Shown here: piece by piece, positions 1 through 64,000 of the stretch
How positions within the stretch are numbered: the first letter of the stretch is position 1
How the letters are laid out: each line of letters begins with the position of its first letter
Virus record (IMG/VR): IMGVR_UViG_3300020050_006875
Location: 3,580 to 67,579 of that record
DNA: 64,000 nucleotides
Source of the DNA: a virus
Lineage: Duplodnaviria > Caudoviricetes
Reading direction: 5' to 3' (one strand)
Position numbers and translations under genes: made by a program
The notes under the pieces: generated by a model
Seen by the model: only the letters and a program-made list of their open reading frames with translations
Told to the model about the DNA's origin: nothing
The model's database searches: none

Positions 1-14
1 TAAACACAAGCAAA

Positions 15-290
15 ATGGAGAAGACATCAGAACAATATTGGAAAGAGCAATACGAATTGCTTTTCAAATCCTTCCTGCAACAGCAGGAATCCCTCAAACA
101 ATGGGAAGCCGGTGGCATCCTTTGGACTTGGACAGATGTCCACATATATGCATCAGATGAGATGGGCATAAGCCTATCCCAGGCAGAGGCAGAAAGCATC
201 CTCTCAAAGGTGATACGAAAACACGATGCTGATCAGGGGGTAAGTTGGCTGACAATCAGAAACGAAATTGAAAATTTTATTAATAAATAA
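15..290 (+). CDS. hypothetical early phage protein
   Basis: 91-aa ORF with A-rich leader (AAGCAAAATG), first of a tightly packed plus-strand run. Confidence 0.7.
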   Translation: MEKTSEQYWKEQYELLFKSFLQQQESLKQWEAGGILWTWTDVHIYASDEMGISLSQAEAESILSKVIRKHDADQGVSWLTIRNEIENFINK

Positions 291-296
291 GCAAAA

Positions 297-608
297 ATGG
301 GAAACGAAACACAAGTAAAAATGGAAAACGAAACAGTTTACAGCAAGCTGAGGAAGGCGGAGTCCTTTCTTCAGCAAATACCAGAGGACTTACGCATTAA
401 GTTCGACTTTAAATTAGTGCATTTGGAATCCGACTTTGTCGGGATATCCTATTGCCCTAGGCTTGGTGACTATGTAGGCACAAGCGTAGACAACATCAAA
501 TCCATATACCTACATGAGCGTAATGAATTTCGATGGGTACACATGGAGACAAACGGGGCATCCGTTACGCTCTATCAGAATGGGTTTATTCACATGACAT
601 TATTTTAA
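297..608 (+). CDS. hypothetical early phage protein
   Basis: 103-aa ORF 6 nt after the previous stop; N-terminus contains a 24-bp tandem duplication. Confidence 0.7.
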   Translation: MGNETQVKMENETVYSKLRKAESFLQQIPEDLRIKFDFKLVHLESDFVGISYCPRLGDYVGTSVDNIKSIYLHERNEFRWVHMETNGASVTLYQNGFIHMTLF

Positions 609-610
609 TC

Positions 611-916
611 ATGGAAGAGTGGATAATTGAAGGGCATGAGTCCCTAGGCCTTCTAAACTACGAAGGCGAAGCAATTGTAGAGGCCACCTGTATTTGGGTG
701 GCCGTAGACCGAGGCATCGGTTCTTACGAATACCACGGAAGCAAAGGTGTTCACGAAGATTGGACGACAGAACTCAAAGATGTAGTCCTTAATTCTGCCA
801 TCCTGTATGACGATGCTACGCAGACAGAGATTCCGGTGGATCTCAAAGACCCAGCAAACAAACCGCTCGTAGAATATTGGCTTAATTACATTTCAGAAAA
901 CGCAAACGATGACTAA
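611..916 (+). CDS. hypothetical acidic early protein
   Basis: Start moved to ATG 611 (MEEWIIEG), 2 nt after the previous stop; the track start at 533 overlaps the previous gene. Confidence 0.7.
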   Translation: MEEWIIEGHESLGLLNYEGEAIVEATCIWVAVDRGIGSYEYHGSKGVHEDWTTELKDVVLNSAILYDDATQTEIPVDLKDPANKPLVEYWLNYISENANDD

Positions 917-1112
917 AGAAATAAAGCAATTGGAGGAGCAACACCGGAGAGTGATTGCCCTCTGCCTGGAGAACAACGAAGCCACCATCGGCATCGAAGG
1001 TGTACGCAACAAGTACCAAAAGAACGAAGCTCTCAGGAGCAAGCCCGGATACGCAGAACTTCGGGCAATGTTAGAGATGTCCATCGCTTACCACCAGATC
1101 ACAAGGCAATGA
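909..1112 (+). CDS. hypothetical protein
   Basis: 67-aa ORF, 8-nt overlap with the upstream gene and ATGA overlap with the downstream gene. Confidence 0.65.
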   Translation: MTKEIKQLEEQHRRVIALCLENNEATIGIEGVRNKYQKNEALRSKPGYAELRAMLEMSIAYHQITRQ

Positions 1113-1537
1113 GGTGGCATAGGACAAACAGAGAGGAGAATGTGGCTTCTGTATGGAAGTCCACTCTCTCCCTAGACGAGGTGATTCTACGGCATCTCCG
1201 CAACGAGAAAGATATGGCAGAGCATTTGCCATTAGCCAATGGGATTCCTGATGCACAGGAGTTCGTTAAAACACTCCGAATGTTTGCAGATGAGTTAGTA
1301 CTCACGGCAGATGGAGCGGTTCCCTACGGCACTTACACAGCCTTCTATTGGTGGGCATTCGGATGTCTGTATGCTTACATCCCAGAAGTGGACTCGGCAG
1401 AACGGTATGAAGGCAAGTGGGCAACCCTTGCAAGTGTTGACGAGTTTGTCAAAGAGGTGCAACATCAGATATGGCATCAGGAGTGGGTACACGATATGGA
1501 TGAATACGCAACACAAAACCCCGAAAAATTCGTATGA
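1109..1537 (+). CDS. hypothetical protein
   Basis: 142-aa ORF with ATGA overlaps at both ends. Confidence 0.7.
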   Translation: MRWHRTNREENVASVWKSTLSLDEVILRHLRNEKDMAEHLPLANGIPDAQEFVKTLRMFADELVLTADGAVPYGTYTAFYWWAFGCLYAYIPEVDSAERYEGKWATLASVDEFVKEVQHQIWHQEWVHDMDEYATQNPEKFV

Positions 1538-1719
1538 AACTGCATCCAATATTTATTTCGTACATTAGCATGATCGGTTGCATTGTATGTTTCATAATCG
1601 GGGTGGCGAGAATCCTCTACAACCTCGAATACGACCGCAAAAAAAGAGCTTACATATGGATGGTGATAGTGTTCATCACTGGTTGGCTCTCACATTATTT
1701 CTCTTTACAAATCCCATGA
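1534..1719 (+). CDS. small two-TM membrane protein
   Basis: Two hydrophobic stretches separated by basic DRKKR; ATGA coupling. Confidence 0.6.
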   Translation: MKLHPIFISYISMIGCIVCFIIGVARILYNLEYDRKKRAYIWMVIVFITGWLSHYFSLQIP

Positions 1720-1886
1720 ACGACATTCTAATGAAATTCACAATTCTATTTTTAGTTCTGGCATCCTTTGCCTCATACAGAAATATGCTATTCCACCTGG
1801 AACACGAGAACCACGAAGGCACTGCCAAATGGAGCGTAACAATGTTGGTTTTTGTAATAGCCACCTTGGTGTTGCTATTTGGTTAA
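1716..1886 (+). CDS. small two-TM membrane protein
   Basis: Start at ATG 1716 (MNDILMKF), ATGA overlap; two hydrophobic segments. Confidence 0.6.
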   Translation: MNDILMKFTILFLVLASFASYRNMLFHLEHENHEGTAKWSVTMLVFVIATLVLLFG

Positions 1887-1964
1887 CCGCATAAATGATG
1901 GATGTTTTTTTGATGTCCCATTTATTAGGTTTTTCAGGGAGGAACTACCCTGCACAAAAGTTCG

Positions 1965-1996
1965 TTTGTAATTGTAAATCAAGTGGGTTACATTTG
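1965..1996 (+). promoter_or_regulatory. Bacteroidota sigma70-type promoter
   Basis: TTTG (1965-1968), 20-nt spacer, TACATTTG (1989-1996) matches the -33/-7 consensus TTTG-N19-21-TAnnTTTG. Confidence 0.75.
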
Positions 1997-2057
1997 CCCC
2001 ATCCAAAGCAAATGGAGGTATTACATTTTTCACAATTTAAAAACAATTTTTAAAACC

Positions 2058-2801
2058 ATGTCTTCAAGAAGAGACGAATTCAAGAGCGGGTCAAGCAACC
2101 CAGCAACAAGGTTCTTAGAGTGGGACTCTAATGCCAAAGGTTTCAAGTTTTACGACAAGGAAAAGAAGGAGAACATCCCTGTGAAAGTTCCTTTCAAGTT
2201 CTTAGTCCTCAAGTCCCTTCACACCGTGAAAGGATGGCACAACAAGTCTGAGAGTGGCATCTATGCCAACGAGATATCCAACATGGGAGAGATGCTCACA
2301 GTGAAATCCTTCAAGGGAGGACACATCATCTCTGGCATCTACCGGGACATCAAGGAGAAGCTCCAAGGTGGTGTCTATTACAAGAGCATCTATGTGATGC
2401 TTGGAGATGGAAGCATTGCCAACATCAGCCTGAAGGGCGCATCGTGTGCCATGTGGGGAGACTTCACAAAGAAGACCTCTTCTAGGCTTGCTGATGAGTG
2501 GGTGGCTGTCACGGGAGCAGAGGATCAGAAGAACGGCTCTGTAAAGTATTCTGTCCCGATGTTTGAGTTCAAAGGCTCTCTCACGGAGGCTGATGGCATC
2601 AAGGCTGACGAGGCTTACGATGTTCTGTCAGAATACTTCAAGGACTACATGGCTCGCAAGGTGGAGGAAGCCCCTTCTGCTGATGAGCTGTTGGAGGCAG
2701 AGGAAACCCCTAGCAAGGTTGCCCACATAGAGCCTGCTAAGAAAGCACCGGTTGCTGTGACACAGATAGATGATAACGATGAGTATGAATTGCCATTTTA
2801 A
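2058..2801 (+). CDS. putative single-stranded DNA-binding/recombination protein
   Basis: 247 aa from ATG 2058; beta-rich core and acidic tail ending DDNDEYELPF, typical of SSB C-termini; next to Gp157. Confidence 0.55.
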   Translation: MSSRRDEFKSGSSNPATRFLEWDSNAKGFKFYDKEKKENIPVKVPFKFLVLKSLHTVKGWHNKSESGIYANEISNMGEMLTVKSFKGGHIISGIYRDIKEKLQGGVYYKSIYVMLGDGSIANISLKGASCAMWGDFTKKTSSRLADEWVAVTGAEDQKNGSVKYSVPMFEFKGSLTEADGIKADEAYDVLSEYFKDYMARKVEEAPSADELLEAEETPSKVAHIEPAKKAPVAVTQIDDNDEYELPF

Positions 2802-2834
2802 AATGGTAGTTTTTTAGATTTCCGTTTTAATTCA

Positions 2835-2842
2835 TACCTTTG
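2835..2842 (+). promoter_or_regulatory. Bacteroidota -7 promoter element
   Basis: TACCTTTG in the intergenic gap upstream of 2858. Confidence 0.55.
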
Positions 2843-2857
2843 GGAAAATAATTGATT

Positions 2858-3379
2858 ATGAGTACCAAGGTATGTTTTAAATGCGAAGTAGATAAACCCC
2901 TTTCTGAGTATTATGCTCACAAACAAATGGGAGATGGGCATCTTAATAAGTGCAAGGATTGTACTAAGTTAGATGTAAAGAAAAGGTCGGAAGAATTGTC
3001 TTCTAATCCTGAGTGGATAGAGAGTGAGAAAAAGAGGGGAAGAGATAAGTACCATAAGTATAAGTACAAAAACCCTAGCCCTCCAGAAGTTTATCTAAGG
3101 CACAAAAACAAGTACCCAGAAAAATTTAAGGCAAGAAGCGCATCAAGTTCTATGAAAGCCTCAGAAAAAGGAAATCATCTCCACCATTGGTCTTACAACG
3201 AAGAGCATTATAAAGATGTAATTGAACTAACCCCGAAGCATCATGCCAAGGCGCACAGATTTATAGTTTACGATCAGGAAAGAATGATGTACAGAAGGTT
3301 CGACACAAACATTCTTCTTGACACACGAGAAGCACACGAAGGTTTTATTTTTGAATGTATAACAAGTAAAGAAAATTAA
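2858..3379 (+). CDS. HNH/His-Me finger endonuclease with N-terminal zinc ribbon
   Basis: CFKC...CKDC zinc ligands; HLHHWSY...IELTPKHHAKAH beta-beta-alpha-like motif. Confidence 0.7.
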   Translation: MSTKVCFKCEVDKPLSEYYAHKQMGDGHLNKCKDCTKLDVKKRSEELSSNPEWIESEKKRGRDKYHKYKYKNPSPPEVYLRHKNKYPEKFKARSASSSMKASEKGNHLHHWSYNEEHYKDVIELTPKHHAKAHRFIVYDQERMMYRRFDTNILLDTREAHEGFIFECITSKEN

Positions 3380-3380
3380 A

Positions 3381-3887
3381 ATGAATAGTCTTTGGAACAT
3401 CACACAAGAATTCCTTTCCCTTGCCTCCCTCATTGAGGAGGCTGGGGGTGAGGCTACAGACGAGGTAATGGAAGAACTGGCTATCAGCCGGGAGAACTTC
3501 CAGCACAAGGCTGAGAACTACGCAAGGCTCATCCTTAAATGGGAATCGGAGATAGAGGCTGCCTCTGCTGAGGAGAAGCGCATCAAGGCCATCAAGAAGA
3601 CAAAGGAGAACAGCGTTGCCCGTATGAAGGACACACTCAAAGCTGCGCTTATGGTGTTCGGACACGAGGACATGAAGACAGGCGCAAAGAAATTTGAAAC
3701 GCCTCTTATTAAACTCTCTACAAGGAAGTCCTACGCTGTGGAAATTACAGACGAGGACACGCTTCCTCCTGGGTGCTTTGTAATCAAGAAGGAACTGAGC
3801 AAGACAGCCATCAAGAATTTGCTTGAAGCAGGGGAGTATTTAGAAGGTGCTTCAATGAAAGAGAACATCTCATTGCAGATTAAATAA
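3381..3887 (+). CDS. Siphovirus Gp157 family protein
   Basis: MNSLWNITQEF...KAENYARLI...IEAASAEEKRIKAIKK...KFETPLIKLSTRKS...LSKTAIKNLLEAG pattern. Confidence 0.85.
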   Translation: MNSLWNITQEFLSLASLIEEAGGEATDEVMEELAISRENFQHKAENYARLILKWESEIEAASAEEKRIKAIKKTKENSVARMKDTLKAALMVFGHEDMKTGAKKFETPLIKLSTRKSYAVEITDEDTLPPGCFVIKKELSKTAIKNLLEAGEYLEGASMKENISLQIK

Positions 3888-3931
3888 AAACTTTTTTTGT
3901 GTTTATGTAATGTTAAATTGGTATAGACTCG

Positions 3932-3965
3932 AAAAGGCTGTTGGGAATCCCGATGGCCTTTTTTT
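3932..3965 (+). terminator. intrinsic terminator
   Basis: AGGCTGTTGGG-AAT-CCCGATGGCCT stem with G:U pairs followed by a T run. Confidence 0.8.
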
Positions 3966-4010
3966 ATTTGTCAAAATTGATTTTAATTTACATCATTAAT
4001 TTATAAAGCA

Positions 4011-4199
4011 ATGACAGTTAAAGTGGTTATAACATATTACGCTCACCAAGGTGATTGGGACATCGAAGAGGTGCTTGATGGCAGAAAGATTTCAGATGAG
4101 GATGCCAAGGAAGACCTCATTCAGATGTTCCAGGAAGATCCTGAGTTCATCATCTCCAAGGCAGACATCTCCATCTCCGAAGCAAAGGACTCCATATGA
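4011..4199 (+). CDS. hypothetical acidic protein
   Basis: 62-aa ORF, A-rich leader, ATGA overlap with the next gene. Confidence 0.6.
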   Translation: MTVKVVITYYAHQGDWDIEEVLDGRKISDEDAKEDLIQMFQEDPEFIISKADISISEAKDSI

Positions 4200-4390
4200 A
4201 AGCCTCTGAGTTGGCATTAGTGCTGATGGACTATATTGATCAGCGCAAAGAGTATCACAAGGAGGTGATTTCAAAACGCCCTAACAATGATACTGTAGAC
4301 TATCACCTCTCAGGACTTGTTGAACTGATGGGCATAGAGCAACGCATTATGTCTCTCATTCATGAGGCAAGCGAGAACAAGGAGAATTAG
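4196..4390 (+). CDS. hypothetical protein
   Basis: 64-aa ORF, translationally coupled. Confidence 0.6.
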   Translation: MKASELALVLMDYIDQRKEYHKEVISKRPNNDTVDYHLSGLVELMGIEQRIMSLIHEASENKEN

Positions 4391-4391
4391 T

Positions 4392-4399
4392 TATATTTG
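4392..4399 (+). promoter_or_regulatory. Bacteroidota -7 promoter element
   Basis: TATATTTG upstream of the small basic gene pair. Confidence 0.6.
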
Positions 4400-4423
4400 T
4401 TTCTCACAATAAACAATAAAGTT

Positions 4424-4591
4424 ATGCCTTTAAAATCCGGGAAAAGCAAAGCTGTCGTGTCGGCTAACATCAAGACAGAAATGAAATCTGGACGCCCACA
4501 GGCCCAGGCAATCGCAATCTCAATGAAGAAAGCAGGAATGTCTAAGCCAATGGCAAAGCCTATGGCAAAACCAATGATGAAGAAGAAATGA
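4424..4591 (+). CDS. small basic Lys/Met-rich phage protein
   Basis: MPLKSGKSKAVVSANIKTEMKSGRPQAQAIAISMKKAG..., 55 aa; C-terminal KPMA repeats. Confidence 0.75.
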   Translation: MPLKSGKSKAVVSANIKTEMKSGRPQAQAIAISMKKAGMSKPMAKPMAKPMMKKK

Positions 4592-4737
4592 GCAAGCCAG
4601 GACTATACAGTAACATCGCCGCCAAAAAAGCAAGGATAGCTGCTGGCTCAGGCGAGACAATGAGAAAGCCAGGCACGAAGGGTGCGCCCACGGCCAAGGC
4701 TTTTAAGGAGTCTGCAAAGACTGCCAAAAAGAAATAG
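4588..4737 (+). CDS. small basic phage protein (absent from the ORF track)
   Basis: Translated by hand: MSKPGLYSNIAAKKARIAAGSGETMRKPGTKGAPTAKAFKESAKTAKKK (49 aa); ATGA overlap; terminator follows. Confidence 0.8.
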   Translation: MSKPGLYSNIAAKKARIAAGSGETMRKPGTKGAPTAKAFKESAKTAKKK

Positions 4738-4773
4738 AATTCTCTTCTTTCTAAGTTTTTCGTTTTTTCGTAT

Positions 4774-4805
4774 AAAAGGTGTGGCTTTTGGTCGCACTTT
4801 TTTTG
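4774..4805 (+). terminator. intrinsic terminator
   Basis: AGGTGTGGC/GTCGCACTT stem with G:U pairs followed by a T run. Confidence 0.75.
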
Positions 4806-4837
4806 TTTTATTCAAATAGTATTATTTCATTTGTGCT

Positions 4838-5347
4838 ATGGAATTTTACATAAGAAAAAAAGGAGACAAGCACATTTTCCAAAGGGTATACTTTGAAGAT
4901 GTATTGATGTGTTGCACTTGGGTTAACGGGGTGGCTATCCACCTTGTCAACAAACCCTATTTGTTTGTAGATGGTACAATAGAAACTGTGTACGATTTAT
5001 TTTTCCGGAAGAACAAGTCGTTCATCCGTGCCTCTGCCGGGTTCATTGTGAACACCAATCACATTCTGTCAGCAGAACTATTGCCCGACAATATCAAGCT
5101 ATCCCTTACGGACAACAAAACAGCAACGCTTCGTAACGGACACGACTACGCCTACTTCATCCAGCACAACCGATACAAGGACGAAAAAAAAAATCCTCCT
5201 ATAGACACCGAAGCGAAGGACGCAATAATAATAAAGGAAGGCGCAGATGTTAACAGCATCATTGCTGAGATAAAGGAAACTACTGGGGAGGTGGTGAACA
5301 GGAGATACATTGTCAGGAGATACAGAGAACTAAAAAGCGAAATGTAA
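4838..5347 (+). CDS. LytTR DNA-binding domain protein with C-terminal extension
   Basis: VYFEDVL...GTIETV...FIRASAGFIVNTNHI...LSLTDNK resembles the LytTR signature FxRxHRSYIVNxxxI. Confidence 0.65.
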   Translation: MEFYIRKKGDKHIFQRVYFEDVLMCCTWVNGVAIHLVNKPYLFVDGTIETVYDLFFRKNKSFIRASAGFIVNTNHILSAELLPDNIKLSLTDNKTATLRNGHDYAYFIQHNRYKDEKKNPPIDTEAKDAIIIKEGADVNSIIAEIKETTGEVVNRRYIVRRYRELKSEM

Positions 5348-5688
5348 TGGCAATAAGAGGAAAATACGAGGGGCTGAATGCCCTTTACAACATCACAGAG
5401 AGAGATGTTACATTCGTGGAGCAGGATAGGGACTATCACCTCATCTACACCCTGAATTCTGAAGAGCCTATAAGAGCGCACGGAACATTGGCATCTGTAA
5501 TGCAGGCATTCCCTTCCTTAGCCAAGCCACACAAGTCTTATCTGGTTAACCTTAACCAAGTGTATTGTGTAGCCAATGCCGACAACACTGTAGCAAAGGT
5601 GGTGTTCCGAAATGGCAAGAGCATTTCCTTCACCAAGAGCAGAGAATTGTATCAACCATTCATAGCCAAGTTTGAAAATGAAAAATGA
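5347..5688 (+). CDS. LytTR-only DNA-binding protein
   Basis: ITERDVTFVE...YHLIYT...GTLASV...KPHKSYLVNLNQV...VVFRNGKSI spans a whole LytTR domain with no receiver domain. Confidence 0.8.
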   Translation: MAIRGKYEGLNALYNITERDVTFVEQDRDYHLIYTLNSEEPIRAHGTLASVMQAFPSLAKPHKSYLVNLNQVYCVANADNTVAKVVFRNGKSISFTKSRELYQPFIAKFENEK

Positions 5689-5980
5689 TTTTTCTAAGTT
5701 CTTCTGCTTTGTCAGGGGTGTAATAGAATCGGGAACTGTCATCCACTACGGAGACAAGCCTCTTAAAAGGGAGGCTAAGATGCACTTCAATAGGCTGATG
5801 CATCACGCTACAGAGTTTGAGAAGTATTTACACCAAGGACTTGGCCCAGAGATGGCTAAGGCTGAGGATGAAATCAATTCAGCCATTGTTAATATGGTGT
5901 GGAACTTGTATGACCTCCCTTCTGAGGAGAGGGAACGATTCATTGATCATATGAACGAATTCAATCCAATAAAAGAATGA
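5678..5980 (+). CDS. hypothetical protein
   Basis: 100 aa from ATG 5678; overlaps both neighbours. Confidence 0.65.
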   Translation: MKNDFSKFFCFVRGVIESGTVIHYGDKPLKREAKMHFNRLMHHATEFEKYLHQGLGPEMAKAEDEINSAIVNMVWNLYDLPSEERERFIDHMNEFNPIKE

Positions 5981-7494
5981 AATACGGAAGCTTATTTAGT
6001 GGTATAGAAGCAGCCTCAGTTGCTTGGGAGTCTCTTGGATGGGAACCAAGGTGGTTTGCAGAAATAGAACACTTCCCTTCGGCAGTATTAGCCCACAGAT
6101 TCCCAACTGTGCCAAACTTGGGAGATGTAACTAAAATTCACGAAACAAAAATATTTAATGGGAACTCAATTGACCTTCTCGTGGGCGGATCGCCCTGCCA
6201 AAGTTTTAGCGTTGCCGGTCTCCGCAAAGGACTGGACGACCCTCGTGGTCAACTCATGTACACCTTTGTTGAACTTGCTGCAAGAAAACGTCCCAAGTGG
6301 GTGGTTTGGGAAAACGTCCCCGGTGTCCTTTCCAGTAATAAGGGAGGAGACTTTGCAAGCTTTCTGGGACTGCTCACAGGCAGGGACATTCAAGCCCCTG
6401 TCGGAGGTTGGAGTAACTCAGGATGCATCGAAGGAATCTCCTCAGCCTACGGAGTTGCGTGGACAATGCTTGATGCTCAAGATTACGGGCTTGCACAGCG
6501 GCGCAAGCGAATCTTTGTTATCGGATACCTTGGAGACTGGAGACCTGCCGCAGCGGTATTATTTGAGCGCAACCGCTTGTCAGGGGATACTGCGAAGAGC
6601 AGAGAAAAGAGGAAAGCAACTTCCTCAAATGCTGAAGGAGGCATTGGAATCGGTAGCCAATACTGGGGGAGTAACCCCGAATGCTCAGACACTGTAACAA
6701 GTAAATGGCACAAAGGAAGTGGCGGCCCTGCGGGAAGTGAGTGTGGGCTATTTGTTTCTCACCCCGCCCACGCATTCAAAGTGAGAGGTGGCTCTGAAAC
6801 GGAAACCGGTGAGCAAGGTGGTATTCCTGGGAAGAAAGCCGGGAAGGGATACCTTGGACAAGATGAGAAAGCTTTCACCATTGGCACTACGCAAGATCAA
6901 CAGATAGCGCAACCAATTGCCGTAGATTGTTACAATCAAACCATCAATGAACGAACCACCCAAACCATTGGCTCATCGGCATCTGATGTAAATCATTATG
7001 GGGCGGTGTTAACACCAATTGCCGTGGACACTTACAATCAAACCACATCAAATGTCAATCAAACCATAAAGTCTCCACAAGGAGGGCTGAATGAATCAAT
7101 TGGTGTTGTGCTAACACCTCCAACAATCATTGACAGAGCAGCTTTCAATCAGGGACAGAATGCTCAATATGACATTAAGATTGAGGAAGGGCAGACAATG
7201 TCATCGCTTGTGGCGAAAGGCCCACACGGAGTTGCTACGCAGAAGCCGCCAACAATGGCCATCAGAAGATTATTGCCCACAGAATGTGAAATTTTACAGG
7301 GATTTCCTCGGAATTGGACGCTCATCCCCTATCGCAACAAGCCTGCTGAACAGTGTCCTGATGGGCCAAGGTATAAGGCTTGTGGAAATAGTATGGCTGT
7401 GCCTGTGATGGCTTGGTTAGGCAGAAGAATTCAAATGGTGGAGGACATTCTTAAACAACAGAACGATGTCACAGCAACTATCCCTCAGCTTTGA
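5977..7494 (+). CDS. dcm: DNA (cytosine-5)-methyltransferase
   Basis: Motifs I SLFSGIEA, IV GGSPCQSFS, VI WENVPG, VIII QRRKRIF, IX RRLLPTECEILQGFP, X RYKACGNSMAVPV. Confidence 0.95.
   Translation: MKYGSLFSGIEAASVAWESLGWEPRWFAEIEHFPSAVLAHRFPTVPNLGDVTKIHETKIFNGNSIDLLVGGSPCQSFSVAGLRKGLDDPRGQLMYTFVELAARKRPKWVVWENVPGVLSSNKGGDFASFLGLLTGRDIQAPVGGWSNSGCIEGISSAYGVAWTMLDAQDYGLAQRRKRIFVIGYLGDWRPAAAVLFERNRLSGDTAKSREKRKATSSNAEGGIGIGSQYWGSNPECSDTVTSKWHKGSGGPAGSECGLFVSHPAHAFKVRGGSETETGEQGGIPGKKAGKGYLGQDEKAFTIGTTQDQQIAQPIAVDCYNQTINERTTQTIGSSASDVNHYGAVLTPIAVDTYNQTTSNVNQTIKSPQGGLNESIGVVLTPPTIIDRAAFNQGQNAQYDIKIEEGQTMSSLVAKGPHGVATQKPPTMAIRRLLPTECEILQGFPRNWTLIPYRNKPAEQCPDGPRYKACGNSMAVPVMAWLGRRIQMVEDILKQQNDVTATIPQL
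6158..6697 (+). CDS. nested +1-frame gene, putative methyltransferase beta polypeptide (M.EcoHK31I-beta-like)
   Basis: 179-aa open frame entirely inside dcm; C-terminal SLLSDTLETGDLPQRYYLSATACQGILRRAEKRGKQLPQMLKEALE. Confidence 0.7.
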   Translation: MGTQLTFSWADRPAKVLALPVSAKDWTTLVVNSCTPLLNLLQENVPSGWFGKTSPVSFPVIREETLQAFWDCSQAGTFKPLSEVGVTQDASKESPQPTELRGQCLMLKITGLHSGASESLLSDTLETGDLPQRYYLSATACQGILRRAEKRGKQLPQMLKEALESVANTGGVTPNAQTL

Positions 7495-7774
7495 GAAGCC
7501 TTTCCGCTTCAACGGATCTGATTACAACGGAGCATTTGATGATGTCCGTTTGACAGGACAATTGAAATTGATTTACTCCTTGATGATAGATGGTAAGTGG
7601 CGCACCCTTGGGGAAATAGAAGCCATAACGAAGGCTCCTCAAAGTAGCATCTCTGCCCAGCTAAGACATTTAAGGAAAGACCGCTTCGGCAATCACATTA
7701 TAAACAAGCGTCCAAGGGGAGACCGCTCTCACGGACTATTTGAATATCAACTTTTAAGTCCACTAAAAAGTTAA
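7466..7774 (+). CDS. putative winged helix-turn-helix protein
   Basis: GKWRTLGEIEAITKAPQSSISAQLRHLRK HTH-like segment followed by a wing-like beta segment. Confidence 0.6.
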   Translation: MSQQLSLSFEKPFRFNGSDYNGAFDDVRLTGQLKLIYSLMIDGKWRTLGEIEAITKAPQSSISAQLRHLRKDRFGNHIINKRPRGDRSHGLFEYQLLSPLKS

Positions 7775-7823
7775 TAGTTTTGGACATTGTTAATTTTGGT
7801 AAAATTTGAACGATTCGCAATTA

Positions 7824-7854
7824 TAAAGGGGGGAGGCATTGCTTCCCTTTTTTT
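7824..7854. terminator. bidirectional intrinsic terminator
   Basis: A run, GGGAGGC-ATT-GCTTCCC stem, T run, at the convergence of the two transcription directions. Confidence 0.8.
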
Positions 7855-7859
7855 ATTTT

Positions 7860-8340
7860 GCCCATATTCTTAAAGATTAAACATAGCAAAGCTCTATTCC
7901 TGCTGTATTAAAACTAACACAAAAGGAATTGAGCATCTCCTGAAATGCTCCCAGTAAAACCACCACTTCCGTCCTGGACCCATCATTATGTATTCAGCCT
8001 TACGGCAGGGCTTTTTCGTTCACATCCTTACTAAACCTTTCGGCAGCAGTCGCCCGTTGTTAGCTTGAAACAGAGCGGGACTTTAAGCGCAAGGATGCGT
8101 GTGGATTTCCTGTTGAAGATTACTCTTCGTTGTGCCGGAATTAATTCGGCATCCCTTTTTGTCTTTGAAGAATAAGGGTGGGGATTCAGAACCCAAGAAC
8201 ACAAAAAAAAGATGCGTCCTAATTGCCAACAAGATTATTTCTAATCTCGCCTACCCCGGCAACAGGACACATCAAGTTGAGCGTAATAAAATGTCTTTCG
8301 TTGAAGAGTATTTACCGGGGTAGGGTAGCATTTTCTTCAG
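7860..8340 (-). ncRNA. candidate structured non-coding RNA (about 480 nt)
   Basis: No credible ORF; minus-strand promoter at 8344-8351 and terminator at 7824-7854; several stems including GAAA- and GTAA-capped hairpins. Confidence 0.45.
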
Positions 8341-8343
8341 AGG

Positions 8344-8351
8344 CAAAGTTA
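8344..8351 (-). promoter_or_regulatory. Bacteroidota -7 promoter element
   Basis: TAACTTTG on the minus strand, pointing into the ORF-free region. Confidence 0.6.
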
Positions 8352-8375
8352 CATTCTGAATGATAATTTCCAAAA

Positions 8376-8885
8376 CTATTTTGCCCATCTGTAAAAACCA
8401 TTGGCTACAGAGTATTCCCTCATCAAGCATCCTGCCATAGACCTGTGGCTTTCTCTATCCCCTCTGGCGTTCACATTCCCCTCGAATGATTGGAAGAACT
8501 TCTCTTCAGGATACACTTGATATACCATCCCGACATGACCTATCCTCCCAAGAGCCTTGTTGTACACCGTGAACAAATCTGTAGCACGAATGGGCATCAG
8601 AACGACAGCCTTCTCCTTCCTTGCCCACGACATAGCTGTACCATTCACTCCCTTGAAAACAGAGCCACACTTCTTGAAAATATATATCATCGTGTAGCTA
8701 CACCAAGCTTGACCAGGCGTTCCTCCTGCGTAGCGTATAATGGAATCAACACGAGGGCCACGATTGTTTATTGGCCCTTCACGTGTGCCAATTAATTTCT
8801 TAGCTTCTTGCTTAAGGCATTCTATTTGAGCGACACAAGAGCCGCTACAAGCAAATGCAAGCCATAGGAGAATAATGCGAGCCAT
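8376..8885 (-). CDS. CHAP-domain endolysin with N-terminal signal-like sequence
   Basis: GTREGPINNRGPRV...AWCSYTM (Cys)...IGHVGMV (His)...SFEGNVN; hydrophobic N-terminus. Confidence 0.85.
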   Translation of the reverse strand: MARIILLWLAFACSGSCVAQIECLKQEAKKLIGTREGPINNRGPRVDSIIRYAGGTPGQAWCSYTMIYIFKKCGSVFKGVNGTAMSWARKEKAVVLMPIRATDLFTVYNKALGRIGHVGMVYQVYPEEKFFQSFEGNVNARGDRESHRSMAGCLMREYSVANGFYRWAK

Positions 8886-9190
8886 AGCGTTTGGAAGTGG
8901 TTGTCCTTAACAATATTGTCACGGAGTTTTCCGCTCGCTCTGTCCCCGAATACAGCCTTGAATAAGGAGGGCGTGTTGATCCTAAAGCCAAGTGTTCCAA
9001 TCAACACCACGAGGTAATACCGGGAAGGAATGGATAACATATCAACATACCTTCCTATTGGATAAAGGGCAGCAGCTTCATCGTGAAGCCATATGCCAAT
9101 GTAATTGTAAATGATGATGAAGGCGAAAAAATAAATAGGGGCAAGAAGTCCCTCGTGCCATTCCACCAAAAAGTCTTTTAGTTTGCTCAT
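8822..9190 (-). CDS. multi-TM membrane protein (lysis cassette, holin-like)
   Basis: Three hydrophobic segments; adjacent to the endolysin. Confidence 0.55.
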   Translation of the reverse strand: MSKLKDFLVEWHEGLLAPIYFFAFIIIYNYIGIWLHDEAAALYPIGRYVDMLSIPSRYYLVVLIGTLGFRINTPSLFKAVFGDRASGKLRDNIVKDNHFQTLWLALFSYGLHLLVAALVSLK

Positions 9191-9315
9191 TTTCCTTGTC
9201 CTCTATATTTTTTAGGCTTACTAACCTTTGGGCCAAAGTTCTTCTGAGCCTTGCCTCTTCTCCTCACTCCGAAAGAAATCTTTGCGGCTGTTGTGGATTT
9301 ACTTGATTTAGTCAT
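9187..9315 (-). CDS. small basic protein ending KKYRGQGK (absent from the ORF track)
   Basis: Translated by hand: MTKSSKSTTAAKISFGVRRRGKAQKNFGPKVSKPKKYRGQGK (42 aa); fills the gap exactly, with an 8-nt overlap upstream and an ATGA overlap downstream. Confidence 0.75.
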   Translation of the reverse strand: MTKSSKSTTAAKISFGVRRRGKAQKNFGPKVSKPKKYRGQGK

Positions 9316-9895
9316 TTGTGATGATGCTTTTTAACTCTGTGACAGTGCCGTCAGGATTGGAGAGGAAAGCATTTGTCCTCAAAGGACGCTTCTCCCACAC
9401 CTTCCACCAATTCTTTCTCTTTCCTCTGCTCACGGCTATCCTTAATGTGTCTGCCAATTGAATCTCCCCCATAAGAGAATCTCCCTTTGTCACTAGCTTC
9501 CCAGAATACCTTCCCACAAAGTGATATATCTTTTCGGTGTGTTCCCGAATGATTGTGTCCTTGCCTTGAACAATAATAGGAACTGTGTATTGTGTTCCCA
9601 CTTGTGTGTAAGCCTTCACATCTTTTATCTTGACATCAAAGTCTTTGCGGATCTTCTGAATGTCTTCTCTTATCAAATCCTTTGCCGTGTTCTGTGATAG
9701 CACGACAGTGGACACTTGTGCATTCATCTGCCCAAGCCTGTTCCGGGATGTATCAAGAACGCTGTGTATGGCTAAGTCCAAGCCTTTCATATCTGACTTC
9801 AGCACCTGGTTCTCTTTGCGTATGGCATAATGAATGTATGCCAAATAAAGGAACACTATAAACGCACAGACAGAAAGGATGGCTCTGAAATTCAT
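9308..9895 (-). CDS. membrane-anchored coiled-coil protein (spanin-like)
   Basis: N-terminal TM helix, coiled coil, C-terminal KRKNWWKVW motif; lysis cassette position. Confidence 0.55.
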   Translation of the reverse strand: MNFRAILSVCAFIVFLYLAYIHYAIRKENQVLKSDMKGLDLAIHSVLDTSRNRLGQMNAQVSTVVLSQNTAKDLIREDIQKIRKDFDVKIKDVKAYTQVGTQYTVPIIVQGKDTIIREHTEKIYHFVGRYSGKLVTKGDSLMGEIQLADTLRIAVSRGKRKNWWKVWEKRPLRTNAFLSNPDGTVTELKSIITND

Positions 9896-10140
9896 TCTGC
9901 TCCTTCCTCTTTCTTATTGCCAAACCACTTTTCAAATACCGGCAACAATCTGGCTACACCATACACTACAGCCATAATGTTAAGAATTAATTGGAGAACG
10001 GGATTCCATCCCTCGGCTACATTTATAAGCCAATTGTGAAGAGGCTCGTAGAACGCTACATAAATTAGCACAGGGCTATCCTTCATAAGCTCAATACAAG
10101 AGAGCTTTATTTGGAGAAGTAATTCCACATTAACTTTCAT
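9892..10140 (-). CDS. putative holin-like membrane protein
   Basis: Start chosen at ATG 10140 (overlaps the upstream stop); amphipathic and TM segments, charged C-terminal tail. Confidence 0.45.
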   Translation of the reverse strand: MKVNVELLLQIKLSCIELMKDSPVLIYVAFYEPLHNWLINVAEGWNPVLQLILNIMAVVYGVARLLPVFEKWFGNKKEEGAE

Positions 10141-10348
10141 TCTCATTATGATTGTTTTTGAAATGTTCATTGGCATAATTAGCTAGCCAATAAATTAAGG
10201 AGAAAACAACAGCGAACCACACAATCACAAGAGCCTCCTTGCGCCCTATCATCTCTCCTGTTATGAAAGAATAAAGGGAGCATTCCAAAATGTTTAAACA
10301 AATAAACACTAAGGCTGTGTCGTGTATTTCGCTGTTGAATATCCTCAT
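10130..10348 (-). CDS. two-TM membrane protein
   Basis: Two hydrophobic segments in 72 aa. Confidence 0.55.
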   Translation of the reverse strand: MRIFNSEIHDTALVFICLNILECSLYSFITGEMIGRKEALVIVWFAVVFSLIYWLANYANEHFKNNHNENES

Positions 10349-10352
10349 TGTC

Positions 10353-10763
10353 TTAGTTGGTATAGAATGGGACTAACACTTCAGACATCACATCCCAAGG
10401 GTTGTTCTTTCCGAAATCTGCTCCCATTACATCACACAAAGCATCATAACTCAAAGCACTAAACTCAGGAAGATTCACTTCCTTGTTGAGCAATGCTTTG
10501 AATTCTTTGCGGAATGTCTTCTCGCCTTCTGCTGTCCATTGAAAGTTTCCTTTCTCATCACGGACAATCTTGTTGCCTTCCTTGTAGCAATGATCAAGGC
10601 GAAGGTCTTCTAAAGCCTCGTCATATTCTTCGTACAGAGAAGAGAACTTCTTTGTAAGACGAGATAGGTGTGCGATGGGCATAAGGTCAGCCGCATCAGG
10701 AGTTTTGGCTAACATCTCGCTGAATGAGCGCAGTGTTAGAAGTTGTTTGTTTGTAACGGACAT
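10353..10763 (-). CDS. acidic helical protein, possible tail-fibre assembly chaperone
   Basis: 136 aa downstream of the fibre gene; own promoter TATATTTG at 10784-10791; function inferred from position. Confidence 0.45.
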   Translation of the reverse strand: MSVTNKQLLTLRSFSEMLAKTPDAADLMPIAHLSRLTKKFSSLYEEYDEALEDLRLDHCYKEGNKIVRDEKGNFQWTAEGEKTFRKEFKALLNKEVNLPEFSALSYDALCDVMGADFGKNNPWDVMSEVLVPFYTN

Positions 10764-10771
10764 AAATATAT

Positions 10772-11002
10772 TTATTTGTTTCGCAAATATAATGAACGAA
10801 CAGATTCTATTCTATTCAAAATACTGTCTTGTGTATAAACAATATGCTTCTGCCCTATGGCCATTAGAAACATCCTCTCCTCTATTTTGTCAAAACGCTC
10901 TACAGATTGCTTTCTGAATGTGTAGGATTCAAATGTGAGCCACGACATAAAGCCGAGGAGAATGAATACTAAGAACAAATCGTCTCTTTCTATTCCTTTC
11001 AT
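10772..11002 (-). CDS. single-TM coiled-coil protein
   Basis: N-terminal hydrophobic helix then heptad-like segment. Confidence 0.5.
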   Translation of the reverse strand: MKGIERDDLFLVFILLGFMSWLTFESYTFRKQSVERFDKIEERMFLMAIGQKHIVYTQDSILNRIESVRSLYLRNK

Positions 11003-11229
11003 TTCCTTGTGTATTTAACAGCCTTTGATGCGACGCTCTTCTTGCCAACACATCCCCAGGCTTTGCGTGAAAGCGCATTGGCACAAGGAGGATGGGCGCA
11101 TTTCTTTATGCCCGATGATCTCGCACAATAATTGTCCCCCTTCGGAGTTCCTGGGGAAATGGAATAGCCCTTTGCCCCGAAGGAACGGGTTTTGCCATTA
11201 ATCGTTGTCGTGAACTTTTTTTCTGCCAT
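10999..11229 (-). CDS. small basic Cys-containing phage protein
   Basis: RSFGAKGYSISPGTPKGDNYCARSSGIKKC...ANALSRKAWGC; Lys/Arg-rich. Confidence 0.7.
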   Translation of the reverse strand: MAEKKFTTTINGKTRSFGAKGYSISPGTPKGDNYCARSSGIKKCAHPPCANALSRKAWGCVGKKSVASKAVKYTRK

Positions 11230-11650
11230 GATTTATAAAGGTGTTTGCCGTAGCGAGCCACGGCTTTGGAAACTTAAAAATGTAAGCGATGCTTTGGAAG
11301 CAATTCGTTGAGGCCATGCTGCTATAGCCCTGCGTTAAGTATGTCCAATAGCCAGCGTCATACTTGTTGCCAAGGAGGCTGTTAAACCTATGCTCGCTGT
11401 AGCCGTATATGTTTATAACGACAAACTTGCGCTCCCTGAATAGCTGCTCTTCCTGCCACTTCTCTAATGTCTTTGTAACACGGAAGCCGGACACATCACT
11501 CTCGCAGATGTATAGCCTGTTGTTAAAGCTGCGTACAAGTTGGCAATGGTTGTAAGGACTTTTTGTAGCCCATCTAATAGCCTTCCAATACAATCGCTGG
11601 AGCCATGTCCCCTTCTCATTCCTGACAAGTATGATGCTCCAGTCTTGCAT
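11198..11650 (-). CDS. permuted papain-like (YiiX/YebB-type NlpC/P60) enzyme
   Basis: His before Cys order: KSPYNHCQLV...LLGNKYD...NCFQSIAYI. Confidence 0.7.
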   Translation of the reverse strand: MQDWSIILVRNEKGTWLQRLYWKAIRWATKSPYNHCQLVRSFNNRLYICESDVSGFRVTKTLEKWQEEQLFRERKFVVINIYGYSEHRFNSLLGNKYDAGYWTYLTQGYSSMASTNCFQSIAYIFKFPKPWLATANTFINHGRKKVHDND

Positions 11651-11654
11651 GGCC

Positions 11655-12029
11655 TTAGTTAAATCTGCCTTCGGAATCTGCCCAGAGAATCTTTTGCTCC
11701 ACCATATCAGCTATAACGACAGGCACTGAGAGCATCTGCATATAATACTCGTACTCTGTCATCACCGCATCGGGAGAACCGCAAGGCACTATCACGCCAT
11801 TAGCATCCACGCAAGTGGTGTTGTCGGCAATGAGGTTAACAATCTTTGGAGGGATGATTGTGATGGGCGCATCTGTTGTCGGCTCAAAGTAGTCCACTTG
11901 GCAGATTAAATTAACATTCTCCCCCATGAATGGCAATGCCCCAATATTGAGCGCAGCCATTGTTGCTGTCCTTTTAAAGCCGTACACAGGCTCGTTGCTG
12001 ATTGGTACTATTATTAAATTGTTGCTCAT
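11655..12029 (-). CDS. tail-fibre-associated protein
   Basis: 124 aa directly after the fibre gene; ends WADSEGRFN. Confidence 0.55.
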   Translation of the reverse strand: MSNNLIIVPISNEPVYGFKRTATMAALNIGALPFMGENVNLICQVDYFEPTTDAPITIIPPKIVNLIADNTTCVDANGVIVPCGSPDAVMTEYEYYMQMLSVPVVIADMVEQKILWADSEGRFN

Positions 12030-12033
12030 AATT

Positions 12034-15000
12034 TTATGCTAAAATTCCTGTGTTTACAAGTGCTGCTGCTATTTGCGCCAATGTATATCCACCATAAGTA
12101 TCTGTAGTCGTTACTGTTGTTCCTGCTCCTCCCACTCTTGTAGCACCAGTTATAGACGTGGTTGGTTGAACAATTGGTGTCTTGTTCCAAAAAGCAAGTT
12201 TTTGAGTTGTTGCTGTGGCAATTTTTGTCCCAGTTGTTGCATTAAATACAATATTGTATCCATCAGCAAAAGTCAAACCTACATTAGCTGCTCCTGAAAA
12301 CCATGCTACTCTTGTTGCTCCTGCATACATTGAGATAGTATATGATGTAGATGCCGTTGAAAGCCATACATCTCCAGTGTTATATCCTATTGCAAAGTCC
12401 GTTTCACTTCCTGATGTGAAAAATGGTCTTAAAACAATTTTAGTGCCTTCGCTTCTTGATGTTGTTATGGTAGGTGCAGCAGCACCAATTGTGCCAAAAT
12501 TCATCCATGCTCCTCTTGTACCACTTGGAGCAGATACTAATAAATTTGAGACAGTGGCACTTGGAATTGCATCTAATGTTAATCCATTTCCATTAAATCT
12601 GCCATATCTAATTGTAGTTCCACCACTTCCACTTGCTGCATAAAATGAAATATTATAAGTTGTATCTAATGTAGAAAACCATAGTTCTCCAGCATTATAA
12701 CCCATTGCAGTATCAAGTAAATTAGCAGCAACCCATTTTCCAAAAACTATTCTTGAACCTGTACTTCTTGTGACAGTAGATGGTGCAGCCCCTCCTGCCC
12801 CAATTGCAAAATCAATCCAATTTGAGTTACCTGAAGATGGTGTTAAATTTATTTGGGCAACTGTATTACTTCCAGTGGCATTCATTGTAACAGTGTTACT
12901 AAATGTCGAAGTGCCACTAAATGTCGTAGCCACCGCAGACGATGTAGTGAATGTTCCGGCGGTATTTAATGCTATCCCAGCCTGAAATGTTTGCGCCGCA
13001 GTGAATGTTTGGGCAAGACCGAGACAAGCCAAGGTTGAAGTGGCAACAGGAAGCGTTAACACGCTTGAGCCAGCAGCAGCCCCTGAATTAAGAACCGTTG
13101 TTCCACTTGTAGTTCCTGCAAGAATCAACTTACCAACATTGCCCGCTGACCCAAATGTTTTTGCTCCTGTTACTGTTTGAACACCAGCAAGTGTCATATC
13201 TCCAGACCCTGCTGCTGTCCAAGATAAATTTCCATTTATATCGCTACTCAATATCTGGCCTGCCGTTGGGGCTATTTGAGGCCATGTATAAATAAGATTT
13301 GCTGATTGAGATGTGGAAGATTGGAATGTTGTTGTGGCTGATGTCGTTGCATTACGGAAAATCAATTGTCCCGTTGTCCCTGTTGGCCCCGACACACCAA
13401 GAGCAAGCGAAGTGTTGAACACTGCCGCCCCTGCTGCGGATAGGGATGCCGCAACGCTTTCCTTAATTATCTTTCCCGTTGTTCCATCAAACACAGCAAA
13501 ATCACCATCCGCAGCTCCTGCTGGCCCTACAACATCACCACTTCCTATTCCTGTTATCCATGACATCACCCCATTGCCATCCGTAGAAAGCAATTGGCCG
13601 CTCGTTCCATCTGTTGCAGGAAGAATATATGTTTCACTTGACGAGGCAGAGGGAGAAGCCTGAAGCCTTGTTGTGAACGCTCCTCCGCTGCTATACAATA
13701 ATAGCCCTCCTGACTTAGTGGAGCTCTGTCCTAATGCAAGTTCTACAAGTGTGGAAGAGGATGTAAGCCTTGCCCATTCGCTGACAGTAGTGCCTCCCGA
13801 CACTACACCACGAAATGCGAGATATGTCCCAGTGGCTGTGTTTGTCCAGTTCTCAGAAGCATAAATATAATAGCCTCCTACAGTGTCGCTCCATGTGCTT
13901 GCTTTATATCCCCTTCCGCTTAAAGATGTAATAGAATCGTCAGTTTGGAGTGCCGAAGGATTGTTGGGGTTATTGCCCCTTGCTCTTGCTCCTATATACT
14001 TAGCTTGCGAGGATGCCGTATTATCATAGTGCATATTCATTATGCCCTTGATGTCCTGCGAACCCGTTGTGCTTACATGAAGGCCACACTCAGGAGTTGT
14101 AGTTCCAACCCCAAGATACTTATTTGAGTTATCCCAAAAAAAGTCTGCGCTTCCTGTAATGCTACTTCCGCTATCCCAATATGCAACACGCCCTGCGTTC
14201 CCGGCTCCTGTTACATTACCTACAGGACTCCATTGAACATTGTCTGATGTCCCGTTTACAACAAGGGCATATCCCGCATTTCCTGTAAAGGAAGGAAGAA
14301 TAGTGTTTGAACTTATTGTAACGCTTGCCGAGCCATTGAACGTAATACCAGAAGAATTCCCCGCTCCGCTATTGTTAATTGTTAAGCTGTTTGTTGTAGT
14401 GCCGCCACCGCCACCTCCTCCAACTGCCCATGTAAATGTGCTGCCATCCCATTTCAGGAATGTATCAGCCACAGAAGGGGCAACAATCTGACCAACAGCA
14501 TCCGTTCCGCTTCCGTAAAGAATACCTCCACTAACAATTGTGTCAAGATAGGTGGCTTGTGTCCATCCGGGATTGCTTGTTGTTCCATTACTAATCAGGA
14601 GTTTGTTTGAAACAACGGGCGTAATAGAAACAATTGAGTTCCCTGCCCCTCCTACAAGAACGGAATATTGTGTTGTCGTTCCTGAAATGTATGTGTTCGT
14701 GTCAAGGCTGAACGTGCCAGCTCCCGTCATCTTCACGAAGGGCGTTCCGCTTGCATATGTAAGAGCAGAAAGTCCTGTGAGATTAGTGTTTGCTTGCTGC
14801 GCTCCAAGTGTGTTGTAGCTTATTGTACGGGCAGCAGAGCCATTGAATGTTGTTCCCGATGCGTCTCCGCTTCCGCTATTGTTGAATGTAGCAGCATTTG
14901 TTGTTGTTCCACTTCCAGCAGGAGATGACCACGAAAGAACGCCTCCCGTTGTAGCTGTTAAATATTGACCAGAGCCAGAAGGAACAGCCGCTGGAAGTTC

Positions 15001-17388
15001 ATACACTTGCGCTCCTGCAATAGCGGGAGGTGTAAAGGAAACGAATCCACTTGTAGCCCCATTCAATCTTAATGAAGGCATCTGCTGCTGAACAGTGAAG
15101 ATGTTCCCATTGCCGAGATTCAGGCCAAGGGTTGTAGAAGCAAGCGTGAGTGAAGAGTTTACACTAATGGCTTCTATTACTCCTGCCGAAGCCGTAGTGC
15201 GACCAAGAAGACTTCCAGATGCCATTGTCAATCCTGACCCCGCTCCTGATGTCTGCGTTATTTGTCCTGGAGAAATGAAATCTGTCCCTGCTGTAGCAGC
15301 AGCAATTGCTGTTCCTGTTCCTTTAAGAACGCCATTGAGGCTATTCAATTCAATAGTGAGGGCAGGAGTTGCTCCACCACTACTTGTTCCCGCAAAGCCA
15401 TTAGCCGTATTAATACTTACAGCCGTGACAGTTCCTGTCCCTGTAATTGGCTGCCAGCTTAAATCTCCACGAAGGAAGTAAGTGGTGTTGCCATTGCTTC
15501 CCGGTACAAGACCTTTCGTTCCTGTGGAAGTGCTGAACAGGTCAAGCATTGCCGTCACCTGCGTTCCTGTAAGGGCAAGAGGCGTGGCTGAACTTCCTGT
15601 GTTGTTGCCTATAATTCTATTGGCAGGGAGGTTAGCCATCTTGGCAAGGGACACAGCAGCGTTAGCAATTGTAATTGCTCCTGTAGCATTTATGGTGGCA
15701 TCCCCAGACATTGTCACCCAATTCAGGCCGAGGTCTGTATATGCTCCCGTTGCTGAATTATTAACAAGAAGAATATCCCCATCAACATTACTTGAAGGGA
15801 CTCTCTGTTGGGTTGTAAGATCATGCCCTAGGAGGTCTCCTTTGGTTGACACAACAGGAGCAACAGGAGAAGCAAGAGAAAGAACGCCTGTCCCTGAATT
15901 AAGAACAAAGTCTGTGCCTAATAATGTAATTTGCTGAACCTCTCCATCAACAGCATCGTAACGACCAAGAAGTGTCTGTGTCGTTACATCTTGAATCATG
16001 TCGTATTGAACCTTTGCAAGTCCAATAGCCGTAACCCCCGTGTTGCTCACCGTGACATCTCCAGACAACACCCTTTGGACAGCAGCATTGGAAGTGTTTC
16101 CTATCCATATACTTCCGTCTGAAAGGCTATCTGTAAGGAAGCCATCAAGGGTACTTGACAAGCTCGTCACTTGACTAATGGCTATGTTTGGAATATCAGC
16201 AGCGACAAGAGAACGGAAGGTAGGAGTTGCGTTCGCTCCAGAAATAGGTCCAGCCCACACATAATTAGCTATCTGTTGAGAAAGCCCGTAATTCAAATTG
16301 ACAGCAGAGGCCGTGCCTATGTTTGTTGCAGCCGTAAATATTCCGGGTTGCGTAAGCGTCACCGTATTCACCTGACCACCAGCAGCAGCAGCCACTGAGG
16401 AGATGCTTGTTATGCGTCCCTTAGCATCTACAACAATCTGAGGAATGAAAGAACTACTTCCGTATGTTCCCGCTGTTGCTCCGCTATTTGGAAGGTCTGT
16501 AACGGCAAATGCCCGGAATGTAGGCACTCCAGCAGCACTCGTAGGAGAGGCAAGGAATGTGCTTGCGCTCTGTGAATTCAGAGACACATCAAGCGTTGAC
16601 GCTCCTGTCTGGGGCGTTGTTGTTGTCGTGAATACACCGCCTGAATTTGTTGTAAGACGAACAGAGGCTACACCAGAAGGACTAACAATTAAACTTGAAA
16701 TGTTATTGTTCAGCTTTTGCATCGCTGACAATATTGTATCACTACTTGTAATTGGTGTAGGCAATGCCACTCCCGTAAATCCTGTTAGCAATTTGCTGAT
16801 GACAGCAGCGTTGCTCAGAGCCGGGTTGGGATATGTTCCACTCAATTCTCCTCCTGCTGCTATGCCACTGATAGTGGTGAGGTATGTGCTATTGTCATAG
16901 CTGATTGTCGTCCCAGATATTTTAACGAAGCCTGTCCCGCTCAGGGTATTCTGCTTGCCAGCAAATGCGTTTACAAGATTCGCATTGTCCGTATATACAC
17001 CGCTAAGATTGGTGAACGAAATGTCCCCCAACGTAGCAGCATTGGCTATGAGATTTCTTTCCGCTGTGGTGATGTGCTGATAGTCACCAGGCGCACCACC
17101 TTGTATTCCCGTTAGATCATTATGTATGCCCACATACGTTTGCGTGTCCGCATACGTTGTTGTCAGAGGGAAATAAGGAGGAAGAGGAACGTCCAGAAGG
17201 CTTCCCAAATTAATGAGAGCCGTCAGGGCATTGAGACGAATGGCTTCCGAAAGCGTAGTGTCGTTGGCAGTTGTTTTTAAACTGCTCATCATATTAGCTT
17301 TCCCTGTGTCACCATTGGCAACCACTTGAGAAATCACCAAGGCAGCCTTGGCGTTATATACGGAAAGGTCGTCAAGAAAATTAGCCAT
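12034..17388 (-). CDS. long tail fibre / receptor-binding protein
   Basis: 1784 aa, G/T/S/A-rich, internally repeated modules, virion module position. Confidence 0.85.
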   Translation of the reverse strand: MANFLDDLSVYNAKAALVISQVVANGDTGKANMMSSLKTTANDTTLSEAIRLNALTALINLGSLLDVPLPPYFPLTTTYADTQTYVGIHNDLTGIQGGAPGDYQHITTAERNLIANAATLGDISFTNLSGVYTDNANLVNAFAGKQNTLSGTGFVKISGTTISYDNSTYLTTISGIAAGGELSGTYPNPALSNAAVISKLLTGFTGVALPTPITSSDTILSAMQKLNNNISSLIVSPSGVASVRLTTNSGGVFTTTTTPQTGASTLDVSLNSQSASTFLASPTSAAGVPTFRAFAVTDLPNSGATAGTYGSSSFIPQIVVDAKGRITSISSVAAAAGGQVNTVTLTQPGIFTAATNIGTASAVNLNYGLSQQIANYVWAGPISGANATPTFRSLVAADIPNIAISQVTSLSSTLDGFLTDSLSDGSIWIGNTSNAAVQRVLSGDVTVSNTGVTAIGLAKVQYDMIQDVTTQTLLGRYDAVDGEVQQITLLGTDFVLNSGTGVLSLASPVAPVVSTKGDLLGHDLTTQQRVPSSNVDGDILLVNNSATGAYTDLGLNWVTMSGDATINATGAITIANAAVSLAKMANLPANRIIGNNTGSSATPLALTGTQVTAMLDLFSTSTGTKGLVPGSNGNTTYFLRGDLSWQPITGTGTVTAVSINTANGFAGTSSGGATPALTIELNSLNGVLKGTGTAIAAATAGTDFISPGQITQTSGAGSGLTMASGSLLGRTTASAGVIEAISVNSSLTLASTTLGLNLGNGNIFTVQQQMPSLRLNGATSGFVSFTPPAIAGAQVYELPAAVPSGSGQYLTATTGGVLSWSSPAGSGTTTNAATFNNSGSGDASGTTFNGSAARTISYNTLGAQQANTNLTGLSALTYASGTPFVKMTGAGTFSLDTNTYISGTTTQYSVLVGGAGNSIVSITPVVSNKLLISNGTTSNPGWTQATYLDTIVSGGILYGSGTDAVGQIVAPSVADTFLKWDGSTFTWAVGGGGGGGTTTNSLTINNSGAGNSSGITFNGSASVTISSNTILPSFTGNAGYALVVNGTSDNVQWSPVGNVTGAGNAGRVAYWDSGSSITGSADFFWDNSNKYLGVGTTTPECGLHVSTTGSQDIKGIMNMHYDNTASSQAKYIGARARGNNPNNPSALQTDDSITSLSGRGYKASTWSDTVGGYYIYASENWTNTATGTYLAFRGVVSGGTTVSEWARLTSSSTLVELALGQSSTKSGGLLLYSSGGAFTTRLQASPSASSSETYILPATDGTSGQLLSTDGNGVMSWITGIGSGDVVGPAGAADGDFAVFDGTTGKIIKESVAASLSAAGAAVFNTSLALGVSGPTGTTGQLIFRNATTSATTTFQSSTSQSANLIYTWPQIAPTAGQILSSDINGNLSWTAAGSGDMTLAGVQTVTGAKTFGSAGNVGKLILAGTTSGTTVLNSGAAAGSSVLTLPVATSTLACLGLAQTFTAAQTFQAGIALNTAGTFTTSSAVATTFSGTSTFSNTVTMNATGSNTVAQINLTPSSGNSNWIDFAIGAGGAAPSTVTRSTGSRIVFGKWVAANLLDTAMGYNAGELWFSTLDTTYNISFYAASGSGGTTIRYGRFNGNGLTLDAIPSATVSNLLVSAPSGTRGAWMNFGTIGAAAPTITTSRSEGTKIVLRPFFTSGSETDFAIGYNTGDVWLSTASTSYTISMYAGATRVAWFSGAANVGLTFADGYNIVFNATTGTKIATATTQKLAFWNKTPIVQPTTSITGATRVGGAGTTVTTTDTYGGYTLAQIAAALVNTGILA

Positions 17389-17400
17389 AATATTTTCTAT

Positions 17401-18309
17401 TTAGCACCCACAAGAACTTTCGCAGGCGCAAATTTCTTTTAATTTCTCGTAAAATTCTACAGCCCTATCATACTCCTGCACCTCCATAGCGTTTAACATT
17501 CCTATATATAGGCCATAGAAGTAAAGGTATTCTTCGTCACACTTGCCGCACATTACACCCTGAATGAACTGATACCTATTTCTGTTAAGGCAATTAATCA
17601 CATCAGGATCCACCATTATGCCAACACTCGTTACATACCAATCAGGAAATTCCTGCGCTCTAACGGCTAAGGCAGCATCCCTCCAATCGCTGTATATAAG
17701 CGTGTCAGGGACAGCCATCATTATGATTTCATATATCCCCCTAATTGGAATAACCTCGTTGTCGATGGTTTCTGTAGGGAATGTAAGCGTGTAGATGTAT
17801 GGGTCTTCAGCTTGGTCTGCTTGAGAGTCTGGGGTTTGTGTATTAACTCCATACCCATCAGCAAATGGCTTGCTCCATATTCTGTAAACAGTCCATAGAT
17901 AAGCCTCGTCTCTTGCTGGTCTCCCAGGTATTGTTGGATCTCCGTTTGGGTTCCATCCTCCTGGGTCTGTTATGGCATCATACTCCCCTGTTGCATCAGG
18001 AACTTCTACATATGTCTGACCAGAATCAAATGTCAATGTCCCTATTTTAGGAACAAGTAACTTCGTTGTGTTTGTGTCAGGAGTAACTAAGAAGGCTACA
18101 CTCTGTGATGAAGTGAGGAAAACAGGAACAGGACTTGTCGTTGTTAAAAATGCGTCCTTCCTACTACTCGTTAAGAAAACTGAAGTGGGACTTGTTGTGT
18201 TTAGGAAACTTATAGATTGTGAGGATGTTAGAAATATAGGAACTCCATTTGTTGTTGATACAAACGAAGTAGCCTGTCCCTGCGTCCTAAAGACAATCTG
18301 AGCTGCCAT
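17401..18309 (-). CDS. virion structural protein with Cys-rich C-terminus
   Basis: N-terminal FLTSS repeats; ends LKEICACESSCGC; upstream of the fibre gene. Confidence 0.6.
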   Translation of the reverse strand: MAAQIVFRTQGQATSFVSTTNGVPIFLTSSQSISFLNTTSPTSVFLTSSRKDAFLTTTSPVPVFLTSSQSVAFLVTPDTNTTKLLVPKIGTLTFDSGQTYVEVPDATGEYDAITDPGGWNPNGDPTIPGRPARDEAYLWTVYRIWSKPFADGYGVNTQTPDSQADQAEDPYIYTLTFPTETIDNEVIPIRGIYEIIMMAVPDTLIYSDWRDAALAVRAQEFPDWYVTSVGIMVDPDVINCLNRNRYQFIQGVMCGKCDEEYLYFYGLYIGMLNAMEVQEYDRAVEFYEKLKEICACESSCGC

Positions 18310-18313
18310 TTAC

Positions 18314-19162
18314 TTAATTCCCACCTGTTTGGTTGCTTTGCGTACTTGTTTGCGTGATGTTGTATCCAGCAGTTTGCAATGTAGCAAGAGGCGTGTTTAT
18401 TCCTATATTCAATGCAGGGAACGACTCCTCTGTTGTAAGCCTATACATAGTCTTACTTGCCAAGTTGTTGTTCGTAGTTGCTGGAGTAATCTTTATCCAT
18501 ATGTATGTAGGGAAAGCGGCGGTGGAAGGGAAGTAATTACTTGAATTAGCCCCTGACCCTGCCGTAAACACATTCATTGTCTGAATTGTGAAATCAATGT
18601 TTTGAACGGAAGTTGCCGTACTAACAGGGACACCAACATTACTTATCTGCTCCAACTTCGTTATACCGGGGTTATTAACGCCCGTTGTAACATTAGAAGA
18701 AGTTCTCCAAAAACTAAAATCAGGAAGGTTCACCCTGTTCACTCCAGCATTACCACCTATTTCTGTTGCTATGCGGAAGTAGATACTTTCTGTATTTGTT
18801 ATAAGGAAGTAAGACCCAACAAGACTTGCTGAAGCCGTAGGAACAGCAAGGGAATTGGCATATAGCGTCAAAGCTGTAGCACCCCCAATCGCTTGTATTT
18901 GCCCCATTAACACATACGCCCCTGTAGTCCCATCAATATAATAGAGATATTGATTGAGAGCAAGGTCATTGAAATCTTGTGTACCTGAAGCCGCACCAAC
19001 AATGTTGGCTGTTGAGCCTCCACTAACATATGTTCCGCCAAGAACAGGAGCTGTTATTTCTTCTGATGGAGCATTTGATCCCACTCCATTGTTAGTCGTA
19101 GCAATAGCCGTATTATTGGCATTTACACGAAAGTATTGTACCGTTGAATTATAATTTGACAT
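18314..19162 (-). CDS. virion structural protein (paralog of 19164-20009)
   Basis: 282 aa, T/N/G-rich, beta-type composition. Confidence 0.6.
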   Translation of the reverse strand: MSNYNSTVQYFRVNANNTAIATTNNGVGSNAPSEEITAPVLGGTYVSGGSTANIVGAASGTQDFNDLALNQYLYYIDGTTGAYVLMGQIQAIGGATALTLYANSLAVPTASASLVGSYFLITNTESIYFRIATEIGGNAGVNRVNLPDFSFWRTSSNVTTGVNNPGITKLEQISNVGVPVSTATSVQNIDFTIQTMNVFTAGSGANSSNYFPSTAAFPTYIWIKITPATTNNNLASKTMYRLTTEESFPALNIGINTPLATLQTAGYNITQTSTQSNQTGGN

Positions 19163-19163
19163 T

Positions 19164-20009
19164 TTAGTATCCTGCTTGTGATAATAACCCTGGATTGTAT
19201 GACAATGTCACCCTCACGCCATTGAGCGGGAAGGTTTCGCTTGCAAATAATTTGTAAAGAGTACTTGCAGCAAGTTTTGTGTCGGCATCTCCATTAGGAT
19301 TAAACACCGCAAAACAAAAACTTGGAAAGTTTGTAGCTGCTTGCCAATATAAAGTTACATTCTGACCAGCCACTGTTGCACCAAAACTTTGGAAGTTATA
19401 GACAGGAGTGATGGTGTATGGAATATTCACAAGAGGCGGTGTTGCCGCTTCTTGAGGAATCCCAGTAATACTATATTGCTCAAGCGTATTTGACGAAGTG
19501 TTGTTAAACCCTGTCACCAAATTCTTATATGCGTTCCAATTAGGAATCACTGCCACATTAGGGCCAAAGCCTGTTAAGGCAACAGGAATGCGGATGATGA
19601 TGTTGTCGCTCGTTGATAAAACTATAGAAGACATTCCGCAATTCACTAATGTCTTATTCACTGTAGCATTTTCAGTGAGCGTCATTGAAACATCATTAGC
19701 AATGCTTGCTATCTTACCAGCAAGAATAGGGTCTCCCTCATTATCGTAATAAAACAAAAACTGACCAACACTAAAATCGCTCAAGAAAGCCGTTCCCGTT
19801 CCTGTAATTGCTGTGCTTCCGTTTGTAATATCTATTAGCCCCTGAGCAAATGTCACAGGTTCAATTACATCGTTAAGCGTTCCAATGCCACTTTGGGTAT
19901 TTGCTATGGCTAAATTTTCAGCCGTTGCTTTAGCAAACACTATCCCGGAGGCCGTATAGTCTAGCCTTACAGGGACTTGGTTTGGGGATTGTGGAGGAGT
20001 TGCTGCCAT
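19164..20009 (-). CDS. virion structural protein (paralog of 18314-19162)
   Basis: 281 aa; ITGTGTAFLSDFSVGQ motif typical of phage fibre and head proteins. Confidence 0.6.
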   Translation of the reverse strand: MAATPPQSPNQVPVRLDYTASGIVFAKATAENLAIANTQSGIGTLNDVIEPVTFAQGLIDITNGSTAITGTGTAFLSDFSVGQFLFYYDNEGDPILAGKIASIANDVSMTLTENATVNKTLVNCGMSSIVLSTSDNIIIRIPVALTGFGPNVAVIPNWNAYKNLVTGFNNTSSNTLEQYSITGIPQEAATPPLVNIPYTITPVYNFQSFGATVAGQNVTLYWQAATNFPSFCFAVFNPNGDADTKLAASTLYKLFASETFPLNGVRVTLSYNPGLLSQAGY

Positions 20010-20410
20010 ATCAATTTCTTGTATTCTTCAGGGAGAAGTTCTACTTGCAAATCTACAAAATCTTTTTGTTCCATTTCCGCTCTTATCGAGAAAGTTTTAC
20101 CTTCACCTCCCTCTATAGCAATGTCGTAGAAATCAATTATGTCCACCCCTTCTATTGGGACATTACTTTTGATTCTATCTGACACTTGTTTGTATGTAGT
20201 GAGAGATGGGTCTATGGCAATAATATCTTGATAAAGTTCCTCTAAATTGTTGCTATAAAGGAACTCGTAGAACGGCTCATCAACGAATATCACCATTGGA
20301 CCGTTATACTCCTGCCAAAGTAAACTACTACGAAGCATACTAATCGCCTGCCTCTTTGTTAAAGGCATCATATACTCCATGCCTATGTGGATGCCAAGTC
20401 TATTTTTCAC
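19967..20410 (-). CDS. hypothetical protein
   Basis: 147-aa ORF with GTG start just downstream of promoter TACATTTG (20415-20422). Confidence 0.55.
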   Translation of the reverse strand: MKNRLGIHIGMEYMMPLTKRQAISMLRSSLLWQEYNGPMVIFVDEPFYEFLYSNNLEELYQDIIAIDPSLTTYKQVSDRIKSNVPIEGVDIIDFYDIAIEGGEGKTFSIRAEMEQKDFVDLQVELLPEEYKKLIWQQLLHNPQTKSL

Positions 20411-20427
20411 ATTCCAAATGTAAAAAG

Positions 20428-20450
20428 AAAAAGGGGAACATTATTCCCCT
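20428..20450 (-). terminator. intrinsic terminator
   Basis: Minus strand GGGGAA-TAATG-TTCCCC-TTTTT. Confidence 0.75.
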
Positions 20451-20481
20451 CCTTCTTCTGCTGAAAAAAAACCATTTTCTT

Positions 20482-20685
20482 CTATTGATAATTCTGATAG
20501 GTGAATGTTAGCAATTGATTTGCCGTCACCTGATCGTCCACAGCCAAACTCTGTCTAAATGTTACCTCTTGTACAAACGCAAGCAATATCTGCGTTTGCT
20601 GAGAAGCTGTAGTACATCCTCCTTGGATGTCAAAACCCAAGGAGGCTAGGTACTTTTGATTCAGAGTTTCAATTGTGTCCATCAT
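20482..20685 (-). CDS. small hypothetical protein (possibly virion)
   Basis: 67-aa ORF, 1-nt stop/start overlap with the upstream gene. Confidence 0.55.
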   Translation of the reverse strand: MMDTIETLNQKYLASLGFDIQGGCTTASQQTQILLAFVQEVTFRQSLAVDDQVTANQLLTFTYQNYQ

Positions 20686-21653
20686 TATTCTTTAGTTCCC
20701 CTACGGGCTTTGTGAGTCGTTGTTTTAGCGGCCTCATATCCCTCACGAAGAAACTCAATGGCGTGTTCCTGAAAGTCAGGAGAGTGAGCAGAATACTTGT
20801 AAATATTCACAGCCGCAGTTTCCATATTTGGAATTGAGATGTCCTCTGCAAAGGTAATAATTTTCCTTCCGTCATACCTCATCAATTCTTTCTCCGTTAC
20901 AAGAAGTTTCTTAGAGATGAGAGCATCGTAGATGAGTTCAATCTTGTTCACTTCATCCAAAGCCTTGAACATATCAACCACATCCTTAATTCTACCCTCT
21001 TCCACCATCTTGATTAACACGGCACGAGTGGCTTTTGTCTTCCCGGAAAGGTCTGGACGATTTAAGAAGATTCTTTCGTGCATAGAGGCTTTTGTAAGCG
21101 TGTACAGAGAAGAATCATCCATATCCTTTATCTTGTTAAGCAAAGCAAGTTTCGCCTCAAAGTTCTGAGTGATGCCGGTGCTTTCTCTTTCAGCATCCAC
21201 TATTTCAAACTTCCAAGTCTTTCTTGAAAGTCCTGTAAGAGGGTCTTGTCTCATTTGTGGGTGAAGCTGCATAACGAAGAACCTCTCACGATCCCCCACT
21301 CTATCACCATTGAACACTAACTCTCCACCCTCAGAGAAAATAGGATGGAAGAATGATGGGATGCCCTGAGCATTATATCCTTCAAGGAATCCGATTTGGT
21401 ATGGTTGCCTCTCCCAACGGATTGTCCAAGGAGAAGGTATGCCATGCTGTCCGATTTTCTTTACATATCCACTTGTTGTTGGACGATTGTAGTCTTGGCT
21501 AGTTCCTTTTTGCTCAAACACATTGAACCAAAGATTTGGGTTGAGTCTTACTTTTATAATCTCCCCAGGTTCAAGGCTAATGAGTTTTGACTCAATTTCA
21601 ACGGGCCAAGAGTTAATTTCGTGGATGCCACCCCTTTCTGTTGCTACTACCAT
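20685..21653 (-). CDS. conserved-looking protein downstream of the major capsid gene
   Basis: 322 aa from ATG 21653 (MVVATERG); the track start lies inside a terminator; function not recognised. Confidence 0.65.
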   Translation of the reverse strand: MVVATERGGIHEINSWPVEIESKLISLEPGEIIKVRLNPNLWFNVFEQKGTSQDYNRPTTSGYVKKIGQHGIPSPWTIRWERQPYQIGFLEGYNAQGIPSFFHPIFSEGGELVFNGDRVGDRERFFVMQLHPQMRQDPLTGLSRKTWKFEIVDAERESTGITQNFEAKLALLNKIKDMDDSSLYTLTKASMHERIFLNRPDLSGKTKATRAVLIKMVEEGRIKDVVDMFKALDEVNKIELIYDALISKKLLVTEKELMRYDGRKIITFAEDISIPNMETAAVNIYKYSAHSPDFQEHAIEFLREGYEAAKTTTHKARRGTKE

Positions 21654-21687
21654 ATATATTGTTTTAAAGTTACAAACGCAAATAAAC

Positions 21688-21722
21688 AAAAAAAGGGCCA
21701 ACTTTTCAGAAGGCCCCTTTTT
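21688..21722 (-). terminator. intrinsic terminator after the major capsid gene
   Basis: GGGCC...GGCCC stem flanked by A and T runs. Confidence 0.75.
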
Positions 21723-21734
21723 GTCACATCATTA

Positions 21735-23186
21735 TTACATGATGGTTCCTCCGAAGTAAAGCTTGGAGGCAAGCATTGTCTGTGCAGCGAAGTACTCGTT
21801 GTTGATGATTTGATAGTTCATCGCACCAAAGTGAGCAGGGTCACGCTTAACAATCTGATTCATCACTGGAGTACCGCCTGTAGTTACCGGAGCCTTCAAT
21901 TGAAGAACACGGAACATAGGAGCAGTAACAGTGTAAGAGGTGTTGGTAAGTTCACGAGGAACAGCAACATCTTCTTTCGGGATGATTACGAAAGCATTAG
22001 CCCAATAGCCACTAGTAAGAGAAGAACCATCACCAGTGATATCAGGAGAGTACATAGCCTTGTGCGCCCACTCAGAAGCCTCGTTCAAGTTCACCTTGAA
22101 TTTACCAAGGATGAAGTGACCAAGGGATTTCTTCAAGCCCGGACGACCAGAGCCATCATTCATTTCGCCAGAGATGTACTGAACAGCACCACCTGTAAGA
22201 GGCTGAAGAGCGTTACGCTGAATGCTCTGAACGAAGTTATATCCACCCCAAAGGTCTAGTTCTGTACCAGCACCACGGTTCTGAAGACGGATACCGATGT
22301 CCTCAAGGTCTGACATTTGAATTGCACCAGCAGCGTAGTCATCGGTAAGTCCGAAAGCTTGAGCAGCAGATACGAAACCAACAGTAGTAGAAGGAGAACC
22401 AGCGGCAGTTCCGTAAGTTTCACCACGACCACGAGTGATGGCAGCAGACTTACGAAGCATAGCAGTCATAAGAGCATCAGCGAAGATACGAGGAGCAAGT
22501 ACAGTTTGTCCACCTTCAAGTTGGAACATAAACGACTGGTTGTATGTGCTTTGACCAACTTTAGCAGAAGGTGTAGACATATATTGGAAGTTCACGCCAT
22601 AACGAGACCAGCCACGAACAGAACCATCAGCGAAAGCTGCATTAGGATCTGAAACGGCATCTTGTGGAAGAAGAACATCACCAGCACTTAAATAGTTTGC
22701 AAGAATCACATCTGAAGAAGGACTCACATCAATGGTGAATGTAGCACTGCCACTTGTTCCAACAGCCGTAACATTCAGGATGACAGATGGGTCTTGAGCA
22801 ATCTGGAAGTTCTGCCCTTTAGAAGCATAGTTGTAGTTGCTTCCGTTGTACACGATTGAGTTAACAGTGATGGTAGCAGAAGCACCAGCAGTAGCACCTC
22901 CTGTGAAGGAAACAACTGTCAAGGTGTTCAATACTGAATCCTGTTCTGCGTGAAACACCTGTGTAGTGTTACTTTGAACTCCTACGAAAGCCTTGTTGTC
23001 AACGAGGTGAGCCATAAGGCCGTTCTCAATAAGTTGACGATCAGGATAACGGTCAAGAAGTGTAGGCCAAAAATCCCTCACGAAGGAGGTGCTGTCGGCT
23101 AATCCGGAGAGGGTAGCTGCATCTGCAACTGTCCCTGGGGAGGTGGCTGATGCGCCACTAAATGCTGGGGTGCTGTTAAGAGCCAT
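21735..23186 (-). CDS. major capsid protein
   Basis: 483 aa, follows portal and acidic scaffold, followed by a terminator; inserted Ig-like segment and overall size as in crAss-like MCPs. Confidence 0.8.
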   Translation of the reverse strand: MALNSTPAFSGASATSPGTVADAATLSGLADSTSFVRDFWPTLLDRYPDRQLIENGLMAHLVDNKAFVGVQSNTTQVFHAEQDSVLNTLTVVSFTGGATAGASATITVNSIVYNGSNYNYASKGQNFQIAQDPSVILNVTAVGTSGSATFTIDVSPSSDVILANYLSAGDVLLPQDAVSDPNAAFADGSVRGWSRYGVNFQYMSTPSAKVGQSTYNQSFMFQLEGGQTVLAPRIFADALMTAMLRKSAAITRGRGETYGTAAGSPSTTVGFVSAAQAFGLTDDYAAGAIQMSDLEDIGIRLQNRGAGTELDLWGGYNFVQSIQRNALQPLTGGAVQYISGEMNDGSGRPGLKKSLGHFILGKFKVNLNEASEWAHKAMYSPDITGDGSSLTSGYWANAFVIIPKEDVAVPRELTNTSYTVTAPMFRVLQLKAPVTTGGTPVMNQIVKRDPAHFGAMNYQIINNEYFAAQTMLASKLYFGGTIM

Positions 23187-23206
23187 TTTTTTGCGGTTTT
23201 AAAAAA

Positions 23207-24265
23207 TTAAAAATTACTTTGAACGCCCACTATCCTTAGTCCTCCAACAGTTGGGCCTTTAGCAGACATCACTTGTTTCGGGTCTATGGGTGAGACATTA
23301 TTTTGCGGCACTTGATTGTTCAGCGTACGATTGATGGCTTCAACTGCCTCCTTAGGGGCTGCCCTACGAGCTGCTTCCAACATCGCTGGAATCTGACTCT
23401 TGAGCATCTCTAATTCAGCCATAGCAGCGGCAGCCTTAACATTAGGCCACACATTGCCATTCTTGTCAAGCGACAACGGCACAGCGTCACTATAAACAAT
23501 ATCCCGAATCTTGCCAGCATCCACCTGTGGAAGATTATACCCCGGAATTCCCAAGGACATTTCCATAGGCTTCAAATCCTTTAAGCTGCCCTCAACGATT
23601 GACTCGTACTGTTGTTGGTATCCGTCAATGTCAAAATCAGCCGTTTGGGGATTCCTAGCGGCTTCAAGTTTCCCTCTAACCTCCTGCTGTTGGGCGATGA
23701 GATTTTGGCGAATGCCCTCGGCTTGCCAAGCAATTGCATCGTAGTCCTCTTCAGCGAGTCCAAGATTTTCAGGTATATCAAAGTCAATATCGGGATATTG
23801 CCTTCTCAAATGTGCTTCAATGTGGCGGTCTGTCTTCGCCCAAGGATTAGCCTCCTTGAAGGCATCTTTGATGAGGTCAAGAACACTCTTGCTCTCAAAG
23901 TTCTCATTCAACATCTGCAAAATAGCAGGGTTGTCCAATAACTCATTCACCTCATCAGGTAAACGATATTGAATTGTAGGCTGGGCAGAAGAACTAGCTT
24001 GTAGCTTCTCTTCCATTTCAGCCAATTTTGCCCTCAGTGATTCTATATCCTCTACTTGAGGGGCATCTTCTTGGGCTACGGGTTCTACATATTCCTCCTG
24101 CGGCACTTCCCCCTCTTGTGGAGGAATGTCATAATCAGGAATACTTATAGACCTAACCTTGAACGGGTTCTCCGCCGATTGCAGGCTCTCCTGCTGGTTC
24201 TCCGGCTGGTAAGCCAGGGACTCCTGCTGGTTCTGCACCTCCGCTTGCACTTCCTGTGTTTCCAT
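23207..24265 (-). CDS. capsid scaffolding protein
   Basis: 352 aa, very E/Q-rich N-terminus, helical; between portal and MCP. Confidence 0.7.
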   Translation of the reverse strand: METQEVQAEVQNQQESLAYQPENQQESLQSAENPFKVRSISIPDYDIPPQEGEVPQEEYVEPVAQEDAPQVEDIESLRAKLAEMEEKLQASSSAQPTIQYRLPDEVNELLDNPAILQMLNENFESKSVLDLIKDAFKEANPWAKTDRHIEAHLRRQYPDIDFDIPENLGLAEEDYDAIAWQAEGIRQNLIAQQQEVRGKLEAARNPQTADFDIDGYQQQYESIVEGSLKDLKPMEMSLGIPGYNLPQVDAGKIRDIVYSDAVPLSLDKNGNVWPNVKAAAAMAELEMLKSQIPAMLEAARRAAPKEAVEAINRTLNNQVPQNNVSPIDPKQVMSAKGPTVGGLRIVGVQSNF

Positions 24266-26447
24266 ACATTTTATCTATTTCTAATTGTATTCTTTGCAAA
24301 ATTACTTCAGGATTAGCACTATTCATAGGATTTGCAAAGGCAGCCTTCGCATACTCCTGAATTACATTGCCAAATATTTTTAATTGCTCTAATTTTTCTT
24401 TCCCTTGTTGCGCCTGCTGATTAGACATCATTTGTCTTTCAGTGTTCGCTTGGTCAGCCATTTGTTGACCTTCCATCTTCTTGATGTCATTCCTCTTCTG
24501 CTGTACGGAAAGGTATCCCCATGCCTGCTTCATATTGTCTATGATTTGCAAATAGGCATATTGATCCATTGTTAAACTTCCTGAAGCTAAGGCTTGTTGG
24601 GCTTTGGCATAAATGTCTTGCCATTGGGCATCTGTAGGCAGAGGCTCAACAATAAGATTTGGAATGCGCTCGTCAGGATTGCCGGGAGGAATAGCGAATG
24701 CTTTGTTGTTTGCCACCCCTGCTTCCCCTGTCTGCATAATGTCATACATCAGGTTCTCCCAAAGAGTTGAATAGAGACGAATCTTAGAATCCATCAATCC
24801 AGACAAAACATTGTCGCTTCCGTTTAGAAGCATTTGCGTTACGGCTTTCCCCACCTCTGGGTTCACGCCTCCTCCTGTGTCCACCTTTGGAACACCAACA
24901 ACATCGTGAAGGAGATTTATCTGCTGAAGTAACAAACTCCATAGCACCTGAAGATTACCGCCACCATCATTTCCTATCATGGCTATGGAATCTTTCACGG
25001 AAGCATTATGGAAGCCCTTGTACGCAGAGGATGATACAACGCCTAAACCACGCTCCATAAGCGTTGTCATTAGGTCTTCTGCTGTTACATCATCTCCTTC
25101 CTTCATAGCAAGGTCAGCCAAGGCATCTTGGTCCACCCGTATCATCCAAGGAAGGAACTCCTTCACATAAGTCTTAAACTTCTTGAAAGTATCTTCAATA
25201 GCATCAATGTGTGGCTTGGCTCTGTCAATGATGGAAACACTTTCACCCCTCACCATTGAGGAATGATGCCACACGAATGAGCCGTACACCTTAGAGGCGT
25301 TTACTTTAAATGCGTCCTCGTTCCTTGTTACGATAGGTTGACGAACGCCTGGTTTGACACCATAGTCGTACAGATATCCGCTTCCGCAAATGTACTTACC
25401 CCCGAAGAGGTTCTGTACCTTAGCTGTGTAAACATCACCATCTTTTCCGGGAGTCTTTTTGGAATATCCATTGTAGGCTTTTCCATTCTTAATATTGGTG
25501 TAGAGTACATCTGTGGAGACATACTCAAAGTCCATGACGAGTACATAGTCGGTGTATGTGTTGGTGAATGTGGTGAGGTAGTTGTTGTTGTTGTTTGTCC
25601 ACCAATACAACCAATTGTACAGGATGGAAAACTGCCCCCCACGAAGATTGCTTAACTCCTGGTCTGTGAGAAACTCCTGCGCTTCGATGCGTACTTGCTC
25701 AACCGGCACAGGGCGTATTCTGTAACTCCAAACAATATCACGCCCATCAGGATAAAAGGACATACTATGACCACTATTAAGTGGGTCAAGCCATTCGATT
25801 TGTCTCTTTCCATTTACTCTATTTATATAATGGCCTCTTACAGATGTGATGGCATCATCATAGTCAGCCATACGAGCAAGAGTTTCAAGATTATTCTCAT
25901 GACCTATCTTGCTAAGAGCAAGTTCTAGATTCATCTCCTCTACGAACTGAGGCATACAGTCAAGCATTATCTGCAATTCTGTAGTGTCCATAGGGACTTC
26001 ATCAGGCATCAAGCCAAGTTGCTGAAGGTATTGACCCATCTCTGCACCTTGTTGCTTTAACATCATAGCCAATTCCATCTTGGCTTTTATGTCTTGCCTT
26101 TCGCCCATTGCCAACGCATCAATCATTGACACGGATGGCTTAAACTTCTGCTTGTTGAGTTTTCCTACAATACTTTCCAATATTGTAGCCGTAAGTTTCA
26201 TATTACGGAGGTCAGCACCAAGCAGTGTTTGTGAATCGTTTGCTCCTAAATTGTCTATGGGTTGCACAGTACGCAAGTAGGATTGGTTACCCATTGCGTA
26301 TTGATAGTTCTCTGCCCACCTCCTACGAGGAAAGTTTGGACTTTCAATTTGCATCAAGTGGAATGATTCCAAACCTTGGGCAAAGCTTTTGCCAAACTCA
26401 TTTGACTTTTTCTTGTCAAAGGGGACGGTGAGATCAGGTGCAAACAT
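24153..26447 (-). CDS. portal protein
   Basis: 764 aa; NYQYAMGNQ...NMKLTATILESIVG N-terminus, LHDVVGVPKVDTGG, Q-rich crown-like C-terminus; size and position of crAss-like portals. Confidence 0.8.
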   Translation of the reverse strand: MFAPDLTVPFDKKKSNEFGKSFAQGLESFHLMQIESPNFPRRRWAENYQYAMGNQSYLRTVQPIDNLGANDSQTLLGADLRNMKLTATILESIVGKLNKQKFKPSVSMIDALAMGERQDIKAKMELAMMLKQQGAEMGQYLQQLGLMPDEVPMDTTELQIMLDCMPQFVEEMNLELALSKIGHENNLETLARMADYDDAITSVRGHYINRVNGKRQIEWLDPLNSGHSMSFYPDGRDIVWSYRIRPVPVEQVRIEAQEFLTDQELSNLRGGQFSILYNWLYWWTNNNNNYLTTFTNTYTDYVLVMDFEYVSTDVLYTNIKNGKAYNGYSKKTPGKDGDVYTAKVQNLFGGKYICGSGYLYDYGVKPGVRQPIVTRNEDAFKVNASKVYGSFVWHHSSMVRGESVSIIDRAKPHIDAIEDTFKKFKTYVKEFLPWMIRVDQDALADLAMKEGDDVTAEDLMTTLMERGLGVVSSSAYKGFHNASVKDSIAMIGNDGGGNLQVLWSLLLQQINLLHDVVGVPKVDTGGGVNPEVGKAVTQMLLNGSDNVLSGLMDSKIRLYSTLWENLMYDIMQTGEAGVANNKAFAIPPGNPDERIPNLIVEPLPTDAQWQDIYAKAQQALASGSLTMDQYAYLQIIDNMKQAWGYLSVQQKRNDIKKMEGQQMADQANTERQMMSNQQAQQGKEKLEQLKIFGNVIQEYAKAAFANPMNSANPEVILQRIQLEIDKMYGNTGSASGGAEPAGVPGLPAGEPAGEPAIGGEPVQG
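24297..24304 (-). promoter_or_regulatory. promoter embedded in the portal 3' end
   Basis: TAATTTTG 31 nt upstream of the scaffold ATG. Confidence 0.55.
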
Positions 26448-27122
26448 TTACCCTGTAGTATTATAAGTACTTTGTTCGTTTGGGTTGTAAGGGTTTTCGT
26501 ATTCAGAAAAATCCCCTATTCCTTTTACAAATCCTAATGGCAAGCTATTAGTATTATACCTACCTGAGCCTGAACCTGAACCTTGGCCGTATCTCATCCC
26601 TGCCATAGCCCCTTGAAAAGGAGACATAGCAAATTGAGCAATCTGTTGCTTGCGAGCTGTATCAATGCCTTCAAGATTTCTCTCCCAATAACGCTTTTTA
26701 TTTTCCAAAGAAGCCCCTGCTCGTCCTTGCTCTCTGCCTAAATCAGCTTGAGCCATTCTTTGTCCTTGAAGCCCACGAAGAGCAATATTCCTCCTTGCGG
26801 CTTGTCCTTGCTGATTCAAACGAGAAAGAGCATTCAGCATATTGCTACTTGAAACGCCAGCTCTTTTAACTTCGCCAAGAGTGTTGGCTTGTTGTTGATT
26901 GATGTTCTCAAGTTCTTGTCCATATCCAGCAACTTGACTATTTGCGGCTCTTAGCTGTGCGCCTCCTAATTGGGCTTGCTCATATTGATTTAATCCTTCT
27001 GGTCCTTCAGCCAAAAGCCTTCTACGCTCCTTGCCTTGTTTAATGGCATTTACTAAACCAGGAGTTGCCCCTGCTAGGTTTAGCCCTGCTCCCACTAACA
27101 TTCCTGTAACCGGATCTATCAT
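26448..27122 (-). CDS. putative small ejection (internal virion) protein
   Basis: Hydrophobic G-rich N-terminus MIDPVTGMLVGAGLNLAG, then Q/A-rich helical body. Confidence 0.6.
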   Translation of the reverse strand: MIDPVTGMLVGAGLNLAGATPGLVNAIKQGKERRRLLAEGPEGLNQYEQAQLGGAQLRAANSQVAGYGQELENINQQQANTLGEVKRAGVSSSNMLNALSRLNQQGQAARRNIALRGLQGQRMAQADLGREQGRAGASLENKKRYWERNLEGIDTARKQQIAQFAMSPFQGAMAGMRYGQGSGSGSGRYNTNSLPLGFVKGIGDFSEYENPYNPNEQSTYNTTG

Positions 27123-27134
27123 AGCCTTGTGCGT

Positions 27135-30100
27135 TTATTGAACTATTGCCGAATTGTTTTTAACTTCAATAAAATTCAGTTTCGTGAATTTCTGAGGGTC
27201 AAATGCAAAAATAGAATATAATATCCTACTTTCCATAAGTTTTCCACCAAGCACTCCTCCCGGTGTGTTATATGCTCTACGAATTGCTGCCTCCCAATCG
27301 CTCTTTCTTTCTATCCACCATCCATCTGATATGTAAGAAAGTAGTGGCGTGTTGGCTATAGCGTTGTCAGGAAGCCCTGAAGACAAGTTGGTACTAATTG
27401 GCTTTGGGCCATAAACCTTTATCTGATTCCATTGCTTAACAACAGCAGGAGACTGATTGCTAATTATTGTAAGAGCAGGGTTCTTGTAGTCCCCGAAAAA
27501 CTGATTATCGTTAGCCGTTAAACTATTAACATCTGTCACCCAAACTTGTCCATTAAAGAAATGGAACATTTTTGTACTCAAACTTATGCCTCTTTCGGGG
27601 GAAATTGTACCCGAAAAATAATCCCTTTCCCCTTGAAAAGATTTAAACCTTTCGCTAAAAGCATAGTGAGGTTTATTCTTAGACCACACGCTCACCTCAT
27701 CGGTTACTTGGTCATAGATGGACACAACATCTGTTTTGCCGTGAAGATTCTTGCGAAGTAAGTTTCCGAATGAATGTGTTAGCCCTATCCTTTCAAGCCC
27801 AGCATTTGTGTAACGGACAAAATCATTGATAATGTCGCTCCACCAATAGACAGTGGCTAGCGGAGTGCGTGTTATACTTGCTGGCTGACTGCATCCCATC
27901 TGCCCAAGAAGAGGTCTTTGAGATGCGAGATACTTGTCGGTGGTGGTTACATTACTCTCGCCATCAGTATTTGTCAACTGAATGGAATCGTAGTAGAACG
28001 AACTAATTCCATATGTTCCTATAGCAAGCAATACTCCTGGTTCTCTCTGTGTAGCATTCGTAGTCACAAGAGATGTGATAGGACCATTCTCCAATGGGGC
28101 TTGCCTAAAGTCCACAGAATTAAATTTACTCAATCCATTTATTTGTGTACCTTGAATCAAAGGATCAGAGAAAGTGATTCCATTCTGAAGGCGAACTTGT
28201 TGCTGAGTCTCATTGACTATATTGATTTGACCTATATCGGAAACCCAATTTTGAGAGTATATGTCGGATGGGTTCATGGAAATAAACATCCCATTAACCT
28301 CTACAGCAGGGCTTATTAGATTGCGAGTAGCAAATTGCAACGGCACAACAGAACTTCCAGATGAGCCAAAAATTATAGCCACTGATGTTAGCGAAGGAGC
28401 AAAAAACTTTTCAAATGCTGTTGTATAACAATCCCCTTCAACAACCCCTGAGAATGGTTGGCCATTAACAAATTCATCCCGTGTAAAAATTTGACTTCCC
28501 TGATAAAAAATATTCTCTCTACTATTCTTTTTTGAATAGAACTCTACTTGATACCATAAAGGACTGAATGCAGCAACAGGCTCTGAAGTCACATTACCTC
28601 CATTATTTGTTGATGGGGATATATCTGTTCTTGCGGTTTCAAATAAAAATATAGCACCATCCTGACCTGAAAGTTTATATTCCGTAGAACTAACTTGCGC
28701 TCCAGTAGCTAAGGTTTGAGAATACTCATTGGTTAATCTTATATACTGATTCTCTTCAGAAGAGTAAACAAATGGCAAAGGGGATATTCCCTCTACCCCA
28801 TATCCTTTAAGTGTGTAAGCCTTTTTGTCAACATCGGAAATAACCACCTTAGCAGGGAATTGATTTTGAAGGCTTGATACTGCTAGGTATTTACTATTAA
28901 AAACAAATTTATTTATCCCACTACCATCCTGATACCAATAAAATATTCTACACAAGGTCTTGTAGAAGTAATTTACATCTTGAGCCTTGGTTGCCACAAC
29001 CCTAAAAGATGAAGCCCAAGTGGGAAGGTTGCCGGTAATAGTATATTTTACCTCATGCCTGTTAAAAACATAATCATCATAAATCTCTGTTGGTGTAACA
29101 GAATTTTGAGGAACTGTTGTCACTTGTGTTACTGCTGCTTTAGAGCGTGGTATTGTTATTGTTTTATTAGCAACAACTCCTATAGTCCGCCCATATTCAT
29201 CCAACAATTCAATCCCAAAACTATATGTCGATGACGGTCTAAAAGACCTAACATTTACTACAGAATTAAGTGCTTCAGAAACTGGAGGTGGGAATACCGT
29301 GATTGCTTGAGGGACTACACTTAATTCAATATCATTAAATTGAGGATAGTCGGAAAGATAGTTTCCGTGGTTAAGCCTATTCTGAGCAATTTCGTTTGCT
29401 TGAGATTGCAATGGAACTGCATCAAATCTTGCATTGGTGATGTTGGTTGATACGGGAGTCCTCTGTAGATTTTGCAAGTCTGCACTAACAAAACTTATTG
29501 ATGGGACATTCTGAATATCCACTACAACTTGAGCAGCGGTTATTGGAGATCCTGGGTTTACATTGAGCCTTGGGAAGTAGCCCGGAAGCGATGTTGGAGA
29601 TATATAGTTGTTGATATCATTATCCTTTATCGCTGCTATATACTCTATTCCATCATTGTTCTGCCTGTATACAAATACAATTCTCTTTATTAGATTTTTG
29701 CCTTGTATGTAATTCTGAAACTCGTAAGCAGGAACTTGAGTAACAATATCTGTCTTCCAAAATATTGGTTCAGACCAAGGGGCAAGCCTACTTTCCTCAT
29801 CATTGTCATATACATAATAATAAGAAAATTGATAGGCAGAATCATTCCCAAAGCCAGTGTTGTTATACACCTCTGGTTCTGTTGCGTAATCCTTACTAGC
29901 CTCTTTTGGAGTCCAACTTGTGTTAAGAATGTACCACAAACTATCGAACCAACGAATCATTGTGTAAACATCTAAAGCAATTCCCGGCTGCCTCTTTATC
30001 TGCGTGTAATACCATTCCTCAGCAGGAAATGGATAGGTGTCCACTTGTGTGCCATCCCCATCTTCCAACTTCTGTGTGCGAATGCCCTTTGCGACATTCA

Positions 30101-30503
30101 CCATCCTCGGCTGATTCACATTGTCTGTCCAATAAAGCTTGCCATCAATGGCAGCCATAGACACATTCATTGTTGTGTTGAAGTTGAGCCAAGAGCCTCT
30201 TACAATCCTCTCTATAGAATTGTCACTACCCCTCACCAAATAAATGGCGTGGTTGCCGTTGCTGTTATACAAGGCGAAGTAGACAACTTGTGCCTCAAAG
30301 TCATCCATCACACCGACAACAAGATTATCACCAGCAGGAATGGCATATTGTAATTGCTCATTCCCATTGAGGAGAATACCTCCCGAAAGGTTTGTGTTCT
30401 CCACAGATGCGCCAAAGCGAAGGTTGCTTGCAGCCCTCGCCTCGTTTGGCTTTATCACCCTGTCATCAATGTCTGGGTTAACCCTGTCAATCCTGTGTAT
30501 CAT
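27135..30503 (-). CDS. tail stabilization/muzzle protein (P22 gp10-like)
   Basis: 1122 aa; DDRVIKPNEARAASNLR N-terminus, LYWTDNVNQPRMVNV, QNRLNHGNY, FSERFKSFQG; typical of crAss-like muzzle proteins. Confidence 0.8.
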   Translation of the reverse strand: MIHRIDRVNPDIDDRVIKPNEARAASNLRFGASVENTNLSGGILLNGNEQLQYAIPAGDNLVVGVMDDFEAQVVYFALYNSNGNHAIYLVRGSDNSIERIVRGSWLNFNTTMNVSMAAIDGKLYWTDNVNQPRMVNVAKGIRTQKLEDGDGTQVDTYPFPAEEWYYTQIKRQPGIALDVYTMIRWFDSLWYILNTSWTPKEASKDYATEPEVYNNTGFGNDSAYQFSYYYVYDNDEESRLAPWSEPIFWKTDIVTQVPAYEFQNYIQGKNLIKRIVFVYRQNNDGIEYIAAIKDNDINNYISPTSLPGYFPRLNVNPGSPITAAQVVVDIQNVPSISFVSADLQNLQRTPVSTNITNARFDAVPLQSQANEIAQNRLNHGNYLSDYPQFNDIELSVVPQAITVFPPPVSEALNSVVNVRSFRPSSTYSFGIELLDEYGRTIGVVANKTITIPRSKAAVTQVTTVPQNSVTPTEIYDDYVFNRHEVKYTITGNLPTWASSFRVVATKAQDVNYFYKTLCRIFYWYQDGSGINKFVFNSKYLAVSSLQNQFPAKVVISDVDKKAYTLKGYGVEGISPLPFVYSSEENQYIRLTNEYSQTLATGAQVSSTEYKLSGQDGAIFLFETARTDISPSTNNGGNVTSEPVAAFSPLWYQVEFYSKKNSRENIFYQGSQIFTRDEFVNGQPFSGVVEGDCYTTAFEKFFAPSLTSVAIIFGSSGSSVVPLQFATRNLISPAVEVNGMFISMNPSDIYSQNWVSDIGQINIVNETQQQVRLQNGITFSDPLIQGTQINGLSKFNSVDFRQAPLENGPITSLVTTNATQREPGVLLAIGTYGISSFYYDSIQLTNTDGESNVTTTDKYLASQRPLLGQMGCSQPASITRTPLATVYWWSDIINDFVRYTNAGLERIGLTHSFGNLLRKNLHGKTDVVSIYDQVTDEVSVWSKNKPHYAFSERFKSFQGERDYFSGTISPERGISLSTKMFHFFNGQVWVTDVNSLTANDNQFFGDYKNPALTIISNQSPAVVKQWNQIKVYGPKPISTNLSSGLPDNAIANTPLLSYISDGWWIERKSDWEAAIRRAYNTPGGVLGGKLMESRILYSIFAFDPQKFTKLNFIEVKNNSAIVQ

Positions 30504-30507
30504 ATTA

Positions 30508-30515
30508 CAAAGTTA
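30508..30515 (-). promoter_or_regulatory. promoter overlapping the stop codon of the upstream gene
   Basis: TAACTTTG in which TAA is the stop codon of 30513-35837. Confidence 0.5.
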
Positions 30516-33500
30516 CTTCTTATTTGCCTGCTTTACATATCGTCTCCACACAGCAGCTCCAGCCATCTTCTCACTATATTTCTTTTTAAGAACTTCATCT
30601 AACACCTCCAATTTCTTGACAACAGTTTTTTCTTGCTCAAGATATTGACTCTTATAGTTCGCAGCTTCTTCGGGAGTGAAAATTTGATTGAACGGCTTTT
30701 GCACCATCTTCACTTTGCCATTAGGTTGCTTTTGCTGAATCTTGATGTTAGGATTAGTCCCAAGCAATACGCCTTTATAGAAGTCAATACGATCCGCTTC
30801 CTTAATACCGGCAGGAGCAATCTTATCATCAGCAATTTCCGCAAAAATAGCTGTCCTGTCTTTAAATGCGCTTTGTGGAGATAGTTTCTCAAAGTTATCA
30901 AAAGCAGTTTTAGCTTCTTCTACATCGCCATTTTCAATAGCATAAGTCATCCTATCCTTTTCGTGAGCAGCTTCGGATGTGTAAGGCTGAATGTTCTTTT
31001 CGTAGATTCCTTTCTCAAATTGCAGAGCAAGTTCATCGTTGGCAAATCTATTTGCGCTACTCTTTGTTGACTGCATCCATTTGGAAAATTCTTTCACATC
31101 CATATCCTTGAGGTCGTTATAATTCACCATCATAAGGTTTCGGATGTATTCGCCTCTTGTCTTAGAAAACAAATAGAACTGCTCATCAGTCATTGCTTTT
31201 TCATTGCCGTCAATGTCAATGTAAGAAGCCCCGTTTCTTTCAGGCTTACTTGTCACCTGGTTCTTGTCAGCCATAAGCTGCCAAAGTTTTTCATACTTAC
31301 CACCTTCTGAGGATGAATATAGAATGTTCAACTTTGCTGGTGGCATCTCCTCGCCAAGTCCATTAACAGTATTGAAATATTGGTCTCTTGCATACGGAAT
31401 CGTACGAAGCATCTTTCCAAGATATGTTCCTCTGTATTCCTTGTCTGGAATGTCTAACAATCTTTGAATCAATAGGGCATTCTGCTGATAGAAGTTTGTA
31501 CCAACAACAGGAACAAAGGATGTACCCATCTTTGATATCCAATCCGTTAACTCCTGAGTTGGGTCTTTCCCCCTAGTCCCGCCTAAGATTGCGGATAAAA
31601 ATCCTTCTACAGAAGATAGGTATGAAGACTCGGCAATAGTTGATAGCATCACCTGAATTGGCAACACCAACTTATTCATATCCGATTCGTTTATCTTTTT
31701 GTTGTGATACTTTTCATAATCACGAACTGCGCCCACAACAGACAAGATTCCCATTAACGGAGTAAGTTGATAACTCCACCAGGTGTCTCCTATTTTAATG
31801 CTATACGGCTTCCATCCACTAGCTTCAAGTTCCTTATTCTTCTTGTAGTCTCCGTAGCCTTCTGCCGTGATTCTAAACCAGTTCTTCTCCTCGTCCTCGT
31901 CATCACCACCCACTGCGCTTAATATATATGCAGACACGGCAGCAGTAAGCCCCAATGTGGCACTTCTCACCATCCTTGCCTTATCCTCGTCTGTAAACTC
32001 TTTCTGTCTGCCCATTAAAATAGATCCACCTCTTGCGGCTCTGACATATCCTAATGGCGTGTAGTTTATGACATTGTTGGCAACATTGGCAATCGTGTTT
32101 GTGAAAGGAATAGCAAGACTTGCTAGTTTAACATTATGCTTTACACCATTCAAGAACCTTGCTCCTACACCCAAAGTACCTGTTGGAGGATTGGTGAATG
32201 TACCTTTTGCTGCAAAGTCATGAGCATCAGCAACCAAAGATTCAGGGCGATTCTGTTCGATAAGGTCGTAAACACGCCTAAATCTTTCCATGCCCGCAAC
32301 TCTTTTCTTTATTGCTCTCTGCTTTTTTGAAAGAGTGTTATCGGCTTCTATTCTTGCTACCTCCTCATCGTATTCTATTTTAGCCGTTTCCCTTGCAGCT
32401 TGATATTGTGCATCAGTTTGCCCTAATATTTCTATGGCTTTTTGAACGGCATCAACAGATGGATACTTATCTCTTGCTTCTGACAGAGCCTTTTGATAAG
32501 CCCTCATTTCACGCAACCCTCCATATGTTGAAGCATCAGAAGCCAACATAAAACGAGTTACATATTTCAATGATTGGTATGGACTAAGTTTATTAAACTT
32601 GGCTCTCTCCAAAATACCCATCGCTTCGTTGCGAAGTTTCATTGGGGGATATCCTGTAACAAGAGTTGTTCCTCCTTCTAAAGCACCATTGCCTAACCCT
32701 ACAGAAAGTCCTTTCAAAATAAATGGAAGGTCTTTTCTATTTGTTATAGCTACATCAAACAATAAGGTTGACATATTGAACACATTGCCAAATATGTTTT
32801 TAGCTTGTGTAACTGGTCCTGATAGAATAGCAGCCATCCAAATAGCCGTTCCTAAATCAATTGCATCTATCCCTTTAAGGTTTGCTTGATAGTTTAAAAG
32901 GTCAATAATGGCTTTCTGCTTTGGCTTTCCTTCTGCTGCTTGTTGAACCTTCTCTGCAAGTTCCGTTATAGCGGCTGCATTCTCTGCGGTGAGTTCTGGG
33001 AAGCCCATAGCCCTTGCGTATTCCTCCTTAAATGCTTTTTCATCAAGCGCACCAAGATTGGACAGTTCAATTAGTTTTTGTTCGGCAGTCTTGCGTACGG
33101 GAGTTTTCCTTGTAAGTCTTCTTTCAATTGTATTGAGGGCTTGTTGCTTTTTCTCGGTGGCAATCTTAGTGAACACCTCATTAACCTTATCGGCTATGAT
33201 GGCGGCATCCCCTTCATCCAATCCAAGTTTTTCAACTAAGGCTTCTGTTAAAGCCTCCTTAGTGCGCTCGCCTTCTGAATAGTGTTGCTTTATAACTTCA
33301 CGAATCTTAATGCCAGATTCTTTCAGGATGTTCTGAATATCCTTCTCTAAGTCCGTAGCAATATGTTTGGCTACCTCCGTGTCAGTAGAATAACCTGTAC
33401 CTCCCACTTTCGCCTGGGCATTCTTGTAGGCAGCTTTTAAATATGGCCTAACTTTCTTACCGAAGTCCTTAATCATCTCCTTACTGAAATCAGCAAAACT

Positions 33501-35837
33501 TCTTGCTCCTGCTTCAATGTGGTAGGCGGCAATGGTGATGAGTTCTTCAGGAAGTGGCGTAGAGAATAGTTTTATATTCTTGAGAGCCTTTTTAGCGGCT
33601 TCGTAAATAGACTTCGTTACAATCTTATTCTTCTCTCCCCAACTCTTGGATCGTGTAGCTTCAGGAGCAGGAGTGGTGTCAGCTACTACAGATTCAACGG
33701 CAGCAGCAACGGCCTCATCATCAGCCTTCTTTAAAGCTGTTTTGAGTTTGTCCATTTTACCTTTCTCTGCTGCAAACCTTTTATTTTTCTGTCTGTCTAT
33801 TTCTCTTTGTGCTGCTAATAATTGACCGTCAGGAGTAAGGAATTCAAATAATGATAAAGCCTGGATACCTTGTCCCCAATCTGTTGACATTTCAGAAATT
33901 CCTTCGGCTACATCAACGGCATCTTGAAAATTTCTTTCTTTGTTGTATTGCTTAATAAGCACTTGAGCAAGTGTAGTTCTGAATGCAGATGGCATTTGTC
34001 TGCTAGATGTTAGCACCATCTCTTTTGCCTTTTCCGTTCCAACAGCATTCAGAATAGCATTGGCTTCTTGTGTGCTTACCCAGTTGGGCAAAACCTCATA
34101 CATAGTCCGCTCCCCACCAAGAGCCTCCTTTACAGAATCAGAAATATCTGTAGCTTCTTTAATAGAGGTGATGAACTTACGCTCTTTAGTTTCTCCACCT
34201 TCAGTAGAGGCTTGTTTTTTTTCTGTTGGAGGAGGCGTTACAGGAGGCTTTTCTGTTGGAGGCGTTCCTATTTCTCTGCCCGCTTTTTCAGCATCTCTTT
34301 TGAATTGCTCCGTAGCAGAGTCAATATAGTTTTGCCATTCCTTTATATCTTCTCCCTCTTTCTTCAAATAGTCAATCCCTGCCTGAATAGCTTCGTAAAC
34401 AGTCTTTCCTGCTTGGTATGCTTTCAAGATGGTAGTGACAGTAGCATTCCATAGCCCAGCATTCATTGCCAAGCCTCCCTCTTTCCAATAGAGGTCTTTA
34501 AGAAACTTCTCTACACGATCCTCTGCTTTAACAGGCTTGATGAGAGGTTCAATAAGTGCCTTTGTGAACGCACCATCCATTCCGTTACCTAACACTTCCT
34601 TTGCAACTTTAGCATCGGCAGGGACAGGATAGGAAAGAGGCAAGTCCATAAGACGCTTCATCATTTCAGGTGTCACCCTTTTTATTCTGCCATCAGGCAT
34701 AATGATGCGAGGAACTTGAGCCGAGGAACTTAAAAGTGTTGGAGATGGATTGCCAGCATTTGTAGCAGCCGCTTCTCCTTTGTAAGCAGAAGCACCCATT
34801 GTAATAATAGGTTTTGAGGCATCTAGTCTGCCATCTGCTATCATTTCATCAATCCTTTCTTGCTCCCAGTTCTTCTCCTTTGTCCTTGTGGTGAATGGGG
34901 CATCAGGCGCATCATCAATCAAATCCTCTACGGCCTTATACCAATCACCCTGCTTCTTCTTACTTGGAACAGCAGGAAGTTTACCATCTTTTACGGCACG
35001 AACAAATAGCCTATTTCTATTTTGAGAGCCTCCAAAGTCTGCGGCATTGTATACCCCAACATCGTAAGTGTATCCCGCATCTTCAAGAGCCTTAATAATT
35101 GCATTGAATGGGACGGTGTCTTTATAGCCTGGAACATTCTCAATTGTAACCACAGGAGGCTGTGCTTGACGAATCACCTTTGCTACGGATTCGGCAGAAT
35201 CCATATCGGATTTCTCCACCGTATTGATGTTCTTCGCTTTTGAGAAGTTCTTACAAACAGGAGAGGCGTGAAAGATATCGGGGTTGGCAGCCTTCACTTC
35301 TTGAGGGTCTATCTTTGTTACATCCCTTGCCTCATACTTTGTTCCAAAGGCATCGTTGTAAGCCTTCATATATGTAGGGCTATACTCCACAGCCATCACA
35401 GATTCGGATTTTGGAAGAGCGGCTTCCATTGTCCCGGCTCCCGAAAAGAATGTTGCCACTCTTGGCTTCTCTGCTTTGCGTATATCATCAAGGGCATCCT
35501 GATATTTGGATACATCCTCCCCTTTGCTTTTTAAATAGGCAATGCCTTCGTTTATGGCTTCGGCAAGAGCCTTCCCTGCGCTATAGGCTGCTTTAATGGT
35601 GTCAATGGCGGTATTCCATAAAGCCGCATTCATACCAGCAACCCCTTTTATCTTTCCTTTGTCAAGAGCCGCAAGAACTGGGTCTGCTTTCTTGCCCTCC
35701 GTTTTTTGCTCTCCCTTGCCAAGCCACAAGTCGGGGTTCTCCATCAGATACTGACGCACCTGATTGTAAGACATTGTTTCGCCGGTTTCCTTAAAAGTGA
35801 ATATCCGGGACTGAGGAACGCAAGGAAGTTTAGCCAT
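30513..35837 (-). CDS. large polyvalent ejection protein with an internal C5 DNA methyltransferase domain
   Basis: 1774 aa; MTase motifs FFSGAG, ASPVCKNFS, IENVPG, QNRNRLF, LGNGM at about 34540-35465; helical C-terminal body; located among ejection-protein genes. Confidence 0.85.
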   Translation of the reverse strand: MAKLPCVPQSRIFTFKETGETMSYNQVRQYLMENPDLWLGKGEQKTEGKKADPVLAALDKGKIKGVAGMNAALWNTAIDTIKAAYSAGKALAEAINEGIAYLKSKGEDVSKYQDALDDIRKAEKPRVATFFSGAGTMEAALPKSESVMAVEYSPTYMKAYNDAFGTKYEARDVTKIDPQEVKAANPDIFHASPVCKNFSKAKNINTVEKSDMDSAESVAKVIRQAQPPVVTIENVPGYKDTVPFNAIIKALEDAGYTYDVGVYNAADFGGSQNRNRLFVRAVKDGKLPAVPSKKKQGDWYKAVEDLIDDAPDAPFTTRTKEKNWEQERIDEMIADGRLDASKPIITMGASAYKGEAAATNAGNPSPTLLSSSAQVPRIIMPDGRIKRVTPEMMKRLMDLPLSYPVPADAKVAKEVLGNGMDGAFTKALIEPLIKPVKAEDRVEKFLKDLYWKEGGLAMNAGLWNATVTTILKAYQAGKTVYEAIQAGIDYLKKEGEDIKEWQNYIDSATEQFKRDAEKAGREIGTPPTEKPPVTPPPTEKKQASTEGGETKERKFITSIKEATDISDSVKEALGGERTMYEVLPNWVSTQEANAILNAVGTEKAKEMVLTSSRQMPSAFRTTLAQVLIKQYNKERNFQDAVDVAEGISEMSTDWGQGIQALSLFEFLTPDGQLLAAQREIDRQKNKRFAAEKGKMDKLKTALKKADDEAVAAAVESVVADTTPAPEATRSKSWGEKNKIVTKSIYEAAKKALKNIKLFSTPLPEELITIAAYHIEAGARSFADFSKEMIKDFGKKVRPYLKAAYKNAQAKVGGTGYSTDTEVAKHIATDLEKDIQNILKESGIKIREVIKQHYSEGERTKEALTEALVEKLGLDEGDAAIIADKVNEVFTKIATEKKQQALNTIERRLTRKTPVRKTAEQKLIELSNLGALDEKAFKEEYARAMGFPELTAENAAAITELAEKVQQAAEGKPKQKAIIDLLNYQANLKGIDAIDLGTAIWMAAILSGPVTQAKNIFGNVFNMSTLLFDVAITNRKDLPFILKGLSVGLGNGALEGGTTLVTGYPPMKLRNEAMGILERAKFNKLSPYQSLKYVTRFMLASDASTYGGLREMRAYQKALSEARDKYPSVDAVQKAIEILGQTDAQYQAARETAKIEYDEEVARIEADNTLSKKQRAIKKRVAGMERFRRVYDLIEQNRPESLVADAHDFAAKGTFTNPPTGTLGVGARFLNGVKHNVKLASLAIPFTNTIANVANNVINYTPLGYVRAARGGSILMGRQKEFTDEDKARMVRSATLGLTAAVSAYILSAVGGDDEDEEKNWFRITAEGYGDYKKNKELEASGWKPYSIKIGDTWWSYQLTPLMGILSVVGAVRDYEKYHNKKINESDMNKLVLPIQVMLSTIAESSYLSSVEGFLSAILGGTRGKDPTQELTDWISKMGTSFVPVVGTNFYQQNALLIQRLLDIPDKEYRGTYLGKMLRTIPYARDQYFNTVNGLGEEMPPAKLNILYSSSEGGKYEKLWQLMADKNQVTSKPERNGASYIDIDGNEKAMTDEQFYLFSKTRGEYIRNLMMVNYNDLKDMDVKEFSKWMQSTKSSANRFANDELALQFEKGIYEKNIQPYTSEAAHEKDRMTYAIENGDVEEAKTAFDNFEKLSPQSAFKDRTAIFAEIADDKIAPAGIKEADRIDFYKGVLLGTNPNIKIQQKQPNGKVKMVQKPFNQIFTPEEAANYKSQYLEQEKTVVKKLEVLDEVLKKKYSEKMAGAAVWRRYVKQANKK

Positions 35838-35839
35838 TT

Positions 35840-36331
35840 CTATTTATTACCTAATTCTTGATCAAAGATAAGAAGTCCTCCAGGACATTCACTAACAAGA
35901 GAAAGCCTCGCAATAAGGTCTCCGTATTCACCCACAGATTTAGTTTGTATCTTCACAAACTTTTGAATCCTCACTTGCACTGTAGCATCCTTTGTTGAGA
36001 AATAGAAGTCGTTATAGAAATCGCCTAAGTCCTTCTCAAGGTCATAAGCAGCATCAAGGATGCCCATCAAATCAATGCCCTCATTGAAGTCCACCTCGTC
36101 CACTTGAGGCATATCAGCTTCGTCTCCTCTGTCGTTAAAGAAATCACGCAGCTTGTAATAGTGTGTGAGTTCATCAGCAGATTCTTTCTCGAAATATTTC
36201 TGCGCCCCGAATAGTCCTTGCTTCTGACAGCAGGAGGCGGCATACTTGTAAAAGTTGGAAGCGTAGAGTTCGTGTCCTACGGCTTCGTTCAGCAGCTTCT
36301 TGTCGCTGGCTTTTAATAGTGATTCTTTCAT
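35840..36331 (-). CDS. ftn: ferritin (non-haem, FtnA-like)
   Basis: 163 aa; HELYAS, Y, ESADELTH, AYDLEKD, QTKSVGE match the ferroxidase centre pattern. Confidence 0.9.
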   Translation of the reverse strand: MKESLLKASDKKLLNEAVGHELYASNFYKYAASCCQKQGLFGAQKYFEKESADELTHYYKLRDFFNDRGDEADMPQVDEVDFNEGIDLMGILDAAYDLEKDLGDFYNDFYFSTKDATVQVRIQKFVKIQTKSVGEYGDLIARLSLVSECPGGLLIFDQELGNK

Positions 36332-36332
36332 G

Positions 36333-39300
36333 TTATAGACAATCTTGTTTTATTTTCTCGGACAGGCCGTCCATTATGTCTTCAAAGTTATCTGTGATGT
36401 TCCTCATCCTTTCAAACGCTCCTTTGCCGTGCTTGCCGTCAAAGGTCTTCATCTTAATTTTTGATGGCTTCTTTGTGCCGTCAAATTCCTCGGAGGCAGA
36501 AGATTCTTGCTTGGATGTGAACTCGGCCGTTGGCATTGTTTCTTCAGCAGGCTTTGTTCCTTCTGCCTTTGTCTCCGTCTTCCCGGCAAACACTTCTTGG
36601 GCTTGACCTTGAACAGAAGGCCCAACTTTAACAATCTCCCCTCCGACATTTTGCTTCCATTCCCCATCCTTAAATACCATCTTCCTGGGAGAACCTCCCT
36701 CTCTTTGAGGGGCTATTTCTACGGCATCTCCTTCTTGTGGTGTTCCTGTTGTAGGCTTCTCTTCGGTGGCTTCAATGTATTTCTGCGCCTCTTCTTTTGT
36801 GCCAAATAATTCCCGATTGGCACGAAACCCTTGCTTTCCATTTATAAAAACAGATGAAGTTGTTTCTCCTTTTGTTAATACTTCTGCTTTTACAATATTG
36901 CCATTTGTATCAATAGTAAAAACTTCCTCCTTCTTCGGCTCCTCCTTCTTAGGCTGAGGCTTCTCCACCTTCGGAGCAGTAGGTGTTACAGGGGTGGCCT
37001 TCTTTCTTCCTTTCGGAACAGGGGCGGCAGCCACTACTTCCTCTACTTGGGCAACAGGGGCGGCTTGTTGTTCCGACTTTTGATTTAATTGTTCAACAAG
37101 TTTGTCTGTATTGGAAGTTGATTCAATTACTAAATTAGGGAATAAATCACGCAATGAAGAAATCACCTCATTAGTCGCTATCCCATCATTAACTATTATC
37201 CCACCAACTTGACTTATGTCTGTTATATCACCTTGATGCTCTCTATTGGCAATCAAAGTAAATGGCCCGTCCATATAGGCATTTCCAGATGCAGTTTGTC
37301 CCGTACTTATCCCTCCTGACAAAGGGGCTACATAAAGTTTACCTCCTCCTCGCTGAGGATTAATACCTTTTGTAAAAAGTTCTACAAGGGAATTGTATGC
37401 TTGTGAGATAGAGGCTTTCCCCATTCCATGAGCCACATAATTACTACCTCCCACTTGATTTGCTCTATCAAGAGCTTCATAAGAGTTCATAAACCCTTCC
37501 TCTAAAGCATCTTTGTCTTTTCTATAGACAGCACCAATGGCATCTTTTAATTTTTGTAAAGTTGATTTTTTTCCTGAAAAGTCATAATTACTATACGAAA
37601 CTTCTTCAGCCATTTCTTGCAAAGAGCGTTGCTCTTGTAGTAGTTCTTGAAATTCTTTTTCATGCCTTTCCGCTAATACTACCGCCTCTTTGCTTCGTGG
37701 AGATTTATCTTGCGAATCCTCATTGATATTTAGAATATCAAATCCATCTGCATAATTTTTACCTTCTTTTTTATTTAAGTCGGCTAACTCTTTTTTATGC
37801 CTTTTCTGAAGAGCATTATATCTTTTCTCAAGGTCTTTGCCTTTTTTCTCTATTTCTTCTTTTTTTGATTCAGGCGTTACTTCCTCCGCAGGAACTACTT
37901 GTTCAGGAGCGGCAGCAACTACCTCCTCAGCAGGAGTAATAGGGGTTGCTTCCTCTACAGGGGCTTCCTCCGTAACAGGCTCTTGAGGAACAATTCCTAA
38001 AAGGCTTTCTTCTAAGGAAGGCTCTTCAGCAGGGGAAATTGGTTCAGGTGTTACTTCAGGAGCAACAGGTTCAGGTGTTGCTTGTGGTGGAGGGAACTGA
38101 GGATTGACAGTTCGTATTATAGGAGCTTCTTCAGGAGATGGAACTCTTAGCCCCTCTCCAAGTCCTGCCTCCATTCCTGCGGCTTCAGGCTGAATTCCTT
38201 TCTCAGCCATATAGGCTTCAAGGTTCTCACGAATAGTATTCTTCTCCTCCGTTTCAGGAAGAGCAGCAAGTCCTTCGTAAGCATTCAGCACCTCCTCATC
38301 TGTAGGAGCAGCCTCGTTCACACGCTTCTGATATTGCGCTCTGATTTGCCCTTCCGCTTCGGGGTTGCCTTTAACGGCTTCCTCCATAGCCTGAGCGATT
38401 TTGTTGCGCTCTTGGATTTTATTGTCCGTTTGAACAATGTCCATATCGGCTCTCTGTGTGGTTTTCCTCACATCGCCATAAGTGAAATCACCTTGAGCAA
38501 GTCTCTCCAAGCCACGACCTCCTGCGACTAATCCACCACCTCCAGCAGCACCTCCAACAATATCACTAGCAAGCCTTCTTTGTGTGCTTGGCTTCTGTAG
38601 TTCGCCATAAATATTCTCCCTCGCTTCCTTAAATGATTTAGCCGAGGCAACTTGCGGAGCAGCTACTTCTATTAACCCCTCCGCCCCCTCTGTTAGCCCC
38701 TCAATATTTGCTACGCCTCCAAGAGCAGCGGCAGATGCAGCGGCTTGCTTCCATTTTGTCTTCCCTATTTTATTAAGAGCCAAATCACGAAGATACTTAT
38801 ATGCTCCCTTAGACCTCATGGCTTGACCCAGGAGTCCACTTGAAAAGTAATCTATTCCTCCGCTTATAGCACCTGCGGTGTAAGCAATAACTTCTTTATC
38901 TTTTCCGCTTGCAATAACTTCTTCAGGAGTTGTGTTAGTCTTTCTTGCTATCTCTTCCACCCCAGCTTTATACATATCTGGGACTACTTGAGCAAATGTA
39001 GAATAACCTCCTGTTGTGCCTGCGCCAAGAGCATTGATGCCTATTTGAGCCAAATTGTAGGCAAATGCTTCAGGGAGTCTATCTAGCTGCCCTTTACTTA
39101 TAACATCATAAATGTTGCCTTCGATGTTGTATTCCGCTTGTTTAGCGGCAAAGTCTTGGTCTACTTGGTCAAGATAACCAAGGACTTGTTGCTTAACTTT
39201 CTTTTCTTGTTCTTCTGCCTTCTTTCCCTTCTCTCCAAATGTTAATAATGCTCTTTGTTTAGCACCAAACATAGCCTCAGCGGCTTTGACCTTATTAATC

Positions 39301-40013
39301 ATATTGTCAAAAGTAACCCCCAAAGAAGAACCGAAATCTTTCAGTTTTTGGGTAGCTTCCCTTTGCTCATTAGCCCTTTTTTGCTGAATCTCAAATCCTG
39401 TACCACCCCTCAAAGCAGCCTCCTTCTCTTGCTTTGTCGCTTTAGCAAACTGTCTCTGCGCCTTCCTTTGCTCCTCGGCAATAGGCACATCTTCAAAGGC
39501 TAATTGTTGAGCCTTGAACGCAGGGCTAATTTGCTCTTGCTTCTTTTGTGCCTTAGTTTCAAAGGAAGCAGGAACGCCTCCAAATGTTGCTCCCAATGTA
39601 GGAGCTATCCCTCCGTATTGCTTCTGAAGCTTGACATCGTATTCAGGAGACCCAACTAACGGCTGTGCAGGAGGCGTATATGCTTCCTGCTCCTCCAAAG
39701 AAGGCACTTCAAGAAATTCTTGCTTAGGAGCGGCTTGTGGTTGAGGCTTGGCAATAGGCTCTCTGTAAATAAATGCGTTTGCAAACTCAACAGGGTCTTT
39801 TGAAGCATTCGGATTTTTAGGATCAAGGACAATTCCTCTTTCCGAAATATCCATAAATAAATCCCGAACAAAGTCATTGTTGTCCAACAAGCCGTTGAAC
39901 TTGTTGTATGAAAACTTTTTAACCTCAGAGGCAAGTTCTTTGTCAGAACCGCCAACCAAAGCTGAATATAGTTTTTTCCTTGGGTCAAGCCCATTCGCTA
40001 GTGGTTCTGCCAT
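36333..40013 (-). CDS. large ejection/cargo protein
   Basis: 1226 aa; A/G-rich TM-like helices, E/P-rich linker, AT-rich inserted globular segment. Confidence 0.7.
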   Translation of the reverse strand: MAEPLANGLDPRKKLYSALVGGSDKELASEVKKFSYNKFNGLLDNNDFVRDLFMDISERGIVLDPKNPNASKDPVEFANAFIYREPIAKPQPQAAPKQEFLEVPSLEEQEAYTPPAQPLVGSPEYDVKLQKQYGGIAPTLGATFGGVPASFETKAQKKQEQISPAFKAQQLAFEDVPIAEEQRKAQRQFAKATKQEKEAALRGGTGFEIQQKRANEQREATQKLKDFGSSLGVTFDNMINKVKAAEAMFGAKQRALLTFGEKGKKAEEQEKKVKQQVLGYLDQVDQDFAAKQAEYNIEGNIYDVISKGQLDRLPEAFAYNLAQIGINALGAGTTGGYSTFAQVVPDMYKAGVEEIARKTNTTPEEVIASGKDKEVIAYTAGAISGGIDYFSSGLLGQAMRSKGAYKYLRDLALNKIGKTKWKQAAASAAALGGVANIEGLTEGAEGLIEVAAPQVASAKSFKEARENIYGELQKPSTQRRLASDIVGGAAGGGGLVAGGRGLERLAQGDFTYGDVRKTTQRADMDIVQTDNKIQERNKIAQAMEEAVKGNPEAEGQIRAQYQKRVNEAAPTDEEVLNAYEGLAALPETEEKNTIRENLEAYMAEKGIQPEAAGMEAGLGEGLRVPSPEEAPIIRTVNPQFPPPQATPEPVAPEVTPEPISPAEEPSLEESLLGIVPQEPVTEEAPVEEATPITPAEEVVAAAPEQVVPAEEVTPESKKEEIEKKGKDLEKRYNALQKRHKKELADLNKKEGKNYADGFDILNINEDSQDKSPRSKEAVVLAERHEKEFQELLQEQRSLQEMAEEVSYSNYDFSGKKSTLQKLKDAIGAVYRKDKDALEEGFMNSYEALDRANQVGGSNYVAHGMGKASISQAYNSLVELFTKGINPQRGGGKLYVAPLSGGISTGQTASGNAYMDGPFTLIANREHQGDITDISQVGGIIVNDGIATNEVISSLRDLFPNLVIESTSNTDKLVEQLNQKSEQQAAPVAQVEEVVAAAPVPKGRKKATPVTPTAPKVEKPQPKKEEPKKEEVFTIDTNGNIVKAEVLTKGETTSSVFINGKQGFRANRELFGTKEEAQKYIEATEEKPTTGTPQEGDAVEIAPQREGGSPRKMVFKDGEWKQNVGGEIVKVGPSVQGQAQEVFAGKTETKAEGTKPAEETMPTAEFTSKQESSASEEFDGTKKPSKIKMKTFDGKHGKGAFERMRNITDNFEDIMDGLSEKIKQDCL

Positions 40014-41578
40014 TATTTATATCCTCCTTTTGAGATTCTTGGTTTGCTAGGCTTGTTGATATTTCTTGCTTGGTTTTTATTGCCAATAGCAATAGTCAAT
40101 TCTCCTGCGTAATCTTTAGGAATAAGCATTTCTACGGTTTTAACTTGAGGAGAACTCAAGTCGTAGCTATCAGTATTTGGATCGTATTTATAGGTTTTTA
40201 TCGAAGGCGTTACCTTGTAGGCTTCATATGATTTAACATATTTATTTTGTTGTTCAGGACTCATTGTAGCAATAAATCTTGGAGAAAGAAAAGTTCCTCT
40301 TTTCCTAACTCCTCCACCTACTAATGGAATGTCATCCTTAGCCTCTCCAGCCATTACGAGTTGCGCACTATCAATATCAAAACCCTGCTTTAAAAGCCAA
40401 GTTCCGTTTGGTCCTTCAGCAAATATTTCTTTAAATTCTTCCGGGTTAGATATAGGAAGAACTTTCTTATTTGCACCCCCAGGAAGAGATGTTTTAGGGA
40501 ATGAAAATGTATCAACATTTCCCCAAGAGACTTCATCGTAAATTGGTTTACCATTCGCTCCCTTTGTAATGTAAACAGTAGATGTTGATGGAGTTTTCCC
40601 TGAAGTGATGTCTGCTTGCTTTTCCCCTTTCGCTTTTGCTGTTGCCTTACCCTCTTCTGTTGTAATATCTTGGCTATAATTCACGCCGCCCATATTAGCA
40701 AACAACTTGTTCATAGCCTCAGATGTGGCAACATCAGACGCATAATCTTTTAATTCAACTCCTTTGGCCGTTGCTGCCTGTACAATAGCTGGGTCTTTAA
40801 CCAATTCAGGAACTCTTAAATCGGTGTAGTTTGTTACTATTCCCGATACCTCTGGGTTACCCATTACTACTTCAGAAGCTATTTGACCATTGATTCTTCT
40901 TGAAGTAACTTTTTTACCGGTAACAGGATTTGTAGTTACTTCAGGAATAAACAAATTACTACCTTTAATTACCTCCTGTTGACCAAGACTATTTGTAAAA
41001 GAATATTCATCAGAACCAATTGTCTTGAACAAATTAGTTCCTATTTCTCTCCACTTCACCCTATTTGGGTCTTGCTTTATTGATTTACTAAACTCTAATG
41101 CGTGATTAATGGTAAACAAAGACGGGTCTGCTTTATACTTTTGAGAATAAGTGGGAATATCCGCCTCGCTTACATTGTAGTATTTTTGCAACTCAGGCAA
41201 TTGATTCTTTATGTTGCCTTCGGTGTATTTCTGCCAAGAGTTTTTCTCATTTATTTTTCTATCTAAGTCCGTCTTTGCTTGATACTTCATTTGAAGAGGG
41301 GACTTTGGGTCTGAAAATATTGCAACAGTTTGGTCAATATCAGCTTTATTTAATTCCTGTAATTGAGGCATAAATAAGCCTCCCTCCGTAGCCCCAATCT
41401 CTGGCTTAAACTTAGCATCCTCAGCCGCCTGCTTGGCTGCTAATTCAGCAGCCCTCTTCTTGGCTTGTTCTTCTAAAGCATATGCCCTATCAGCCCTCTT
41501 CTGCTCGTTAAGGAGCATTGGGAGCATCTCATTCTTGAGAATGGTTTTGGATATAGTTCCCGATGTTTCTTGTGCCAT
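40013..41578 (-). CDS. ejection/cargo protein
   Basis: 521 aa, helical N-terminus, between ring genes and large cargo genes. Confidence 0.6.
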   Translation of the reverse strand: MAQETSGTISKTILKNEMLPMLLNEQKRADRAYALEEQAKKRAAELAAKQAAEDAKFKPEIGATEGGLFMPQLQELNKADIDQTVAIFSDPKSPLQMKYQAKTDLDRKINEKNSWQKYTEGNIKNQLPELQKYYNVSEADIPTYSQKYKADPSLFTINHALEFSKSIKQDPNRVKWREIGTNLFKTIGSDEYSFTNSLGQQEVIKGSNLFIPEVTTNPVTGKKVTSRRINGQIASEVVMGNPEVSGIVTNYTDLRVPELVKDPAIVQAATAKGVELKDYASDVATSEAMNKLFANMGGVNYSQDITTEEGKATAKAKGEKQADITSGKTPSTSTVYITKGANGKPIYDEVSWGNVDTFSFPKTSLPGGANKKVLPISNPEEFKEIFAEGPNGTWLLKQGFDIDSAQLVMAGEAKDDIPLVGGGVRKRGTFLSPRFIATMSPEQQNKYVKSYEAYKVTPSIKTYKYDPNTDSYDLSSPQVKTVEMLIPKDYAGELTIAIGNKNQARNINKPSKPRISKGGYK

Positions 41579-41586
41579 TTTCTATT

Positions 41587-42327
41587 TTATCCGTGTCTAT
41601 AGCCTCTAATGCGCTCCATTGTTTTCACAATTGTAGGAATCTTAGTTCTGTACTTACTCTGAACGGCAAACAAATACTCGTTCTCGTATTCAATCTTGGC
41701 AGGCTGCCATCTTGCATCCCCCTTCAAGAAGTAATACTTGTAGTAAATCCAGTTCTTCAAAGCAGAGATGAACCAAGGGTGTACATGGGTTTCTCCTGAT
41801 GGGTTGAGGCAATTGGTGTAATACCTCAGAGTGATGTTCCTAAACCTGAATGTAGGAGCCGTAATAAGAATCCTCTTATCAATGTCTATTGTAACATCTC
41901 CGTAGTCACCTCCGTTTCCGTAGGCATCAATTGCTCCACTTGTTCCCCATCCCATTCCATAGCCATAAAGCCCTCCCCAATACCAAATATTGTTATAATT
42001 ACTTTGTATCAGAGGAGCGATGTCGGGCTGTTCTTTGTGGTTCGTGAGTCTGTTATTGATGGCAAGACCTTTTATGTAATGCCCCACCTGAACGCCAACA
42101 CTTATGTAGTCGTAATAGTCATTCGGCAGCCGAACGATGTTATACCCTGCGGCAGGAAGTTCGTAGAACATTTCCTTGTCACGATCAGGTATTAGCGTCT
42201 TAACATCTTTCTGCATCGCCCTAATGAAATCAAGAGCGAAGGATTGTAAACGGAATGCTTGATTAGAGGGGATTTCCATCTCCTCAATTACAACTCCAAC
42301 TATTTCATCTACAGTTTGTGTAAGCAT
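41587..42327 (-). CDS. tail ring/tubular protein
   Basis: 246 aa; VVRLPNDYYDYISVG-like and ITLRYYT motifs typical of P22 gp4/T7 gp11-like ring proteins. Confidence 0.65.
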   Translation of the reverse strand: MLTQTVDEIVGVVIEEMEIPSNQAFRLQSFALDFIRAMQKDVKTLIPDRDKEMFYELPAAGYNIVRLPNDYYDYISVGVQVGHYIKGLAINNRLTNHKEQPDIAPLIQSNYNNIWYWGGLYGYGMGWGTSGAIDAYGNGGDYGDVTIDIDKRILITAPTFRFRNITLRYYTNCLNPSGETHVHPWFISALKNWIYYKYYFLKGDARWQPAKIEYENEYLFAVQSKYRTKIPTIVKTMERIRGYRHG

Positions 42328-42340
42328 AATCTCGTTTTAA

Positions 42341-42964
42341 TTATAGCGCATTTGGATTTGCATCCGTATCCATATCAGCCCTCCTTGAGTAACGCTGAAT
42401 CATTATTGGCATCACTTGTTGAATGATGAGCAACGCTTGGGCTTCGTTCAATGTAGCATCGTTTGCCACAGCTTGTGTGACATTTATGTATTGAAACTTG
42501 ATTGGAGCATCACAGGCAGGAAGCACATACACTTTCTTTGCCTCTAAGGAATAGAAATAACTCCCGGCAAACTTTATAGTAGATCCGCCACGAATGTTCT
42601 CGTAGTTCTCAAAGTTTATAAAGGCAATCTGCTTTTTTCCTTTGTAAGTGCTATCTGCTATGGTAACACGAACAACACCCCTGTTCTTAGGCAGAGGAAG
42701 ATAGTTCTCAGAAAGAGCAGCATACTTGTAGCCGGTAATGGTATCTGTTGCTAATGGCAATTGGTATGTTACAAGCCATTGACCATTCACGGTGGATTGG
42801 TTCTCGGCCTTGTAGTTCTCAAAGTATTCCTGACGACCAACAGTGGCAGCGGCTTGCTTCACTAAGGCTTCCACCTCACGGACATCTATGCCCTCTGTAG
42901 TGGGTCTTCCTGCCGTAAATATCAGGACGATTTGGTTGGCTATGTAGTTGTAATCAATTCCCAT
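42341..42964 (-). CDS. tail ring/tubular protein
   Basis: 207 aa; ring-protein-like organisation, middle of three tandem genes. Confidence 0.6.
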   Translation of the reverse strand: MGIDYNYIANQIVLIFTAGRPTTEGIDVREVEALVKQAAATVGRQEYFENYKAENQSTVNGQWLVTYQLPLATDTITGYKYAALSENYLPLPKNRGVVRVTIADSTYKGKKQIAFINFENYENIRGGSTIKFAGSYFYSLEAKKVYVLPACDAPIKFQYINVTQAVANDATLNEAQALLIIQQVMPIMIQRYSRRADMDTDANPNAL

Positions 42965-42967
42965 GTC

Positions 42968-43666
42968 TTACAGAATTTTGTCATTCATAGCGTTACCAGA
43001 CTGCACCAAAACACCATTTGAAAGATTGAAGCCAAGATTGGCAACTGTTCCATACACCATATTGTCCAACTTATCAGCCGACCAACTAATATCTTGAATA
43101 ATGTTAATATTTGGAATCGGGCCACCACTATCTTCAAATGTAAAATCTACTTGACTTGGAAGCACTAACACTCTTCCTCTGTAAAAATCAACGCCTTGGA
43201 ATGGGTAAACCTCATACACTGACGCTGCAAGCATTCTTCCAAGTGGTCGTGTTTTAATAGGAGGAATAACGGGGTTGTGCTTCATCATCAAAAACTGATT
43301 ATCAGGCACAATGTTTATGGGATAGAACTCGCTAGGGTTGTCCAAATAGGAAACTTCAAGAGCAAGTAGTAAATCAATTTCTATCCCTAAAGTGTCAGGT
43401 GATAAATCCGCTATTCTATTATCCCCTTTAATGGGTCTATCAACAACATTGTACAGCTCCGAAATAGCATCTGCTGTGACATTTGTTTCTTCAGGAGTGA
43501 TGGAAGAAGATGGTCTCCCAGGCGCATATTGTGCCAAGTTTCCTCTTAGCCGCTTGTATAAATCAAGCTGGGCTACATTGATGGCATTCTTGATTTCCTC
43601 GGCACTTTTGTAGTAGCCTCCGGCATTCAAGTAGGTTAGTACGGTGGTGATTAGCTGCTCAAGCAT
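42968..43666 (-). CDS. tail ring/adaptor protein
   Basis: NAGGYYKSAEEIKNAINVAQLDLY N-terminal helix typical of crAss-like ring proteins; start chosen at ATG 43666. Confidence 0.65.
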   Translation of the reverse strand: MLEQLITTVLTYLNAGGYYKSAEEIKNAINVAQLDLYKRLRGNLAQYAPGRPSSSITPEETNVTADAISELYNVVDRPIKGDNRIADLSPDTLGIEIDLLLALEVSYLDNPSEFYPINIVPDNQFLMMKHNPVIPPIKTRPLGRMLAASVYEVYPFQGVDFYRGRVLVLPSQVDFTFEDSGGPIPNINIIQDISWSADKLDNMVYGTVANLGFNLSNGVLVQSGNAMNDKIL

Positions 43667-43745
43667 AATGGGTGCAAGATACAATTTTTCGCACTATTAT
43701 AGAACTCAAAAAATATTGCAGAGCAGTTTTACCAAATACTTGTTT

Positions 43746-43753
43746 TACATTTG
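43746..43753 (+). promoter_or_regulatory. Bacteroidota -7 promoter of the inverted island
   Basis: TACATTTG 14 nt upstream of ATG 43768. Confidence 0.65.
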
Positions 43754-43767
43754 TACAAAAATCGCTA

Positions 43768-44775
43768 ATGAAATTATATAAAGATTATGAACACGCATCC
43801 ATAACAATGGTTGAGGATAAGCCCTTTTTGGATGCTTTGAAGACATTTAGCCCGTCATTTATACTTGAAACTGGGACATATTTAGGCACAGGAAGTACAA
43901 GAATGCTTGCTTCTTTAAACCCTAAAAAGCTCTACACAATTGAGTGTTCCCACAAAAACTATTCTCAGGCAAAAGAGAATTTAAAAGAGTTTCCGTTTGT
44001 AGAGTGTTTGCATGGCTTATCCGTTGATTCTGAAGCGGCAAAAGGATTTATGGAAAGAAACCCACAAATTTTTCAAGACGATGTATTTATTGATGACGCA
44101 AACCCATTAGAGTTTTATACAAATGAAATTATGGGAATGCTTAGTGGCGGAGATGGGAATGAAGGCATGGAAGAAAACATATTGGAACGCCTGCTTCCTA
44201 CAATAGCAGACGATGTTCCTCTTATTCTTCTCGATAGCGCAGGGGGTATTGGATTTTTTGAATTCCTTACGGTGCGTGAAATTATGAAGAACAGGCCATA
44301 CATTCTTGTTCTTGACGACACGCATCATGTAAAACACCATAGGTCCAAGATGCTTATTACAAAAGACCCGACATACCAAATTGTCTATAATGACGATGTA
44401 CACGGCAGGCTAATAGCAGTGTGCAACCATGAAGAAAAATTCAGCCTCATGTACGACAAAAAAATAGAAAACATTTATGTTGTACTTGGCAGATTCGGGG
44501 ACATTTATATGGTGGCTAAAAAACTAAAACAGCCTTCCATCATTGCTTGTCTTGACCATTTTTCCGGGATATTAGAAGAGTTATTCCCACAACACACCTG
44601 CATTAAAATGAAAAAGATACCAAACTCAAATCCTTACATTGCAAAAGACATTTTATCAATGTCGCACCCTTCTCACAATATAATTGTTTGCCAACAAGAC
44701 GGCACTCCATTAGAACAAATGAAACAATTCAGGTCTTTTCAAACATATCAGGAATATTATGCGTCATCAATTTAA
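43768..44775 (+). CDS. class I SAM-dependent methyltransferase fused to a glycosyltransferase-like segment
   Basis: ILETGTYLGTGS motif I, TIECS, LLDS/LDDT; C-terminal VVLGRFGDIYM resembles the GT9 N-terminal motif; start set by promoter position. Confidence 0.65.
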   Translation: MKLYKDYEHASITMVEDKPFLDALKTFSPSFILETGTYLGTGSTRMLASLNPKKLYTIECSHKNYSQAKENLKEFPFVECLHGLSVDSEAAKGFMERNPQIFQDDVFIDDANPLEFYTNEIMGMLSGGDGNEGMEENILERLLPTIADDVPLILLDSAGGIGFFEFLTVREIMKNRPYILVLDDTHHVKHHRSKMLITKDPTYQIVYNDDVHGRLIAVCNHEEKFSLMYDKKIENIYVVLGRFGDIYMVAKKLKQPSIIACLDHFSGILEELFPQHTCIKMKKIPNSNPYIAKDILSMSHPSHNIIVCQQDGTPLEQMKQFRSFQTYQEYYASSI

Positions 44776-45805
44776 AAGAGCCGTTATAAACTTAGATGGG
44801 CACAGCAGCAAAGTGGCAGACGACGAAAATGTATTGCTTAACATTTGCAGGTGTCTTAAAATGCTCGGCATTAAATTTAGTATATACGAGCCACACACAA
44901 GGGGATTCAAGATTTTAAAAGAAGATATGAATCAGCCAGATACATTGTATATTTTAAATGACAGCTTACAATACCACCTTTGCGACATGCCTTGTATTTT
45001 ACTAACAAGAAGTCCATCTTGGGTTCAAGGTGCGCCAAAGAAAAACACAATAGGGGTGGTTACGAAAGAAATGATTTCTTCAAACTATTCGTATTTAATG
45101 GCTTTAATTTATCGCAATGAACAAACAAGACAATTTAGCGACTATTTTGCCGCAAGGACGTATTTGGTTGTAAATGATTACATTAGCGAGAACATGGATG
45201 TTATGCACAGGCATTCAATGGCTATGATTACATGGAATCACCTATCAAAACAAGATATTCATTTTAGCACAAGTTTTCACCAATCAGAAGGGCTGCCTTT
45301 TGTCAATGATATATTGCGTGAAGGTCTTGAGCTATTGTCGCATTCAGATGACATTCTTCTTATAGCTAATAGAGACATTTGCCTTGTAAATGAATCAACA
45401 GCTATAATTCGGGCATACATGGACAGTTTAAATTTAGATTGCTGCTACGCAAGAAGAGTTGATGTCAAAGGGATACCGCACGTTTTATCTTACACAGATA
45501 TTCAGGAATACACCACCTCCCCAGGATTGGATTTATTTGCTTTCCGAAAAACCGCAGCTTGCTTGCCAGAAATACTGGAGACTAATCTATACCTTGGAAG
45601 AATTGGATGGGATGGGTTTTGGGCAGACAAAATGAAAAACGAGCTTCCATTTAAAGTTTGCTACCATCAAGAGCATCATTCAGATTGGACAACTTCAAAA
45701 GGCAGGAAAGAAAACTTACATAACATTAAAGCCATAAGTGAAAAAGAAAATGGATTTGGAGTTATGTGTGATGAATTTGGAGTTCACTATACGCAGCCTA
45801 TATAA
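44759..45805 (+). CDS. glycosyltransferase-like protein
   Basis: 348 aa; LIANRDICL, GLDLFAF, YLGRIGWDGFW, CYHQEH resemble GT-A-like motifs. Confidence 0.45.
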   Translation: MRHQFKRAVINLDGHSSKVADDENVLLNICRCLKMLGIKFSIYEPHTRGFKILKEDMNQPDTLYILNDSLQYHLCDMPCILLTRSPSWVQGAPKKNTIGVVTKEMISSNYSYLMALIYRNEQTRQFSDYFAARTYLVVNDYISENMDVMHRHSMAMITWNHLSKQDIHFSTSFHQSEGLPFVNDILREGLELLSHSDDILLIANRDICLVNESTAIIRAYMDSLNLDCCYARRVDVKGIPHVLSYTDIQEYTTSPGLDLFAFRKTAACLPEILETNLYLGRIGWDGFWADKMKNELPFKVCYHQEHHSDWTTSKGRKENLHNIKAISEKENGFGVMCDEFGVHYTQPI

Positions 45806-45815
45806 AACAAATATA

Positions 45816-45845
45816 GCCACCCCCTTGTGAGGGGTGGCGTTTTAT
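45816..45845. terminator. bidirectional terminator
   Basis: GCCACCCC-CTTGTGA-GGGGTGGC perfect 8-bp stem between convergent genes. Confidence 0.8.
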
Positions 45846-45867
45846 ACCTCAATGACAGAGTTATTTA

Positions 45868-46110
45868 TTAGCTAACAAGAGAAGCTCCAGCAGCAGTGCG
45901 AATGTTAGCAACAGTGTGCTTAACGTATGCAGTGCCTACAGTTTGGTTTGCATTGGTGTACTCAAACCGAGACCAAGCAGCGATACCTGACTGAGAAGCA
46001 AGAGTAGGCCAATTCATTGCGTCTGTATTGTATGTAATAAGAGCAGAGCCAGTAGAAATAGCCATACCAGAGATTGGGCTAACTGTTGAGTGCATATTAA
46101 GAAGTGCCAT
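45868..46110 (-). CDS. 80-aa protein, possibly an abundant virion (decoration) protein
   Basis: Monocistronic: promoter TATTTTTG (46136-46143) and downstream terminator; A/T/S-rich. Confidence 0.6.
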   Translation of the reverse strand: MALLNMHSTVSPISGMAISTGSALITYNTDAMNWPTLASQSGIAAWSRFEYTNANQTVGTAYVKHTVANIRTAAGASLVS

Positions 46111-46173
46111 TGAGAATTTTTTTTAAAGTGAAGCCCAAAAATACAAAATTTCAGGGACAGCCTTAAAAAATTT

Positions 46174-48396
46174 TTACGCAGTCCTTCTTCTCAGGAATGT
46201 CCCTTTAGGGAAAAGCCTTGAGGCATTACTTGTAGGGCGTTCTACAAACAGAAACGGATTGCTGTAATCATTCACATTGTACTCATAAAAGTGAACCATT
46301 ATCGTAGACATCGTGGCATCACTCTTAGTCCTGTCCGTAATGTCAAACTGCATATTGTCATTGATGTTAGCCATAAACGGATAGCGAATAGGCTCTTCAA
46401 TGATGTTGTAAATGTGGTCTCCTAAGTACAAGGCATCCCCACGAAGGAAATCATTGAAGTATGTAGCACCACGCCTAACAACATCACTTCCTTGCCCCTC
46501 TCCTCCTGTGTGAATTCCGATGGTTTCCCATTGGCTTTGTGATGGAGACTGCTCATTCAATATCTCTGCCTCCCTCAAAAGGAATCCTCCATAGCCTCTT
46601 GTGTGGAAGAAGTTCTCCACAGAAATGGAAGTGTTATTCTCCACAATCACAGGCATTGAATAATACACCGCAGCCATAAGCAATTGATCAAGGTCAGAAT
46701 TCATATCAGCGGATCGGTGGAGGAAGGATAGGAATACGGATGGCGTAGGGAAGTATCCCGGCATATTTCTTCCTGTGTTCAGCCTTTCCTTTCTGTTCTG
46801 CTCCTCGTAATATCTGTTGTAATACAGCTTGCCTGTGATAGCCATTTTAGACCCCTTGGTCTTTGTGCTTGCTTTTAGATAGGGGTCAACACCAAGCGAA
46901 CCAAGTTTAACATTCGTAGGGGCTTTTACACCTCTTCTTGATGTGGTTTTGTTTATAAGGTTTGCCTGTGGCTCCCAGGTTCTTTGTATTGGACCTTTGG
47001 CATCATCTCTCCATCCCACAATAGAACGCTCTTTAGCATCAAGCCAATAGAAATATCCTGTGCGGATTTGGTCTTGTATCTCTTTCGTATCAGCAGTTCT
47101 CTTCAGAGCCTGGAGGATGGTGACATCAAATGGGCAATGCTCATTAAGGCTATTAAACGCATCCGATGGATTGAATGGGTTCTGCCTCATCTCTTCAGCA
47201 TACAAGTCATCCAATCCCGCCTCAAGGAGTTGTTGCCTATCACGCATCAACTTATCCTTCGCTCCTATCCTTTCATCGTGTCCGTGTTCCTGCATCCATT
47301 CCCACTGCTCCTCATCAGGATAGTGGACAATGTCATTGCCGTATTCATCTGTCCATCCGGGAAGCCCCATATAGGCAGGGAGGAATAGACTTACAAGTTT
47401 GTTGGTGGTGGTGGGATACTTCCCATTCTGCCGTGTCTCAATGTTGGCTTGATCATAGAACTTTTGGAACTCTGCACCTCCCTGGTCTCCTTCTTCCGTT
47501 GTTGTAGGGAAGAAAGCAAATCCCCTCTTTCGGCCATTCACCATCAAGGCTCGCACTTGTTTTGCCCACCACTTTGTGATTTGCACTTGCACCCACTTAC
47601 CACCTTCATCGGCAAATAGTCCGTTCAGACGCTTACCATCCCATCCTCGCTTTGTCAAGGCACGAAGTCTTATAGAACCTCCCAATGCTTTGGAAACGCT
47701 GGCAGTTTTCTTAGTTTTCGACTGCCTCTCTGGTGGCTCAACAAGAAGCAATTCGTTCTTGTTCATCCTGTGTACAGGAATCAACCATAGCGGAAGCGCA
47801 TTTACAGGCTTTGCAATAAGTTCATCAAAGTTCTCATCAGCAAGCTTTTGATCAGAAGATGAAAGTCCTATGTTCTGCCTCTCAGCACGAATGGCAAGCC
47901 AAAACATAATAAGGTGACCCCTAGTGGACAAACCTTCCTGCCTACCCTTTAGATATATAACCCCAAGTTCTTTGTGGTGTTCGTGGATGTTCCAACAGTA
48001 GTGTAATATCTTTCTCTGCCTGTCCCGATATTCAAGGAATCCATCATTCGTTTCTACGGCAGGCTTCCAATAGTTTAGTCCAAGGTACATCCAAGGATTC
48101 AGCCATGTAAGCGCACCACGAATGTATATCCATTGTCCCGAATGGAATATCTTCTTAATCTCATCCTTGATGAACTGTTGCTGAAGAGGTGTGTAGTGAA
48201 TAGAGCCATCTTCTTGTCTTTGGCTCTTTTCAATGTTCATATACTCCGGGATGGGAGTACGGGTGAACTTTGCCTTCGGGTCTCCATACCCAGGAACTGT
48301 CGTTAAATCAGATGGAATTGGAGGCGTGATGCAGTCCAAACTCCAAATGGTTTCAACGATTCTATTGTTCTTGATTTTTTGATTCTCTCCAAGCAT
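46174..48396 (-). CDS. terL: terminase large subunit
   Basis: YLKGRQEGLS Walker A-like, LFADEGGKW Walker B, GSLGVDPY and RTKSDATMS RNase H-like nuclease acidic residues. Confidence 0.92.
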   Translation of the reverse strand: MLGENQKIKNNRIVETIWSLDCITPPIPSDLTTVPGYGDPKAKFTRTPIPEYMNIEKSQRQEDGSIHYTPLQQQFIKDEIKKIFHSGQWIYIRGALTWLNPWMYLGLNYWKPAVETNDGFLEYRDRQRKILHYCWNIHEHHKELGVIYLKGRQEGLSTRGHLIMFWLAIRAERQNIGLSSSDQKLADENFDELIAKPVNALPLWLIPVHRMNKNELLLVEPPERQSKTKKTASVSKALGGSIRLRALTKRGWDGKRLNGLFADEGGKWVQVQITKWWAKQVRALMVNGRKRGFAFFPTTTEEGDQGGAEFQKFYDQANIETRQNGKYPTTTNKLVSLFLPAYMGLPGWTDEYGNDIVHYPDEEQWEWMQEHGHDERIGAKDKLMRDRQQLLEAGLDDLYAEEMRQNPFNPSDAFNSLNEHCPFDVTILQALKRTADTKEIQDQIRTGYFYWLDAKERSIVGWRDDAKGPIQRTWEPQANLINKTTSRRGVKAPTNVKLGSLGVDPYLKASTKTKGSKMAITGKLYYNRYYEEQNRKERLNTGRNMPGYFPTPSVFLSFLHRSADMNSDLDQLLMAAVYYSMPVIVENNTSISVENFFHTRGYGGFLLREAEILNEQSPSQSQWETIGIHTGGEGQGSDVVRRGATYFNDFLRGDALYLGDHIYNIIEEPIRYPFMANINDNMQFDITDRTKSDATMSTIMVHFYEYNVNDYSNPFLFVERPTSNASRLFPKGTFLRRRTA

Positions 48397-48802
48397 TGTT
48401 GCTTTTTTTCAAAGCCTCCTTCATTTCACCAATAAAGGTTTCAATTATCTTCTTGCAATATAGCACTTTAGATGCGTTTGTCAACTTAGGAAGCCTACCA
48501 CTTAGTCGAGAAATATCCCCAAATAAACGGAGCATTTCTTTCCTCGCTTGGAATGCTTGCCAATCCCTGTCAAGAATGGAACTATAAGGAAACGCTCTCA
48601 GCCCTTTCTTGAACAAAGGCTTCCCCACCTCATACCAAGTTTCGGGGTGTACATATTCCTTTGTTTCCCCCACCATCTTCATGTAGCACTTGCCATCAAT
48701 TATTTGGGATACTTGCCATTTTGCGGAGATGTGTTGCCCTCTTAGGAAGATAAAATCTCCTTCTGCGATTTGCTTGATTTTCTTCTGACTTTTTCGATTC
48801 AT
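48362..48802 (-). CDS. hypothetical protein
   Basis: 146-aa ORF directly upstream of terL. Confidence 0.55.
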   Translation of the reverse strand: MNRKSQKKIKQIAEGDFIFLRGQHISAKWQVSQIIDGKCYMKMVGETKEYVHPETWYEVGKPLFKKGLRAFPYSSILDRDWQAFQARKEMLRLFGDISRLSGRLPKLTNASKVLYCKKIIETFIGEMKEALKKSNNAWRESKNQEQ

Positions 48803-49046
48803 CCTTTATCCGTTTTAGTATCCACAATCTTTTGCCTTCCTTTATGAGGATGAAGCATCCACGATACATATGTTTGATGTACTTCCTGAATTCAATGTGG
48901 GTGTTGGCTACAAATCGGGATTTATTTATGGACACAATATGTCCAAGAGGAACATCCCATAACACCCGGCTAAGTATTATAAACTGCTCACGCTTCGGCT
49001 TCCTCCTCTTCCTTTCTTTTTCTGCCTTTGCTAGGACCACTTTCAT
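48696..49046 (-). CDS. hypothetical basic protein
   Basis: 116 aa; fills the gap 48803-48987 but overlaps both neighbours. Confidence 0.4.
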   Translation of the reverse strand: MKVVLAKAEKERKRRKPKREQFIILSRVLWDVPLGHIVSINKSRFVANTHIEFRKYIKHMYRGCFILIKEGKRLWILKRIKDESKKSEENQANRRRRFYLPKRATHLRKMASIPNN

Positions 49047-49557
49047 TGTTCACCTCTCTTAATGCAGCTTCCAAAGCACCCTCTCCAAAATCACTGAGAA
49101 TCTTACCAGCATTGAAGTCAGCCTCTGCCACCTCATTCTTCTTAAACAAATCTTCTGCCAATCTTTTTATCTCATCCATTACAGGCTTCAACTTGAGGCT
49201 ATTCTCAATCTTAACCTTGTAAGAAGAGTTCTCGTTTGAGGTTTTACCTTCTATCTGCATCTCAGGAGTCCTGATGGAATCGCAGACATTATGATACATC
49301 ACCACTAAACTCCAATAAGCCTCTGCCTTGATGTTGTAAAGAAAGAACTCTCTGCTGGCATCTCTTAGAGCCTCGTCATCAATTGAAAACTTCAGCCTCC
49401 GTGTAGTTTCCGCCACCCTGCCCTCCCAGGTCAAACTCAGGGGAATCGAGTCGGAGTAGATTAGTTCTGTCCATTGCCTCTCCTTTTCGGATATTCTCCT
49501 TATGCTTGTTGAGGATGTATCTTGCTCCTCTGAATGTATCGTCTTTGACTTCGCCAT
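48988..49557 (-). CDS. hypothetical protein, terminase small subunit candidate
   Basis: 189 aa, helical, A-rich leader, near terL; function inferred from position only. Confidence 0.5.
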   Translation of the reverse strand: MAKSKTIHSEEQDTSSTSIRRISEKERQWTELIYSDSIPLSLTWEGRVAETTRRLKFSIDDEALRDASREFFLYNIKAEAYWSLVVMYHNVCDSIRTPEMQIEGKTSNENSSYKVKIENSLKLKPVMDEIKRLAEDLFKKNEVAEADFNAGKILSDFGEGALEAALREVNNESGPSKGRKRKEEEEAEA

Positions 49558-49828
49558 TTTCTATTTCTCTAAGTAGTTGTTCGTACAATGTCATTATAAC
49601 AGGCAATGCCCCGATGAGAAAACTATCTCCGGGGCTTCCGATACCTGTAGCTACAAGGACATTACTTTTTCTGACATAAACCTCGTAGCACTTAATTGTT
49701 TCATTAAAGACTCTTCTCCAACTATCCTTGCATTCCGGTAGATGAATATCCCCTCTCTGCTTCCCAACATTCCCAGTCTTGCCTTTGGCTCGGACCTTGT
49801 CTTTAACAGTTTCTTTGTAATCCTCCAT
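49379..49828 (-). CDS. hypothetical protein
   Basis: 149 aa; 179-nt overlap with the downstream gene. Confidence 0.4.
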   Translation of the reverse strand: MEDYKETVKDKVRAKGKTGNVGKQRGDIHLPECKDSWRRVFNETIKCYEVYVRKSNVLVATGIGSPGDSFLIGALPVIMTLYEQLLREIENGEVKDDTFRGARYILNKHKENIRKGEAMDRTNLLRLDSPEFDLGGQGGGNYTEAEVFN

Positions 49829-49977
49829 GATCGTTTCAATTCGTTAAGTGTGGCGTAAGGGAAAAACTGAATGCCGTTGTTTAAATAATCATCAAACTGA
49901 TAAAACTTAAACCGCCCCACCCTATTTTGATTATAGGAGAGCCATATCACAGCATTCAACTTTCCCCCGACCTCCAT
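49651..49977 (-). CDS. hypothetical protein
   Basis: 108 aa; covers 49829-49955 but overlaps the next ORF by 178 nt. Confidence 0.3.
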   Translation of the reverse strand: MEVGGKLNAVIWLSYNQNRVGRFKFYQFDDYLNNGIQFFPYATLNELKRSWRITKKLLKTRSEPKARLGMLGSREGIFIYRNARIVGEESLMKQLSATRFMSEKVMSL

Positions 49978-50219
49978 ACAGCTATCCCACAGGGGTCTTT
50001 TTCTGTTGCATCAAGTATATCGTATTCAAAACGCCCCTCAATACCTTCCCTTCTGCGCCATCTAGCAAAGGTGCTTCGCAGTGAGTCGTAGTTCTTAATC
50101 GTGAGATTTGGGAACACAATGTATTTGATGGACTTTTTGAAGAAAGGCGTGAAGTCGTACTTAATAGGACGACCCATTCTTTTAGGTTCTTTAAATAGTG
50201 GAACATTGCGAGTCTTCAT
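49956..50219 (-). CDS. small basic protein, possibly DNA-binding
   Basis: MGRPIKYDF motif; ATGA-type coupling. Confidence 0.55.
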   Translation of the reverse strand: MKTRNVPLFKEPKRMGRPIKYDFTPFFKKSIKYIVFPNLTIKNYDSLRSTFARWRRREGIEGRFEYDILDATEKDPCGIAVWRSGES

Positions 50220-50857
50220 TTTACAGGTTTGTTCTTGACAAATGTCATTCTCTTGGCATCATCACCATAGCACAACACCATTCGCTTCCTCACAAGGAAT
50301 CCTTCCTTCCATCCAAGCCTTACATTAGCCTCGTGTCCCCAAAAGAGAACAGTGCCTTCAGGGTAGTGTTTATTCTTCCCGGATACAATGCCTCTGTCTG
50401 TGTAAAACTCTCTCACATTCTGCCGGGGCTTCTGAAGAGTGTCTATACTTATAAGTTCAATGTTTGGGATGATGATTCCTGATGCAGACCTAGCAGTCTC
50501 AATAGGCTTGCAATAAATGTACTCCCCTGCCATCTCTCCATCTACGGAAATAACAGAATCGGGGAGAACAAGTAAATGCCCATCAATCTTTGGCATATGT
50601 CCCTTATACACGGAATGAGCCTCAGAAAACCAAAAGGTGGCTTTCTTGCCAATCACCGACTCGTCATATTCACCCGATAAGGGAGCTTTGACAATGGTAC
50701 CTTCCTCGCACAGTCCATTTGTTTCGTTATAAATATTGGATGGGCTATGAAGGAGGAGTGTCCCAAATTCAATTGTATCCTTGTAGATACCGGTGATTTC
50801 TACAAGGTACTCCCTTATTGGGCGAAGACTTTCCGTGTATTTCGCTACAAATGCCAT
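50216..50857 (-). CDS. two-domain GroES-like protein
   Basis: GTIVKAP...GKKATF and IYCKPIE...SASGIIIP...RGIV...GTVLF resemble two degenerate Cpn10 units. Confidence 0.55.
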   Translation of the reverse strand: MAFVAKYTESLRPIREYLVEITGIYKDTIEFGTLLLHSPSNIYNETNGLCEEGTIVKAPLSGEYDESVIGKKATFWFSEAHSVYKGHMPKIDGHLLVLPDSVISVDGEMAGEYIYCKPIETARSASGIIIPNIELISIDTLQKPRQNVREFYTDRGIVSGKNKHYPEGTVLFWGHEANVRLGWKEGFLVRKRMVLCYGDDAKRMTFVKNKPVK

Positions 50858-51129
50858 TAAAGAATGCAGTGAATGTCGTGTTCCCTCATAATGAGGTACT
50901 CAACCTTGTTGAATTCAGCACGAATGCCAGCTCCTTTTGTGTAGAGAACTTTGTTGCCCTTCTTGACAATTTCCACCTTGTCTCCGATGGCAATCACTTC
51001 TCCCTGTGGAGGAGACTCTTTTGCGGAATCAGGAATAACAAGGAGGTTATTCTCATCATAAAAATCTGCTGCCTTTTCCGGCAAAACGAGAACCCTCGTT
51101 TCAATCATCGTTACTTGTGGGTATTCCAT
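50857..51129 (-). CDS. groES: co-chaperonin GroES (Cpn10)
   Basis: RVLVLP...LVIPDSAKESPPQGEVIAIG...KGNKVLY..GAG...EYLIMREHDI. Confidence 0.9.
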   Translation of the reverse strand: MEYPQVTMIETRVLVLPEKAADFYDENNLLVIPDSAKESPPQGEVIAIGDKVEIVKKGNKVLYTKGAGIRAEFNKVEYLIMREHDIHCIL

Positions 51130-51503
51130 ACTATTGCTTTTAAATTCGGGGGAGTATAATTGTTTGATTTCATCACTTTTCCATCGGCTCTGTAAATGGG
51201 ATGGCCATCATCATCAAGCTTGCTCATATTGCTTCTGTGAACCTCATCGAATAAAGCAGGCAGCTTATCAGCTATCCCGTATTCCAATGCCGTTCCAAAC
51301 AATATGTAAAGGCAATCAGCCATTCCATCAGCCACTTCCACCATATCACCTTTCACACAGGCATCAAGCAATTCGCTCACCTCTTCCTGAAGAAGCTTGT
51401 GGCGAAAGACTGCTCTCTCAACGGGAATGAATTTAAGAGTGTTGGCAATTGGGTGTCCAAATGCCTCGTGAAACTCTTTTACTTGCTTTATGTGTTTTTC
51501 CAT
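51111..51503 (-). CDS. MazG-like nucleoside triphosphate pyrophosphohydrolase
   Basis: QEEVSEL...EVADGMAD...EVHRSNMSK...RADGKVMK. Confidence 0.85.
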   Translation of the reverse strand: MEKHIKQVKEFHEAFGHPIANTLKFIPVERAVFRHKLLQEEVSELLDACVKGDMVEVADGMADCLYILFGTALEYGIADKLPALFDEVHRSNMSKLDDDGHPIYRADGKVMKSNNYTPPNLKAIVWNTHK

Positions 51504-51519
51504 AAAATTGCGTAGCGCA

Positions 51520-51527
51520 CAAAACTA
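51520..51527 (-). promoter_or_regulatory. Bacteroidota -7 promoter element
   Basis: TAGTTTTG upstream of 51503. Confidence 0.55.
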
Positions 51528-51545
51528 CTGCAATTATTTCACATC

Positions 51546-51941
51546 TCAAACTTTCTTTCTCTGTTCGCTGGTTATCCCTGCGTGGCACTCCTTGCAAACC
51601 ACCTCCAATAAGTCAATATTTTCAACAAACAATCTCTCACAAAAGCCTGGGAGGTCACTATATGTTTTAAGGCTTCCAACAGGAATTATGTGATTCACTT
51701 CCACATTCTTTCTGCTATGTAACTTATTGCACACAGCACATTGATACACCACCCTTTTCACCTTCCCTGAGAATGTTGTATGCGAGGCTTGCTTCAGCGC
51801 AACAGAGAATGGCTTCCACCATCGGGAGATGTTTCGCAAAGCACTTCTTATCTTTCCAATATGCATACTTTGCGTTTCTGTAGCTGCGTTGCGAGTTCTT
51901 TCAACACGAGGTTTCGGGGTGGGCTTTTTACTATTTTTCAT
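51546..51941 (-). CDS. HNH endonuclease
   Basis: YQCAVC...VEVNHIIPVG...LEVVCKECH. Confidence 0.8.
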   Translation of the reverse strand: MKNSKKPTPKPRVERTRNAATETQSMHIGKIRSALRNISRWWKPFSVALKQASHTTFSGKVKRVVYQCAVCNKLHSRKNVEVNHIIPVGSLKTYSDLPGFCERLFVENIDLLEVVCKECHAGITSEQRKKV

Positions 51942-52323
51942 ATACTATTTCTCCTGGCTCTGGAATATAACAACCGAGTTCCGAGATGGCAAATCTGCGA
52001 ATATTTTCAACATACTCCTCCATCTCAACAGTGTTGAGAGAAGTGGTGGATCGTACGAACATCTCCTCTACACCATCAGATACTTGTTTAGGGTATTTGA
52101 GAAACTGCCTCTGCATTAGCTGATGCGCCTCATCCTTGGTGTATCCCGTTTCATCGCTGATGTAGGCTATCACAACTCCCCAATAATACCTTGACTGGGC
52201 CATAGACCTTGTTGCCCGGTTCTTCTTGATGCTGATGGCATTGCTTCCCTTTAGCTGCTTGAGGATGGAGAACAACTTGTTTTTATCCTCCGTTTTGTCA
52301 AAATTGATTAGTAAGTCTATCAT
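51931..52323 (-). CDS. NinB-like recombination protein
   Basis: RSMAQSRYYWGVV...STTSLNTVEMEEYVENIRRFA...YIPEP. Confidence 0.75.
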   Translation of the reverse strand: MIDLLINFDKTEDKNKLFSILKQLKGSNAISIKKNRATRSMAQSRYYWGVVIAYISDETGYTKDEAHQLMQRQFLKYPKQVSDGVEEMFVRSTTSLNTVEMEEYVENIRRFAISELGCYIPEPGEIVYEK

Positions 52324-52757
52324 TTCTTTCTCTTTGTTTTCTTCTCTGTTGCTGTGTAAGGGCGGTAGACATCACCCATTGTCATGTAGTAAATCAAATA
52401 CTGTATCGGAGGAGGGGTTTCGCTTCTCAGCATTTGCCTCTCCCAATCCGCTCTTTGGAAATAGTCTTTAATCGCTTTGTAAGGCTCTGTTTCTTCTCCA
52501 ATGATTTCAGAGTCGTAAAAATCTTTTGCGTGTCTTATGCTTAATGTTATAAGCCTTAAACTTGAATTGGCAGATAGAATGGATTTCCAATTTGTTCTAT
52601 GCACATCATTTTCCACCAATTCAAGCAATTTGTTGCGTTCTGCCATTACTTCTTCGTCTCCCCAATATTCCTGGGGAGGTTGGCAAATGTACGAATAGCA
52701 GAAAGTGTGGAGGATGTCCCACTTCCGCTGGATGGGGTCAGAATGGAGCTTCATCAA
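52320..52757 (-). CDS. hypothetical protein
   Basis: 145-aa ORF in the replication operon. Confidence 0.6.
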   Translation of the reverse strand: MMKLHSDPIQRKWDILHTFCYSYICQPPQEYWGDEEVMAERNKLLELVENDVHRTNWKSILSANSSLRLITLSIRHAKDFYDSEIIGEETEPYKAIKDYFQRADWERQMLRSETPPPIQYLIYYMTMGDVYRPYTATEKKTKRKK

Positions 52758-54690
52758 AATTAAATCCAGACTTTGTGGTTAATATGCTTTTTGGTTCTTC
52801 TTTTGGTATAGGAGATGTATTACGCATTTTTGCTATTGGATTAAACCCTTGAAGAGTAGCAAATCCACATCCATCATTCATTTGAAACACAAATGGCTCT
52901 TCAAATGGCGATGGCCTACCGCCTGTCTCCGTTTCTTTGATTTTTCTAACATGGATTTCTGTGTCTTTCCATTTTTCAGTATGATTCGGCCTGCGATGGA
53001 TGGTAAGAAAATCATCTGCTTTTGCAGCGAACATACTTCCTTGCTCCGTATCAGCCATCAATGGGGCTAATGGAAAGCCATCTGCATCTTTCATTCGCAT
53101 CGCTCCTGTTCCGGGATGGGCATTGACATAAACGCTAACCTTGTTTGCTTTTGCCCAATAACGAAAAGCATTAAGGGTGCTATAGTGGTATTGGTAAGCC
53201 TCTTTAGACGGAACATCAAGACTGTTGTATGTATCAACCAAAACACTTTGAACATTGTGTTTGGCATGAACGGCAGAAAACATTTCTAAAACTTGCGTGT
53301 AATTGTAACTTTCGGTATTATCGATGATGAAGAAATGGTTTTTTACAAAATCATAGGCTTCCTTTCTTTGGGCAGGGGATTGGTAGCGAATCGGTCTGCT
53401 CCAGTAATACTCCACCATTTTAGTCCTCATGCCCCCTGCTGAGTTTTCAGAACAAAGCATTACCCATTTCCATTTGTGCTGAATAGCCGTAAGCATAGCC
53501 AAATACCAAAGCACTACAGTTTTTCCAACATTCGCATGGCCATTTACAATTACAAGATTTCCTTGCTTAAAAAGAAAATACTTATCAAGTTCGGGGAATC
53601 CGGTTGAAAGCCCCATTTTAAAACTTCCATCCACAACGGATTGAAAGTAATTATCAATATCCTCTTCTTTGGAAAGAAATGAAAGCGTTTCCGTATCAAT
53701 TGGTTTTCTTGCTTCGGACTGAGTAAATGATGGCTTGACAAATGGTTCCAATGAATCAGGTTTCTTTTCACCATACCCCATTGCGCCCAACTGCCTTGCA
53801 GCTTCAACATAATCTCCATCGCATTCAAGCCAAGTGAAAATATGCCAAGGTCTATACGCCTTCTCAGGCTCAAATATTGTTGATGTAGTAAATACACTAA
53901 ACCAACCTTTCTCTTCATCGTAGTTCCCAGAAGTTGCAGCATTGGTATCGCCTGGTCTTTTAAGATTTATTTTACTTCCGCTTTGGCCAACAATAGTCCA
54001 TCCATGAGATTCTAGCAACTGCAAGACATCTCCTCGATTGTTATAATCATCTCCAGGAGACAAACCCATCCCTGCGGAAGGCAGAGGCTTTGGACTTCGA
54101 GGAACGGGCGGTTCAACAAGGAAGTATTGGTTTAACTGCCTCGCACAAGAAAACAACAAATCCCTTTCTTCAACAGAAATTGTTTTGATGTCGAAAAGAG
54201 ATCCGTAAATTATTTCATAGTCTTCCGTTGGAGGAATCACTATCTGACCTCCTTCCCCACGAGTTTCAATCAACACTCTCACTTTGTCGTGAGAATTTGT
54301 GGCCATCTCCTCTGCCGTTGTGAAACGCCTTGCTAATTTTATATTGCCCTCAATCACCGAGCATCGATAAATGAAATGATACCCTCCGCTACGAGTACGG
54401 CTTACTACAAGCTTTGACAGAAGAGACTTGCTTGATTTTGCTATCAAGGTTTTGTAGTCATCAAACAACTTGCCATCAAGACTGTACTTTGTGTCAATGT
54501 CTATCACCTCCACATTTCCGCTGATACTTCCGGTTGCCAAACCTATACCCCCAAGTTTTGGGAATCGAGATAGGTCGTAAACCGTTTGTATCTTTTGCCA
54601 GTCTTTAGCAAGTGGGACTTTGTTTCCATCAACAGGAATTATCTGCAATCCCTCTATGGCCTGAACTTCGGAAAACTTTTTAATATCCAT
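52738..54690 (-). CDS. primase-polymerase (AEP) fused to an SF4-like helicase
   Basis: VEVIDID, RTRSGGYHFIY, ETRGEGGQIVIPP; NGHANVGKT Walker A, VLVDTYN Walker B, VNAHP; start moved to ATG 54690. Confidence 0.85.
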   Translation of the reverse strand: MDIKKFSEVQAIEGLQIIPVDGNKVPLAKDWQKIQTVYDLSRFPKLGGIGLATGSISGNVEVIDIDTKYSLDGKLFDDYKTLIAKSSKSLLSKLVVSRTRSGGYHFIYRCSVIEGNIKLARRFTTAEEMATNSHDKVRVLIETRGEGGQIVIPPTEDYEIIYGSLFDIKTISVEERDLLFSCARQLNQYFLVEPPVPRSPKPLPSAGMGLSPGDDYNNRGDVLQLLESHGWTIVGQSGSKINLKRPGDTNAATSGNYDEEKGWFSVFTTSTIFEPEKAYRPWHIFTWLECDGDYVEAARQLGAMGYGEKKPDSLEPFVKPSFTQSEARKPIDTETLSFLSKEEDIDNYFQSVVDGSFKMGLSTGFPELDKYFLFKQGNLVIVNGHANVGKTVVLWYLAMLTAIQHKWKWVMLCSENSAGGMRTKMVEYYWSRPIRYQSPAQRKEAYDFVKNHFFIIDNTESYNYTQVLEMFSAVHAKHNVQSVLVDTYNSLDVPSKEAYQYHYSTLNAFRYWAKANKVSVYVNAHPGTGAMRMKDADGFPLAPLMADTEQGSMFAAKADDFLTIHRRPNHTEKWKDTEIHVRKIKETETGGRPSPFEEPFVFQMNDGCGFATLQGFNPIAKMRNTSPIPKEEPKSILTTKSGFNFDEAPF

Positions 54691-55468
54691 ATCCTGCTTT
54701 TCTATCTTCCGCTTCACATTGTGCCTTTGTCTTTCTCGATGTTCTTCCGACCACCCGAATATCATCGGGGTATTGCATATAAGCCGTACTATCCCTGTGC
54801 TGCCAATTGTAAATCCATTCTAGTTCTTCTCCCGAAATTACATCCAACCCTTTTTTAAGAAATAGATTCATCTGAGCATCGCCTTGGTCCTTGGACATCT
54901 TCAGAGAACGATTAAACTCTGGAGCATCAGCATCCTTAAACCAATTGGTCTGAACTTTCTGTTTCCAGTTCTTTACCTTGCTTCCTTTGCTATCTATCCA
55001 ATCGTGATTGTTGTAGTGAGCAAATGCCTTTCGTGCTTGAGCATCGGACTGGCCATTTTGGACAAAATAGGCCAACACCTCTTCGTAAGTTGGGGCAACA
55101 AATGTTTTACCTTCTTTCTTTTTGATTGGTTTTTTACCACCGTATTCTTCTACATCTTCTTCTACATCTACATCTACATATACATTGCCTTCTGTTTTGC
55201 TTTCAACTTGCTCTAAGTTTGCTTCTGTTTTGCTTCCGACTTGCTTCTGTTTTGGTTTGCATCCGTTCTCCCACTTCCTTCGGTTTGCTTCCATATTTGG
55301 CTTTATCAAAATCCATATTGTTTTTGATATTCCAGATAATTTCGGTTCAACACCATCGAATCCATATTCAAATATGGCCTTCATAATTTCAAGCTGATTA
55401 GCTTCCGGCAATTCAATAATTGCCTCATAAAAACTTCTGTACAAGATCATAGAATCACGCTCTTTCAT
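54680..55468 (-). CDS. replication initiator (replisome organiser-like)
   Basis: MILYRSFYEAI...QLEIMKAIFEYG N-terminal domain, low-complexity linker, FVAPTYEEV...WKQKVQTNW C-terminal domain. Confidence 0.75.
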   Translation of the reverse strand: MKERDSMILYRSFYEAIIELPEANQLEIMKAIFEYGFDGVEPKLSGISKTIWILIKPNMEANRRKWENGCKPKQKQVGSKTEANLEQVESKTEGNVYVDVDVEEDVEEYGGKKPIKKKEGKTFVAPTYEEVLAYFVQNGQSDAQARKAFAHYNNHDWIDSKGSKVKNWKQKVQTNWFKDADAPEFNRSLKMSKDQGDAQMNLFLKKGLDVISGEELEWIYNWQHRDSTAYMQYPDDIRVVGRTSRKTKAQCEAEDRKAGYGY

Positions 55469-55560
55469 AAAACAAAAACCCCGCTCGGTTTCCCTGTTTG
55501 GAACGCAGAAATTACAAACTGCACAGGTACGCCGAGAGGGGCTTGTTTAAGATTTTCCAT
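55465..55560 (-). CDS. putative 31-aa leader peptide
   Basis: MENLKQAPLGVPVQFVISAFQTGKPSGVFVL; its TGA overlaps the initiator ATG (ATGA). Confidence 0.45.
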   Translation of the reverse strand: MENLKQAPLGVPVQFVISAFQTGKPSGVFVL

Positions 55561-55595
55561 AATAATTTTTTCCCGGTTCCAAGCGGGGGCTTTCG
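55469..55595 (-). promoter_or_regulatory. structured 5' leader with alternative pairings
   Basis: CCCCGCT and CCCCTCTCGG can each pair with CCGAGCGGGG, which is followed by a T run; TGGAAC/GTTCCA helix. Confidence 0.55.
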
Positions 55596-55619
55596 CCAAT
55601 ACAATAATAAGTAAACTTT

Positions 55620-55847
55620 TTATTTTATGTGAGAAGCAAAGCAACTTTTTACGAATCTAAGCACTCTCCCCCAATAAATAGTGAATTGAAAAGTAGATTC
55701 AACTATTGAATTTCCCTCATCGTTATGCCCTAATTTTTCAATGCAAAATTCGACATCACAACAATTGTCTTCTTTTGATAGGCATATACGAAATGTCTTA
55801 TTGCCATCATCATCGTAATTAAATACTTCTAGTTTATTTGTAATCAT
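55620..55847 (-). CDS. hypothetical protein
   Basis: 75-aa ORF between the two structured leaders. Confidence 0.5.
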   Translation of the reverse strand: MITNKLEVFNYDDDGNKTFRICLSKEDNCCDVEFCIEKLGHNDEGNSIVESTFQFTIYWGRVLRFVKSCFASHIK

Positions 55848-55860
55848 AAAATTTTGTTAA

Positions 55861-55976
55861 AAAAAATGTCCTTTGTTCGCCGTTCAGGGTAGGAGACCTT
55901 ACTAAGCGGACAAAGGACAAGAAATGTTTTATACAACGCTACTCCTACACAGCGGCCTTTCGGCTCTGCAAAGATA
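55861..55976 (-). promoter_or_regulatory. promoter plus attenuator-like leader
   Basis: TATCTTTG (55969-55976), GCC-GAAA-GGC hairpin, 13/14-bp stem TGTCCTTTGTCCGC/GCGAACAAAGGACA with a T run. Confidence 0.65.
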
Positions 55977-56002
55977 GGAATAGTTATTTCACAATTCCAA
56001 AA

Positions 56003-56854
56003 TTATTTCACGCTCACCTTAACAGGTTTGTATCCTCTTAAAAAATCTTCAACATAAAACTTAGCCTCATCCATCCCAACTGGTCTTGACGCAACCGCAT
56101 ATCCTTCTAAACTTGTTGGAGCAAATTTAGAAGTTTTGTTTTGAGTTGCGGACACCATAGGAACTCCTTCAGCCTCTACTAAATATGGGCCTTTATATCC
56201 CTGACCGCTTGGATTGTATCTTCCGTAATCTAAAGGCGTTCCTTTTGCATAAAAAAGTCTTGGATTAGCAGCTTTTTTTAAATTTATTCCACCCTCTACT
56301 CCTCTTTGGGCCAATTCGCTAAATTCTTTTCCCGCTTCCGACCCACCAAACCCTTGTAAATTTTTAGTTTCTGTATTGACAATGTTTGTAAGGTCTGGGC
56401 TTCTATGGTAATACGCCTCTGGGTTTGGCTTAAATGTCCAAGGTGCTTTTTTTAAATAATACGAGTAAAGGTTTTTGCCCAACTTTTCTGCTATTGGTCT
56501 CACATACGGCGCAGCAGCTTTAACGCCTCTTCCTATAGCCTCTCCTGTAGCCAAATCAATAGCCGTTTGCTTTGCCGTCTCTGAAGGCGTGAATTGAAAC
56601 CCTTGTCCCGGATACGGTTTTTTACCAAGCGTTAAGGCTTGACCAATTTTCTCTCCTATACTCCCAGGCTTTTGACCAAACACAACAGGAGCGTTTACGC
56701 CTGTTTGCTGTGGCGTTGTTTCTCCACGAGCCACTTGCATAAATTGCCGTTGATTCAAAGGAGAAACCTCTGGCCTCATAAAGCCAAAGTTCACATTCTT
56801 CTCCTCTTCCTTTTGGAGCCTTCCTCCAGGCCCGTTCTGAAAATTGTTAGCCAT
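56003..56854 (-). CDS. hypothetical protein, possible ADP-ribosyltransferase-like C-terminal domain
   Basis: 283 aa, own promoter TAAATTTG (56859-56866); YYHRS...LFYAKG...YLVEA pattern. Confidence 0.55.
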   Translation of the reverse strand: MANNFQNGPGGRLQKEEEKNVNFGFMRPEVSPLNQRQFMQVARGETTPQQTGVNAPVVFGQKPGSIGEKIGQALTLGKKPYPGQGFQFTPSETAKQTAIDLATGEAIGRGVKAAAPYVRPIAEKLGKNLYSYYLKKAPWTFKPNPEAYYHRSPDLTNIVNTETKNLQGFGGSEAGKEFSELAQRGVEGGINLKKAANPRLFYAKGTPLDYGRYNPSGQGYKGPYLVEAEGVPMVSATQNKTSKFAPTSLEGYAVASRPVGMDEAKFYVEDFLRGYKPVKVSVK

Positions 56855-56868
56855 AACGCAAATTTAAA

Positions 56869-57411
56869 CTACTTTTCCCAATATACTTCCTCGCCCCTCC
56901 TGTAATGCTTCATGTTCTCCTTTGCCTTGTGAGAGACAAAGTGCTTCTCCTTGTAAACAACATAATTGTTGGGGAACAGAACAAATTGCCCACTGTCAAG
57001 ATGAATGAGCGAGAGCGGCTTGTGTTCGGAGGGATAGCGGCTGTAGCCATCCTTCCAATCAACAATTATTCCTGTGTGCCTTCCGTTAGGACCTGGGGAT
57101 AACATCTCCGTTGCCTCAAGCCCTTCTAAGAACGGCATATAAATGGCTTCTATTTCCTCCCCCATTCCTGCCCAGGGCATCAGCATCTCAGGGCCGTAAC
57201 GGAAGTCCTCCGTTGTGGAAATAGCGTGGAGAGGCAACCCACTCCAATGCGCCCCTGATTCAAGGAACACATGGCAGAGCATCGTCTGGAACTCCCGGCA
57301 ATATATGCCGTGCCAAATAGCCTTTGTAACGCCCTCCGGCATATCAGGGCCGAGGAACGAATTGTTCACATTTACATAGAAATGGAACGGAAGGGGGGTG
57401 TGTTTGGGCAT
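56869..57411 (-). CDS. conserved-looking phage protein of unknown function
   Basis: ESGAHWSGLPLHA...SEHKPLSLIHLDSGQFVLFPNNY motifs recalled from aquatic phages. Confidence 0.7.
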   Translation of the reverse strand: MPKHTPLPFHFYVNVNNSFLGPDMPEGVTKAIWHGIYCREFQTMLCHVFLESGAHWSGLPLHAISTTEDFRYGPEMLMPWAGMGEEIEAIYMPFLEGLEATEMLSPGPNGRHTGIIVDWKDGYSRYPSEHKPLSLIHLDSGQFVLFPNNYVVYKEKHFVSHKAKENMKHYRRGEEVYWEK

Positions 57412-57881
57412 TATTTCCCTGTAACCTTCTTCATAACAGCCTCCGAAGGGCGTTTAACAGGAGCGACAATGGCTGCTGGCTTTATTTCCTTTTTGGAGGA
57501 GAAAGGATTGATAGGGCGGCCATTTTTGTCGTATTTTAAAAACATTTCAGGAGTATTTTCTATAGATTTTACCACTGGGTTAATTGCCATTATTTTAGAA
57601 ATTGATGGCCTCTCTCCTTTCAATCTTTGACGAGAATAATTCTCCTCGGCTTCTTTTAGTGGTCCTTCTAATTTTGCTAACGCTTTGCTTCTTTCTTTGT
57701 TTTCAAGAGCATCAATAATGCCTCCTCTGCTATTAGCGGCAATTATATTCCCACTAATATTTTCTTGCATATCTCGTATGTCTCGAATTTTTTTAGAAAA
57801 ATATCCTGAGCTATCTGGAGTAGCTCCAAGAGCTTTATTTTTGTGAGGTTTAACCAATCCTTTGTTATTATCGTCTGCCAT
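57411..57881 (-). CDS. hypothetical basic protein
   Basis: 156 aa, promoter TAAATTTG at 57907-57914. Confidence 0.6.
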   Translation of the reverse strand: MADDNNKGLVKPHKNKALGATPDSSGYFSKKIRDIRDMQENISGNIIAANSRGGIIDALENKERSKALAKLEGPLKEAEENYSRQRLKGERPSISKIMAINPVVKSIENTPEMFLKYDKNGRPINPFSSKKEIKPAAIVAPVKRPSEAVMKKVTGK

Positions 57882-57934
57882 GTCTTTATTGTTTAAATGT
57901 TAAACGCAAATTTACACTTTATTAAATTTCCACT

Positions 57935-58954
57935 TTACACAATCTTACCATTCTTAATCCTCTTGTTCTGCACATCCACTATTCCACTCTCGTCAAGCGT
58001 TATTAGTGCCACCCCGTGATTCCAGGAATTAATAGGCATATAGAGCGGATGCAGCTCGCACAATGAGCCTACACTCCATGTTGTAATCATCTGTCCGTTA
58101 ATGTCTTGTTCGACATGGCTCGAAGACCTGTGGTGATGTCCACATATTGTGTTAGCCTTAGCCCGTAAATACAATCCCCTAGCAATGTTTACAGGAGAGC
58201 TAATCCCAGAAGGGAACTCGTGACCGTGAGCCACATTCAAATTTCCCACCTTTATAATCCTCTTGTCTGTAACGAAGTCAATAGGGAAATCCTTGCCAAG
58301 CCTGTTCCGCAGAATTGTCTCAAGATTAATTTGCTTCATCTCCTCAAAGTCTGTCAATTGAGGAATTTCTGCGAACTTCTGCCAGATGTAATGCTCAAAC
58401 CTCTCGTCGTGATTGCCATACTTGAACACCACCTTCTCAGGACTAAGCGTTTCAAATATTGTCTTTAACAACTCCACTCCCACCTTTATCTCCTCAGCCG
58501 TGTTGCGTTTATCAGGGTCTTTGGCATATCTACTCATCCCGTAGAAGTCAAAGAAGTCCCCTCCTATAAGCAATGTCGTAATGTCCTTGTCTGAAAGGAA
58601 GTCTAAAGCCGCCGTGAGAGCCTCAATGCTGTGATAGGGAGCATGGACATCAAAAAGGGCCGCAATTCGCTGTGGCCCCTCTATAACATACGGAAGATAT
58701 TCTTTCTCCTCACTCTTCGGAAGGGCATACGGATTTTTCGGACGCTCCCCTTCAAGGAACAATTCTTTATTTGCTGTGTCTTTTCTAATCCTCGCCCCAG
58801 ACTTCCCTTCTATCACCCGTAATCCAACCCTTGCATCTTCAAGATTTGTAAAAAGCAAGGGGTGTTCCTTGTACATTATCCTAGCAAGCGTTTTTGTAGG
58901 CATTTCCATGCCGTACTTCGTCCTATACTCACGACACAATTGGGACTTCTTCAT
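57935..58954 (-). CDS. calcineurin-like metallophosphoesterase
   Basis: DVH, GGDFFD, GNHDER, AHGHE, GHHH motifs; promoter TATATTTG at 58980-58987. Confidence 0.88.
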   Translation of the reverse strand: MKKSQLCREYRTKYGMEMPTKTLARIMYKEHPLLFTNLEDARVGLRVIEGKSGARIRKDTANKELFLEGERPKNPYALPKSEEKEYLPYVIEGPQRIAALFDVHAPYHSIEALTAALDFLSDKDITTLLIGGDFFDFYGMSRYAKDPDKRNTAEEIKVGVELLKTIFETLSPEKVVFKYGNHDERFEHYIWQKFAEIPQLTDFEEMKQINLETILRNRLGKDFPIDFVTDKRIIKVGNLNVAHGHEFPSGISSPVNIARGLYLRAKANTICGHHHRSSSHVEQDINGQMITTWSVGSLCELHPLYMPINSWNHGVALITLDESGIVDVQNKRIKNGKIV

Positions 58955-59075
58955 TTATGTATGGGAGAAAATTGTTCTGCAAATATACAAAAAGAAAAAA
59001 GGGAACTAAAAGCCCCCTCGTTTCAATTTAATACAAGCAAATGAGTGTACTTTAACACATTAAACAAAACAAATT

Positions 59076-59270
59076 TTATTCTTTCAAGCCATCATAAACC
59101 TCTTTCCAATAATTAAAGCCTTGAGGTGTTTCCATCCATTCAAAAGCACTCACCAAAGCCATTTTAAGGGAATTATACTTTAAACGAGGACTCACCATAT
59201 TCTCTAAAGCCTGTTCCTTGTAGGGAGAAGGTAAATCTTCCTCCACCCATTCAATCACCGTTTTTGTCAT
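59076..59270 (-). CDS. hypothetical protein
   Basis: 64 aa, ends AFEWMETPQGFNYW; promoter TAGATTTG at 59288-59295. Confidence 0.6.
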   Translation of the reverse strand: MTKTVIEWVEEDLPSPYKEQALENMVSPRLKYNSLKMALVSAFEWMETPQGFNYWKEVYDGLKE

Positions 59271-59304
59271 TCAGCCAATCTGTGGCACAAATCTACAACA
59301 TTAA

Positions 59305-59586
59305 CTATTCAAACAAATTATGCGTATCAACATCTGTGTACACCTTGATCAGCTGCCTTAATTCGTTGCCCATAGCCTCCACCATAGCACTTCTATCCTC
59401 AAAAGACATCTTTTCATTCTCTTGAAGCCTCCAGGCTCTGTCCATTAAGGCACTGCTGAAGATGTGGAGAATAGCCCTAAACCCATCATTCGTGAAATCT
59501 GGAGGTGTCCCCTCTTTTATCTCGTGGTTGAGAATCATCATTTCAATATTCTCAAGTAAATCGTTTAACTCAATCGCTATTGCCAT
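59305..59586 (-). CDS. hypothetical protein
   Basis: 93-aa acidic ORF. Confidence 0.65.
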   Translation of the reverse strand: MAIAIELNDLLENIEMMILNHEIKEGTPPDFTNDGFRAILHIFSSALMDRAWRLQENEKMSFEDRSAMVEAMGNELRQLIKVYTDVDTHNLFE

Positions 59587-59588
59587 AA

Positions 59589-59891
59589 TTATTTATTGTC
59601 TTCGCCTTTAAAAATAGCCATCACCAATGCCCCGAAAGCTGCCGCTGCAACGGCTATTGTCTTCCAAACAGACTTAGAAGCCTTTGCCTCCACTTTTATT
59701 GCCTCCAGGGCTTTAGTTTGTTCCTTGTAATACTGAACATCCCTCTCCAAATCCTTTACCCTGCGCAATAACTCCTTGTTCATGTCAAGAAGTTCTATTA
59801 TCTCTTGCTCGTTTATGCGAAGCACCCCTTCAAGCTGCTCCCGGCTATAGCCCATTATGGCATCCATGTCAAATGACAACGACTTTCTCAT
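59589..59891 (-). CDS. coiled-coil protein with C-terminal membrane anchor
   Basis: Heptad-rich body, VWKTIAVAAAAFGALVMAIF tail; start at ATG 59891. Confidence 0.65.
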   Translation of the reverse strand: MRKSLSFDMDAIMGYSREQLEGVLRINEQEIIELLDMNKELLRRVKDLERDVQYYKEQTKALEAIKVEAKASKSVWKTIAVAAAAFGALVMAIFKGEDNK

Positions 59892-59901
59892 ATTGTTAGA
59901 C

Positions 59902-59926
59902 AAAAAAGGGAAGCTATTAACCTCCC
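59902..59926 (-). terminator. intrinsic terminator
   Basis: GGGAGG-TTAATAG-CTTCCC-TTTTTT. Confidence 0.75.
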
Positions 59927-59954
59927 TCTTTTTAAAGTTAAGTATTAAAGCTTA

Positions 59955-60563
59955 TTAATCAAATACATTCCAAATAAATACTTGGTTAGTAGTGAGGCCA
60001 TCAATAGAGGTGGCGTTTACTTGAAAAACAAAAAGACCCGTAGTACTGCCAGTAGTAAATTGAAACCCTTTTAAATATTGGTTAACAAGTGGTCTAAGCG
60101 AAATTGAAGTTCCGGCCAATGGCTGTATAATATCAATAGACCAAGATGATTGGACAATTTCAACTCCATTTCCAGTTAATGTGGGGTTATACGATGCAAA
60201 TGAATTACTACTCCCAGATCCATTAGACGAAATATTTATATTATGGCCTAAAGACTGATTAAGTGCTATATAAATATTTGGAGCGTAAGAAGTTATTCCG
60301 GGGGTGGTTGCGCCTGCGCCTCTTGCAATAGAGGACACAGGAGTTAGTAAGAAATACGGGATGATTACTCCCGGCTGCTCTTCATAATAAAGCATTGTGG
60401 TAGGAACTCCATTTTTAGTCACGGACTTAACATTCGACCAATCAATTCTATCCGAATCAAAAGATATGTAATCGTTTTGACTTAAAGGAAGTACCGAAAA
60501 AGAACTTGGCGGAACATAGTTTGGATCAACCGTTACATCCGACCTCAACAGATTTAATATCAT
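59955..60563 (-). CDS. beta-rich hypothetical protein (possible Ig-like/structural)
   Basis: 202 aa, S/T/N-rich, monocistronic with promoter TATCTTTG (60579-60586). Confidence 0.6.
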   Translation of the reverse strand: MILNLLRSDVTVDPNYVPPSSFSVLPLSQNDYISFDSDRIDWSNVKSVTKNGVPTTMLYYEEQPGVIIPYFLLTPVSSIARGAGATTPGITSYAPNIYIALNQSLGHNINISSNGSGSSNSFASYNPTLTGNGVEIVQSSWSIDIIQPLAGTSISLRPLVNQYLKGFQFTTGSTTGLFVFQVNATSIDGLTTNQVFIWNVFD

Positions 60564-60618
60564 AATCTTGTTTTTTTACAAAGATACAAATATCTAAAAT
60601 AGATGACAAATAACTAGT

Positions 60619-60972
60619 TTATTTGGCCAAAGATACGACCATCCTCTTCTCTTCGTCCATCCACTTCTGGAGTATCTCACGAATGATTTGTTGTTTATTT
60701 CTTTGCCCCACTAATGTAATCAATTCTTCGTACATACTTTTTGTAATCACCACAGATGTCTTGTGCGATAAAGGCTCATCATAATACACCTTCTCCACCC
60801 TCTCCATATTGGCATTTCTAGAAAAGAACCACTTCCCGTGACACTTGTTGCCGTTTATTATGGCTGAACTAATTGTCTTCCAGCTAATGCCTAACGCATT
60901 CCCAGCCTCTAATAGGGACGCATATTTAGCCACAGGGCGTAATTCGAGGTCAAATTGATACACTTTTCTCAT
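60619..60972 (-). CDS. NUMOD1-like domain plus ribbon-helix-helix-like DNA-binding protein
   Basis: RKVYQFDLELRPVAKYASLLEAG...GKWFF; TSVVITKSMYEEL...NKQQIIREIL. Confidence 0.65.
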   Translation of the reverse strand: MRKVYQFDLELRPVAKYASLLEAGNALGISWKTISSAIINGNKCHGKWFFSRNANMERVEKVYYDEPLSHKTSVVITKSMYEELITLVGQRNKQQIIREILQKWMDEEKRMVVSLAK

Positions 60973-60995
60973 AAAAAAAGCTCGTCTTTCCGAGC
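60973..60995 (-). terminator. intrinsic terminator directly abutting an ATG
   Basis: GCTCG-GAAAGA-CGAGC-TTTTTTT-ATG. Confidence 0.65.
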
Positions 60996-61044
60996 CGTCA
61001 ATGCTTATTTTCTATTGAGGAATAGCTTCGTCATCCCTACCTCT

Positions 61045-61305
61045 TTATTTGCAATCCACAGAAAGCACCTTTGTCACAAGTGTGTCCTTTAAAATAAACC
61101 TCTGAACATTCACTTGATTGCCCATCCATTCATTGTTGCTCCCACAGGAATAATACGAGCTAGATGTTGTCTTAGGGAATCCATCACGAGCGGGGTAGTA
61201 GTCCTCAGAAAGCATTTGTGCACACACTTTGCAGTCTTTCTTGCAGCCACACAGAATGGGGGCAATTAAGGCTATGTTTAAACACAGAGACAGGGCTAAT
61301 TTCAC
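61045..61305 (-). CDS. Cys-rich lipoprotein
   Basis: Hydrophobic signal, lipobox ILCG-C, then KKDCKVC. Confidence 0.7.
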   Translation of the reverse strand: MKLALSLCLNIALIAPILCGCKKDCKVCAQMLSEDYYPARDGFPKTTSSSYYSCGSNNEWMGNQVNVQRFILKDTLVTKVLSVDCK

Positions 61306-61664
61306 TTAGCCAAAGATACGGCTATTCGCTTTTCTTTCTTCACCCAATCTGTTATAAGGCCACGAATAATGTCTTGCTTGTTTCGTTGCCCCACAGCCTT
61401 AATGAACTCGTCAACAAGCTCTTCTGAAATCATTAGGCTCATTTTAACATTGTGACGCAGCTTTCTGCTGTTGTCAATTTTTGTAGGCGTTTCTTTAGGA
61501 ACTTCAAGCATAGGCGTTCTTGTAAAATAATAGCCCCCAAGAGCGTATTTGTTCTTCATAGCCCTTTCTATTTCCTTCATAAGGAATCCTGTATCTCTCT
61601 GTACTTCCCAAAGTGCGCCATACTTCCTGACGAATGTTTGGGACTCGTTCCACTGGTAAATCAT
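61302..61664 (-). CDS. NUMOD1-like plus RHH-like protein (paralog of 60619-60972)
   Basis: IYQWNESQTFVRKY...GGYYFT; MSLMISEELVDEFIKAVGQRNKQDIIRGLI...AVSLAK. Confidence 0.65.
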   Translation of the reverse strand: MIYQWNESQTFVRKYGALWEVQRDTGFLMKEIERAMKNKYALGGYYFTRTPMLEVPKETPTKIDNSRKLRHNVKMSLMISEELVDEFIKAVGQRNKQDIIRGLITDWVKKEKRIAVSLAK

Positions 61665-61912
61665 TTCTTATATGTTTCGTTGTAATACTCATCAAAATCG
61701 CACATTGCTCTTGCCCACACGGTTCTTTTTTCCACTTGAGCCAAGGCATCATCCCATGTCTTCCCGTGCTGCTCCTTCTCCATTGCTTTGGCTTGTTCTT
61801 GAATGTGAACAGGAATAAATTCCATATTCTTATGAATTTCTTCAATTAGCCATTCCACTGCCGTTACCATTTCGTTGGACTCACCGATATGGTTTGCTTG
61901 TTTATTTTCCAT
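61661..61912 (-). CDS. TAVEWL-repeat family protein, copy 3
   Basis: MVTAVEWL...QAKAMEK...YYNETYKK; start at ATG 61912. Confidence 0.7.
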   Translation of the reverse strand: MENKQANHIGESNEMVTAVEWLIEEIHKNMEFIPVHIQEQAKAMEKEQHGKTWDDALAQVEKRTVWARAMCDFDEYYNETYKK

Positions 61913-62267
61913 AAATTTCGTTGTAAAATAGTTCTCCTTCCTCAGAAGTGTAATCATAAGCATCTCCTACACCAAATTCATAAGCATTCATTATTTGGGT
62001 TTTCTCCATCTCCTTGGCCTTATCCAAAATAGCATACCAAACCATTTTATCTTTTGGCTCTTCCCATAATTGCTTGAATAGCCATTCAACTGCCGTTACC
62101 ATTTTGTTGGACTCAACGATATGGGTGGATTGTTCTTGTTGCCATTTAGCACCAGCGATAAATGCTTTAATTCTATTTGGAGCATTATGTGGTTTACCAA
62201 ACTCTAATGTAGTTTGTTGTTCATTCCATTTTTCAGCAGCTTCTTCAAGTGTTTGTTTATTTTCCAT
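61902..62267 (-). CDS. TAVEWL-repeat family protein, copy 2
   Basis: MENKQTLEEAA...AKWQQE...MVTAVEWL...KAKEMEK...FYNEIYGK; start at ATG 62267. Confidence 0.7.
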   Translation of the reverse strand: MENKQTLEEAAEKWNEQQTTLEFGKPHNAPNRIKAFIAGAKWQQEQSTHIVESNKMVTAVEWLFKQLWEEPKDKMVWYAILDKAKEMEKTQIMNAYEFGVGDAYDYTSEEGELFYNEIYGK

Positions 62268-62481
62268 ATGTTTCGTTGTAATAGTCTTCTGCTTTAAAAC
62301 TTCCAAACAACACCGGAAGTCTTCCGTTTTTAAAAGACTCTTCAATCTGCTGCTTCTCCATTGCTTTGGCTTGTTCAATAAGTTCATCAAGAGTTTTCCA
62401 ATCTAAATCTAACCTTGAAGAAGAACCATATTGCTCAAGATTATTTTTTAGCCATTCAACGGCTGTCTGTTTTGCTTCCAT
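62257..62481 (-). CDS. TAVEWL-repeat family protein, copy 1
   Basis: QTAVEWL...QAKAMEK...YYNETYGK. Confidence 0.7.
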   Translation of the reverse strand: MEAKQTAVEWLKNNLEQYGSSSRLDLDWKTLDELIEQAKAMEKQQIEESFKNGRLPVLFGSFKAEDYYNETYGK

Positions 62482-62686
62482 TCAATATGTCTTTTATTTG
62501 TTTCATTATACTTTCATTCTTCTGTCCCCAGAACATCTCGCAGCTCACCTTCCCCTCCTCGTCTGTTTTGAAAGGAGGCGTAAAGAAATAAGCCTGTAAA
62601 TGCTCGTCAGGAGGTGTAAGAAACCTCACACAATGTTCCTTCACGGGACACTCTCCCCCAGGGCAAATTGTTATATCACTGTTCAT
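62456..62686 (-). CDS. small Cys-rich phage protein
   Basis: DITICPGGECPVKEHCVRF...CEMFW; start at ATG 62686. Confidence 0.7.
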   Translation of the reverse strand: MNSDITICPGGECPVKEHCVRFLTPPDEHLQAYFFTPPFKTDEEGKVSCEMFWGQKNESIMKQIKDILNGSKTDSR

Positions 62687-62700
62687 TTCATTCTGTTTAG

Positions 62701-62783
62701 CAGTTAGGACGGGAATCGAACCCGCAACGATGCAACCTTTAAAGGATGTGATAAGCCATTTCCACATTACGCATTACCTAACC
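62701..62783 (-). tRNA. degenerate tRNA-like element, anticodon undetermined
   Basis: Acceptor GGTTAGG/CCTAACT and T-arm GCGGG-TTCGATT-CCCGT intact; D and anticodon arms non-canonical. Confidence 0.4.
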
Positions 62784-62818
62784 ATTTTCCACATTACGCA
62801 TTATATCCTAACCATTTG

Positions 62819-62908
62819 CCACAGGGGGGGGACTCGAACCCCCATTTCCAAGCTATGAACTCGGCTGTTACCCAAGGTGCTATTCATTCGCACTTACACT
62901 ACCCTGTG
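62819..62908 (-). tRNA. tRNA(CAT) (elongator Met or Ile2) with an inserted D-loop hairpin
   Basis: Acceptor CACAGGG/CCCTGTG; anticodon arm CCGAG-TTCATAG-CTTGG; T-arm GGGGG-TTCGAGT-CCCCC; 90 nt. Confidence 0.65.
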
Positions 62909-62940
62909 TTGTATTTATATGTTGTCCAATTATTCCATCA

Positions 62941-63186
62941 CTAAAACTCCATATTGTCATTATTGACGGAAAGCCCCATCAATTCATCAAATTGCTCAAC
63001 AGGAATGTTAACATACACCTCCTGGCAAGCCCCTGTCAACAACACTATTGTCCTTCCATTCCCAGCATTGGAATATGCCATAACATCATTGCGCCTAAAA
63101 CGCACATCACTTGTTATTGTTGCCACAAGTCCCTGGCAAAACACCCAGCCGTTGATCACGCTAAAACTATAACCTTCTACTTTCAT
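62941..63186 (-). CDS. hypothetical protein
   Basis: 81 aa, ATGA overlap with the upstream gene. Confidence 0.55.
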   Translation of the reverse strand: MKVEGYSFSVINGWVFCQGLVATITSDVRFRRNDVMAYSNAGNGRTIVLLTGACQEVYVNIPVEQFDELMGLSVNNDNMEF

Positions 63187-63674
63187 TCTGCCCTCTTTAT
63201 TCGTAAAACATTCTTAGGAAACTTATTCACCCTACTACCCTTAAACCCCAAAGAGGGATTGAGCCAATAGACATTCTTATGCCCCACACAAGGAGCAACA
63301 TATCCATAACGGCAAAGCTCATTCATAGCTGCCCTATATGTCTTCACACTCTTAATGCCACACTCCTTCATCAACCTCTCAACATTCACCCATATGTAAT
63401 CCTTCCCAGACAGCACCGTGTACATACTCCATGTCCAAACTTGCAACGCCCGAAAAGACAACCCCGCCATCACTATCCTATTCTCAGGCTTGTCAAACAC
63501 TTTGGCAAATGTCTCACACTCCAACTCCACAACATTATCCACCATCACACCATCCTCATCAACTACCCACCCACTTTTCCCCTCCAACACCTTCACCACC
63601 AATCCCCCCAAAAAAGGATTTGCCCCCAGCTTTGTCTCGTCAATTTGTGAAGGTAAAATTTTTCCCATTTTCAT
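63183..63674 (-). CDS. RepL-like winged-helix replication protein
   Basis: VERLMKECGIKSVKTYRAAMNELCRYGYV HTH, then VYWLNPSLGFKGSR; start chosen at ATG 63674. Confidence 0.65.
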   Translation of the reverse strand: MKMGKILPSQIDETKLGANPFLGGLVVKVLEGKSGWVVDEDGVMVDNVVELECETFAKVFDKPENRIVMAGLSFRALQVWTWSMYTVLSGKDYIWVNVERLMKECGIKSVKTYRAAMNELCRYGYVAPCVGHKNVYWLNPSLGFKGSRVNKFPKNVLRIKRAE

Positions 63675-64000
63675 TTCTCTCCCCACAAAAATAGGAAATA
63701 AATTACCTAAAAGGCAAAATATTACCACAAATACATACAAAAAAGGGAAATATTTTTCCCTCGAAAAGTGTCATAATTAACTAACTATCACTCTGTTACA
63801 GCAAAAGTGAAATTGTATATACTAAATACATACAAACTTGCTTCTTTAAAATTGTATGCCTTTTAATACGCTAACATATTAACACACACATATTTATCCC
63901 CTAAATATCCCCCTCCTTTTAAAGGCAATATTTTACCATCCCCCGTGTCCCAATTGACACACTTTTAACGGAAATTCTGTTAAGCCCCCCCTAAGTATTC

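Follow-up and report, generated by a model that had tools for sequence, protein, structure and literature searches.

A complete C5-cytosine methyltransferase domain as putative exchangeable cargo in a predicted phage ejection protein

DarB, the methylase known to be injected, acts on adenine, comes with a helicase and is directed at type I systems. To our knowledge there is no virion-delivered cytosine-5 methyltransferase, and no description of a virion-borne C5 methylase was found in the open-access literature searched. For polyvalent proteins, injection along with the DNA has been predicted (Iyer, Burroughs, Anand, de Souza and Aravind, 2017, J Bacteriol; PMC5512222); the only methylases in the main text of that study are adenine enzymes (the DarB methylase–helicase dyad), with no cytosine-5 methylase among them. 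Enzymes are also hosted by proteins of the IVP-D family (internal virion protein D), H66 gp60 containing a SAM-methylase site and N4 gp50 the vRNAP, and these proteins were linked to one another only via staged HMM joining (Hardies et al., 2016, Virology; PMC4819975). In crAss001, gp45 to gp50, numbered directly after the muzzle gene gp44, are cargo proteins verified by MS that are stored in the capsid or tail, are thought to leave the virion partly unfolded and include the vRNAP (Bayfield et al., 2023, Nature; PMC10172136), and mass spectrometry detected gp69 of Burkholderia phage JC1 in virions (PMC9144972).

We analysed a 64,000-nt stretch of DNA (the window) from the 68-kb genome of an uncultured phage whose host probably belongs to the Bacteroidota. 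An earlier note on this DNA had described a 1774-aa open reading frame and proposed that its product is ejected from the virion and carries a complete C5-cytosine DNA methyltransferase (MTase) domain. The frame is present as described, and its product has full-length relatives (P0002, P0011 and P0016) with 64-90% identity. Its parts are listed here with the evidence for each.

30513..35837, minus strand: whole gene, 1774 aa, read as a polyvalent / internal-virion protein with C5-MTase cargo (ORF list and translation)
35703..35837, minus strand: N-terminal leader, aa 1-45, retained also in proteins with a different cassette next to it (comparison with L006 and P0075)
35466..35648, minus strand: helical repeat module HR1, aa 64-124 (aligns locally with HR2)
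34503..35465, minus strand: C5-cytosine DNA methyltransferase domain, aa 125-445 (PF00145, AlphaFold2, Foldseek, dN/dS)
35253..35255, minus strand: codon of the catalytic Cys195, motif IV ASPVCKNFS (aligned with the PC cysteine of M.HaeIII and M.HhaI)
34284..34484, minus strand: helical repeat module HR2, aa 452-518 (alignment with HR1)
34161..34271, minus strand: Pro-rich linker, aa 523-559 (translation)
32901..34160, minus strand: N-terminal part of the body, aa 560-979 (phrog_10089, tblastn)
31038..32900, minus strand: C-terminal part of the body, aa 980-1600, conserved carrier domain (ProddE hhalign, phrog_6651, BFVD)
30516..31037, minus strand: C-terminal tail, aa 1601-1774, lineage-specific (kept only in close relatives)

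Every MTase motif listed in the earlier note was found in the translation, in canonical order, and the domain is indeed complete: PF00145 matches residues 128-429 (E 6.6e-32, 111.7 bits against a cut-off of 22) over profile positions 4-319 of 324, and AlphaFold2 predicts an M.HhaI-like fold for aa 116-445 with a pLDDT of 92.1 and a pTM of 0.90. The best Foldseek matches of this model are M.HhaI ternary complexes (E 8e-17, TM 0.70), M.HaeIII and Dnmt2; PHROG 116, ‘DNA methyltransferase’, matches the domain with E 8e-40, and motifs I, II, III, IV, VI and VIII align with those of M.HaeIII and M.HhaI. This match to C5 MTases is far beyond chance. The FFSGAG of the motif I SAM-binding loop aligns to FSGAGG of M.HaeIII, and the loop is conserved in homologues; motif VI (TIENVPG) and motif VIII (QNRNR) are present, and a target-recognition domain (TRD) of about 110 aa precedes motifs IX and X. 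A GN accompanies the FxGxG, catalytic Cys, ENV and QxRxR elements, and domain residues E118, N119, R159 and R161 are invariant in alignment A1.

The one departure from the canonical motifs that the earlier note had pointed out, a VC in place of PC, is real: motif IV reads SPVC, with the catalytic Cys kept (it is one of only two cysteines in the 1774-aa protein), the adjoining Pro changed to Val and a Pro at position -2. Because all 116 homologous domains examined have an unchanged HASPVCK, at identities that range from 38 to 94%, we read this change as a conserved subfamily signature and not as decay. Substitution rates are low: dN/dS of the methylase domain is 0.04 at dS 0.19 and 0.06 at dS 0.74, below that of the remaining protein, and in the closer comparison the TRD has a value of 0.03 versus 0.10-0.12 for the body. 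The Pro-rich linker is the segment with the highest dN/dS (0.21-0.28). The methylase domain is intact and under strong purifying selection, and it is on this selection (dN/dS 0.04-0.06) that we predict SAM-dependent C5-cytosine methyl transfer by the domain.

The domain sits in a swappable slot. In a sister phage (locus L006, genome G001), in which the gene beside the homologue is 93% identical, the first ~40 residues of the protein are near-identical and its body is 87% identical to ours, whereas the methylase-bearing block (aa ~45-545) is replaced by an unrelated block of ~810 aa; identity resumes at about aa 546, a breakpoint within the Pro-rich linker. Since leader and body are kept and the block between them is swapped, the methylase is, as judged from this alignment, an exchangeable cargo cassette. 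Other relatives have ART-type or unidentified-type cassettes in its place, or an added ART-PolyVal; the leader is also 78% identical to that of P0075, and conservation of the C-terminal tail is limited to close relatives. Within the cassette, the methylase is flanked by two copies of a helical module, HR1 and HR2, that align with a score of 146 (BLOSUM62) and that recur one to four times in 67 of 334 collected proteins. At the DNA level the two copies share 66% identity, and no exact match between them is longer than 8 nt, which marks the duplication as an old one; a recent duplication serving as a recombination substrate is rejected on the same figures.

The earlier note’s statement that polyvalent proteins collect such domains is borne out in the family at large. 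Hundreds of polyvalent proteins contain a methylase of this ‘PVC’ subfamily, alongside InPase, ddrB-ParB, LPD38, PBECR and MuF_C, and homologues of the methylase and the body are fused to ART-PolyVal, LPD23, LPD3 and LPD13 in addition to those domains. Matches to the subfamily fall in 562 long proteins versus 64 short ones, and many of the short ones are contig-end fragments. For two distant homologues (P0191 and P0080) the gene context was uninformative, with no Pfam matches among the neighbours.

We read the body behind the cassette as a carrier. With aa 980-1600 as query, 2,520 cluster representatives were found at E<=1e-3, and the matches are nearly all C-terminal, in proteins of 1000-4100 aa. 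A non-circular hhalign comparison of profiles matched the body to the ‘internal virion protein D’ of ProddE, a T7-like member of the Autographiviridae, with a probability of 99% and E 2.4e-18 over 484 columns; the matched gene occupies the gp16 slot, after IVP-B and IVP-C. Similarity to T7 gp16 was not detected by the same kind of comparison (hhalign E 0.27). The C-terminal body is also matched by phrog_6651, ‘internal virion protein’ (E 4e-13), tblastn with the body finds the ProddE protein as well as the internal virion protein of P-GSP1, and BFVD fold matches include cyanophage internal virion proteins (S-CBP2, S-CBP3 and S-RIP1) and that of a Pelagibacter phage, in addition to ART-PolyVal, MuF_C and LPD proteins. 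The N-terminal part of the body is conserved in the A3 consensus and is matched by phrog_10089 over aa 584-973 (E 1.3e-18). Within it, tblastn shows that aa 737-921 (~190 aa) are similar to giant virion proteins of the ‘DarB-like’ kind from ~60-kb podophages (Burkholderia phage JC1 gp69, PBC5, PEp14, Ralstonia phages and others), being 30% identical to those of the JC1 gp69 type with E 9e-5. From these matches we assign the body to the internal-virion/ejection-protein type of carrier.

Hydropathy places hydrophobic helices in the C-terminal body at aa 987-1010 and 1293-1311, the second of which is followed by an acidic DDEDEE patch. The carrier body and the HR spacer module are absent from Pfam; at Pfam thresholds the 1774-aa protein has no LPD, MuF or MPTase (processing metallopeptidase) domain, nor does Pfam find an N6_Mtase, Eco57I or helicase domain in it. 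No recognisable capsid-targeting signal was found in the protein. Searches for relatives of the body among solved structures (PDB sequence profile, Foldseek against the PDB and a wide VIA-align run) gave only helical-hairpin noise, the PDB-wide profile search returning no phage virion proteins or crAss001 chains, and the alternative C-terminal bodies of P0073 and P0008 were rejected as homologues when a clean HMM gave no match.

The surroundings of the gene are those of a virion module, and the genes that matter here are as follows.

27135..30503, minus strand: downstream neighbour, 1122 aa, crassvirus-muzzle-like virion protein (phrog_14478, ESM-Atlas, tblastn)
35840..36331, minus strand: upstream neighbour, ferritin-like, 163 aa (PF00210, E 3.4e-16)
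36333..40013, minus strand: second large variable cargo-type protein, 1226 aa (conserved N-terminal ~700 aa, variable rest)
24153..26447, minus strand: portal protein gene, same operon (phrog_6547, E 6.7e-21)
5977..7494, plus strand: stand-alone C5 methylase, 505 aa, in a non-structural module (PF00145, E 4.3e-51)

The operon is tight and co-oriented, with the portal, the muzzle-like gene and TerL in the same block as the 1774-aa gene, and synteny with the muzzle-like, portal and second cargo genes is kept in relatives. The earlier note had called the downstream neighbour the muzzle gene: it does adjoin and is virion-like, with phrog_14478 at E 3.3e-23, a tblastn match to the ‘structural protein’ gp097 of Cellulophaga phage phi38:1 and crAss_MUZ clusters as its ESM-Atlas feature neighbours (score 0.97), but the label itself is soft, crAss_MUZ_C being below threshold (E 0.0045, 17.8 bits versus 27). 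The ferritin-like gene holds the same position in all relatives (L001, L002, L006, L007 and L017), the L002 orthologue of the 1226-aa protein carries ART-PolyVal in its variable part, and TerL is nearest to those of Flavobacteriia podophages. The separate C5 methylase gene that the earlier note had paired with the cargo enzyme also exists. Its product is 24% identical to the cargo methylase and has a canonical SPCQ motif IV, and by sequence it belongs to a different lineage; the sister genome G001 keeps it while the cargo methylase is absent. The 8-mer TATCTTTG lies 26 nt upstream of the start codon of the 1774-aa gene, and because this candidate promoter element also precedes replication genes, expression may not be strictly late. 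Only this exact 8-mer shows a strand bias, with 5 copies on the minus strand and 1 on the plus, and the promoter motif TAnnTTTG is not enriched in the window (64 observed versus 60.6 expected).

The earlier note had proposed testing the genome for retention or depletion of the target site; word statistics give no target. The genome avoids most 4-bp palindromes (observed/expected: CGCG 0/49, ACGT 14/145, CATG 83/300, GATC 58/201), but not GCGC (0.82) or CCGG (0.73). The latter two were considered as cassette-linked targets and rejected: the genome with the cassette (G000) and G001, which is without it, show the same avoidance, and the partial loci L001-L003 have the same profile as the genome with the cassette, so that no target can be assigned on this basis. 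As a separate observation, the 13 ACGT sites in the window form 3-4 patches, mainly inside a 1784-aa gene, and none lies in the cassette.

As a whole, we think these data are best explained, with modest confidence, by a polyvalent, IVP-D-like ejection protein whose methylase acts on the entering DNA. The earlier note’s proposal of virion-ejected cargo stands as far as the ejection-type body and the position in the virion module go; packaging and injection themselves we infer from homology and context, together with the refolding, timing of action, substrate and target sequence of the enzyme. The protein probably enters the host with the DNA to pre-empt restriction. Its architecture would be a short leader, an effector cassette (helical, C5-MTase, helical, Pro-rich tether) and a ~1,050-aa carrier body. 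It would be synthesised along with the structural proteins, and the carrier body would direct packaging into the capsid core, beside the portal. On infection the protein would be extruded, partly unfolded, through the muzzle-type tail before or with the DNA, the carrier body helping to form or line a trans-envelope conduit. At the cytoplasmic exit the methylase, refolded and tethered there, would then draw on the host's SAM and modify its target site on the incoming genome ahead of cleavage by type II restriction enzymes of the host, after which the 505-aa stand-alone methylase would maintain or extend protection during replication. C5 methylases are slow, as the kinetics of M.HhaI indicate, and with 75-85 sites per genome to protect, a handful of tethered molecules may lose the race against restriction.

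A bolder form of this reading, which we put forward only tentatively, is that the PVC enzymes are a widespread, dedicated class of injected first-responders, the cytosine counterpart of DarB, that are tethered at the cytoplasmic end of the ejectosome and methylate the genome co-translocationally. No helicase would be needed because the ejection machinery itself feeds the DNA, and the Pro-to-Val change might adapt the active-site loop to refolding or processivity.

It is equally conceivable that a protein expressed with the structural genes methylates progeny genomes ahead of packaging. The methylase would then act late in the producer cell, before or during packaging and possibly anchored at the portal or core, the fusion serving co-expression and localisation and any later ejection being irrelevant to function. 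The tight, co-oriented spacing with structural genes fits this explanation, there would be no kinetic race with restriction enzymes at entry, and producer-cell action is the conventional mode of phage orphan methylases, at least as Murphy 2013 is cited. Several observations point the other way: the stand-alone C5 methylase is already available for that role, the subfamily lies overwhelmingly within long polyvalent proteins (the 562 versus 64 matches given above), partner enzymes such as ART, PBECR nucleases and InPase make sense only in a newly invaded cell, and the cassette occupies an exchangeable slot of the arms-race type. We consider this explanation doubtful.

That the ejected methylase acts on a host substrate seems to us unlikely. 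The substrate could be the chromosome, with gene deregulation or the blunting or triggering of methylation-sensing defences as the outcome, or RNA, in a Dnmt2-like manner (for example, to protect tRNA from anticodon nucleases). Sequence and fold searches do list Dnmt2 tRNA methylases (6fdf, E 9e-5), host molecules are the targets of other cargo domains of polyvalent proteins (PMC5512222), and the word statistics show no cassette-linked relaxing of site avoidance in the phage genome; the best matches, however, are DNA methylases of bacterial origin whose target-recognition domain is complete, the TRD is conserved as strongly as the catalytic core, and by our reckoning the few enzyme copies in a virion could not quickly modify a chromosome. 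We regard as very improbable that the domain is a DNA- or SAM-binding module without methyl transfer (clamping the leading DNA end, for example) or that it transfers another group: the Pro beside the catalytic Cys is Val across the whole subfamily and a phage C5-carboxymethyltransferase (8yf3) ranks 14th among the fold matches, but the Cys, the Glu of ENV, the two Arg of motif VIII and the SAM loop FxGxG, which mere binding would not need, are invariant or nearly so, and no carboxy-SAM synthase (CmoA) came up among the ORFs scanned against Pfam.

If the cargo methylase does work at entry, it would show that a phage can forestall type II restriction by bringing along an enzyme that modifies DNA instead of DNA already modified. 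It would also account for the hundreds of giant phage proteins that contain a methylase of this subfamily. The genomes G000, which has the cassette, and G001, which lacks it and is otherwise a sister by the loci compared, form a natural comparison pair. With leader and body conserved on either side of an exchangeable slot, the protein suggests a delivery scaffold of general use, one that could serve to inject chosen proteins into Bacteroidota.

Compared with described systems, the 1774-aa protein resembles the polyvalent proteins of Iyer et al. (2017) in being long and multi-domain, in its portal/terminase-type virion module and in its exchangeable effector domains, and differs from them in lacking a Pfam LPD, MuF or processing peptidase of its own. 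With the extended T7 IVP-D (gp16) family (the ProddE IVP-D, H66 gp60 and the C-terminus of N4 gp50), it shares the plan of a helical carrier in the ejection slot that hosts an enzyme bound for the cytoplasm; unlike in that family, the hosted enzyme is a complete N-terminal C5 methylase, and unlike the T7-like phages, its source phage has a muzzle-like tail protein, a 68-kb genome and a Flavobacteriia-podophage-like TerL. The parallel with P1 DarB, which the earlier note had invoked, and with the DarB-like giants of the Bcep22/JC1 type holds for function and for the ~190-aa body segment: in each a DNA methylase is carried in the virion (here as a prediction) and thought to protect entering DNA in cis. 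It does not extend to the enzyme, since DarB combines an N6-adenine methylase with an SF2/SNF2 helicase against type I systems, whereas the domain here is a C5-cytosine methylase with no helicase, presumably directed at type II. Like crassvirus cargo proteins, the protein is encoded beside a muzzle-like gene, a soft assignment in our case, and the source-phage genome is much smaller than those of crassviruses. The cargo domain itself has the fold and the ten-motif order of the type II C5-MTases M.HhaI and M.HaeIII, with the TRD between motifs VIII and IX; unlike type II C5-MTases and orphan methylases it has S-P-V-C in motif IV rather than x-P-C, and it is embedded in a 1774-aa protein with no cognate endonuclease present. 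The carrier design is a known one and the C5-methylase cargo is unusual: the protein extends the polyvalent / IVP-D concept in a way that was to be expected and introduces no new principle.

The C5 methyltransferase domain that the earlier note had described as complete within the 1774-aa protein holds up: PF00145 covers aa 128-429 nearly end to end (E 6.6e-32), a phmmer search against PDB sequences recovers M.HaeIII and M.HhaI, and in alignments with these two enzymes motifs I, II, III, IV, VI and VIII lie where they had been placed. With 27 homologues as input, AlphaFold2 modelled aa 116-445 at pLDDT 92.1; the best fold matches of the model are M.HhaI ternary complexes (TM 0.70), followed by M.HaeIII, Dnmt2 and M.MpeI. 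Motif IV reads SPVC rather than the usual GPPC or GFPC, with Val replacing Pro beside the catalytic Cys. Degeneration as the cause of this change is ruled out by the invariance of the heptad HASPVCK in 116 of 116 homologous domains from long proteins, which are 38-94% identical to the phage domain. The commonest variants among these domains all keep the motif VIII arginines and the motif X GN, and all except one (ENA, 3 sequences) keep the ENV motif. Codon comparisons with two relatives gave dN/dS values of 0.04 (dS 0.19) and 0.06 (dS 0.74) for the domain and 0.03 in both for its target-recognition region; the carrier body gave 0.10-0.12 when set against the closer of the two. The whole protein has only two cysteines, one of which is the catalytic Cys195. 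The domain is real and looks functional, and given the selection data we consider catalysis likely.

Conservation across a very large family starts at about residue 560. With aa 980-1774 as query, a full HMMER search retrieved 2,520 cluster representatives (E<=1e-3), and in nearly all of them the match forms the C-terminus of a 1000-4100-aa protein whose N-terminal part differs; Pfam domains tallied in 20 family members were ART-PolyVal, an Eco57I/N6_Mtase plus ResIII dyad, LPD23 and DUF3293. PHROGs labels aa 584-973 as "DarB-like antirestriction" (E 1.3e-18) and aa 1244-1446 as "internal virion protein" (E 4e-13). Against isolated phages, tblastn matched the body to the IVP-D ("internal virion protein D") of the Desulfovibrio phage ProddE (Autographiviridae), whose gene occupies the gp16 slot after IVP-B and IVP-C, and a body profile made without any ProddE sequence found the same protein (probability 99%, E 2.4e-18, 484 columns). 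An extended IVP-D family was defined earlier by Hardies et al. (PMC4819975). No similarity of the body to T7 gp16 itself was detected, and no solved structural relative was found. The body model, of moderate confidence (pLDDT 70) and nearly all helical, matches among predicted viral structures the folds of polyvalent proteins (ART-PolyVal, MuF_C, LPD) and of internal virion proteins of Synechococcus phages S-CBP2, S-CBP3 and S-RIP1 and a Pelagibacter phage. The segment aa 737-921 is common to giant "DarB-like" proteins of ~60-kb podophages, one of which, JC1 gp69, was found by mass spectrometry in purified virions (PMC9144972). The part outside the methylase thus appears to be a carrier of the ejection-protein type.

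The window covers 64 kb of one virus contig of 67,579 bp, and the cargo gene belongs to a tight co-oriented operon within it, in which the order of transcription is a 521-aa protein, a 1226-aa protein, a ferritin-like protein, the cargo gene, a 1122-aa protein, a 224-aa protein and the portal, with gaps of 2 and 9 nt flanking the cargo gene.

Genes of the cargo region (window coordinates)
30513-35837, minus strand: cargo gene, ORF of 1774 aa
35840-36331, minus strand: ferritin-like gene, 163 aa, PF00210 E 3.4e-16
36333-40013, minus strand: second large variable cargo-type protein, 1226 aa, upstream of the cargo gene
46174-48396: TerL, upstream of the cargo gene

The 1122-aa downstream neighbour is predicted to be muzzle-like, with a sub-threshold Pfam muzzle match and muzzle-type ESM-Atlas neighbours. 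In crAss001, gp45-gp50, numbered right after the muzzle gene, are cargo proteins verified by MS, and their exit from the virion by partial unfolding has been proposed (PMC10172136). From these homology and context arguments, residence of the 1774-aa protein in the virion is likely. The nearest cultured relatives of TerL and of the 1122-aa neighbour, ~25% identical, are Flavobacteriia podophages (Cellulophaga phi38:1/phi40:1, Flavobacterium "elemo" phages and Maribacter Panino), and therefore the host is probably a member of Bacteroidota.

The 1226-aa protein has a conserved N-terminal ~700 aa and a middle and C-terminal part that differ among relatives; its orthologue in the related locus L002 has 1638 aa, with ART-PolyVal and a weak ExoX-like_C match. 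The ferritin-like gene separates the two large, variable genes for cargo-type proteins and keeps this position in each related phage examined (L001 9414-9905; L002 9503-9997; L006 2237-2728; L007 4342-4833; L017 2414-2905). The 8-mer TATCTTTG occurs in six exact copies, one on the plus strand and five on the coding (minus) strand (35863-35870, 55969-55976, 60579-60586, 60628-60635, 61311-61318). Several lie shortly upstream of gene starts, one of them 26 nt before that of the cargo gene. Possibly, the 8-mer is the Bacteroidota-type promoter element that this phage prefers.

Two ~60-aa helical modules (aa 64-124 and 452-518, alignment score 146) bracket the methylase and are followed by a Pro-rich linker. 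A sister phage (G001; 68,586 bp, direct terminal repeats), whose neighbouring muzzle-like protein is 93% identical, has a 2086-aa orthologue that is near-identical over the first ~40 residues and 87% identical from residue 546 on; in between lies an unrelated ~810-aa block with no Pfam match, a putative effector cassette that occupies the delivery slot of the methylase.

Contents of the conserved locus in related phages
L006 (sister phage) 2731-8988, aa ~45-857 of the 2086-aa protein: replacement block of ~810 aa, no Pfam family
P0073: ART-like domain and a different body
P0016: ART-PolyVal and methylase
P0008: same N-terminal block on another body
L007, L008: no methylase

These comparisons show the methylase to be a cargo cassette that can be exchanged. 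Its combination with this body is rare: 6 of 115 methylase-bearing long proteins have the body, and 0 of 149 body representatives have the methylase. The subfamily is common in long proteins (562 matches, 975-3105 aa), where its verified partner domains include InPase, LPD13, LPD3, LPD23, ddrB-ParB, LPD38, PBECR3, PBECR5 and MuF_C. The N-terminal leader (aa 1-45; 35703-35837, minus strand), which starts MAKLPCVPQSRIFTFK, is near-identical in relatives despite differing cassettes and even differing bodies. It is a candidate packaging/ejection signal, or may be constrained by translational coupling with the ferritin gene.

We somewhat favour a mechanism in which the protein would be packaged via its carrier body and leave through the tail at ejection, and the N-terminal tethered enzyme would then methylate the entering genome. 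Action at entry is its weakest step. C5 methylases are slow enzymes, and the possible promoter element 26 nt upstream of the cargo gene is a further weak point. A serious rival is that progeny DNA is methylated in the producer cell, because that DNA is also present when the enzyme is made, yet we hold this to be the less probable reading.

Genome word statistics, which the earlier note had proposed as a check for target-site retention or depletion, yielded no target site. Most 4-bp palindromes are strongly avoided in the phage under study (observed/expected: CGCG 0/49, ACGT 14/145, CATG 83/300, GATC 58/201), as are longer sites (GGWCC 15/53, CTGCAG 0/11, CCATGG 0/8); GCGC, CCGG, CCWGG and GCWGC are not. 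The cassette-less sister phage has the same avoidance profile, and a more distant relative (G002) a different one. The few remaining ACGT sites fall in three to four patches (12156-17189, 45158-45923, 6288-6314), mostly inside a 1784-aa gene at 12034-17388, which points to a recent import of DNA, possibly a host-range module.

The phage under study has two PF00145 genes, the sister phage the stand-alone one only, and the distant relative none.

Stand-alone gene (window coordinates)
5977-7494, plus strand: stand-alone C5 methylase, PF00145 in three separated stretches

The stand-alone enzyme carries large insertions, since its match is split in this way; the sister phage's homologue lies within a 648-aa open frame. 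Elsewhere in the window, a 675-aa primase-polymerase/DnaB-like helicase fusion (52738-54765, minus strand) contains a HicA-toxin-like stretch at aa 246-274, a weak match (E 1.6e-4) that stays below the Pfam cut-off.

Searches of an open-access literature library found no description of a virion-borne C5 methylase, and Iyer et al. (PMC5512222) treat adenine methylases alone in their main text. Proteins of this general kind are already known: there are polyvalent proteins (PMC5512222), carriers of the IVP-D type that host cytoplasmic enzymes (PMC4819975), and virion methylases of the DarB-like type. What makes this case particularly valuable is that the PVC signature runs through the whole family, that the cassette is cleanly swapped between sister phages, and that a natural pair exists, one member having the cassette and the other lacking it.
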